A DNA stretch of 37,907 bases, from UHGV virus genome UHGV-1993895. One strand, written 5' to 3'. Below the pieces are notes generated by a model. The model was not told the DNA's origin and did no database searches. It worked only from the letters and a program-made list of their open reading frames with translations. How positions within the stretch are numbered: position 1 is the first letter of the stretch; each line of letters starts with the position of its first letter. Both the position numbers and the translations under genes were made by a program. Below, piece after piece: positions 1 to 37,907 of the stretch. Source of the DNA: a virus.

Positions 1-88
1 TGCCATTGGCTACGGCTTTAAAAGAACGAGCCATAGTGAAGAGTTGCGAAGGCATACTCACTACAACATTGGCTGTAATGTCTGTCAT
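1..88 (-). CDS. Tailspike protein, N-terminal head-binding domain only (5' partial; continues beyond window start)
   Basis: Minus-strand ATG at 86-88 opens MTDITANVVVSMPSQLFTMARSFKAVANG, the conserved N-terminus of P22-family tailspikes; reading frame runs off the window edge. Confidence 0.6.
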   Translation of the reverse strand, partial: MTDITANVVVSMPSQLFTMARSFKAVANG

Positions 89-144
89 TTAATTTGCTCC
101 AGATACAATGAATCGCCGCAGCGTGGCCACGGTGAATTTTGGGC

Positions 145-170
145 ATAAAAAAACCCAGCCGAAGCTGGGT
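145..170 (-). terminator. Rho-independent terminator downstream of ant
   Basis: Minus-strand hairpin CCCAGCTTCGGCTGGG followed by a T7 run, 20-40 nt after the ant stop. Confidence 0.5.
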
Positions 171-188
171 CGTTGCGTTGGTTATCTG

Positions 189-1112
189 TCAGTAGTTATG
201 TACTGAAGGAGGTAATTCTTTGTTCTTAAGTCTTATCCATGCTGAAAGGTTTGTTGGTCCGTCTGGCTCATTAATATCAACATCTCGTGTATGGTTGATT
301 AAAACATCTCTCGCCATATCGATAATACGGGAGAACTCATAACCGCAGTCATGACATCTGCCGGAATAGTTCGATTGAATTTGTTTTAGCGCCGGATACA
401 ATTCGCGGAATAATGCCTGTGAGCGGTTGGCATAATCCCATAGCCATACAAGGCTGTTTGCTTCTTTTGCAGAAAGCTCGTTGGTTTTCTTCTCTTGTTT
501 GCCAATGAACTCACCTTCAAGCGGAACTCGAGCTGCAAGTGACAGTGCTTCGGTAAACTGCTCCTCACTGATTTCTTTGTATGAACATCCAAAATGGGAT
601 TTCAGTGACGACCACATGGTGATCATCGCCTTAGCCTGTTTTTCCTTTGGCAGAGACTGACCGCGACTCATGACGAGTTGTTTAATGGCTTCCTGCTGTT
701 CAGTGGTGATTTTACCCGGCAACGCCTTTTTAGCTTTGCGTGGGTTAACTACATGACCTTTAGTCCAGTACTCGTATAGCACATCGTCACACTCTTCCTG
801 ATACTGGATTACCTTGTCGCGGATTTCAGGACGGACTTTGTTTGGCTGAATGCTTGAAAGCCAAGCCGCAAACTTACGAAAGGCAAGGCATATCATTAAC
901 TGTTTACCGCCAGCAGAAGGTATTTCGATTTCCGAAATACCTTTGACAAATCTCTGTTTTAATTTAACAAATTGAGCAGCCCAAACCATACCCATGCCTT
1001 CTACAACGGGTTTCATAGGAACGTAAGGTTCATTGTTAATGCTGACCAAAAAGAGATTTGTTCCGTGGAATGGAACGTTGATTGTATGTTCTGCAATTGC
1101 TACACTCGTCAT
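189..1112 (-). CDS. ant: Antirepressor Ant
   Basis: 307-aa ORF; position downstream of arc in an immI-type locus; length and sequence character of P22-type Ant. Confidence 0.8.
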   Translation of the reverse strand: MTSVAIAEHTINVPFHGTNLFLVSINNEPYVPMKPVVEGMGMVWAAQFVKLKQRFVKGISEIEIPSAGGKQLMICLAFRKFAAWLSSIQPNKVRPEIRDKVIQYQEECDDVLYEYWTKGHVVNPRKAKKALPGKITTEQQEAIKQLVMSRGQSLPKEKQAKAMITMWSSLKSHFGCSYKEISEEQFTEALSLAARVPLEGEFIGKQEKKTNELSAKEANSLVWLWDYANRSQALFRELYPALKQIQSNYSGRCHDCGYEFSRIIDMARDVLINHTRDVDINEPDGPTNLSAWIRLKNKELPPSVHNY

Positions 1113-1114
1113 GT

Positions 1115-1186
1115 CGTTAATTCCTATGCGTGGTTTTACGATACCGAAGCCCTGACTGTTACCGCAGTTGGGGCTTCACTGTTTTT
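1115..1186 (+). ncRNA. sar: sar-like antisense sRNA covering the ant translation start (predicted)
   Basis: Plus-strand promoter-like TTGATT-17 nt-TACACT at 1080-1108 inside the first ant codons; imperfect 13-bp hairpin at 1146-1177 followed by TTTTT at 1182-1186; predicted transcript about 70 nt antisense to the ant RBS, as for P22 sar. Confidence 0.4.
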
Positions 1187-1397
1187 GTAAGTCACTGTAG
1201 TTATAAAACCACTGACCACTCATTCTTGCTTTGATTGACTCTACTGAATCACGGCAAGGAATGATTCCACCTGACATCATTCTGATCTCCGTAAATTCAC
1301 CGCTCCTTACCGACTCAATGCCATTAACGTTAACTAAAGATTTACCTCTACCAAGTGCATTCTCATAGCCAATCTCATCAACCTCAATAAACCTCAT
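1176..1397 (-). CDS. Hypothetical 73-aa protein between arc and ant
   Basis: ATG overlaps the arc stop (ATGA); GAGG-type RBS inside the arc 3' end; no recognisable family. Confidence 0.45.
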   Translation of the reverse strand: MRFIEVDEIGYENALGRGKSLVNVNGIESVRSGEFTEIRMMSGGIIPCRDSVESIKARMSGQWFYNYSDLQKQ

Positions 1398-1552
1398 ACC
1401 GTTATCCCCTCTCTCTTCAGGCTGTCCATCACTCGCTTATAAATCTCAGAGTTAACAGATCGCCCGTTCTCTTCAGCTACCTTGCGCACCAAATCCAATA
1501 CTTCTTTAGGCCACCGCAAATTGAACTGCGGCATTTTGCTCATTCCTTTCAT
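1394..1552 (-). CDS. arc: Arc repressor (ribbon-helix-helix)
   Basis: Internal start MKGMSKMPQFNLRWPKEVLDLVRKVAEENGRSVNSEIY is the P22 Arc sequence; the longer ORF-track start at 1615 would read through the operators. Confidence 0.85.
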   Translation of the reverse strand: MKGMSKMPQFNLRWPKEVLDLVRKVAEENGRSVNSEIYKRVMDSLKREGITV

Positions 1553-1568
1553 ATTCACCTCACAATAT

Positions 1569-1585
1569 GGGTCCACCGTGGACCC
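1569..1585. promoter_or_regulatory. Mnt operator (17-bp perfect dyad)
   Basis: GGGTCCACCGTGGACCC, a 8-1-8 palindrome directly upstream of arc. Confidence 0.6.
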
Positions 1586-1594
1586 ATTGAGAAT

Positions 1595-1615
1595 ATAGTA
1601 GAGTGCTTCTATCAT
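1595..1615. promoter_or_regulatory. Arc operator (21 bp) within the divergent Pant/Pmnt region
   Basis: ATAGTAGAGTGCTTCTATCAT between the arc and mnt starts, matching the P22 arc operator as remembered. Confidence 0.65.
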
Positions 1616-1642
1616 GTCAATACACTAACTTGGGGTGATGGC

Positions 1643-1897
1643 ATGGCTAGAGACGATCCGCACTTTAACTTCCGTATGCCTTTGGAAGTAAGAGAAAAAT
1701 TGAAATTAAGAGCAGAGGCTAACGGAAGGTCAATGAACTCTGAGTTATTACAAATCGTTCAGGATGCTCTCTCAAAGCCATCATCAATTGTAGGCTATCG
1801 AGACGAAGCTGAGCGAGTCGCGGATGAGCAATCTGACGTTGTTAAGAAGATGGTCTTTGAAACGCTGAAAAATATTTATAGCAAAAGTAAGTTATAG
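1643..1897 (+). CDS. mnt: Mnt repressor
   Basis: 84-aa protein MARDDPHFNFRMPLEVREKLKLRAEANGRSMNSELLQIV, P22 Mnt-like; divergent from arc-ant. Confidence 0.85.
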   Translation: MARDDPHFNFRMPLEVREKLKLRAEANGRSMNSELLQIVQDALSKPSSIVGYRDEAERVADEQSDVVKKMVFETLKNIYSKSKL

Positions 1898-1946
1898 GCT
1901 TATGACGTACAGTTAACCATATCGATATTGGCTCGCGTGATGACAA

Positions 1947-2666
1947 ATGAAAAAAAGCAATGGACTCACATTAAAACTTGACGGAACCACCCCTGGCCAG
2001 CTGTCAATGGCTAAGTTGGTCAAGTATATGTCTGCTCTCGTAGATCTATACGGTTCTGCAGATTCTGTTCACTTCGACTGTGTAAGTGAAGGATCGGCTG
2101 ACTTAAATGCATGGGTCGATAATGATATTTGTTATAACGCTGTCATAGCAAGGGCCTCTCTCTCAGCCAAAGAGAAATCACCCGCGTATCAAAAAATTGT
2201 TAATTTACTGGAACATGATGGTTTTTCAGCGAAACTACTCGGACGAAACCACTCAACCATTATCGCATTCCCGCGAGTAAAAAAGGAGCCAATCCCTTTA
2301 CTCATAACAAAAACATCAGAAGTTCAAGGAAGGCTATACAGTGTTGGCGGAAAAGACAATTCAATACCTGTGCGTATTGAGGGAGCCAACGGCGAAACAT
2401 TCAAGTGCGAGGCAACCCCTGATTTGGCGGCAGCTCTTGGGTCCCATCTATTCAAATATATTAGGGTTAAAGGAGATGGGTGCTGGGAAAAAAAGAACAA
2501 CAAATGGGAGCTAAAGAAACTAAAAATAACTTCATTTGTATTGCTCAAAAAATCATCACTCAAGGATGCTATTAATGCTATCAAGCAAGTTCCTGGAGAT
2601 CAGTGGTCCGAGGAACGCGATGTTGATTCAATCCTTAGGACTCTGAGGAAGATAAATTGCGAGTAA
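1947..2666 (+). CDS. Hypothetical 239-aa protein, first gene of accessory cassette
   Basis: ORF 49 nt downstream of and co-directional with mnt; 10-nt overlap with the following PIN gene; AT-rich by eye; no recognisable domain. Confidence 0.6.
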   Translation: MKKSNGLTLKLDGTTPGQLSMAKLVKYMSALVDLYGSADSVHFDCVSEGSADLNAWVDNDICYNAVIARASLSAKEKSPAYQKIVNLLEHDGFSAKLLGRNHSTIIAFPRVKKEPIPLLITKTSEVQGRLYSVGGKDNSIPVRIEGANGETFKCEATPDLAAALGSHLFKYIRVKGDGCWEKKNNKWELKKLKITSFVLLKKSSLKDAINAIKQVPGDQWSEERDVDSILRTLRKINCE

Positions 2667-3205
2667 TTTTAGATACCAATATTCTGGTATACCTACTATC
2701 AGATATAGAACACGATTATAGATTATCTGACCCTATACTTGGTTCTGAGATTCCAGATGCCAAAAGAAGAGCAGAAGCTCTTGTTGATCGAATAGATAAC
2801 AAGAACGGGACAATCATCGTTCCAACTCCTGTATTGGCGGAGTTTTTAGTTGGAATCCATAAAGATTACCAACAAGAAAAACTGAATGTTATCAAATCGT
2901 TATCGTGCTTCGAAACTGTATCGTTTGATGAGTTGGCTGCTATTGAATGCGCATCGATACCAACATTAAAAGAATTAAGGAAAATTAGCACAGAAGGTAC
3001 AGCAAACAAAATTAAGTTTGACAGACAAATAATAGCAATTGCAAGAGCAATTAATGCTGACGAGGTATGGACTCATGATAAGGGAGTGTTTGAGCGTTGC
3101 AAAAGTCTCAATATTCCTGTGTTCACATTATCATCAATAGAACCAATTCCGGTTCAAAGTCTCATGGAGTTCTTACACGATTCAGACGATCAGAGATTAC
3201 ACTAA
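2657..3205 (+). CDS. PIN-domain (VapC-like) predicted nuclease
   Basis: N-terminus MRVILDTNILVYLL with Asp6, central acidic residues and a C-terminal THD motif fit the PIN fold; 182 aa; translationally coupled to the upstream gene. Confidence 0.6.
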   Translation: MRVILDTNILVYLLSDIEHDYRLSDPILGSEIPDAKRRAEALVDRIDNKNGTIIVPTPVLAEFLVGIHKDYQQEKLNVIKSLSCFETVSFDELAAIECASIPTLKELRKISTEGTANKIKFDRQIIAIARAINADEVWTHDKGVFERCKSLNIPVFTLSSIEPIPVQSLMEFLHDSDDQRLH

Positions 3206-3221
3206 AATATAATTTTTATGC

Positions 3222-3249
3222 ATCCGTGATAATTACATCCGTCACGGAT
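3222..3249. promoter_or_regulatory. Inverted repeat between the PIN gene and the third cassette gene
   Basis: ATCCGTGA ... TCACGGAT arms (8 bp) including a 13-bp palindrome ATCCGTCACGGAT; no T-run. Confidence 0.3.
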
Positions 3250-3332
3250 ACATAAAGCTATAGCCAAAAGTGGACAAACCTTTATCTCACTCCAAACCAT
3301 CTGGTATCCTGCGCAAAACTAAGGAGGTTGGT

Positions 3333-3755
3333 GTGTTTGGTATATTAACGAGAAGCAAGATAAAAAAATTAAGGGCAGAACTCGCCGAAACACAAAAACT
3401 GGCTTCACATTTTTACAAAATGAAATACGACGCTGAAGAGCGTGCATTTGTTGAGTTATGCGATTTATCTATTCGTATGGGAGTAGAGCCAGATGTAGCG
3501 GCAAAAACCCAACAAGGCATTGATATACTTGCAGATGTTGTTTTAAACAGGCAATATGCGTTTTATCTAAACGAGAAGGCCATTCAGATTTACTCTCAAA
3601 TCTTCCTCCTAGAAAAAAGAAGAGGAACTCACGATCGAGAAGAGTGGTTAAATGAAGTTGTTAAAAAATCTGGCTGGGAAGTTGTTTCATCAGAGCTACC
3701 TCTTATTTGTGCTGATTTAATCGAAGAGGCAAAAGAGCGCCTATCCGATGGCTAA
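3333..3755 (+). CDS. Hypothetical soluble protein, third gene of accessory cassette
   Basis: GTG start 5 nt after a strong AAGGAGG RBS (3321-3327); ORF track gives a longer version from 3270; no TM segments, so not SieA-like. Confidence 0.5.
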   Translation: MFGILTRSKIKKLRAELAETQKLASHFYKMKYDAEERAFVELCDLSIRMGVEPDVAAKTQQGIDILADVVLNRQYAFYLNEKAIQIYSQIFLLEKRRGTHDREEWLNEVVKKSGWEVVSSELPLICADLIEEAKERLSDG

Positions 3756-3779
3756 ACGAATCCATCCGTGGATTACTAA

Positions 3780-5903
3780 TTACTCCCGCTCCATTCCGCT
3801 TAGCGATGCCACAATCCCAGCCCTCGCTAAGCGCTGAAACTCTTCGTTTCCGACGGTATCACGTATCGCTTTTACAGCAGCTTTATTTGCCATAAATCTG
3901 CGTTCAGCCGCCGCTAATGCACCATCACTTGCCCCAACCTTAACTGCCTTTGTTGCCTCTTGAACAGCCTTTTCAATAGCGTAACGACCACTGCGGGATG
4001 CAGCTAACTTTTCTATCGTCCCTTTAGCTATAGATCCAGAAACAGCCCCCACAACACCGCCAACAATCCCTCCACCAGTGGTGCCAACAATAGCCCCTGA
4101 TGTTGAATTGCCTATTGCATTGAGAACTGTCATGACAGCTTTTGGCAGTCCTTGCTCAAGAGAGTTAATTGCCGGTATAGAGCGCCCCGTATGCTCTACA
4201 TATCGCAGTGGTCTGGTTGCTGCTCTGGCAAGGTCGCTGTATGCCCTAGCAATCTTACCCATTTCTGGCGAGTGCTTGCTAATGGCAGTAATATTCTGCG
4301 GCGTAAGGATCGACGCTATATGGAATACGCCAGCAGACTCTGATTTACCGCCACGCCCCCCTTGCGATACCGCATCTTGTAATATTGATGCAATTGCTGG
4401 AGATCGCTCAGACTCTGGCAGTGCGCCAATAATCTGATGAAACTTTCCTGTCCCACTTTTTGATGAATTTTGCAAGGCTTTAATACCATCAGTGACTAAC
4501 TGATCAGTTGCAAGGTTTCTAAACGCTGCTTCAGCCTGTTCTTGTGCTGTAAATCTTGCTTTTGACAGATCATTAGCTTTTTGCCAGTCATCAAGAAAAC
4601 CGCCATTTTGAGCCATTATGCGCATATCTTCCGTTGCTGCATCACGAAGCTCCGCCATGCGCCTTGCCGTATTTGCCTCACCAGACCTTATATACTTCTG
4701 CTCAGCGTCAGCAAGTTTACTTCGCCATGCCTTCATGGCATCAAACGTGATTCCTTTTTTACCAGTTTTAGCATAAGCAGATGCAAATTGTTTCATCTCA
4801 GGAGTTAGCGGCATACCAGCCAAAATATCACCCTGAATTGTAGCGTTCAGGTTTGACATTCTGGCCTTTGCGTCAGGCATCGTGGAGCGGACGCTATCCC
4901 ATGCTGCCTTTTCTGAGTTCTTCATTTTATCAATACTTGCTAAAACCCTTTGTTTTATGGCTGCACTTTTTTCTGATGCAGATCCAGCCTCAGCACCAAG
5001 TTCATCAAGTGCTGAGTGGAATTTCGACTGTATTTCACTAAAAGCCCTAGTATGTGCATCCTGAACAATTCCTGGTTCGGATGCCAATATCCCTTCGGCT
5101 TGTGCAATTCCACGACTTCCAGATCGCATTCCTGGTGTTAATGCGTTTATATCAATTCCAGCAGACTCAGCCGCTTTTGCTACATCTTCGGACACATTAG
5201 CGGCCTGACTGGCAATTGACTGACGCCCAGCACCTGACTTTGCCATCCTGGAAACATCATTAGCAGAATTCAGTGCTGCACCACCAAGAGCCTGTGAAAC
5301 CCTTGGCGCAATAACGCGCCCGACACCAGAAAGAACGCCTTGAGCACCAATATTGACACCACCGTTAATGGCAGCATTTTGTGCAAAGTTGCCATCCTGA
5401 TTTGCAGCATCAGCAAGAGAACCTGCAATCATGTTTCCTGCGGAACCGATATCTCCAGCGAGCTTTGCTGGCGCTCCAGCAGCTTTTGCCGCTGTGCCAA
5501 TTGGCAGGAGATACCCACCAATTGTTTCACCGGCTTGCGCGTAAGGGTCTGTCGGTCGATCGACTGGACGATAGACATCATCCAATACTTTTGGCCCACC
5601 AAGCCCATGACTGATTGCATTAATCAGACTTGCGCCACCCTGCAATACGTCAAATGGTATGTTTACCAGACCACGACCAGCCTGTTCTGCAATTTGCCCT
5701 GCACTTTGACCACCTGTGAGCCAATCGCCAGCTTGTTGCATCAATGATGGTTCTTCACGTGCTGGTTCATTATTGGCCTGATTAACTGTTTGTTGCTGAA
5801 CAGCCTGACCAGCAAAATACTCATCAATGGCGGTGCCAATATCTTCGGTGCTCGTACCATCAGGGAAGGTAAATGTCTTACCGTTTGCAGTTACTTTCAT
5901 CAT
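3780..5903 (-). CDS. Ejection (E) protein, P22 gp16-like
   Basis: 707-aa Ala/Gly-rich protein, last gene of the ejection-protein block by synteny. Confidence 0.65.
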
Positions 5904-7312
5904 TCCACCGTAAATTGAATGCCTGATTTTGAGGTATATGATCCAACCTGATTCGGTGTTTCTCCTGAAGGTATCGAATCTTGCGCTGGTGCTGCGTCAG
6001 TATTCATTGACATATACCGCTTAACGGCACTCCCCAATGATTCACCTTTTTTAACATCCACCCCCAATATCTGACCGCCATTACGCGATTGCCCAGGGTT
6101 GCCATTCGCGCTCATCCACTCGGCTTTAAACTCATTAAACTGCGCGTTTCGTCGCTCAAGGTTTGCCATTGCATCAAGCCATCTTGCGACCGTCTCAGGG
6201 TTATCCATGTCAGTTGGCGCACCCTGTCGAACGATCTCAACGTCTTTATCCGTTGCTGGGCCGGGAGGTAGGAATTTAAGAACCTGACTGTTAACAAGGG
6301 CATTTTGGCGGATGCGCAAATCACGCAATGTCGTATCGCTTCCGGTAAGTTTTGCGAACATGTTCTGTGCGTTACCGAACAAACCTGTCGTTGGTTTTTC
6401 TGCTCTGAACTGTTGAGCAAGCGCACTCATAGAATTGGCTGAGTTTGATGATGCTGTGGCATTGTTTACAGCCGTCTCGATGCCTTTTTCCATGTTTACT
6501 GACAGCTTAGGTGCTTCACTAATCAACTGCTGAGCCTTTTCCTGCGCTTGCTGCATCTTAAACCCGAACTCTTGCTGATCCAGAGCCAAGCGTTGTGCTG
6601 CGATATTGTGCCCAGTCATTGCTGACTGATAGGAAAGGTTTTGCCCTCTCGCCTGAAGTGCTTCACCAGCCTGATTGCTGCGGATTGTCTCTGCAAGTTT
6701 TCCGCGATCAATCTCACGACCAGCCATTTTGTCCTGAACATTGAAGTAATCAATCGGGCCAAGTGCAGCCATTCCAAGGTGATCAACAAACTCTGTGAAA
6801 CCTTGTGGATTTTGCTGATACATTTTCGCCACATCCAGAGGGTCTACTCCGGCACGAGTAAGCTCAGATGAGTTGTTCTGCAACCATGACATCATGGCTT
6901 CTGGAGATGAAGCTGCGAGTCTGGCACTTGCTGCCAGTGTACCGACAGTGGAACGCTGGTCTTCATCGACAAATTTCATGCCGTTTCTTACAGCGTCAAA
7001 CTGCTCAGGATACTGTGATGCCAGTTTTCGCATTGCATCGCGGTCACCAGATGTATACGCATCAGCATAAGCCTGCTGAAACTCTTGCTGCCGCTTCTGC
7101 TGATCCATCTGCTTATACATATCCATGACAGATGAAATGCCCTGCAAAGCCTGCAAGCCAACGTTATTACGTCCTGAACGCTCCATCTCGTTATTCTGTC
7201 GAATGTATGCAAGCGTGGCGTCTGCATCACTTGCTCTTGGAGCGTTGGAGTTCATGCCGCCTAACCCGGCAAGAAGCGCGCCTGAATTACCAGCCTGTTG
7301 CCATGTAGCCAA
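5900..7312 (-). CDS. Ejection protein, P22 gp20-like
   Basis: 470 aa; synteny between gp7-like and gp16-like genes; start overlaps the upstream stop. Confidence 0.65.
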
Positions 7313-7324
7313 GAGACACCTCCA

Positions 7325-7984
7325 TTAAAAAAGTGAACCAAGAAGACCGACGCCAGCACCAATTGCTGTACCCCAACCAGGCATGATTGCAGTCCCCATC
7401 GCAGCACCTGCCGCAGCTCCACCGAGAGCACTCTGAAAGCCAGACGGTTTATTGGCATTTGCTGCCGCTGCCGCCGCCTGCTGTTGATACAATTGGCTGA
7501 CGTTGTTAGCGTAGTTCTGCCCGGCGTTTGCCTGACCTGTAAGAGCACCAAGGCCGATATTTGCCAGATTGTTGTAGTTGTTCATCTGACCTGACAGCCA
7601 GTTTTGACCGAGTGTAGGTGCGATTGCTGCTAACTGGTTTCCTGTTGCTGTAGAGCCTAATCCACCCGTTGCCTCTGCTGCTGCCAGACTCTGATAGCGC
7701 GCCTGCCCTGCAAGGTCTTTGTACTGCTGGGAGTTGTAATACTGGTTAAGCGCCTGACCTTGCCCCTGAAGAGAGGAAAGATTTTGCAACTGTGATACAT
7801 ACTGCTGAGCGAGTGGCGTGAACGGTGCAAGGTTTTGCATGTTCGTCTGCCACATTTCACGCTGCAATTCGATGCCCTTTTCAGTTGCGCGTGCCTGGGC
7901 TTTAGATCCGGAGTCGCTGCCGCCTTTCATATACCCATTCATGGGAAGCAATTTATTCTTGAAGCTTTCGCTAAGTACTAACAT
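7325..7984 (-). CDS. Ejection protein, P22 gp7-like
   Basis: 219 aa, Q/N-rich with a Gly/Ala-rich hydrophobic C-terminus; synteny. Confidence 0.6.
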   Translation of the reverse strand: MLVLSESFKNKLLPMNGYMKGGSDSGSKAQARATEKGIELQREMWQTNMQNLAPFTPLAQQYVSQLQNLSSLQGQGQALNQYYNSQQYKDLAGQARYQSLAAAEATGGLGSTATGNQLAAIAPTLGQNWLSGQMNNYNNLANIGLGALTGQANAGQNYANNVSQLYQQQAAAAAANANKPSGFQSALGGAAAGAAMGTAIMPGWGTAIGAGVGLLGSLF

Positions 7985-8441
7985 TTAATAGCTCCTCATA
8001 TTTTGAACGAGGTAATTGATAGAGGGTGATTCCAACCGGTTTTCCGTTACTTATGTACGCATCATCAAGGTGACCAACACGGGTAGCGCCAAGCAAACGG
8101 ATAATTGCCCGTCCGTATTTCGTGGTGTCAGGAACCATGGTGATGCTGTTAAGGAATGCTGAGTTTTCGAGAAGCCATTTGCAGAATAATCGATGCCCTT
8201 GCAGTGCATATTCACCACGGAATCCGGGGTCGTACACCGCATGGCATTCAACAACGCTATGCCAGAAGTTACGCACTTCATGCACTCCGACCAGCATCAG
8301 TCCTTCGTAGATGCCGAGGTATACCGCATCAGGCTTGATGTAGTATTTGTCTCCACTGTCTACGATATTTCCCGTGTTTGCCGGGTTGTTGAGGAATTCT
8401 GCAAGCTTCACCGGATTATCGATGAGCTTTATTTCCATCAC
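7971..8441 (-). CDS. Protein at the gp14 position (ejection/assembly protein by synteny)
   Basis: 156-aa ORF between tail needle and gp7-like gene; assignment by position only. Confidence 0.45.
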
Positions 8442-9391
8442 TGCTCCGCAATGATTTTGATGGTTGTGGCAGTAAACGCCGCACCATTTGACTGAATGGT
8501 TAACGTACTGCCATTTGTGGCAAGAAAGCCGTCTTTATCCACGCTGAAGAACGTAGCTAACAGGATGTTGTCGGTTGTTGTCGCCGCATTACGACTGCTC
8601 ACAAGTGTGTCAGGAACAGAGCCGGAAAACGTTAGCTGCATTGATCTGTTAGCGGTTCCGCTGGGCCACGTCCCGACAATCGACAGCTTGAAGAACAGGG
8701 TTTTGTTCTCGTTGAACACAACCATCTTGTTGTTAACGGTGTCGAAGAATGGTGCCAACGTGCCTGATGACGGCGTGAGCGTTTTCAGCAGGCTAACAAG
8801 GTTGGTAGGCGCTGTCGGAATTGTTACCGATACTCCTGAGTAAACAACCTCTGATTTCTTGCGCGTGGTGGCATACTCAAGCGCAGATATTCTTGTTGAG
8901 TGATCACCCACTGTGCTTTGTAGCGTCGAAATACTTCCCTCTGCCGCTGTTAGCCTGGTATCAAGTGCGTCGATATCGGTTGTATTCTGAGTTATGCGCG
9001 CATCATGGTTTGCTAACTCAGATTCATTGGCAGCAATTCGCGTCTCGTGATCAGCCAACTCTGTTTCAGCAGCCGTAATCCTTGTTTCATGATCTGCAAG
9101 AGTGCTTTCCGCTGCTGCAATTCTATGTTCATGATTGATGAGAGTTGCTTCAGCAGCTTCAATTCTGGATTCATGGTCTGCAAGGGTGACATCCTGCTCA
9201 TCATTCTTCACCTGTGCATCATAAGCCCCCTTCCCTGCTTCGTTGGCCTTGTTTGCCACGTTACCAACATCAGTACCCTGTGCAATAACGTACAACAGAT
9301 ATGACTGCGAGAAGATATTGCGAGGAAGGATTGATGTATCGAGTCGTGTAGCCTGAATTGTTACCGGCTCATTGAGATTCGAATCAGCCAT
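8438..9391 (-). CDS. Tail needle (gp26-like) with extended C-terminal domain
   Basis: Repeated heptad motifs ([20 protein letters not shown]) indicating a trimeric coiled coil; 317 aa. Confidence 0.7.
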
Positions 9392-20111: not shown

Positions 20112-20617
20112 TCATTGCTGCCCCCACAAACAGACTTCACGCTCAATCTCACGGCGAGTCATCAGCCCTTTCCATTGCTTACCGCCAGCGTATGTCCAGC
20201 GACGTAGCTGGTCACATGCGCCATTGATATCGCCCTGGTTGATTTTGCGAAGAAGCGTCGATGTTCTGAAATTGCCTGCGCCCACGTTATAGACGAACGA
20301 ATAAAGAGCGCCGCGCGTTGTTTCCGGTATATCGACTTTGATGTACGGGTTAATTTGTCTGGCGACCGTGGCAAGGTCTTTATTCAGGAGGGCTTTGCAT
20401 TCTGCTTCGGNNNNNNNNNNTTACCGAGCATGATGTCTTTTCCGGTATGTCCGTGACATACAGTCCATACACCAACAATATCTTTGTATGGTATGTAGCT
20501 GACACCTTCCAGACCATCGTTACCACTTGGCCCAGTGATTAACACAGATGCTATAGCAATAGCCCCACCACTTATCGCCGCTATTACGCTATTTCGTAGT
20601 GCCGGTGACATTGCCAT
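20112..20617 (-). CDS. R: SAR endolysin (lysozyme), interrupted by a 10-N assembly gap
   Basis: N-terminal SAR domain [28 protein letters not shown] and catalytic region; frame resumes after the Ns ([22 protein letters not shown]) to a stop at 20112-20114; length across the gap is not a multiple of 3. Confidence 0.7.
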
Positions 20618-20792
20618 TCAATCTGTCCTCGCGCTCTTTGCGCTTGTAGTACCAGTTGATGCCAAATGTGCCGACAGTACAAAGAATACCAATGATGACA
20701 GCCCAGTCATTCAGGGAGAGAATGCCACCCATCGCAGTCAGTCCTCCGAAGCTGTAACTGAACCATTCTCTGATTTTGTCCATACGGTACAT
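20589..20792 (-). CDS. S: Holin with dual start motif (MYRM)
   Basis: 67 aa, two hydrophobic segments and a charged C-terminus; overlaps the endolysin start. Confidence 0.7.
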
Positions 20793-21036
20793 GCTCTACC
20801 CCTTCATTGAGGGGATTTGCTCTATTTAATTAGGAATAAGGTCGATTACTGATAGAACAAATCCAGGCTACTGTGTTTAGTAAACAGATTTGTTCGTGAC
20901 CGATATGCACGGGCAAAACGGCAGGAGGTTGTTAGCGCGACCTCCTGCCACCCGCTTTCACGAAGGTCATGTGTAGAAGGCCGCAGCGTAACTATCAATG
21001 ATGAATTCAGGATAGCCAGTGGCTACGGCTCAGTTA

Positions 21037-21112
21037 TGGTGCTGGTTAACGGACTTGAACCGCTACCCATTCGCTTACAAGGCGACTGCTCTACCATTGG
21101 AGCTAAACCAGC
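21037..21112 (-). tRNA. tRNA-Thr (anticodon UGU)
   Basis: Hand-folded cloverleaf: 7/7 acceptor stem GCTGGTT/AACCAGC, G18G19, T-loop GGTTCAAGTCC, anticodon loop CTTGTAA, encoded 3' ACCA. Confidence 0.55.
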
Positions 21113-21117
21113 ATATT

Positions 21118-21192
21118 TGGCGGGACAGCGTGGACTCGAACCACGATAAGAAGGTTAACAGCCTTCCGTAATGACCTTTATACGACTGACCC
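21118..21192 (-). tRNA. tRNA-Asn (anticodon GUU), one acceptor-stem mismatch
   Basis: Perfect anticodon stem with loop CTGTTAA, T-arm CGTGG-TTCGAGT-CCACG, discriminator G, encoded CCA; 3-bp D-stem and a T-T mismatch at 4-69. Confidence 0.45.
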
Positions 21193-21262
21193 AAATAAAA
21201 AATCCCGAAACCGTTGTGCAGGCTCTAACTATTACCTGCGAACTGTTTCGGGATTGCATTTT
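21193..21262 (-). terminator. tR'-like late terminator (end of 6S-like leader RNA)
   Basis: Long minus-strand stem (AATCCCGAAAC / GTTTCGGGATT plus inner pairing) followed by TTTTTTATTT; lies about 195 nt downstream of the PR'-like promoter, as in lambda. Confidence 0.6.
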
Positions 21263-21388
21263 GCAGACCTCTCAGCCTGCGATGGTTGGAGTTCCAGACG
21301 ATACGTCGAAGTGACCAACTAGGCGGAATCGGTAGTAAGCGCCGCCTCTTTTCATCTCACTACCACAACGAGCGAATTAACCCATCGT

Positions 21389-21424
21389 TGAGTCAAATTT
21401 ACCCAACTTTATTCAATAAGTCAA
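21389..21424 (-). promoter_or_regulatory. Late promoter PR' with qut-type region (target of Q)
   Basis: Minus strand TTGACT-17 nt-TAAATT followed by TGACTCAACGATGGGTTAATTCG, matching the lambda PR'/qut arrangement as remembered. Confidence 0.55.
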
Positions 21425-21466
21425 TATCATGCCGTTAATATGTTGCCATCCGTGGCAATCATGCTG

Positions 21467-22090
21467 CTAACGTGTGACCGCATTCAATATGTTGTCTGCG
21501 ATTGACTCTTCTTTGTGGCATTGCACCACCAGAGCGTCATACAGCGGCTTAACAGTGCGTGACCAGGTGGGTTGAGTAAGGTTTGGGATTAGCATCGTTA
21601 CAGCGCGATATGCGGCGCTTGCTGGCATTCTTGAATAGCCGACACCTTTGCATCTTCCGCACTCTTTCTCAACAACTCTCCCCCACTGCTCTGTTTTGGC
21701 TATATCAACCGCACGGCCTGTACCGTGGCAATCTCTGCATCTTGCGCCCGGCGTCGCGGCACTACGGCAATAATCCGCATAAGCGAATGTTGCGAGCACT
21801 TGCAGTACCTTTGCCTTAGTATTTCCTTCAAGCTTTGCCACACCACGGTATTTCCCCGATACCTTGTGTGCAAATTGCATCAGATAGTTGATAGCCTTTT
21901 GTTTGTCGTTCTGGCTGAGTTCGTGCTTACCACAGAATGCAGCCATTCCGAATCCGGCTTGTGATTGCGCCATCCCCATAGCAGCCATCACATCAGTACC
22001 GGAAAGAGAGTCAGAAGCCGTAGCCCGTGGTGAGTCGCTCATCATCGGGCTTTTTGGCGAGTGAAATTTAGCTACGCTTTCGAGTCTCAT
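21467..22090 (-). CDS. Q: Late-gene antiterminator Q (lambda type)
   Basis: 207-aa protein MRLESVAKFHSPKSPMMSDSPRATASDSLSGTDVMAAMGMAQSQAGF recognised as lambda Q; upstream of PR'/tR'. Confidence 0.9.
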   Translation of the reverse strand: MRLESVAKFHSPKSPMMSDSPRATASDSLSGTDVMAAMGMAQSQAGFGMAAFCGKHELSQNDKQKAINYLMQFAHKVSGKYRGVAKLEGNTKAKVLQVLATFAYADYCRSAATPGARCRDCHGTGRAVDIAKTEQWGRVVEKECGRCKGVGYSRMPASAAYRAVTMLIPNLTQPTWSRTVKPLYDALVVQCHKEESIADNILNAVTR

Positions 22091-22275
22091 CGTCTTCCCT
22101 TTTTGCCTGGCGTGACCATCAGGACGCCGTTAACTATTACGTGACGCTCGCCTTTGCTGTCTCGGTTGTACTTGAGCACTGTTCCTCTTGCGCAGGAAAG
22201 CATCCTCGCCACTTCGGTCTGATTGCCTCGTGTCTGGATAAGAAGCTCTGGTATCGTTTGAATTGTGGCGTTCAT
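22087..22275 (-). CDS. ninH: NinH-like small DNA-binding protein
   Basis: GNQTEVARMLSCARGTVLKY motif like lambda NinH; directly upstream of Q. Confidence 0.65.
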   Translation of the reverse strand: MNATIQTIPELLIQTRGNQTEVARMLSCARGTVLKYNRDSKGERHVIVNGVLMVTPGKKGRR

Positions 22276-22634
22276 ACGTTCTCCAGTTCGGTGATTTTTA
22301 TTCCAAGCCTTCCGCCTGGTACTTTCACGCCACGAATTACGCGAATGTCATCGAATTGCTCGTCGTCTTCCGCAAATCCGGCGTGGATAAGGGAGTCGAG
22401 TAAACCCTTCAGGATGTTATCGAGGTCGCGGCGGCGGGAGTCTGGAACGTCTGCGATGACTTTGATGCGGAGTCGTGATTTGGTGAAAATATCTAACTTG
22501 AGTTGGCGGATGATTTGCTGAACGTCTTTTCGGTATTTCTGGCCTTTATCGCTGATGTAGTATTGGCTTCCCCGTCTTCGCCAGTAGGTATTCACCGACG
22601 GCGGGTATGGAAGCACAAACTGATATTCGTTCAT
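22272..22634 (-). CDS. rusA: Holliday junction resolvase RusA
   Basis: 120 aa with PPSVNTYWRRRG, DVPDSRRRDLDN and GGRLGIKITEL motifs typical of RusA. Confidence 0.8.
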   Translation of the reverse strand: MNEYQFVLPYPPSVNTYWRRRGSQYYISDKGQKYRKDVQQIIRQLKLDIFTKSRLRIKVIADVPDSRRRDLDNILKGLLDSLIHAGFAEDDEQFDDIRVIRGVKVPGGRLGIKITELENV

Positions 22635-22921
22635 GACTTAATCTTCCCCTCCTTCAGCAGTATCGCCTGCGTCCTGATCACGCCTTCGAGGTGGTAAAGT
22701 CTGGCGTCTTTGTTGTCGAGGTTATGGGTGCGTCGGTCGACTTCATCGTGACACGCGCTACAAGCCCATGCGCCGATCAGGTCGTCAGGTTTCATTCCCG
22801 TTCCGCAAATTCCAGCCATCCGGTAATGTGCCAGAACTGTAGTTTCAGGGTTGCCATTGCATACGCCGTAAATACGTACCTGGCATTCTCTGCCGCGCGC
22901 TTCTTTGCGTAGGTTAGCCAT
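22631..22921 (-). CDS. YbcO-like (DUF1364) Cys-rich putative nuclease
   Basis: 96 aa, ARGRECQVRIYGVCNGNPETTVLAH and CSACHDEVDRRTH; nin-region synteny. Confidence 0.65.
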   Translation of the reverse strand: MANLRKEARGRECQVRIYGVCNGNPETTVLAHYRMAGICGTGMKPDDLIGAWACSACHDEVDRRTHNLDNKDARLYHLEGVIRTQAILLKEGKIKS

Positions 22922-23126
22922 TTACCTTCCCTCGCAACTGAAGAATTGACTGAAGGTCTTTTTTAATAAATATGCGAGTGCGAATTGAGCAGTAGTTTTC
23001 CTTCATTCTGGCGTAGTAATAGTCCTTTCGTTGTTTAAGCTTGTTGGCATCCGCTGTCATCCAGTCTTTTACAGCAAACTTAATTAACCAGCGGTGGCAG
23101 AGATACCATTTCAGGTAATCACTCAT
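22914..23126 (-). CDS. Hypothetical 70-aa nin-region protein
   Basis: ORF overlapping the ninF stop by 8 nt; no recognisable family. Confidence 0.35.
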   Translation of the reverse strand: MSDYLKWYLCHRWLIKFAVKDWMTADANKLKQRKDYYYARMKENYCSIRTRIFIKKDLQSILQLRGKVNG

Positions 23127-23295
23127 CGTTTTCTTCCTCGTACATTGAGCTATTCGGATCGCTCATCAGTTCTGCGCAGCAGTGCTCACACACGTGAACT
23201 TCCAGCACATGCAGCTTCTGACCGCAGTTAGCGCACGTTAAAGCCCGCTCGACGCTTTCTTTCTGGTATTGAAGTGATTGGGATGGACTAAGCAT
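23119..23295 (-). CDS. ninF: NinF-like Cys-rich small protein (58 aa, below ORF-track cutoff)
   Basis: Hand translation [50 protein letters not shown] with CxxC...CxxC, lambda NinF-like. Confidence 0.5.
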   Translation of the reverse strand: MLSPSQSLQYQKESVERALTCANCGQKLHVLEVHVCEHCCAELMSDPNSSMYEEENDE

Positions 23296-23698
23296 TATTG
23301 GCGTCCTGCATCATGAGAAATACAATCATGGCGGCGCGGAGTGTGTTGTTGTCTATGGTAATAAATTCACAAAATCTATCCGCCTCCCACCAATATTCAT
23401 TCTTCATTCCAGGATTATTTCTTTCGTATGCACATATGCTGATATGATGTTTTGCGATTACAGGCCATGAGGCGCTCGGATCATTGCAGTAGTCAGGTAA
23501 AGGGTTTAATGGCTCAAAAGTTGTATCAGCATTTCCGTAATACCATTTGTTGGTGTTATTCCCTGACGTTTCCGGTTTACATGCCCAAAGGCCTTTAAAA
23601 ATTATGTCTCCTACCATTCTGTTAATTTCAAAATCACTTAACTGTGAATAATCCATTGTCATTTCCTCGCACGATGTCTTAGCCACCGGATATCCCAC
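23288..23698 (-). CDS. Nin-region protein of unknown function (tentatively NinX/DUF2591-like; family name from memory)
   Basis: 136-aa ORF (GTG start; alternative ATG 36 nt downstream at MTMDY); Trp/Tyr-rich; nin-region synteny. Confidence 0.55.
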
Positions 23699-23835
23699 AG
23701 GTGAGCCGTGTAGTTGAAGGTTTTTACGTCAGATTCTTTTGGGATTTGCTTGCGTTTATTTCTGGAGCGTTTCGTTGGAAGGTATTTGCAGTTTTCGCAG
23801 ATGATGTCGGTGATACTTCGTCGCTGTCGTCTCAT
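23659..23835 (-). CDS. ninE: NinE
   Basis: [29 protein letters not shown], lambda NinE-like; internal ATG chosen (ORF track starts at 23895); start overlaps the ninB stop. Confidence 0.7.
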
Positions 23836-24272
23836 GCCGCCCTGTCTCCCCATCGCGCTTTCCATTCCAGAGCCAGTCTCGCTTCGTCTGACCACTTAAC
23901 TCCACGCTCTGTACCGAATGCCTGTATAAGCTCTAATAGCTCCGCAAATTCGCTTACACGCATCCTGCTGGTTGACTGGCCTATTACCACAAAGCCATTC
24001 CCGGCAAGGTTAGGAACAACATCCTGCTGCTTTAATGCTGCGGTAAACACACACTTCCAGCTTTCTGCATCCAGCCAGCGACCATGCCATTCAACCTGAC
24101 GAGAGACGTCACCTAAGCAGGCCCATAGCTTCCTGTTTTGGTCTAAGCTGCGGTTGCGTTCCTGAATGGTTACTACGATTGGTTTGGTTGGGTCTGGAAG
24201 GATTTGCTGTACTGCGTGAATAGCGTTTTGCTGATGTGCTGGAGACCGAATTTCAAAGGTTAGTTTTTTCAT
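23832..24272 (-). CDS. ninB: NinB (Orf-family recombination mediator)
   Basis: [64 protein letters not shown] recognised as lambda NinB; start at internal ATG. Confidence 0.85.
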
Positions 24273-24290
24273 GACTTCCCTCTCCCCCAA

Positions 24291-24319
24291 ATAAAAAGGC
24301 CTGCGATTACCAGCAGGCC
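24291..24319 (-). terminator. Hairpin terminator directly after the HNH-AP2 gene (possibly bidirectional)
   Basis: GGCCTGC-loop-GCAGGCC stem with T-runs on both sides (TTTTTAT on minus, TTTATCTGTTTTT on plus). Confidence 0.4.
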
Positions 24320-24320
24320 T

Positions 24321-24932
24321 TTATCTGTTTTTAACACGCTTTCGAGTCCTTTTAGATTTTTCCTTAAGATATTCCGCAAGTTTATCCTCATCATTATTAA
24401 ATTGAGATAAAAGCTCATGCTCGCAATTAAGTGCTTTACTCGCATAAGTTCCATATAGTTTCTTTCTTGCTAGTGCTGCTATGAATGCTGCATCTTCTTT
24501 GCTATCGAAATACCCTAACGATATTGTCTTATTTTTATAACCAACATAAGACTTCCACCTGCCAGTTGGCTTATACCAAGACACTCCAATTGCACCGGAT
24601 GTGTTTAATCTATTCCCTACAATGTTTCTTGCATTCTGCTCTTCTGTTGCCAGTCTTAGGTTTGAAATCCTATTGTCAAGTCTGTTCCCATTTACATGAT
24701 CAATAAACTTAGGAGGCCATTTTTTGTATACATAGAACCAAGCAAGTCTATGCGCCTTATACAAAACATTGTTTATACTAATGCATATATAACCACCACT
24801 AACACCTCCAGCAATACTACCTTTTACTCTTACTACTGAATTTGTTTTTAGCCATTTAAATATTCCTGTTTCTGAGTCATATGATAATGTTGACAGAAGC
24901 TCATCGTGATCAATTAGTTTTTTTATTCGCAT
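24321..24932 (-). CDS. HNH homing endonuclease with C-terminal AP2 DNA-binding domain
   Basis: HRLAWFYVYKKWPPKFIDHVNGNRLDNRISNLRLAT (HNH) then GVSWYKPTGRWKSYVGYKNKTISLGYFDSKEDAA (AP2-like); strongly AT-rich. Confidence 0.75.
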   Translation of the reverse strand: MRIKKLIDHDELLSTLSYDSETGIFKWLKTNSVVRVKGSIAGGVSGGYICISINNVLYKAHRLAWFYVYKKWPPKFIDHVNGNRLDNRISNLRLATEEQNARNIVGNRLNTSGAIGVSWYKPTGRWKSYVGYKNKTISLGYFDSKEDAAFIAALARKKLYGTYASKALNCEHELLSQFNNDEDKLAEYLKEKSKRTRKRVKNR

Positions 24933-25013
24933 AAAGAATATACTTAATAATATATACAGTAAGAACCATTAGTAACGATAACCCTGCTATTAACTCAGTG
25001 ATGTAGATGGTCA

Positions 25014-26465
25014 TCAGAATCCTCCTTTCTTCTTGGACTGCGGTTCCTCGCGTTCACGGCGGCGCATTTCAGCAGACTGTTGGTCTGTGTCATAAATAGC
25101 GCCATTTGCCTGAATGCAATACACAGTGCCGGTATTGCCATGACGATTGAGACGAAGGATTAGTTCAGTTTCACCAGGTGGAACACTGTCATCAAAAGCG
25201 CCTTCACGATGGATCCCGACCCAATAATCGCAATCCTGTTCAATCTGCCCTGTATCTCGTGAGTCACTTGGTAATGGGCGTTTATTGGTTCTGCTTTCCA
25301 GTGCGCGGTTAAGCTGCGTCAGAAGCACAACAACGCAATCAAGCTCTTTGGCAAGGTTCTTCAGTCCTTTGGTGATCATGCCGTAAGCAAGATCGTTGCG
25401 ATCGGCCTTCTCAGCAGTCATTAGTGTCAGGTAATCGACCAGAATCATGCCAACACATCCTTTTTCTCGCTTGATTCGACGGCTTTCGCTGACGATTTGA
25501 GCCAGAGATAATCCCGGCGTGTCGTCGATGTAAAGCAGGTCGATTTCACTCAAGCGATTGGCTGTTTCGATCGCCCTGTTGAAGTCACCATCGTAATCAC
25601 CCTGATAGCCGTCATCAGCGTCATTTGTCGCCGGAAGGTAAAAAATATTCGGGTTAACACCTGACTTCTGTCCCACCAGTTTTTCCAGTATCTGGTCACC
25701 TGGCATTTCAAGGCTGAACATCAGAGCGGGCTTTTTCTCATGCACTGCGCAGTTGATTGCCATCTGGCTGTATAGCGTCGTTTTCCCCATCTTAGGGCGA
25801 GCGCCAATGACAAACAGAGAGCCTTTCACCAGACCTTTCGGTGACAGCATCCTGTCCAGCGATGGGATCCCTGTGCTCATTCCTCGTTGTTCACCTGACG
25901 GGTCAAATCGCTTCTCAAGGTCGCTAACCCAGTCTTCCATGACCTCACCAAATGAGCGAAGGCCGCGACGCGATCCGGTTTTTGCATGGTCTGTCAGTTG
26001 CGTGAAAATAGCCTGAATAGCTTCGTACTTCTGCGTTGCAGTCATTCCGTTGCGGGAATAGAGCAATTCCATCGCTTCAGTCATGCGGTTGATGGCGTAG
26101 CGTTCCATTGCGGTTTCACGAACCTGCATTGCATAGGCAACGATGTTTGCTGCGCTTGGCGTGTTCTTTGCGATCTCAGCGATATAAGCAAAACCGCCAA
26201 CAGACACCGTTAACGATTTGCGCTCCAGTTCATCGAAAAGCGTCAGGCCATCTACTGGCTTTTGCTCCCGGTGCATTCTGGTTATTTCTTCGAAAAGGAT
26301 TTTGTGTGGTCGGCTGTAAAATGAATCGGGCTTCAGCATCGCCAGAACTTTCTGGACGCGCTCACTGCTGTCATCATCCAGAAGCAATCCACCAATCACC
26401 GCCTGCTCTGCCTCGATGCTATGGGGCGGCGCATAAAAATTATCGGTCATCGTGTTCACCCTCAC
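25014..26465 (-). CDS. Replicative DNA helicase (DnaB family)
   Basis: N-terminal PPHSIEAEQAVIGGLLLD, Walker A GARPKMGKTT, Walker B LVDYL; alternative start at MTDNFY (26450). Confidence 0.85.
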   Translation of the reverse strand: MRVNTMTDNFYAPPHSIEAEQAVIGGLLLDDDSSERVQKVLAMLKPDSFYSRPHKILFEEITRMHREQKPVDGLTLFDELERKSLTVSVGGFAYIAEIAKNTPSAANIVAYAMQVRETAMERYAINRMTEAMELLYSRNGMTATQKYEAIQAIFTQLTDHAKTGSRRGLRSFGEVMEDWVSDLEKRFDPSGEQRGMSTGIPSLDRMLSPKGLVKGSLFVIGARPKMGKTTLYSQMAINCAVHEKKPALMFSLEMPGDQILEKLVGQKSGVNPNIFYLPATNDADDGYQGDYDGDFNRAIETANRLSEIDLLYIDDTPGLSLAQIVSESRRIKREKGCVGMILVDYLTLMTAEKADRNDLAYGMITKGLKNLAKELDCVVVLLTQLNRALESRTNKRPLPSDSRDTGQIEQDCDYWVGIHREGAFDDSVPPGETELILRLNRHGNTGTVYCIQANGAIYDTDQQSAEMRRREREEPQSKKKGGF

Positions 26466-27339
26466 GAACTTTCAGGTAGGTATTATCGTTAAGCAGAAAA
26501 TCAAATCCCTTTTTGTGCCAGACAGTTCCGCGTTGATGGTTTGGACGCTCTTCGAACATCCATCGACAATTTTCGCCTACGTAGCTCAAATAATTTCTCC
26601 AGTCCTGCATCGTGAACCCATGCCCGTCAAGCTGGCGGGTTATCACTCCGGCTTTGCGCCAGAACGTTCGGATCTGGTTTTTACGCTTGTCATTCAGTGC
26701 GCGGATTCTTGGCGCTTCAGGAAGGATTTCGTGGTAAGCATCGACAACATCCTGACAGCTGACGGAAGGTTTTTTCTTGTCAGACTTTTTGTCTGCTGTG
26801 GCACTCTCTAATACGTCAGTATTAGAGATAATATTATTATATTCTTTATCTGTGGTAATTTGCTGGTAATCTGCTGGTACAGCATTGCTTACAGGCATTG
26901 GTATTGCTGGCTTTGAGGTGGTAATTTGCTGGTAATCTGCTGGTACAAAATTTGACTGATAATCGTCATATTTCTCTACCGAGAAAACTGAGAATTTACC
27001 GTGTGAAACCCAGTCAATCATGCCGAGTTTTTTGAACTTTCTAAGCAGGTACTGAACGCGATCTGGTTTGAGTCCTGTTTCAAACGCCAGAGAGTTTCTA
27101 CCGCCAAGTAGCTTCCCTCTGCCTACCAGAATTTCTCCTGCGTCAGTCATTACATACTCAGGCGTATGCTTTGCTTTGAGGATTAAGTGAACCCACAGAT
27201 GCGCAGCTTCTGCGTCCTTGTAAAACGGCACATCCATAATTTTACGGTGCAGCAAGGCATACCCCTTACCGCTGCTTTGATGCGGTTGTTGTAGCCTTCT
27301 GGCCTCTCTGGCTTCGGCTAGATTAGATATGTTACTCAT
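26440..27339 (-). CDS. Replication initiator (lambda O-like) with internal iteron origin
   Basis: 299 aa; duplicated peptide [10 protein letters not shown] encoded by DNA direct repeats; immediately upstream of the helicase. Confidence 0.7.
26853..26947. repeat. Origin iterons inside the initiator gene, flanked by an AT-rich tract
   Basis: Two copies of TGGTAATTTGCTGGTAATCTGCTGGTACA spaced 66 bp apart, each made of three GCTGGTA(A/C) sub-repeats; AT-rich stretch at 26821-26850. Confidence 0.6.
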
Positions 27340-27478
27340 GACCTTTCTCCTTCTGCATCAGCTTCACCTTTTCCAACTCAGCCCGGAATCGACCAGGCTG
27401 CTTGAAGCTGGACAGGAAGCGATCACGTAGTATGTGTTTGTGAATTTTGTCCTGGTAAGGACTGAGTTGTTTTGTCAT
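27332..27478 (-). CDS. Hypothetical 48-aa protein upstream of the initiator (below ORF-track cutoff)
   Basis: Hand translation [24 protein letters not shown]; its stop overlaps the initiator start. Confidence 0.3.
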
Positions 27479-27510
27479 AATGACTCCTGTGGATTGATCC
27501 AGTAATTCCC

Positions 27511-27807
27511 TCAGAATTGCATATCAATTTGCTTAAAATCCTCGGTGGCGCCCGGGGATTTTTTCTTTGTGATTTCATCAAGCGCATACTTAAAAGCCCT
27601 GCTAATCGCACTGATGTCTGATGCCATTCCGAAAGCACACAAGACCGAAGCAATAAATCTCCAGTCCGTTCTGCTTATCTTCGATTCATGACAGCCAATC
27701 ATCTTTGCCAGACCGCGCTGGGTAAGCGTTGACAGGTTGATGAGTAAATCAGTTTCAGCGCGATCAATTTCTCGCTGTGTTGGCTTGCTGTAGCTTGCTT
27801 GTGCCAT
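27511..27807 (-). CDS. cII: CII-family lysogeny activator (P22 C1-like)
   Basis: 98 aa; helix-turn-helix region and C-terminus [18 protein letters not shown] resemble lambda CII; between cro and the replication genes. Confidence 0.7.
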
Positions 27808-27922
27808 TTGTTAATTTTCCTATATTGATATTGAGTTATAGCGGCACACCCAATGGATTTGCCGCTGATGTTTGCTCACCCGGTTAGAGGTGAAAGGCCA
27901 GAACTGTTAAAGAGCAATTTGC

Positions 27923-28108
27923 TTATGCCGCTTGGCGGTAAGCACTTTCTTGATACTTCAGGGCGCCAGCTGTAACGATTTCCAATCGATAGGCGTCTTT
28001 CTCTGGGATAACTTCTTTCCACTGAGAGACTGCTGCATCGCTAATGCCTAGTGCTTTAGCAACAGCACGCTGGGTTCCGAAGTGGTCAATAACATCTTTT
28101 TTGTACAT
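27923..28108 (-). CDS. cro: Cro
   Basis: 61 aa MYKKDVIDHFGTQRAVAKALGISDAAVSQWKEVIPEKDAYRLEIVTAGALKYQ, P22 Cro-like. Confidence 0.85.
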   Translation of the reverse strand: MYKKDVIDHFGTQRAVAKALGISDAAVSQWKEVIPEKDAYRLEIVTAGALKYQESAYRQAA

Positions 28109-28122
28109 AGACTCGCTCCGAA

Positions 28123-28188
28123 ATTAAAGAACACTTAAATTATCCACCAAAGGAATCTTAAGTCAAGTTTATTTAAGATGTCTTAACT
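28123..28188. promoter_or_regulatory. OR operator region (PR/PRM) between cro and c2
   Basis: 18-bp partial dyads ATTAAAGAACACTTAAAT (28123-28140) and ATTTAAGATGTCTTAACT (28171-28188) sharing half-site ATTTAAG/CTTAAAT. Confidence 0.55.
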
Positions 28189-28839
28189 ATGAATACACAA
28201 CTGATGGGTGAGCGTATTCGCGCTCGCAGAAAAGAACTCAAGATTAGGCAGGCTGCCCTTGGCAAGATGGTTGGCGTGTCTAATGTTGCTATTTCCCAAT
28301 GGGAGCGATCTGAAACTGAGCCCAATGGCGAAAACCTATTGGCCTTAGCCAAGGCTTTGCAGTGCTCCCCTGATTACCTGTTGAAAGGAGAGGATAGTCT
28401 TTCAAACATTGCCTATCACAGCAGGCATGATCCAAGAGGTTCGTATCCTCTAATTAGTTGGGTAAGCGCAGGATGTTGGATGGAAGCTGTAGAGCCATAT
28501 CATAGGCGTGCAATAGATAACTGGTACGACACAACGGTAGATTGTTCTGAAGACTCTTTTTGGCTCGACGTTAAAGGCGATTCAATGACTGCCCCGGCAG
28601 GACTGAGTATTCCTGAGGGGATGATTATTCTCGTCGACCCAGAAGTCGAACCACGTAATGGAAAGCTGGTAGTCGCCAAACTTGAAGGAGAAAACGAGGC
28701 GACATTCAAAAAGTTAGTTATTGATGCCGGTAGAAAATTCCTGAAACCACTCAATCCACAATACCCAATGATTGAAATCAATGGGAACTGTAAAATCATT
28801 GGCGTTGTCGTTGATGCCAAGCTAGCAAACCTTCCTTAA
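28189..28839 (+). CDS. c2: C2 repressor (HTH + S24 LexA-like autopeptidase domain)
   Basis: 216 aa; HTH QAALGKMVGVSNVAISQWERSE, Ser-Lys dyad domain with GDSM; P22 C2-like. Confidence 0.9.
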   Translation: MNTQLMGERIRARRKELKIRQAALGKMVGVSNVAISQWERSETEPNGENLLALAKALQCSPDYLLKGEDSLSNIAYHSRHDPRGSYPLISWVSAGCWMEAVEPYHRRAIDNWYDTTVDCSEDSFWLDVKGDSMTAPAGLSIPEGMIILVDPEVEPRNGKLVVAKLEGENEATFKKLVIDAGRKFLKPLNPQYPMIEINGNCKIIGVVVDAKLANLP

Positions 28840-28860
28840 GGGGCTTTCGCCCCTTTTTTA
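28839..28860 (+). terminator. Rho-independent terminator after c2
   Basis: GGGGCTTTCGCCCC hairpin followed by TTTTTTATTT. Confidence 0.6.
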
Positions 28861-28902
28861 TTTCCCGTTAAAAATCAAAGACAAACTAAATTCACGCCCA
28901 TA

Positions 28903-28957
28903 GAATTAAGTTTTCTTCAAAAATGCACTTGACCAATAAATTAAGAAGTCTTAAATT
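28903..28957 (+). promoter_or_regulatory. PL promoter with OL operator sites
   Basis: TTGACC-16 nt-TTAAAT overlapped by the operator-like dyad AATTAAGAAGTCTTAAATT, with a second half-site-containing sequence upstream. Confidence 0.5.
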
Positions 28958-29002
28958 CAAGCCATCAGCAGGACGCTGGAAGCCAAACGGAACAGATTGG
29001 CA

Positions 29003-29043
29003 GGCTCTTTAACATCGACGGACTCTCAACCTAACCGTTGAGA
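29003..29043 (+). promoter_or_regulatory. nutL-like site (boxA + boxB hairpin)
   Basis: GGCTCTTTAACA (boxA-like) followed by hairpin TCTCAAC-CTAACC-GTTGAGA, between PL and the N gene. Confidence 0.45.
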
Positions 29044-29153
29044 CCAGAACTTGAGTGGTTTTGGGGATGGCGCGAATTGCAGCTGCAAGACAGCGATCGA
29101 GAAGATAAGCACCTCGACGCGTCATGCGCCAAAGCCACTTAAAGGAGATCATC

Positions 29154-29459
29154 ATGGTAACCATTGTCTGGAAAGAATCCAAAGGTACGGCAAAAAGCCG
29201 CTACAAAGCTCGCAGAGCAGAACTTATTGCCGAGCGACGCAGTAATGAAGCACTGGCGCGAAAAATTGCGCTAAAGCTCTCTGGTTGCGTCAAAGCAGAC
29301 AAAGCAGCATCACTAGGAATCCTTTGCTGCAAGAAGAAAGAAGAAGTCGTTCGAAAAAATAGAAGTATTTATTACAAAGATTCAAACCCATTAGGAAACA
29401 AAATACATGCAGTCCAAAAAATAAAATTGTACAGTAAACTACCGTACGGTGCTTATTGA
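29154..29459 (+). CDS. N: N antiterminator, phage-21-type arginine-rich motif
   Basis: Start at ATG 7 nt after AAGGAG; N-terminal ARM GTAKSRYKARRAELIAERR; first gene downstream of PL/nutL. Confidence 0.65.
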   Translation: MVTIVWKESKGTAKSRYKARRAELIAERRSNEALARKIALKLSGCVKADKAASLGILCCKKKEEVVRKNRSIYYKDSNPLGNKIHAVQKIKLYSKLPYGAY

Positions 29460-29800
29460 GTATGCTTATGGTGAAAAAGACTATTTATGTTAATCCTGAC
29501 CGCGGACAAAACAGAAAAGTATCTGATAGAGGTCTTACATCTCGAGACAGGAGGAGAATAGCGAGATGGGAAAAGAGGATAGCATATGCATTAAAAAACG
29601 GTGTAACACCTGGATTTAATGCTATAGATGACGGTCCTGAATATAAGATTAATGAAGACCCAATGGATAAAGTTGACAAAGCATTAGCAACACCATTTCC
29701 TCGCGATGTCGAAAAAATTGAAGATGAAAAATATGAGGATGTAATGCACAGAGTTGTTAATCACGCTCACCAACGAAATCCAAATAAAAAATGGTCATAG
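29456..29800 (+). CDS. Hypothetical 114-aa protein
   Basis: ORF overlapping the N stop; followed by a terminator. Confidence 0.45.
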   Translation: MSMLMVKKTIYVNPDRGQNRKVSDRGLTSRDRRRIARWEKRIAYALKNGVTPGFNAIDDGPEYKINEDPMDKVDKALATPFPRDVEKIEDEKYEDVMHRVVNHAHQRNPNKKWS

Positions 29801-29822
29801 CCCACTTCGGTGGGTTTTTTAT
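29801..29822 (+). terminator. Rho-independent terminator (tL1-like)
   Basis: CCCACTTCGGTGGG hairpin followed by TTTTTTAT. Confidence 0.55.
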
Positions 29823-30044
29823 TGTCTGAACAAATCTAATTTACTACCGCAAGCCACGCAGTGAAATGGGTGTGACTTGTGTTGGTCGCCAGAAAATGAA
29901 ATTAGGCAGCAAACCACTTATTTGAGGTGAGATATGGAAGAACAAGCAAACAAGATTCTCGTATAACTACTGCAAAAAGCCAGTAATGGAATAGACGCGG
30001 CTGTTTCATTCAGCCAGGCACAGATTCCTGATGTTGTTCATCAG

Positions 30045-30356
30045 TTGCTAATATGGAGTTTTGTCCATAGCGCACTTTTCCAAGTGGCTGGGTTGTTGCT
30101 TTTAATTGCAGCAATGAAACTTCCTGGTTTTGCAAGAACGGCAAGAAATAATGGCGAGAGATGGACGTCTTTAGATGGATGTCCAAATGATAGATATTTT
30201 ATATCTTCGTTTTATTACGATATATGCACCGTATTTGCTCCTATATATTGCTCAATTATTGGCGTTTTAATTATCGCCTTCAATTTCGAATGGTTGAAGA
30301 TTTGGCTTGCACCTAAGTTATTCCTAATTGAATATGCAGCATCATTGGTTAAGTAA
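30045..30356 (+). CDS. Hypothetical small membrane protein (2 predicted TM segments)
   Basis: TTG start; hydrophobic stretches LFQVAGLLLLIAAM and IYCSIIGVLIIAF; followed by a hairpin and T-run. Confidence 0.45.
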   Translation: MLIWSFVHSALFQVAGLLLLIAAMKLPGFARTARNNGERWTSLDGCPNDRYFISSFYYDICTVFAPIYCSIIGVLIIAFNFEWLKIWLAPKLFLIEYAASLVK

Positions 30357-30360
30357 TTTC

Positions 30361-30386
30361 AGGCCGCATAGTCGGCCTTTATTTTT
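30361..30386 (+). terminator. Putative terminator
   Basis: GGCCGCATAGTCGGCC hairpin followed by TTTATTTTT. Confidence 0.45.
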
Positions 30387-30595
30387 GGCATAAACAACAG
30401 AATAAACACTGCACTGTGTATTCATTCCAACGAGTGAATACACGGAGCAATGTCGCTCGTAACTAAACAGGAGCCGACTTGTTCTGATTATTGGAAATCT
30501 TCTTTGCCCTCCAGTGTGAGGGCCTTTTTATATGCATACCAATAACGCTTCACTCGAGGCGTTTTCGTTATGCAATCAAACAGAAGGAGCATCCT

Positions 30596-30766
30596 ATGCA
30601 ACAGTTCGCTATTGCAGGGGCGGCATCGGTTCGCCCTTTCAACCCGATTTTATCGGTGCAGCATTCACGAAAGAATATTTTAACCGGAGCAGACTTTAAA
30701 CAACCAAGAATGAAAAGTTTGCTCGAAAAGCTTTGGGATATTTTGAAACAACAAGGCCGCCCATGA
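30596..30766 (+). CDS. Hypothetical 56-aa protein
   Basis: Internal ATG 6 nt after AAGGAG within ORF 30491..30766. Confidence 0.4.
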   Translation: MQQFAIAGAASVRPFNPILSVQHSRKNILTGADFKQPRMKSLLEKLWDILKQQGRP

Positions 30767-30847
30767 GTTTTACAGATAACTGGTCAGACGAAGAGTTCAT
30801 TCGTCAGATGAACAAAATGCTCAATCAGCACAAAGAACAGGAGAAAG

Positions 30848-31159
30848 ATGATGATTCTGACTCTGAATGATAAGCGTGAAATATCGCAAATAATCTCAAG
30901 TTTTACTGATGAAGATTACGAACGAATCAACAGTGAAGTTGATCGCCTCTGCAAACGTTGCGACCCAATAAGCGAAATGCTTCGCTCATATAAACCAGAT
31001 GAACACACTAAGGACGCTATCGACTGGCTGGAAGATGATGACTGTAACTATCAGGAAAAAGCCGCTGAATGGTTCTGGGATGCAATAACCGAAAGAGTTA
31101 AGGCTGAATATGCCTTCGCAATATTCAAACGCAGACACATTTTTGGAGAAGCAGCATGA
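30848..31159 (+). CDS. Hypothetical 103-aa acidic protein
   Basis: ORF with AGGAGA RBS; stop overlaps the recT start. Confidence 0.45.
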   Translation: MMILTLNDKREISQIISSFTDEDYERINSEVDRLCKRCDPISEMLRSYKPDEHTKDAIDWLEDDDCNYQEKAAEWFWDAITERVKAEYAFAIFKRRHIFGEAA

Positions 31160-32067
31160 GCAATATCGTTGAATTCGTTAAACAGCAAGAGCAGTTATTC
31201 TGCGGAGCATTGACTGAACAGACGGTGACATGGGCTAAGGAAAGCCAGTTTGCAATTCAGTATTTCCAGAAAAATGATTACCTGGCTAAAACGGCACTGG
31301 CAAATCCAACCAGCGCACAGAACGCCATCATCAATGTTGCGGCGATCGGCATCACCTTAAACCCGGCCAGCAAACTTGCTTATCTAGTTCCGCGCGACGG
31401 CATGGTTTGCCTTGATATCAGTTATATGGGATTGCTCCATATTGCAATGGAGTCTGGTGTTATCTCATGGGGTCAGGCAAAACTTGTTCATGCTAACGAT
31501 ACCTATGAGTCAAACGGGCTTGATAAAGCACCAACCCATAAATACAACGCCTTCGGTGATCGTGGTGATATCGTTGGCGTTTACTGCACAGTTAAGACGC
31601 CAGCAGGTGATTATCTAACGGAAGAGATGAGTCTGGCTGAAATTGAGGCTGTAAGGAAAACAAGCAAGGCAGCATTCAGCGATAAAGGACCATGGGTAAA
31701 TCACTGGAATGAGATGGCGCGAAAGACGGTCGTAAAGCGTGCAAGCAAGTATTGGCCTAAGGCATCACGTCTTGATAGTGCTATTCACGTACTAAACGAA
31801 GAAGAAGGTGTGTGGACTGAACCAGTTATGCCGCACAAATCAGAGGAAGATATCCGCGAAGATGAACGGAAATGCCAGCAGGAAATAATGGATAAAGCAC
31901 AACTTCTTTGCGATGAAATGGCTCAGGCAGAAAACATGGATGATTTGAAGCGATATTTTGCAGAAGCATATCGCCTGACATCTGGAATGAAATTGCAGCA
32001 GAACGTACAAGCCATTTACATAGAATGCAAAGCGAAACTGGAGGTTGCCAGTGAGCAAACTGTATGA
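31156..32067 (+). CDS. recT: RecT-family single-strand annealing protein
   Basis: KGPWVNHWNEMARKTVVKRASKYWP matches the conserved RecT motif; 303 aa. Confidence 0.8.
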   Translation: MSNIVEFVKQQEQLFCGALTEQTVTWAKESQFAIQYFQKNDYLAKTALANPTSAQNAIINVAAIGITLNPASKLAYLVPRDGMVCLDISYMGLLHIAMESGVISWGQAKLVHANDTYESNGLDKAPTHKYNAFGDRGDIVGVYCTVKTPAGDYLTEEMSLAEIEAVRKTSKAAFSDKGPWVNHWNEMARKTVVKRASKYWPKASRLDSAIHVLNEEEGVWTEPVMPHKSEEDIREDERKCQQEIMDKAQLLCDEMAQAENMDDLKRYFAEAYRLTSGMKLQQNVQAIYIECKAKLEVASEQTV

Positions 32068-32533
32068 AATAGCCAATGAATACGCAAAGCTGATGGATTC
32101 AGATTTAGAGCCAGAGATGATTGCTGACACAATAGAAGGCATGGAAGGAGAATTTACCGATAAAATAGAGCAACTTCTTGCCATTATTAAAAATGAATCT
32201 GGTTATGCTGAACGCCTCAAGGACGAGGCAAAGTCACTGAATGAACGAGCAGCAGTAATTCAAAATAAGATTGACAGCATTATGGCGTATATAGCGTCAT
32301 CGCTTGAAATGGTTGGTAAGAAAAAGATTCGAGCAGGTATTCACCAGGTAACAATCCGCAAACCGTCAGAAACTGTAGAAATCATCGACTCAAGCGCCCT
32401 TCCTCCTGAATACGTTGAGTTTGAAACGACAATTAAAGCCGACAAGTTGGCAATCAAGCACCAACTAAAAGCAGGAATAAATATCCCAGGCGCTCAACTC
32501 AAGGTTGGGAAACCTTCACTTCTTATCAAATAA
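32051..32533 (+). CDS. Gp157-like phage protein (commonly paired with RecT/Erf)
   Basis: GTG start 6 nt after GGAGG; overlaps the recT 3' end; about 160 aa. Confidence 0.45.
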   Translation: MSKLYEIANEYAKLMDSDLEPEMIADTIEGMEGEFTDKIEQLLAIIKNESGYAERLKDEAKSLNERAAVIQNKIDSIMAYIASSLEMVGKKKIRAGIHQVTIRKPSETVEIIDSSALPPEYVEFETTIKADKLAIKHQLKAGINIPGAQLKVGKPSLLIK

Positions 32534-32544
32534 CGGTATCGACT

Positions 32545-32859
32545 ATGAAAAAGACTCCATGGGAGAAATGGGAAGTCGATTTCTTGCGCGAAGTGGCGGC
32601 GACAATGCCAGTTGAAGTTATCGCTGAAAAACTGGAAAGGACTGAAAAAGCAGTAATGGCGAAAGCAACAAGGATTGGCGCTGACATTGTTAGCCGACTT
32701 CGTGGAAGACGATGGACAAGAGCCGAAGTATCACTTTTCGGTAAGTTCTCCGCAGAAGAAATAGCAATTGCAACCTGCCGCTCAATTTATTCAGTAAGAG
32801 CTATGCGATACAAGCTAAAAAAACTCGATGAAGAAAGAGCGGGCATACGAATAAATTAA
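32545..32859 (+). CDS. Hypothetical 104-aa protein
   Basis: ORF in the early-left operon. Confidence 0.45.
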
Positions 32860-33036
32860 CAAAGAGGAATTTACCATGAGAGGGCTTGCATACAATCCCG
32901 GCATTCTTCCGGCAGAAATGATTATTCGCCAACGCGTAAAGCCAATGCCATCGAGAGAGGAATTGCTTAAGAGAAATTCTTTTCCATCAGTGAATCAAAA
33001 CAAATATCTGAATGCAATGTGGCGGAGTGGGAAGAA

Positions 33037-33498
33037 ATGAAACAAATGTCACTAATTGAGATGGATGGTTTTCTGAAAGGTAAATGCATCCCACGAGATT
33101 TAAAGGTTAACGAAACAAACGCTGAATATCTTGTCCGTAAGTTCGGTGAACTTGAATCAAAACTGGAAACTGCGTTGCGGGAGTGTCGTTCTGCTGGAAT
33201 CACGATTGATAACCTTGAGGCCAAGTGCGCGGCGCTGGCAGCGGAGAGTTCGGGGATGAAGAAGTTCTGCAAAGACGCTGCATTCGATGCCGATTACGAA
33301 GCAGAGCTAGGTATGGAGCGTGGTGGATTCAGTGATGCGCTTAACGAAATCAAAACCCCAGCCACCGATGCTTTTCTGGCTGAAGTACGGGCGCAGGGCG
33401 TGGAGATGATGCGCGAACATCCATCAATCAAACTTTGCTCTTTGACGCACATATGTGACGAGTTAGCCGCCCAGATTCGCAAAGGAGTTCAGTCATGA
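33037..33498 (+). CDS. Hypothetical protein
   Basis: Internal ATG (MKQMSL) within ORF 33019..33498, overlapping an upstream 53-aa ORF (32877-33038) in ATGA fashion. Confidence 0.4.
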
Positions 33499-33728
33499 GC
33501 ATCCGAACTGAACATGGATTTGGTCCTTCAACAGTCGAAGTCGAATGGCTTGATGATTGCCCTAAGTGCCAGCACGGCAAAGCCAAGGTAACAGGATGGT
33601 CGGTAACCAAAGATTCTTTGTGGGCGGGTGATGAGGCCGTCTGTTCCAAATGCGGTCACAAAGGTGAAATCGATGCTGATGGAGAGAATGCCTGGGTGGA
33701 ATGGGACGAAATCGAGGAGGCACAATGA
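33495..33728 (+). CDS. Small zinc-ribbon-like protein
   Basis: 77 aa with CPKC ... CSKC pairs. Confidence 0.45.
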   Translation: MSIRTEHGFGPSTVEVEWLDDCPKCQHGKAKVTGWSVTKDSLWAGDEAVCSKCGHKGEIDADGENAWVEWDEIEEAQ

Positions 33729-34261
33729 GCAAAATTGACTATCAGGCACTGCGTGAGGCGGCAGTGAAAGCAACGTGGGGAGACTGGGACTCATATAAAC
33801 CACACCGTGGCGCACGTGGTTATGAGGTCCGACTAAGTAGTCAGGCCATTGCGCAACACGTTCTGAAAAACAACGCTGAGTTTATTGCTGCCTTTAATCC
33901 AAAGGTTGCTTTGGCACTACTGGATGAGATCAACGCATTAGAGGAAACGCGTATCAACGATGTTTGCCGTATTGCGGAACTAACAAAACAACTGGAGTCG
34001 GCAAAATCAAAACTCAACGAACAGCGTGAATATTACAAAGGTGTTATCTCGGATGGGAGTAAGCGCATAGCAGAGTTAGAAAGTGATTCTCAGGCACAAA
34101 AGTTAGTTGAAGCAATCATTGTTGCGATAGAAAACGAACAGGAACGTCTTTTTGATGAAGATTACCTAATGGATTCGAAAGAATGCATTGACGTAATTCG
34201 TGAAGAAGTAAAGCGATGGAATGATTCCCGCGCCGCTGGCATTCGCATCAAAGGAGAGTGA
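33725..34261 (+). CDS. Ead/Ea22-like protein
   Basis: Start at MSKIDYQALREAAVKATWGDW after GAGGAGG RBS; coiled-coil central region. Confidence 0.5.
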   Translation: MSKIDYQALREAAVKATWGDWDSYKPHRGARGYEVRLSSQAIAQHVLKNNAEFIAAFNPKVALALLDEINALEETRINDVCRIAELTKQLESAKSKLNEQREYYKGVISDGSKRIAELESDSQAQKLVEAIIVAIENEQERLFDEDYLMDSKECIDVIREEVKRWNDSRAAGIRIKGE

Positions 34262-34262
34262 T

Positions 34263-34550
34263 ATGGCAACTTTGCAGGAATTAATCGACCTGACGCCAGA
34301 ACAGGAAAAAGCGTGGAATCGCCTTGTGAAGGCTGTAAAGGATTTCAGGGCAGCCGGAGGAAAGTTTTATAGCGTCCTGGACACGCTGAGCGCATACAAC
34401 GGCGAGCACGTTGCCAGCATTGATAACGATAAGGGCTACCACACTGCAAGCGTCTATATGCCTAGCATTGATGCGCCAGGGCTAACCAGTTGGGCTGATG
34501 ATTGGCACGGCATCACGCTGAAAGATGGCGTTGAAGTGGATGAGGACTAA
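34263..34550 (+). CDS. Hypothetical 95-aa protein
   Basis: ATG after AAAGGAGAG RBS within ORF 34221..34550. Confidence 0.4.
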   Translation: MATLQELIDLTPEQEKAWNRLVKAVKDFRAAGGKFYSVLDTLSAYNGEHVASIDNDKGYHTASVYMPSIDAPGLTSWADDWHGITLKDGVEVDED

Positions 34551-34553
34551 CAC

Positions 34554-35078
34554 ATGACTACTTTTACCGACAAAGAACTGATTAAAGAAATCAGAGAGCG
34601 AATCGGCAGCCTGGACGTGCGAGACAATATTGAGCGCCTGGCTTATGAAATCGCGCTGGCATCACTGGAAGCAGTATCGGATGAACGGGCAGCCTATGAA
34701 TTATTTATGGAGAAGCGTTTCGGGGAATCTGTAGATCGCCGCAGGGCAAAAAATGGCGATGGCGAATACATGGCATGGGATATGGCGATTGGCTGGATTA
34801 TCTGGTGTCACCGCGCCGCCATGCCTCAGGCCGGAAACTTTCGGGAAATCTCGGAAACGTCAACCAGATCTCCGGTAACTCCGGATGGTTGGATAAGCTG
34901 TAGTGAGCGAATGCCCCCTCAAGATGATTGGATTTTAATTTATTCAAAGCACGGCGAGTATATGGCAGGACAGGTACAAGGGGAATACGTGGAGTTGAGC
35001 GACGGCACTTTATCGTGGTTAGGGAACGCCTTGTTCTGGATGCCGCTACCAGAACCGCCGCAGCATGATGGTGAATGA
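34554..35078 (+). CDS. DUF551-like phage protein
   Basis: C-terminal PPQDDWILIY ... LSWLGNALFWMPLPEPP resembles DUF551. Confidence 0.5.
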   Translation: MTTFTDKELIKEIRERIGSLDVRDNIERLAYEIALASLEAVSDERAAYELFMEKRFGESVDRRRAKNGDGEYMAWDMAIGWIIWCHRAAMPQAGNFREISETSTRSPVTPDGWISCSERMPPQDDWILIYSKHGEYMAGQVQGEYVELSDGTLSWLGNALFWMPLPEPPQHDGE

Positions 35079-35265
35079 TGCCGCCAGTTAAAGTTGTGAT
35101 TATCACTTTGGTGATGATAGTGATTGCGAGAATCATGTCTGGTGAAATTGGGTGGATATGGTAATGGCTAAGGCAGCAGCAGAGCGCAACTAACAATCCT
35201 CGCATTCGCGGGGATTTCTTTTATCTGAACTCGCTACGGCGGGTTTTGTTTTATGGAGATGATAA

Positions 35266-35433
35266 ATGCACTTCCGAGTAACAGGTGAATGGAATGGAGA
35301 GCCATTCAACAGGGTTATCGAAGCGGAGAACATCAACGACTGCTATGACCACTGGATGCTGTGGGCGCAGATAGCGCATGCAGACGTAACCAATATTCGA
35401 ATTGAAGAACTGAAAGAACACCAAGCCGCCTGA
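35266..35433 (+). CDS. Hypothetical 55-aa protein (below ORF-track cutoff)
   Basis: ATG after GGAGA RBS; stop embedded in a terminator hairpin. Confidence 0.35.
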   Translation: MHFRVTGEWNGEPFNRVIEAENINDCYDHWMLWAQIAHADVTNIRIEELKEHQAA

Positions 35434-35448
35434 TGGCGGTTTTTTTAT
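35425..35448 (+). terminator. Rho-independent terminator
   Basis: CCGCCTGATGGCGG hairpin followed by TTTTTTTATT. Confidence 0.55.
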
Positions 35449-35460
35449 TGGAGACAAGAA

Positions 35461-35805
35461 ATGTCAGATTTGGCTATGAAGGTTTTGAAATGGCAATCGA
35501 CTGGCGATGTCGGCATCAGTAGCGCAACTCTTGCCTCAATCGCATGTGGACTGAAAAAGAATATCTATGGTCATAGCTTCGGTGCTCCACATGACGCAGC
35601 CGATTTCCGGCGATGCGTTGCACTTGTTGAGCAGATTCCAGAAATCAGAGATTCATTCGACAAGGTTGCAAAGCGCGTTCCGGCATTCAAAGGCATCCTC
35701 AACGAATGGGATTCTCTCGTTGCTCTGTTGAAGTCTGAAATGAAGATACACGGAAACAAAGCACCAGAGACTTACAGAAGAATCAGCGAGCTACGCAAGG
35801 ACTAA
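35461..35805 (+). CDS. Hypothetical 114-aa protein
   Basis: ORF directly after the terminator; no recognisable family. Confidence 0.45.
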   Translation: MSDLAMKVLKWQSTGDVGISSATLASIACGLKKNIYGHSFGAPHDAADFRRCVALVEQIPEIRDSFDKVAKRVPAFKGILNEWDSLVALLKSEMKIHGNKAPETYRRISELRKD

Positions 35806-35929
35806 CCACAGTCTCACACTCGATGAGGCCTGTTCATTTCTCAAGATATCCAGACCTACCATTGCTGCATCAATGCGGCTTTTTATTGCCTGATTTGCAG
35901 GTTCGATTCCATATTCGGAGATAGCACTC

Positions 35930-36130
35930 ATGCAACACGAACTACAACCTGATTCACTGGTTGATTTGAAATTCATCATGGCTGATACTGGCTTCGGTAA
36001 GACCTTCATCTATGACCGGATTAAGTCCGGCGACCTGCCAAAAGCCAAAGTTATCCACGGGCGAGCAAGATGGTTATATCGTGACCATTGTGAATTCAAA
36101 AATAAGCTCTTAAGCCGCGCCAATGGGTAA
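35930..36130 (+). CDS. xis: AlpA/Xis-family excisionase-like DNA-binding protein
   Basis: 66 aa with FIMADTGFGKTFIYDRIKSGDLPKAKVIHGRARWLYRDHCEF, an AlpA-type winged helix; last phage-like gene before the host flank. Confidence 0.6.
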   Translation: MQHELQPDSLVDLKFIMADTGFGKTFIYDRIKSGDLPKAKVIHGRARWLYRDHCEFKNKLLSRANG

Positions 36131-36659
36131 AATAGCGGGTAAAATATTTTTCACATCTAAAAAAAACCATTCCAATCAATCCCCTGCCGCGCCAAGTAGA
36201 TGTCTGCAGGGGACACCAGATACCCTTCAAACGAAATCTACCTTCACCCCGTAAAAGATGGGTTTGGCAGCACACTTGCCTTATATCTACTCATTTTTAC
36301 TGCAACAGGTTGAAATCTCAGCACTGTCAGAAAGCGCTGATGACTAAACAGCCCTGGGCCGGGCGATGTAACCATCACACAGAATCCTGATAGCGAAATA
36401 TGGCGTGACTCGATACTTCACTCCGCAATGCATTCCTTGATGAATTCGCAGGACCGTGATACACGGGACAGGTCACTGAATGACGACAATGTCCTGGAAA
36501 TCAGCGAACCGCGCATCTGAAGTACATTTGAGCGACTGTACCAGAACATGAATGAGGCGTTTGGATTAGGCGATTATTAGCAGGGCTAAGCATTTTACTA
36601 TTATTATTTTCCGGTTGAGGGATATAGAGCTATCGACAACAACCGGAAAAAGTTTACGT

Positions 36660-37907
36660 CTATATTGCTGAAGGTACAGGCGTTTCCATAACTATTTGCT
36701 CGCGTTTTTTACTCAAGAAGAAAATGCCAAATAGCAACATCAGGCAGACAATACCCGAAATTGCGAAGAAAACTGTCTGGTAGCCTGCGTGGTCAAAGAG
36801 TATCCCAGTCGGCGTTGAAAGCAGCACAATCCCAAGCGAACTGGCAATTTGAAAACCAATCAGAAAGATCGTCGACGACAGGCGCTTATCAAAGTTTGCC
36901 ACGCTGTATTTGAAGACGGATATGACACAAAGTGGAACCTCAATGGCATGTAACAACTTCACTAATGAAATAATCCAGGGGTTAACGAACAGCGCGCAGG
37001 AAAGGATACGCAACGCCATAATCACAACTCCGATAAGTAATGCATTTTTTGGCCCTACCCGATTCACAAAGAAAGGAATAATCGCCATGCACAGCGCTTC
37101 GAGTACCACCTGGAATGAGTTGAGATAACCATACAGGCGCGTTCCTACATCGTGTGATTCGAATAAACCTGCATAAAAGACAGGAAAAAGTTGTTGATCA
37201 AAAATGTTATAGAAAGACCACGTCCCCACAATAAATATGACGAAAACCCAGAAGTTTCGATCCTTGAAAACTGCGATAAAATCCTCTTTTTTTACCCCTC
37301 CCGCATCTGCCGCTACGCACTGGTGATCCTTATCTTTAAAACGCATGTTGATCATCATAAATACAGCGCCAAATAGCGAGACCAACCAGAAGTTGATATG
37401 GGGACTGATACTAAAAAATATGCCGGCAAAGAACGCGCCAATAGCATAGCCAAAAGATCCCCAGGCGCGCGCTGTTCCATATTCGAAATGAAAATTTCGC
37501 GCCATTTTTTCGGTGAAGCTATCAAGCAAACCGCATCCCGCCAGATACCCCAAGCCAAAAAATAGCGCCCCCAGAATTAGACCTACAGAAAAATTGCTTT
37601 GCAGTAACGGTTCATAAACGTAAATCATAAACGGTCCGGTCAAGACCAGGATGAAACTCATACACCAGATGAGCGGTTTCTTCAGACCGAGTTTATCCTG
37701 AACGATGCCGTAGAACATCATAAATAGAATGCTGGTAAACTGGTTGACCGAATAAAGTGTACCTAATTCCGTCCCTGTCAACCCTAGATGTCCTTTCAGC
37801 CAAATAGCGTATAACGACCACCACAGCGACCAGGAAATAAAAAAGAGAAATGAGTAACTGGATGCAAAACGATAGTACGCATTTCTGAATGGAATATTCA
37901 GTGCCAT
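36660..37907 (-). CDS. MFS transporter, LacY/oligosaccharide:H+ symporter-like (host gene)
   Basis: 415 aa, about 12 TM segments; motifs shared with LacY (FHFEYGTARAWG, FDQQLFPVF); start codon is the last three bases of the window, so the true start may lie beyond. Confidence 0.8.
   Translation of the reverse strand: MALNIPFRNAYYRFASSYSFLFFISWSLWWSLYAIWLKGHLGLTGTELGTLYSVNQFTSILFMMFYGIVQDKLGLKKPLIWCMSFILVLTGPFMIYVYEPLLQSNFSVGLILGALFFGLGYLAGCGLLDSFTEKMARNFHFEYGTARAWGSFGYAIGAFFAGIFFSISPHINFWLVSLFGAVFMMINMRFKDKDHQCVAADAGGVKKEDFIAVFKDRNFWVFVIFIVGTWSFYNIFDQQLFPVFYAGLFESHDVGTRLYGYLNSFQVVLEALCMAIIPFFVNRVGPKNALLIGVVIMALRILSCALFVNPWIISLVKLLHAIEVPLCVISVFKYSVANFDKRLSSTIFLIGFQIASSLGIVLLSTPTGILFDHAGYQTVFFAISGIVCLMLLFGIFFLSKKREQIVMETPVPSAI

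Follow-up and report, generated by a model that had tools for sequence, protein, structure and literature searches.

We examined a 37,907-nt stretch of the virus genome UHGV-1993895 (hereafter, the window), a P22-like E. coli prophage, and focused on three genes that follow the repressor gene mnt. ORF calling recovered all of them as genuine plus-strand genes: g1 (1947-2666; 239 aa), a PIN gene (2657-3205; 182 aa) with a TTG start that overlaps g1 by 10 nt, and g3 (3270/3333-3755), which encodes 161 aa, or 140 aa when read from the GTG at 3333. That the genes are real is also indicated by the homologues of g1 and PIN in several genera (30-75% identity) and by the pN/pS of g3 against a 93%-identical allele, which is about 0.07 and places g3 under purifying selection. 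The ORFs, sizes, overlap and AAGGAGG ribosome binding site (RBS) reported in the first-pass annotation were all confirmed from the sequence, and so was the higher AT content of the segment, with a GC of 0.42 in g1, 0.37 in PIN and 0.39 in g3 versus 0.48 in the gp16-like gene and 0.46 in the whole window. A repeat scan of the g1-PIN-g3 region returned only short repeats at chance level.

The flanks resemble the immI region of P22 and comprise ant, arc, Pmnt/Pant, mnt, sar and a gp16-like gene. Immediately upstream of g1 and co-directional with it lies mnt (1643-1897, plus strand), which encodes an Arc/Mnt-family lysogeny-maintenance repressor (Pfam Arc, E = 5.7e-27; Repressor_Mnt, E = 4.8e-13) and at the DNA level is about 84-85% identical to its P22 counterpart. 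The promoter scan located Pmnt (plus strand, TTGAGA-17-TATCAT) and Pant (minus strand, TTGACA-17-TATATT) face to face at 1587-1620, together with an operator region; the Pmnt/Pant/operator annotation of P22 covers a near-identical sequence. The sole Rfam match was the sar RNA (1114-1180), and the right flank is formed by the gp16-like ejection gene (3780-5903). The counterpart interval in P22 contains orf59a, t_mnt, PsieA and sieA. All three genes had originally been assigned to the sieA slot; this holds for g3 but not for g1 and PIN, as strictly the sieA position is filled by g3 alone, while orf59a and t_mnt are replaced by g1 and PIN.

Pmnt is the likely promoter of mnt, g1 and PIN. Neither a terminator-like site nor a stable hairpin was found in the 49-nt gap between mnt and g1 by terminator scan and RNA folding, and it is solely because no terminator is recognisable there that we infer read-through from Pmnt into the pair. 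Judging from the sequence, mnt, g1 and PIN are most likely co-transcribed and hence expressed in the lysogen, which makes the earlier proposal of expression in the lysogen from Pmnt plausible. Downstream of g3, the scan revealed no intrinsic terminator. A weak sigma-70-like site on the plus strand (3181-3208; TTCAGA-16-TAAAAT, 9/12 matches) overlies the PIN stop codon and is a possible, uncertain candidate for the g3 promoter; the number of promoter-like sites in the region was no higher than in shuffled sequence. Finally, RNA folding showed that the g1-PIN module has a strong stem-loop at its 3' end (3214-3257; -20.4 kcal/mol, z = -5.45), and none of 200 shuffled sequences folded equally well. 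On the plus strand this element lacks a U-tract; on the minus strand its tail is A/T-rich. It travels with g1-PIN: strain 19AR1724 has an identical copy, and the sequence upstream of g3 in UMNK88 has none. Its possible roles are those of a partial terminator, an element of RNA stability or a boundary of the module.

Downstream of the stem-loop we found a conserved island (3298-3339, plus strand) that comprises a leader, the AAGGAGG RBS (3321-3327, 5 nt ahead of the GTG at 3333), the GTG itself and the first two g3 codons. The island is common to P22 sieA and HK620 hkcB, and it is the only part of the g1-PIN-g3 region that matches P22-like phages (95-97% identity); apart from these 36-42 nt and distant copies of the g1-PIN pair in two Pseudomonas phages, Ostro and Pacha, the region was absent from sequenced phage isolates. 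The GTG start, which was also called by RefSeq, falls where sieA of P22 and hkcB of HK620 are annotated to begin. According to alignments with P22/HK620, 19AR1724 and UMNK88, it is at this island that the g1-PIN and g3 modules join, and the alleles of the sieA position are swapped exactly at its RBS and start codon. In strain 19AR1724 a different small hydrophobic ORF follows the shared start codon, while in UMNK88 and Ec15103 g3 is found beside other mnt-proximal cargo. The same slot holds conflict-type cargo in other E. coli prophages, namely a Panacea-domain protein and a P63C-domain protein.

As first annotated, the third gene encodes a soluble protein behind a strong RBS. The 140-aa g3 protein is acidic and has no hydrophobic segment (maximum mean hydropathy of a 19-residue window, 0.75), whereas SieA, with strongly hydrophobic segments, has 45 such windows with a mean above 1.6. 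g3 shares with SieA and HkcB the leader, RBS, GTG start and location (immI region on one side, gene 16 on the other), but it has no sequence similarity to SieA by BLASTP (E = 14) or to HkcB. No family was assigned to g3 in Pfam, NCBIfam or PADLOC, there was no sequence match in the PDB, and its homologues were limited to near-identical E. coli copies.

The three genes had been described as one cassette, and their distribution did not bear this out. Among the complete E. coli genomes, 33 contained g1 and PIN and 30 contained g3, while all three were found together in only 19. If the genes formed a single three-component system, g3 would be a required regulator or sensor; their adjacency on the same strand, and the 19 complete E. 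coli genomes that hold all three at 99.5% identity, are in line with this. However, 14 E. coli genomes contained g1-PIN without g3 and 11 contained g3 without g1-PIN, the place of g3 is taken by another ORF in 19AR1724, and g3 accompanies other cargo in UMNK88 and Ec15103. Moreover, outside the P22-like E. coli prophages no g3 homologue was found beside the pair in any other genus examined, and we consider a three-component system very improbable. From these comparisons, g3 is an orphan allele of the hypervariable sieA position, an independent cargo outside the g1-PIN module.

We then considered the PIN protein, which corresponds to RefSeq WP_001263856.1. Its assignment as a PIN-domain protein was supported by Pfam PF01850 (E = 4.1e-10; 40.8 bits vs a cut-off of 23.6). 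The four catalytic acidic residues (D6, E62, D122 and D141) are intact: none of the four varied in an alignment of 30 homologues that are 30-75% identical to the query, and they are also kept in the PIN protein of phage Ostro. RefSeq labels many of the homologues as "VapC family toxin". The protein itself missed all the curated NCBIfam VapC cut-offs that it was scored against (NF047863, 27.1 vs 140 bits; TIGR00028, 19.9 vs 73.6 bits; NF047959, 14.8 vs 80 bits), and its profile matched no solved VapC in the PDB at E<=0.01.

The g1 protein is basic (239 aa, pI 9.15) and belongs to no recognisable family, in agreement with the first-pass annotation: no family was found in Pfam (E<=1), NCBIfam or PADLOC, and the PHROGs matches of both g1 and PIN were families of unknown function only. 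The g1 family, for which Pfam has no model, comprises 1,591 clusters at 50% identity. The structural model of g1 predicts an N-terminal ferredoxin/RRM-like domain (residues 1-110), an SSB-type OB-fold (118-199), for which structural similarity to SSB-type proteins was found, and, at lower confidence, a C-terminal helical tail (205-237). The OB domain alone is basic (pI 9.4), and nucleic-acid binding by it is putative. Several of its invariant residues are acidic (D137, E145, E150 and E155), as would suit a surface for protein contacts no less well than one for nucleic acids. A profile search of g1 against the PDB gave only short matches to a kelch-like "YSVGG" motif, which we dismissed as chance.

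g1 and PIN were consistently found as neighbours. A full g1 match was obtained in 23 genome loci, and in every one of them (23/23) a PIN ORF overlapped or abutted g1; the same pairing was observed in Pseudomonas and Pectobacterium loci, in phage Ostro and in three distant family members; the two genes are an obligate, translationally coupled pair. The pair ranges over Enterobacterales, Pseudomonas, Marinobacter, Halomonas and phage Ostro, and distant copies are present in the Pseudomonas phages Ostro and Pacha. In E. coli it was present in 33 out of 5,426 complete genomes, and none was found among sequenced P22-like phage isolates.

In six loci (L004, L011, L019, L024, L027 and phage Ostro) the pair directly follows a prophage repressor gene of the S24/CI type that runs in the same direction. 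Lambda cI-rexA-rexB, like the RexAB-type systems of other prophages, has the same layout, with a two-gene exclusion module directly downstream of the repressor gene, co-transcribed with it and expressed in the lysogen. The likeness to g1-PIN, which stands behind a repressor gene in the six CI-type contexts and here behind mnt, is one of position and regulation only, as there is no sequence or domain kinship with rexAB. Other g1-PIN loci adjoin type I R-M, Wadjet JetA/B or SoFic genes, and many lie outside both prophages and obvious defence islands. The genomic context favours a defence role.

Since the SSB-like OB-fold of the g1 model and the PIN domain could also suit a role in the phage's own DNA or RNA metabolism (an SSB-like protein with a FEN-type or processing nuclease), or in counter-defence, we weighed this possibility as well. 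Flap endonucleases do contain PIN-like domains. However, the PIN protein matches the VapC-type PF01850 and not a FEN-type model, and the pair lies in the immunity region, in the direction of the repressor gene, and not in a replication or recombination module. It is also dispensable, as few E. coli genomes have it and sequenced P22-like isolates lack it altogether, and it occurs in non-phage chromosomal islands. Such a role is improbable.

A more serious question was whether g1-PIN is an ordinary type II toxin-antitoxin (TA) pair of the VapBC kind, that is, an addiction module with an unusually large antitoxin that stabilises the prophage or genomic island without excluding phages. The upstream partner that overlaps the PIN start gives the classic antitoxin-toxin order, with the translational coupling seen in all related loci, and the effector keeps the four conserved acidic residues. 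The weak NCBIfam matches and the RefSeq names point the same way, as do the pairs at non-prophage chromosomal sites, and the predicted C-terminal tail of g1 could plausibly be a toxin-binding segment. In two loci (L015 and L022) PIN is split or truncated while g1 is intact, an order of decay that a TA pair would tolerate. On the other hand, the first reading of the locus had held that it does not fit a classical VapBC pair with a small antitoxin, and our results agree: the 239 aa of g1 are about three times the size of VapB, the predicted RRM-like domain and OB-fold are not VapB-type DNA-binding domains, and neither the Pfam scan nor the predicted structure revealed an RHH, AbrB, PHD or HTH domain. 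The PIN protein also differs from VapC in carrying an insertion of about 20 residues, with the catalytic Glu at position 62 and not near 40-44, in scoring far under the VapC cut-offs and in matching no solved VapC. The repeated siting in prophage repressor operons and beside defence genes suggests conflict between phages. We regard a plain addiction module as possible but not probable; TA and defence roles are compatible and not mutually exclusive.

The reading that we prefer, to which we give a probability of about one half, is that of two independent modules: g1-PIN as a TA-like sensor/effector defence system expressed in the lysogen, and g3 as separate cargo of the sieA position. An anti-phage or TA-like role of g1-PIN is in itself plausible, as a candidate role. 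Under the two-module reading, the basic g1, with its predicted RRM-like domain and OB-fold, would bind the PIN ribonuclease through the C-terminal helical tail and keep it inactive. Infection by another phage would titrate or remodel g1, the candidate triggers being ssDNA intermediates of phage replication or recombination, RNA, or a phage protein. The freed PIN would then cleave RNA (tRNA or mRNA) and abort the infection. g3 would presumably be another lysogen-expressed exclusion or defence factor. The support for a defence role comprises the strict pairing, the intact active site, the repressor and defence-gene contexts, the low GC, the other cargo of the slot, an independent prediction and two-gene PIN precedents. 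Against it count the antitoxin-toxin order and coupling, which an ordinary type II TA pair would show just as typically, the absence of a PADLOC model (PADLOC-DB v2 gave no family for g1, PIN or g3 at E<=1), the many loci outside prophages and defence islands, and the acidic invariant residues of the g1 OB domain.

The independent prediction concerns the exact PIN protein: Table S10 of DefensePredictor (PMC13092281) gives WP_001263856.1 as a "Predicted novel defense gene". We found no experiments on the g1-PIN family in the literature searched, whose coverage stopped short of Brenes & Laub 2025 on E. coli prophage defence systems. The three RefSeq accessions returned no mention in full-text literature, and Kieffer et al., on integrons, made no mention of PIN.

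The best functional precedent for g1-PIN is DS-5 (working ID PN12), a two-gene E. coli system from the DefensePredictor study (DeWeirdt et al., Science 2026; PMC13092281) that likewise combines an uncharacterised non-antitoxin partner with a PIN ribonuclease. Defence by DS-5 requires both genes and the PIN catalytic residues and reaches 10^5-10^6-fold against Bas60; the system is not TA-like, and losing the partner gene was reported to be non-toxic (PMC13092281). The DS-5 partner was assigned to DUF5830 (PF19148) by HHpred with a probability of 0.91 (PMC13092281), and a Pfam scan at E<=1, which is less sensitive than HHpred, did not detect this domain in g1. The DS-5 partner has 166 aa vs 239 aa in g1, and the catalytic Glu is E44 vs E62; partner length and Glu position suggest that the two systems are different subfamilies. 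Another validated two-gene defence system with a VapC-like PIN effector and a non-antitoxin partner is HEC-03 (Payne et al. 2024, bioRxiv 10.1101/2024.01.29.577857), but there the effector is partnered by an ABC ATPase and the two genes sit within Hma systems, whereas g1 has no ATPase domain.

Should g1-PIN prove to be a defence system, the known PIN effectors would gain a widespread family with a putative SSB-like OB-fold partner, g1 could plausibly sense phage nucleic acid directly, and the repeated siting in prophage repressor operons would make a clear case of lysogen-expressed exclusion cargo with a layout like that of lambda rexAB. A further proposal, which we hold as speculative and rather unlikely, is that g1 represents a previously unrecognised class of infection sensors. 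Such proteins would directly sense the single-stranded nucleic acid of phages, or act as competitors or mimics of SSB on the intermediates of phage replication or recombination, and would then license a PIN RNase dedicated to them. In this scenario, the pair would have been recruited into repressor operons, as a RexAB-like exclusion module, by temperate phages from at least two gammaproteobacterial orders. The locus also shows, at base-pair resolution, how the P22 immI/sieA region serves as a two-compartment cargo hotspot. Finally, some of the carriers are clinical isolates of E. coli, among them at least one with the label O25b:H4-ST131, which makes the locus relevant to host range in phage therapy.

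We located three plus-strand ORFs within a complete P22-type immI region: g1 (1947-2666, 239 aa), the PIN gene (2657-3205, 182 aa, TTG start) with a 10-nt overlap at the g1 stop codon, and g3 (3333-3755, 140 aa from the GTG at 3333, its best start). An AAGGAGG ribosome-binding site (RBS) lies at 3321-3327, 5 nt 5' of this GTG; RefSeq makes the same start choice, and in alignments the GTG falls on the very codon annotated as the start of sieA in P22 and of hkcB in HK620. The surrounding region comprised ant (189-1112, minus strand), the sar RNA 5' of the ant start (1114-1180, plus strand; Rfam RF00262, 77.7 bits), arc, face-to-face promoters (1587-1620) and mnt (1643-1897, plus strand; Arc and Repressor_Mnt domains), with a gp16-like ejection gene (3780-5903, minus strand) on the far side. 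Since sar is present, P22-type antisense control of ant is conserved in this E. coli prophage. The GC content was 0.42 in g1, 0.37 in PIN and 0.39 in g3, versus 0.48 in the gp16-like gene and 0.46 in the whole window. The gene layout, the overlap, the RBS and the lower GC content reported in the first-pass annotation were thus all recovered. We also found an additional 73-aa ORF (1176-1397, minus strand; phrog_11805) between arc and ant, overlapping the arc stop by 4 nt. Related E. coli prophages carry it as "hypothetical protein", whereas P22 has no gene at this place, ant and sar directly following arc.

Homology to P22 covered the promoter region and mnt, stopped at the mnt 3' end, and returned only as a 36-42-nt island (~3298-3339: leader, RBS, GTG and first two codons of g3); this island is shared at 95-97% identity with P22, HK620 and a large number of further P22-like phages, where it lies at the sieA/hkcB start. 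Three E. coli prophages marked the same boundary. In strain 19AR1724, identity continued past PIN and the downstream hairpin, across the island and up to and including the GTG, after which the sequence diverged directly into a different 62-aa hydrophobic ORF. This ORF (L032:4887-5075, NZ_CP195804.1; L numbers denote loci of compared genomes) occupies the sieA position, has two hydrophobic segments and the RBS and GTG common to g3, sieA and hkcB, and has no gene in the RefSeq annotation. The UMNK88 match was confined to the island and g3, with other cargo upstream, including a Panacea-domain (PanA antitoxin-type) protein on the opposite strand of the mnt-proximal compartment (L033:3176-3625). 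In Ec15103, a P63C-domain gene adjoins mnt in that compartment (L038:1368-2336, opposite strand), and the g3 allele is 93% identical. Of 5,426 complete E. coli genomes, 33 carry g1 and PIN and 30 carry g3, with 19 carrying all three genes. Taken together, the homology break, the boundary prophages and these counts indicate that g1 and PIN replaced P22 orf59a and t_mnt, and that g3 belongs to the set of alleles at the sieA position; these are swapped precisely at the common RBS and start codon. The single three-gene cassette proposed earlier is therefore disfavoured by distribution and position, the unit being two genes. The same two lines of evidence argue against a role of g1 and PIN in the phage's own nucleic-acid metabolism, also disfavoured. 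A related prophage, in E. coli Ecol_AZ146, has intact mnt, g1, PIN and g3; it is probably defective, because a frameshifted IS3-like ISEc52 transposase gene (L001:10537-11706) lies among its ejection genes, adjoining a truncated DNA-transfer gene.

The PIN ORF overlapped or abutted g1 in every locus examined. The g1 profile recovered 23 genome loci (Pantoea, Buttiauxella, Hafnia, Pseudomonas, Marinobacter and Halomonas), and all of them kept the pairing, as did Pseudomonas and Pectobacterium loci, three more distant g1-family members and the temperate Pseudomonas phage Ostro, whose copies show 28-29% identity with the profile (hhalign probabilities 99.9% and 99.1%). Decay was seen at three loci: L015 has a split PIN gene, L022 a truncated one, and L028 damage to both genes. 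Two diverged pairs (L008 and L011; their g1 copies share 70% and 57% identity with the query) lie ~12 kb apart on Pantoea latae AS1 contig NZ_MWUE01000022.1, with an S24/HTH repressor gene immediately before the L011 pair. On metagenome contig ERZ25039527 (L036:3935-5376), a 319-aa g1 homologue runs in-frame into the first ~59 PIN-profile residues, the rest of PIN lying in other frames; the contig has either a frameshift-disrupted g1-PIN fusion or an assembly error here.

The PIN protein matched Pfam PIN above the gathering score (E=4.1e-10), NCBIfam VapC models matched only far under their cut-offs, and the PIN profile had no match at E<=0.01 among solved structures. The catalytic Glu stands at position 62 owing to an insertion of ~20 residues. 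Residues D6, E62, D122 and D141 did not vary among 30 homologues that share 30-75% identity with the query, as would be expected of an active nuclease. The g1 protein had no match in Pfam, NCBIfam or PADLOC; its family, almost always ~240 aa long, numbered 1,591 50%-identity cluster representatives at E<=1e-3 and 329 at E<=1e-30 in the profile search. Its AlphaFold2 model (mean pLDDT 85) has three parts: an N-terminal alpha/beta domain (residues 1-110), a beta-rich domain (118-199) and, with lower confidence, a C-terminal helical tail (205-237). The first-pass interpretation stands in part, namely for a PIN protein with a partner other than VapB, and fails for the three-gene unit.

An S24/CI-type repressor gene lies directly 5' of the pair and co-directional with it in L004/L005, L011, L019, L024, L027 and phage Ostro, and the Mnt repressor gene holds this place in the window, where the 49-nt mnt-g1 gap contains no terminator-like site or stable hairpin. 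Exclusion operons expressed in the lysogen, such as lambda cI-rexAB, have this gene order; the analogy is one of position only. Elsewhere the neighbours are type I R-M, Wadjet JetA/B or SoFic genes, or the pair lies in an island containing IS and Fic. A defence-type role is plausible, and we give a probability of about one half to a lysogen-expressed, TA-like sensor/effector module. The C-terminal tail of g1 would keep the PIN RNase inactive; g1 would release it on engaging nucleic acid or a protein of the infecting phage, and the freed RNase would then abort infection. The chief alternative, a conventional addiction-type TA pair whose antitoxin is atypical, seems rather unlikely by comparison, and neither reading rules out the other.

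Precisely this PIN protein (WP_001263856.1) is listed as a 'Predicted novel defense gene' in DefensePredictor Table S10, with 6.81 in the score column following the identifier, and is absent from the 42 validated systems (PMC13092281). One of these, DS-5, is a different pair, a 166-aa DUF5830/AcrIF4-like protein with a PIN protein; it protected 10^5-10^6-fold against Bas60, and defence was lost with PIN D7A or E44A and, without toxicity, on deletion of the partner gene (PMC13092281). HEC-03, validated by Payne et al. (bioRxiv 10.1101/2024.01.29.577857), consists of an ABC ATPase and a PIN protein. PIN effectors with non-antitoxin partners are thus an established kind of defence system. We found no description of an OB-fold partner of a PIN effector in the literature searched; on its predicted structure, g1-PIN would be a two-gene PIN-effector system, already flagged computationally, with a new OB-fold partner family.

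Homologues of g3 were restricted to near-identical E. coli copies among 5.8 billion clustered proteins, with no family or PDB match and no similarity to SieA or HkcB; unlike SieA, g3 has no hydrophobic segments. Its substitution pattern marks it as a real gene: 21 of the 27 codons changed in the 93%-identical allele are synonymous (pN/pS ~0.07). Judging from its position and from precedent, g3 may be another exclusion factor expressed in the lysogen. The strong hairpin closing the g1-PIN module (3214-3257; -20.4 kcal/mol, z=-5.45) has no plus-strand U-tract; g3 may be transcribed by read-through or from a weak promoter-like site (3181-3208). This hairpin (ATCCGTGA...TCACGGAT) and a short inverted repeat after g3 (3760-3776, AATCCAtccgTGGATT) have a common ATCCGTG-type motif, which may recur as a boundary element of the cargo modules.

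Follow-up and report, generated by a model that had tools for sequence, protein, structure and literature searches.

Which kind of element occupies the interval between the replication gene P and ninB in some lambdoid prophages of Escherichia coli, and does it bring a transcription terminator of its own that acts on the downstream genes ninB-Q? The question is raised by a stretch of 37,907 nucleotides (UHGV virus genome UHGV-1993895, hereafter the window), which represents an HK620/Sf6-like P22-type E. coli prophage adjoining a LacY-type host gene. A preliminary description of this DNA had proposed a self-contained homing endonuclease cassette of HNH and AP2 domains in the nin region, followed by its own hairpin terminator. 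It had further suggested that the cassette could affect read-through into ninB-Q and that the prophage carries two unrelated homing endonucleases.

The HNH-AP2 gene and its product

The gene (24321..24932, minus strand) is a 612-nt ORF with an ATG start that encodes 203 amino acids. It lies between helicase gene and ninB as described, and Pfam matches back both flanking genes. Upstream is the replication gene P, a DnaB-type helicase of the HK022/HK620 type (25014..26465, minus strand; DnaB_C, E 3e-60), and downstream is ninB, encoding an Orf-family recombination mediator (23832..24272, minus strand; ATG at 24272; E 1e-54). The protein is composed of an N-terminal β-sheet region (residues 1-57), an HNH_3 domain (58-102), an AP2 domain (114-161) and a basic helical tail (165-203). 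The HNH_3 domain is matched by Pfam with an E-value of 2.9e-15, and the 203-aa protein matches PHROG 99, annotated as 'HNH endonuclease', with an E-value of 1.3e-71. A search of NCBIfam found no family match, and a sequence search of the PDB returned marginal matches (E 0.003-0.23).

The Pfam match to AP2 scores 28.7 bits, which is below the gathering cut-off of 33.3. As this score is sub-threshold, an AlphaFold model was built from 96 homologues and its fold was searched against the PDB with Foldseek. The model has a mean pLDDT of 89.8, and its residues ~114-163 superimpose on plant AP2 domains with an rmsd of 1.1-2.1 Å, including TEM1 (7et4_D; rmsd 1.1 Å, 48 columns) and AtERF1 (1gcc; TMt 0.70). 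The fold match backs the sub-cut-off Pfam score, and the C-terminal AP2-type domain of the preliminary description is, judged from the model, present as a separate DNA-binding module. The N-terminal sheet and the HNH core superimpose on I-HmuI of phage SPO1 (1u3e; probability 1.00, 109 columns), and D78, H79, N91 and N100 align with D74, H75, N87 and N96 of the DH...N...N motif of I-HmuI, while the sequence similarity of both proteins is marginal (E 0.23). Unlike the gene in the window, I-HmuI is intron-encoded; it is a strand-specific nickase and carries a C-terminal helix-turn-helix instead of AP2. In the alignment of the 96 homologues the residues D78, H79, N87, N91, R93 and N103 are invariant. 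The HNH catalytic (ββα-metal) motif is intact, and the protein is apparently an active nuclease joined to a predicted sequence-reading AP2 domain.

Other functions were considered for a protein of this composition. Phage AP2 proteins can be transcriptional silencers (bioRxiv 10.64898/2026.02.23.707548), and the protein might be an AP2-domain DNA-binding repressor with a vestigial HNH part, comparable to plant AP2 factors or to the anti-CRISPR proteins called CasPR. CasPRs were described from Bacillota prophages (bioRxiv 10.64898/2026.02.23.707548), the CapR domain is absent from the HNH-AP2 protein, and the HNH motif is both intact and invariant across the homologues; on these grounds the repressor reading was rejected as very unlikely. 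PADLOC returned a weak match to a generic 'homing endonuclease' model and no match to a defence system, and a defence-system reading was dropped. Packaging cofactors of the HNH type are widespread in cos phages, which speaks for a terminase cofactor in DNA packaging, as with HK97 gp74. The gene, however, is part of the early nin region and is separated by ~6 kb from the genes of the terminase (16486..17898 and 17895..18335), in a prophage that is P22/HK620-like, and its domains are HNH_3 and AP2 and not a packaging-type HNH. HK620 and other close relatives with identical structural genes do not carry the gene. The position in the nin region and the viable HNH-less relatives contradict a packaging HNH of the HK97 gp74 type, whose likelihood we consider negligible.

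The cassette and its insertion point

The phages HK542 and mEp234, whose P and ninB are 97-98% identical to those of the window, lack exactly 665 bp at this position, and their alignment to the window stops at 24324 and restarts at 24983. The inserted cassette was placed at 24318..24982 (minus strand), with borders that are uncertain by 3 nt as AGG is found at both ends, and it consists of a 50-nt leader, the HNH-AP2 ORF and 3 nt. With a GC content of 0.34, compared to 0.50 in P and ninB and 0.46 in the whole window, it is strongly AT-rich, as had been stated. The insert interrupts ninA, an ORF of 26 codons that is intact in HK542, one base ahead of the stem of the hairpin tR2: the 30 nt of the ninA leader end up on one side of it, the tR2 stem from its first base on the other, and the core stem is unaltered. 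The empty ninA/tR2 site has the sequence ATGACCATCTACATCACTGAGCTAATAACAGGCCTGCTGGTAATCGCAGGCCTTTTTATTTGGGGGAGAG, and its junction reads, in transcript orientation, ...GAGCTAATAACAGG|CCTGCTGGTAATCGCAGGCCTTTTT..., while the occupied allele shows the upstream junction ...GAGTTAATAGCAGG|GTTATCG... and the downstream junction ...AACAGATAAAGG|CCTGCTGG....

Both parts of ninA can still be recognised. The retained 5' part (24983..25014, minus strand) makes up the presumed target site's left half, and no other upstream sequence is common to all cassette contexts. The displaced 3' part (24269..24317, minus strand) includes tR2 and ends in a stop codon that overlaps the ATG of ninB; an ORF at 24269..24454 terminates in the displaced ninA 3' peptide. 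The retained part continues into a fusion ORF of 34 amino acids, ninA' (MTIYITELIAGLSLLMVLTVYIIKYILYANKKTN; 24910..25014, minus strand), which the record of HK022 lists as HK022_56. Its first 32 nt derive from the resident ninA and the remainder from the cassette leader, which leaves the ninA frame open. The ATG of ninA' overlaps the stop codon of P (ATGA) and is preceded by a strong Shine-Dalgarno sequence, AAAGGAGG. The encoded peptide is hydrophobic and ends 23 nt inside the HNH ORF. No Shine-Dalgarno sequence or otherwise recognisable ribosome-binding site was found ahead of the HNH ATG.

The cassette borders were also inspected for transposon-like ends. No transposase is present, the repeats at the ends amount to AGG alone or to an imperfect ATAACAGG/ATAA-AGG, and the terminal inverted match comprises 5 nt (TTATC). 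The AGG repeat and the 5-nt inverted match were judged to be microhomology or chance, and transposon-like ends were rejected. The cassette is minimal and compositionally foreign, and it occupies one fixed position in the lambdoid backbone.

The hairpin downstream of the gene is the lambda terminator tR2

The terminator scan detected a hairpin with a 10-pair stem and a T-run at 24295-24322, directly 3' of the HNH-AP2 stop codon, as the preliminary description had noted. The complete rho-independent terminator (24286..24322, minus strand) has the core stem AGGCCTGC/GCAGGCCT and the loop TGGTAATC, followed by the T-run. The 52 bases 24273-24324 of the window match 388 phage records with 95-100% identity and are 98% identical to positions 40591-40643 of lambda (J02459). 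The hairpin is annotated as tR2 in the records of HK620 and Nil2. It is identical in HNH-less phages, where it is located within the 26-codon ninA, the ATG of which overlaps the stop codon of P or ren and the stop codon of which overlaps the start of ninB. This layout agrees with the published geometry, in which tR2 has the NinA AUG 30 nt ahead of it and the NinA stop codon 16 nt behind it (PMC4824070). The computed folding energy of tR2 is -16.8 kcal/mol in the empty and -20.7 kcal/mol in the occupied allele, the lower stem of the latter being somewhat stronger.

The hairpin is the resident lambda tR2, which belongs to the phage backbone and lies outside the cassette; it is presumed to form the right half of the target site. 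A unit of gene and terminator, in which an own hairpin adds a transcription stop before ninB-Q, is suggested by the T-run hairpin next to the stop codon and by the block that the window has in common with phages PA28 and WGPS4, which takes in the hairpin. Against this stand the 665-bp indel, which stops one base short of the stem, and the hairpin itself, which recurs without a base change in lambda and in HNH-less alleles and carries the annotation tR2. The empty-site alleles that carry the hairpin refute the combined unit, which is highly improbable as an explanation. As the hairpin is present in HNH-less alleles and in lambda, the insertion adds no terminator before ninB-Q; the terminator cannot be called the gene's own, and the suggestion that a cassette-borne terminator acts on read-through into ninB-Q falls with it, tR2 being there with or without the gene.

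Known relatives, distribution and site fidelity

The same gene is present in phage HK022 as HK022_57, which is cited in the record of phage 1717 as NP_597900, 'putative endonuclease', and in the Stx phages PA28, 1717, Stx2a_WGPS4/6 and SH2026Stx1; in HK022 and the Stx phages it is annotated as HNH or homing endonuclease. The proteins of HK022 and the Stx phages are 97-100% identical, and their genes form the same 665-bp cassette at the same ninA/tR2 insertion point. The copies differ in the flanking modules: the window has a P22/HK620-like backbone with ninB directly downstream. Our literature search found no experimental work on any of these HK022 and Stx phage copies, and it found no publication on the HNH-AP2 gene or on a homing endonuclease at ninA/tR2.

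Site fidelity was analyzed in 28 copies, which came from 20 IMG/VR contigs, from E. coli chromosomes, from phage records and from the window itself. The ninA ATG and tR2 are 697 nt apart in all of these except for one frameshifted copy with 698 nt, and this constant spacing shows that the cassette is always inserted at one site. The copies are 95-100% identical. The cassette was found in 19 of the 388 phage records sharing the tR2 site and in 126 of 5426 complete E. coli genomes, there at 144 places with up to three per genome. A contiguous ninA/tR2 site of the empty type is present in about a third of these genomes (1885/5426). From the 126 carrier genomes against the 1885 with a contiguous site an occupancy of roughly 5% results. 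In a scan for exact 33-mers of one genome per species, which understates diverged copies, the cassette was found in E. coli only. At the protein level, 19 phage records show at least 95% identity, none falls between 60 and 95%, and 2826 are below 60%; by these sequence identities the phage copies form a tight and young clade inside a very large family.

Matched empty and occupied alleles are available on several backbones. VT1-Sakai is empty and differs from PA28 by exactly 665 bp, and many Stx1a phages are likewise empty; HK620 (empty) can be paired with HK022 and, on the upstream side only, Nil2 (empty) with WGPS4. The junctions of the 665-bp indel are identical in at least three backbone pairs. 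The gene is neither uniformly present nor host-like in composition, and with its exact absence from close relatives it is a discrete cassette of the homing type, foreign in appearance and sporadic in occurrence, which supports the initial view.

The contexts of the cassette are diverse. PA28 and WGPS4 belong to other genera with flanks unrelated to those of the window, and the DNA that the window has in common with either is confined to 24268-25015, with 99.3-99.7% identity. Six upstream classes were distinguished, namely the HK022-type DnaB-like P, a second DnaB analogue (WGPS4/Nil2 type), lambda-type P with ren, a Toprim primase-helicase, an mEpX2-type small ORF and one more. Together with ~7 downstream classes they make up 14 combinations in 21 fully flanked loci. 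The P-ninB interval is itself variable, as it contains ren in lambda and PA28, a 270-nt ORF in mEpX2 and, in HK022, three small ORFs after tR2. The varied contexts could also come from nuclease-free mosaic recombination of lambdoid phages in the short ninA/tR2 linkers, a possibility that weighs against homing.

Homing as the probable explanation

The element is probably a homing endonuclease gene, free-standing and of the HNH-AP2 type, with the conserved ninA/tR2 junction as its target. At the level of sequence it appears to possess the features of a free-standing HNH homing endonuclease gene. A precise presence/absence polymorphism exists at a fixed site between close relatives, and signs of horizontal spread are present, both in the deviating GC content and in the cassette being more alike than its flanks. 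The combination of HNH and AP2 is established as an architecture of homing endonucleases, and GC-rich DNA is favoured by AP2 domains, both according to PMC10448857, which cites Magnani 2004. Cleavage and homing by the protein are what we infer from these features; a search of the literature found no cleavage or homing data for the HNH-AP2 protein. The AP2 score below the Pfam cut-off and the missing ribosome-binding site of the gene also count against homing.

In the proposed course of events the gene would be transcribed from pR within the O-P-nin transcript, during lytic growth or after induction. As the HNH ORF has no Shine-Dalgarno sequence of its own, its translation would be at a low level and is probably coupled via the overlaps P to ninA' to HNH. 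The enzyme would then bind the ninA/tR2 junction where it is uninterrupted, in a lambdoid genome that lacks the HNH gene and replicates alongside; there the AP2 domain might contact the GC-rich hairpin stem or the G-run, and the HNH domain together with the N-terminal sheet the ninA leader. It would nick or cut the empty junction, and repair by RecA or by the phage functions RecT and NinB would copy the cassette over from the carrier genome. Both RecT and NinB are encoded in the prophage and are candidates for the repair step. The occupied allele would be immune, because the half-sites are placed 665 bp apart.

Comparable genes are known from other phages. PMC10448857 describes an HNH-AP2 family including the 'IPA-HNH' genes of the Vibrio phage ICP1, which likewise have an N-terminal HNH and a C-terminal AP2 domain and are likewise free-standing, beside replication or other phage core genes. 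In contrast to the protein of the window, which matches HNH_3 with an E-value of 3e-15, the ICP1 proteins are reported there to be too divergent for this Pfam domain (PMC10448857). Unlike the ICP1 genes, the gene of the window resides in temperate phages of the lambdoid group and is linked to a micro-ORF with a terminator inside. The Seg and Mob genes of the T4 type are, in the same source, likewise selfish genes that lie between or near other genes and are present in some close relatives but absent from others, and spread by break-induced gene conversion is assumed for the free-standing homing endonuclease genes of T4-type phages (PMC10448857). The Mob proteins of T4 combine HNH_3 with a zinc finger (PMC10448857), the protein of the window with AP2. 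For T4 genes the co-conversion of flanking markers is documented, whereas none was detected for the cassette: in the last 900 nt of P no SNP specific for occupied alleles was found, in a small sample of three occupied and four empty alleles with heavy background recombination.

The missing co-conversion tract in these alleles is one of the points in favour of a passive accessory gene ('moron'), which would have entered once and would later have been reshuffled by ordinary recombination, mediated by Red, RecT or RecA or illegitimate, at the ninA/tR2 linkers of ~30 nt (ninA) and ~30-60 nt (tR2). The nuclease would then be kept for another job, such as damage to competing phage or host DNA. All 28 copies have one and the same junction, which documents one primary insertion event, as this reading has it, and the cassette is situated in the known variable slot between P and ninB, at the place of the exclusion gene ren in lambda. 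Selection on the copies fits as well: 23 of 24 complete cassette copies encode the full 203 amino acids, 15 of their 23 variable sites are at third codon positions, and the pairwise pN/pS is ~0.2. These values show that the copies are under purifying selection, which speaks for homing too and is compatible with any useful function. On the other side, the domain architecture is that of homing endonucleases, the cassette is minimal with 50 nt and 3 nt around the ORF, and the PADLOC result described above gives a weak homing endonuclease match and no defence system. The upstream homology across contexts is limited to ~30 nt. Recombination without assistance would have little to work on there, and still the upstream classes number six. 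We regard the passive accessory gene as unlikely, and a homing endonuclease gene at the ninA/tR2 junction as the probable identity of the element. It is an ordinary selfish gene of an already-annotated kind.

The second HNH gene of the prophage

The prophage carries another HNH gene (10757..11341, minus strand; 194 aa), which combines NUMOD4 with HNH_3, has genes 4 and 10 of P22 type as neighbours and is missing in HK620. The presence of two such genes, as claimed in the preliminary description, is confirmed by this; that they are unrelated does not hold in this form, as the Pfam domain HNH_3 is common to both. Otherwise the two proteins are alike only in the HNH motif, with 9 of 27 residues in common, and their DNA-binding modules differ. 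The two nucleases are better described as independent acquisitions of the same enzyme class.

Possible consequences for read-through at tR2

The insertion could affect tR2 in another way than by an added terminator. For tR2 at its position 30 nt into ninA it was reported that translation lowers the termination efficiency by only about 10%, and that a stop codon 5 bp upstream of tR2 reduces it from ~90% to <10% (PMC4824070). In the occupied allele the tR2 hairpin starts directly after the TAA of the 612-nt HNH ORF. If the insertion affects read-through at all, a weaker tR2 is the likelier direction, because the HNH stop codon abuts the hairpin in a geometry that represses tR2 (PMC4824070). Given sufficient HNH translation, the insertion may have rewired tR2 into a translation-gated, leaky terminator in carriers, a possibility that we regard as distinctly unlikely. 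Such rewiring is relevant only with limiting N antitermination, and its size depends on the translation of HNH.

Significance of the locus

The main value of the analysis is one of clean-up, as a routine selfish element with existing annotations was separated from its supposed own terminator, which is tR2. The insertion site, with the ninA leader on one side and the tR2 stem on the other, is defined to the base, and matched empty alleles are available. The empty site of 70 bp is the obvious first cleavage substrate for this uncharacterised HNH-AP2 enzyme. The cassette marks a junction at which lambdoid replication and nin modules reassort, as seen from the 14 flank combinations. This fits the idea that nuclease genes are found at the boundaries of genetic exchange, as put forward in PMC10448857, and it makes the junction relevant to the diversification of Stx phages. 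As a by-product, a testable link emerges between the HNH stop codon and tR2. If the rewiring of tR2 holds true, ninB-Q would be expressed partly independently of N in carriers of the cassette, and the timing of Q, and hence toxin expression, could shift in cassette-bearing Stx phages. The selfish gene would then double as a regulatory switch, which could also account for its intact copies.

Insertion slots between P and ninB

Comparison of window positions 24273-24279 and 25014 with L001 1713-2501 of phage HK022 and L007 1015-1284 of phage mEpX2 shows at least three distinct insertion slots between the helicase gene P and ninB. The slot between the P stop codon and the ninA ATG holds a 270-nt ORF in mEpX2, the slot within ninA and ahead of the terminator hairpin tR2 holds the HNH gene of the cassette, and the slot between tR2 and ninB is filled by three small ORFs in HK022 and by other ORFs in PA28 and W284. 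The ninA frame is kept open by the cassette leader (window 24910-25014), forming the fusion ORF ninA', in which the 16-residue native ninA tail is replaced by GLSLLMVLTVYIIKYILYANKKTN, so that the tail is hydrophobic again. This fusion ORF is open in the copies examined and shows conservative changes, e.g., V to A and L to F in W284. The open ninA' frame may either preserve NinA function or serve translational coupling only.

Altered copies of the cassette

Among the 24 complete cassette copies only one is clearly broken, namely that of the IMG/VR contig 648276659_000002 (L023), in which the A7 run (codons 3-5 of the HNH ORF) is longer by one A, and the resulting frameshift leaves an ORF of 7 codons. 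Split "AP2" and "HNH" halves are annotated in a few E. coli genomes (H112, H119, and H120). The Stx2 phage 1717 (L004 3212-5653) carries an ISEc8 element within the 5' leader of the cassette, at the equivalent of window 24973-24983, so that P and ninA' no longer adjoin the HNH gene. The segment 24973-24983 aligns to both flanks of ISEc8, and the resulting repeat of approximately 11 bp looks like a target duplication.

The endonuclease gene of the Logan contig SRR10380363 (L011 5920-6520) is a chimera. It matches the window base for base over ninA' and the first ~200 nt of the HNH ORF, and the remainder is a different HNH and AP2 C-terminal part of higher GC content, fused in-frame (171 aa, 63% identical overall). 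Upstream lies a Toprim primase-helicase; the chimeric gene overlaps rusA and tR2 is absent downstream of it. This structure indicates recombination within the endonuclease gene itself.

Other regions of the prophage

The second HNH gene of the prophage (NUMOD4 and HNH_3; window 10757-11390, GC 0.42) is located between the P22-type genes 4 and 10 and is missing from HK620. About 93 nt of the HK620 gene 4/gene 10 junction (L015 7962-8054) match each side of this insert, and therefore the target flank is duplicated; the identity to HK620 is 98.6% on the gene-4 side, whereas it is only 91.8% on the gene-10 side.

At the window end, 36660-37907 encodes a LacY-type sugar symporter (Pfam LacY_symp, E 1e-193), which appears to be host DNA, and the window is therefore a prophage with a boundary near 36 kb. 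The plus strand also carries ORFs in window 1947-3755, with the antirepressor-like gene (189..1112) on one side and the tailspike gene (3780..5903) on the other; among them, one encodes a PIN-domain protein of 182 aa (2657..3205), and 1947..2666 and 3270..3755 gave no Pfam match. These ORFs may constitute toxin-antitoxin or defence cargo.

Follow-up and report, generated by a model that had tools for sequence, protein, structure and literature searches.

An attR junction of the IntS/TorI type at argW very probably accounts for the integrase-free interval between torI and cscB in a P22-like Escherichia coli prophage

Results

The interval between torI and cscB

The window, that is, the whole stretch of 37,907 nucleotides analysed here (UHGV virus genome UHGV-1993895), is part of draft scaffold KE701907.1 of assembly GCA_000460655.1 and contains late, lysis, replication, immunity and early-left phage genes. 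Towards its right end, the ORF list gives a 66-aa xis-like ORF and, on the opposite strand, a 415-aa ORF of the MFS/LacY family. The features of this region, together with one scaffold gap further to the left, are as follows:

20411-20420, no strand: 10-N scaffold gap inside the phage SAR-endolysin gene
35461-35805, plus strand: 114-aa ORF of no family, the last ORF of the early-left segment
35864-35879, plus strand: terminator-like hairpin and T-run, directly past the module boundary at 35860/35861
35885-35923, plus strand: homologue of the HK620 feature 'promoter, phage integration' (HK620 annotation transferred by offset)
35930-36130, plus strand: torI, the 66-aa xis-like ORF, recombination directionality factor (RDF, excisionase) of the IntS/TorI module
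36107-36218, plus strand: phage-side attR (P arm and core), starting at the published attR-IHF2 primer site
36125-36133 and 36137-36145, plus strand: two direct GGGTAAAAT repeats (motif count, repeat family D3), putative IntS arm-type sites
36204-36218, plus strand: att core of 15 nt, CTGCAGGGGACACCA, equal to the 3' terminus of the tRNA-Arg(CCU) gene argW; exact prophage/host boundary
36219-36659, no strand: host argW-cscB spacer of 441 bp, unaltered by empty-site comparison
36398-36517, plus strand: DUF4942 gene fragment (pseudogene remnant) in the host spacer, annotated in some genomes
36660-37907, minus strand: cscB, the 415-aa sucrose permease of the host csc regulon (Pfam LacY_symp, E 1e-193)

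The coordinates that a first-pass annotation had given for the two genes (35930-36130 and 36660-37907) are correct, and the interval between them, 36131-36659, measures 529 bp; since the transporter gene lies on the minus strand, 36660 is its stop-codon end and not, as had been written, its beginning. The statement that no ORF of 60 aa or more separates the two genes is borne out by the ORF list, in which the largest ORF touching the interval has 59 aa (36096-36275, minus strand) and the remaining ones have at most 44 aa. A stretch of 529 bp without an ORF is statistically unremarkable.

The first-pass annotation had taken the interval for a place from which int, and possibly att, had been lost, and had proposed a TBLASTN search for integrase remnants. 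This search was run with seven tyrosine integrases as queries, namely IntS of K-12, HK620, SC418 and L010, the P22-type Int of a metagenome sibling (L015) and two integrases from L014, a sequence of strain 100416. Only noise was obtained in 36131-36659 (top match E 0.06 over 22 aa), and the absence of an integrase from the interval therefore holds. The same seven queries detected no integrase in the 47.7 kb made up of the whole window and 9.8 kb of its left flank (top match E 0.03). By ORFs and by tblastn, no tyrosine integrase gene lies between xis and the host junction, which is where a prophage of the P22/lambda type would have it.

TorI and the phage-side attachment site

The product of the xis-like gene is identical in 66 of 66 residues to E. 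coli K-12 TorI (PDB 1Z4H, 'Tor inhibition protein'), and the gene carries the torI annotation (RefSeq) in hundreds of E. coli genomes. Its Pfam matches to HTH_17 and Phage_AlpA are below threshold, so that the identification comes from identity to the solved TorI structure and not from Pfam. TorI is the RDF of KplE1 (CPS-53), and HK620 (HkaC) and Sf6 (P18) encode identical proteins (PMC3509656). The window thus has, as its RDF, the 66-aa winged-helix protein that belongs to the IntS/TorI module. Upstream of torI, the homologue of the HK620 promoter includes a TTGC-N5-TTGC motif at 35886-35898, a candidate cII-type site that corresponds to the cII-binding site annotated in HK620.

The attR-IHF2 primer, used by Panis et al. 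to amplify a functional 135-bp KplE1 attR substrate (PMC3509656), has an exact match at window positions 36107-36126. Between the start of this match and the last base of the core (36107-36218), 107 of 112 nt are identical to K-12, HK620 and Sf6; the five substitutions (36150, 36165, 36188, 36191 and 36192) all lie in the P arm and leave the repeats and the core unchanged. The first GGGTAAAAT repeat overlaps the torI stop codon, and the motif has three matches in the window compared with 0.17 expected. The two repeats correspond to the HK620 'repeat_region attP', and they contain TAAA, the motif carried by IntS arm-type sites (PMC2951348), which makes them putative arm-type sites in the P arm beside torI.

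Downstream of torI, the 3' end of argW is present as the core. It occurs once in the window and comprises 15 nt of the 16 in K-12, where the KplE1 core is a 16-nt duplication, CTGCAGGGGACACCAT (PMC2951348, PMC3509656). The distance from the torI stop codon to the core is 73 bp, the same as in K-12 between torI and pawZ, the argW pseudo-copy. As far as the core, the torI-attR stretch is ~96-97% identical to K-12, HK620 and Sf6. The att core and the arm repeats are therefore intact at 36125-36218, contrary to the suggestion that the att site might have been lost, and we infer that this attR is functional.

A second copy of argW sequence was observed on the other side of torI. At 35895-35910, TTGCAGGTTCGATTCC is an exact 16-nt copy of argW positions 46-61, which in argW directly adjoin the 15 nt copied at 36204-36218; the chance expectation of such a 16-nt copy upstream of torI is estimated at ~1e-3. 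The copy is kept in K-12, SC418 and ECC-1470, and it overlaps the TTGC-N5-TTGC motif. By their positions, torI and the P arm (293 bp) seem to be enclosed within a 30-nt tRNA-derived stretch.

Host DNA beyond the core

When the window, K-12, SC418 and ECC-1470 are aligned, all four run collinearly across torI and the core; right after the core, K-12 (dsdC side) diverges, whereas the csc+ strains stay identical. An alignment with a prophage-free argW strain gives the complementary picture, with identity from the core onward and unrelated sequence to the left of it. A synthetic empty site was composed of 325 bp from the yfdC side, argW and window 36219-36819. Of 5426 complete E. coli genomes, 1411 carry it uninterrupted at a single place with a coverage of 80% or more, and its best 15 matches have 99.4% identity over the full length. 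The ends of argW and cscB in strain 120899, at 1900 and 2342, leave the same 441-bp spacer as between 36218 and 36660, and the 441-bp sequence was present downstream of argW in the unoccupied csc+ strains that were checked. The DNA past the core is thus the DNA that follows argW in unoccupied strains. As the host side equals the empty site, the torI-cscB junction is free of deletions, and the interval, which had been regarded as prophage DNA and as a potential deletion joint, consists of just 88 bp of phage/att sequence (36131-36218) followed by host sequence that matches the empty site base for base (36219-36659).

To the right of the identical junction, relatives have the host csc genes, in the order cscB (or oligosaccharide MFS transporter), csc kinase, cscA, LacI-type regulator and dsdA. 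An inverted repeat at 36607-36617/36640-36650 was considered as a cscB terminator; no T-run follows it on either strand. The DUF4942 remnant within the spacer (Pfam E 8e-4, below the curated cut-off, with an internal stop coming next) is likewise found in strains whose argW is unoccupied; it may go back to an older argW island, perhaps the one with which the csc genes arrived.

Gene order of the IntS/TorI module

The integration module is conserved in KplE1, HK620, Sf6, CUS-3 and many argW prophages (PMC2951348). In KplE1, intS is the first gene and torI the last (PMC3509656), and in the K-12 sequence the attL-intS end and the torI-attR end of this element are both found at argW. The annotations of HK620 and Sf6 place the attP core 74 bp downstream of the torI homologue (hkaC / gene 18), followed by the P' arm with the int promoter and by int. 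In the complete SC418 prophage, the order is cscB, attR, torI, early genes, late genes, tailspike, gtr genes, intS, argW and yfdC, and in L010 it is ant, tailspike, IntS and argW; IntS and argW are thus at the opposite prophage end in SC418, L010 and K-12. The torI-attR-cscB junction itself is present at 80% coverage or more in at least 372 complete genomes, seven of which are 100% identical over 901 bp. This arrangement is already known and ordinary.

These gene orders suggest how the interval would have arisen. In the free phage the order is torI - attP - int, and integration through the core splits the two genes: TorI remains at attR, beside the DNA that formerly followed argW (here cscB), and IntS moves to attL beside argW, at the opposite prophage end and about 40 kb away. 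The interval is accordingly composed of a 73-bp P arm with two IntS arm-type repeats, a 15-bp core and 441 bp of host DNA up to the 3' end of cscB. Excision in the KplE1/HK620/Sf6 family requires IntS, TorI and IHF acting on attL and attR, with intS expressed from its own autoregulated promoter inside attL. Transcription of int and of the RDF is uncoupled in the module, intS being autoregulated from the attL promoter (PMC2951348).

The opposite end of the prophage and the module switch

The sequence L012 is 100% identical to window 1-11112 and reaches 9.8 kb further to the left, and L026 covers the middle of the window. Left of the window (L012 11025-13434 and onward), the tailspike gene is separated by 285 bp from a copy of the final 46 nt of the tRNA-Thr gene thrW (13389-13434), and thrW-downstream DNA comes next. 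Past the thrW copy, its sequence is the same as that after the intact thrW in strain 100416 (L014 from 12047 on). A partial 3' copy of thrW joined to thrW-downstream DNA, as left by integration of the P22 type at thrW, is therefore what stands at the tailspike end. Within the 9.8-kb left flank, no tRNA gene, no argW core and no similarity to an integrase was found. The first-pass annotation had allowed for an integrase just outside the window, and the search of these 9.8 kb did not reveal one. Similarly, intS beside attL/argW was not found at the opposite end within 9.8 kb, for which an assembly artefact may be responsible. As read from its sequence, the tailspike end in the scaffold is a P22-type thrW attR and not an intS-attL-argW end. 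Comparison with the uninterrupted host locus, recommended earlier as a means of finding att cores at both prophage ends, gave the argW core at the torI end and a thrW-type far end.

The metagenome sibling L015 is 99.9% identical to window 24554-35860 and then diverges, continuing (11343-12816) with a different xis, a 386-aa P22-type integrase, thrW and proA. The switch between the two sequences, at 35860/35861, lies 70 bp upstream of torI and just before the hairpin at 35864-35879. Because of this identity to a sequence with a thrW xis-int module, the window looks thrW-type up to 35860, and 35861-36218 alone looks argW-type. The early-left segment is common to argW-type and thrW-type P22-like prophages, and several argW prophages match the window from about 35191 on (H21-H23 and H25; H24 starts slightly later, at query 712 vs 692).

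The 10-N gap at 20411-20420 is the sole assembly join between the tailspike-side and the torI-side contigs. The reading frame shifts across it, and ~8 nt seem to be missing with respect to the expected protein. A search of the 5426 complete E. coli genomes for the same whole prophage found neither half covered to 80% or more at any place, and the tailspike-thrW junction was not found in one piece.

Some further observations concern the left flank. The 3' part of the tailspike gene (L012 12300-13228) shares 99.8% identity with tailspikes that prophages of O25b:H4-ST131 and related strains encode, which hints at the O-antigen specificity of the phage. The DNA downstream of thrW is a low-GC island (L012 13435-20924; L014 12047-24656; L028 20001-33730) with recombinase-family (resolvase-like), major capsid and baseplate-like genes and, at the far end, a tyrosine integrase of its own; it resembles a satellite or a capsid-encoding island within a thrW tandem array. 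The island was rejected as part of the window prophage, being, in two complete genomes, a separate element of the tandem array whose own integrase is far off. The best left-end matches (H26-H28) were set aside as context, as they come from another prophage, a mosaic one located at the bio/ybhB (lambda att) locus.

Discussion

The torI end is an attachment-site junction

TorI, the core, the arm repeats and the exact position of the host boundary were identified directly, as was the order of genes in the relatives, and the interval 36131-36659 is very probably the attR junction of an IntS/TorI module of the KplE1/HK620/Sf6 type in argW rather than a site of integrase deletion. Weighing against this are the cognate attL, intS and argW, which were not found at the far end in the source scaffold, so that the module may be incomplete in this genome, the five P-arm substitutions, which may affect the binding of IHF or IntS, and a core identity of 15 nt instead of 16. 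The opposite view, namely that int once stood between xis and the host gene and was lost, perhaps with att as well, leaving the interval as a scar, is extremely improbable. It agrees with an interval that has neither an ORF of at least 60 aa nor an integrase, and with the sibling phage L015, which has the same early genes and xis, int and thrW at this position. A scar of this kind is contradicted by an intact att core with its arm repeats, by a geometry identical to that of K-12 KplE1, by a host side that is the empty site from the first base past the core and by the failure of tblastn to find an integrase remnant. In addition, int is never at this position in the IntS/TorI module (SC418, HK620, Sf6): attP lies between torI and int in KplE1, HK620 and Sf6, and int is therefore not expected at 36131-36659. 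The premise taken from P22 and lambda, with int between xis and the attachment site, is inapplicable, since the xis gene is the torI of this module.

Among described systems, KplE1 (CPS-53) of K-12, with attL-intS ... torI-attR at argW (Panis, Mejean, Ansaldi et al.; PMC2951348, PMC3509656), is the closest. The two share an identical TorI, the 73-bp spacing from torI to the core, the arm repeats, 15 core nt, 107 of 112 attR nt and integration in argW. In contrast to KplE1, which is a 10-kb remnant, TorI in the window ends a full-length P22-like genome; the csc locus rather than dsdC lies past the core; the core identity is 15 nt instead of 16; and the partner intS end was not found in the source scaffold. 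The attP regions of the Lederbergvirus members HK620 and Sf6 are 96.8-97.0% identical in nucleotide sequence over 35880-36218 and have the same order of promoter/cII site, torI, arm repeat and attP core, but in these free-phage sequences the core is followed by the P' arm and int, where the window has host DNA. The P22/lambda-type L015 (thrW) resembles the window in its early-left genes up to 35860 (99.9%), and a thrW-type attR is found at the far end of the window prophage; its different xis, 386-aa Int, thrW and proA are replaced in the window by torI and the argW attR.

In IntS/TorI prophages at argW, a xis-like gene abutting host DNA without an integrase is the normal signature, found in many P22-like prophages of E. 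coli and Shigella. A xis-host junction of this type should not be counted as a degraded prophage end, which prevents mis-annotation, and comparison with empty sites allows the att sites to be called to the base.

Origin of the mismatched ends

Two readings of the far end were considered, and both are compatible with the attR explanation of the torI end. We give slightly less than an even chance to a real hybrid, formed by a ~2.2 Mb inversion through homologous recombination between a P22-type prophage at thrW and an IntS/TorI element at argW in inverted orientation. The product of this inversion would be a full phage genome between the thrW attR and the argW attR, without an integrase, and the reciprocal product would carry both integrases; the shared segment 35191-35860 is one possible recombination site. 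Such an origin is consistent with the L012 flank, in which the tailspike gene is followed, after 285 bp, by the 46-nt 3' part of thrW and then by thrW-downstream DNA and in which a tRNA, an argW core and an integrase are all lacking, and with an early region (24554-35860) that matches, at 99.9% identity, a phage whose xis-int module is of the thrW type. Homology of at least 0.67 kb (35191-35860) is common to argW-resident prophages, and both flank orientations, inferred from the gene orders of SC418, K-12 and the thrW locus, fit as well. On the other hand, the source is a single draft scaffold with an N gap inside the prophage, the arrangement is seen in none of the 5426 complete genomes, and the inversion would be asymmetric, putting the replichores off balance by ~0.45 Mb (estimated from K-12 map positions).

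An assembly artefact, in which the late half of one prophage has been joined to the early half or the torI end of another (thrW, argW), is a substantial possibility, though one that we put below even. The mis-join would sit either at the 10-N endolysin gap or in the shared segment 35191-35860, and the true argW prophage would keep its intS-attL end. The position of the gap in a conserved lysis gene, the phage segments that are common to both prophage types and the failure to see the arrangement among the 5426 complete genomes all speak for it. However, the gap is tiny (~8 nt missing) and is flanked by the same gene, in register except for the frame, which suggests a local closure failure rather than a collapsed repeat; there is no gap within 35191-35860; and both contigs look thrW-type independently of each other up to 35860. 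The size of the gap and the independent thrW character of the two contigs slightly favour the inversion.

If the scaffold is correct, which we consider close to an even chance, a complete-looking P22-like prophage is locked in the chromosome with two right-hand sites that differ in specificity and no integrase of its own. The integrase of TorI would then be megabases away, on the reciprocal hybrid; excision by attL x attR would be impossible, and IntS and TorI acting on the inverted attL and attR would flip a segment of the chromosome. In that case, the view that the element is excision-defective and that a rearrangement is involved may be right by accident: its reasoning fails, but an element without a cognate integrase in cis, and possibly defective in excision, would remain. 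Prophage-mediated chromosomal inversions are known in enterobacteria, as in E. coli O157:H7, where they involve lambdoid prophages. A pair of homologous prophages lying in inverted orientation would give exactly such mismatched ends as are found here, in the present case on one draft scaffold. A correct scaffold would thus represent a natural, large prophage-mediated inversion by which a phage that is otherwise intact becomes immobilised; events of this kind are known, and the interest is modest.

Other genes in the window

Three further groups of genes were observed. Between the helicase gene and ninB, a gene on the minus strand (24321-24932) encodes a 203-aa HNH_3/AP2-like protein. This exact sequence is listed for 1678 blocks of the collection and recurs among several lambdoid and Stx prophages that otherwise differ from one another, a distribution typical of mobile inserts resembling homing endonucleases. 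The plus strand of the immI region (1947-3205) encodes a 239-aa protein without a known family and, overlapping it, a 182-aa protein with a PIN domain; the two genes are flanked by the gp16-like ejection gene and mnt/arc/ant and may represent toxin-antitoxin or defence cargo. Finally, phage genes for tRNA-Thr(TGT) and tRNA-Asn(GTT) lie on the minus strand at 21037-21192, between the antiterminator gene and the lysis genes, and the same pair is present in the SC418 prophage.
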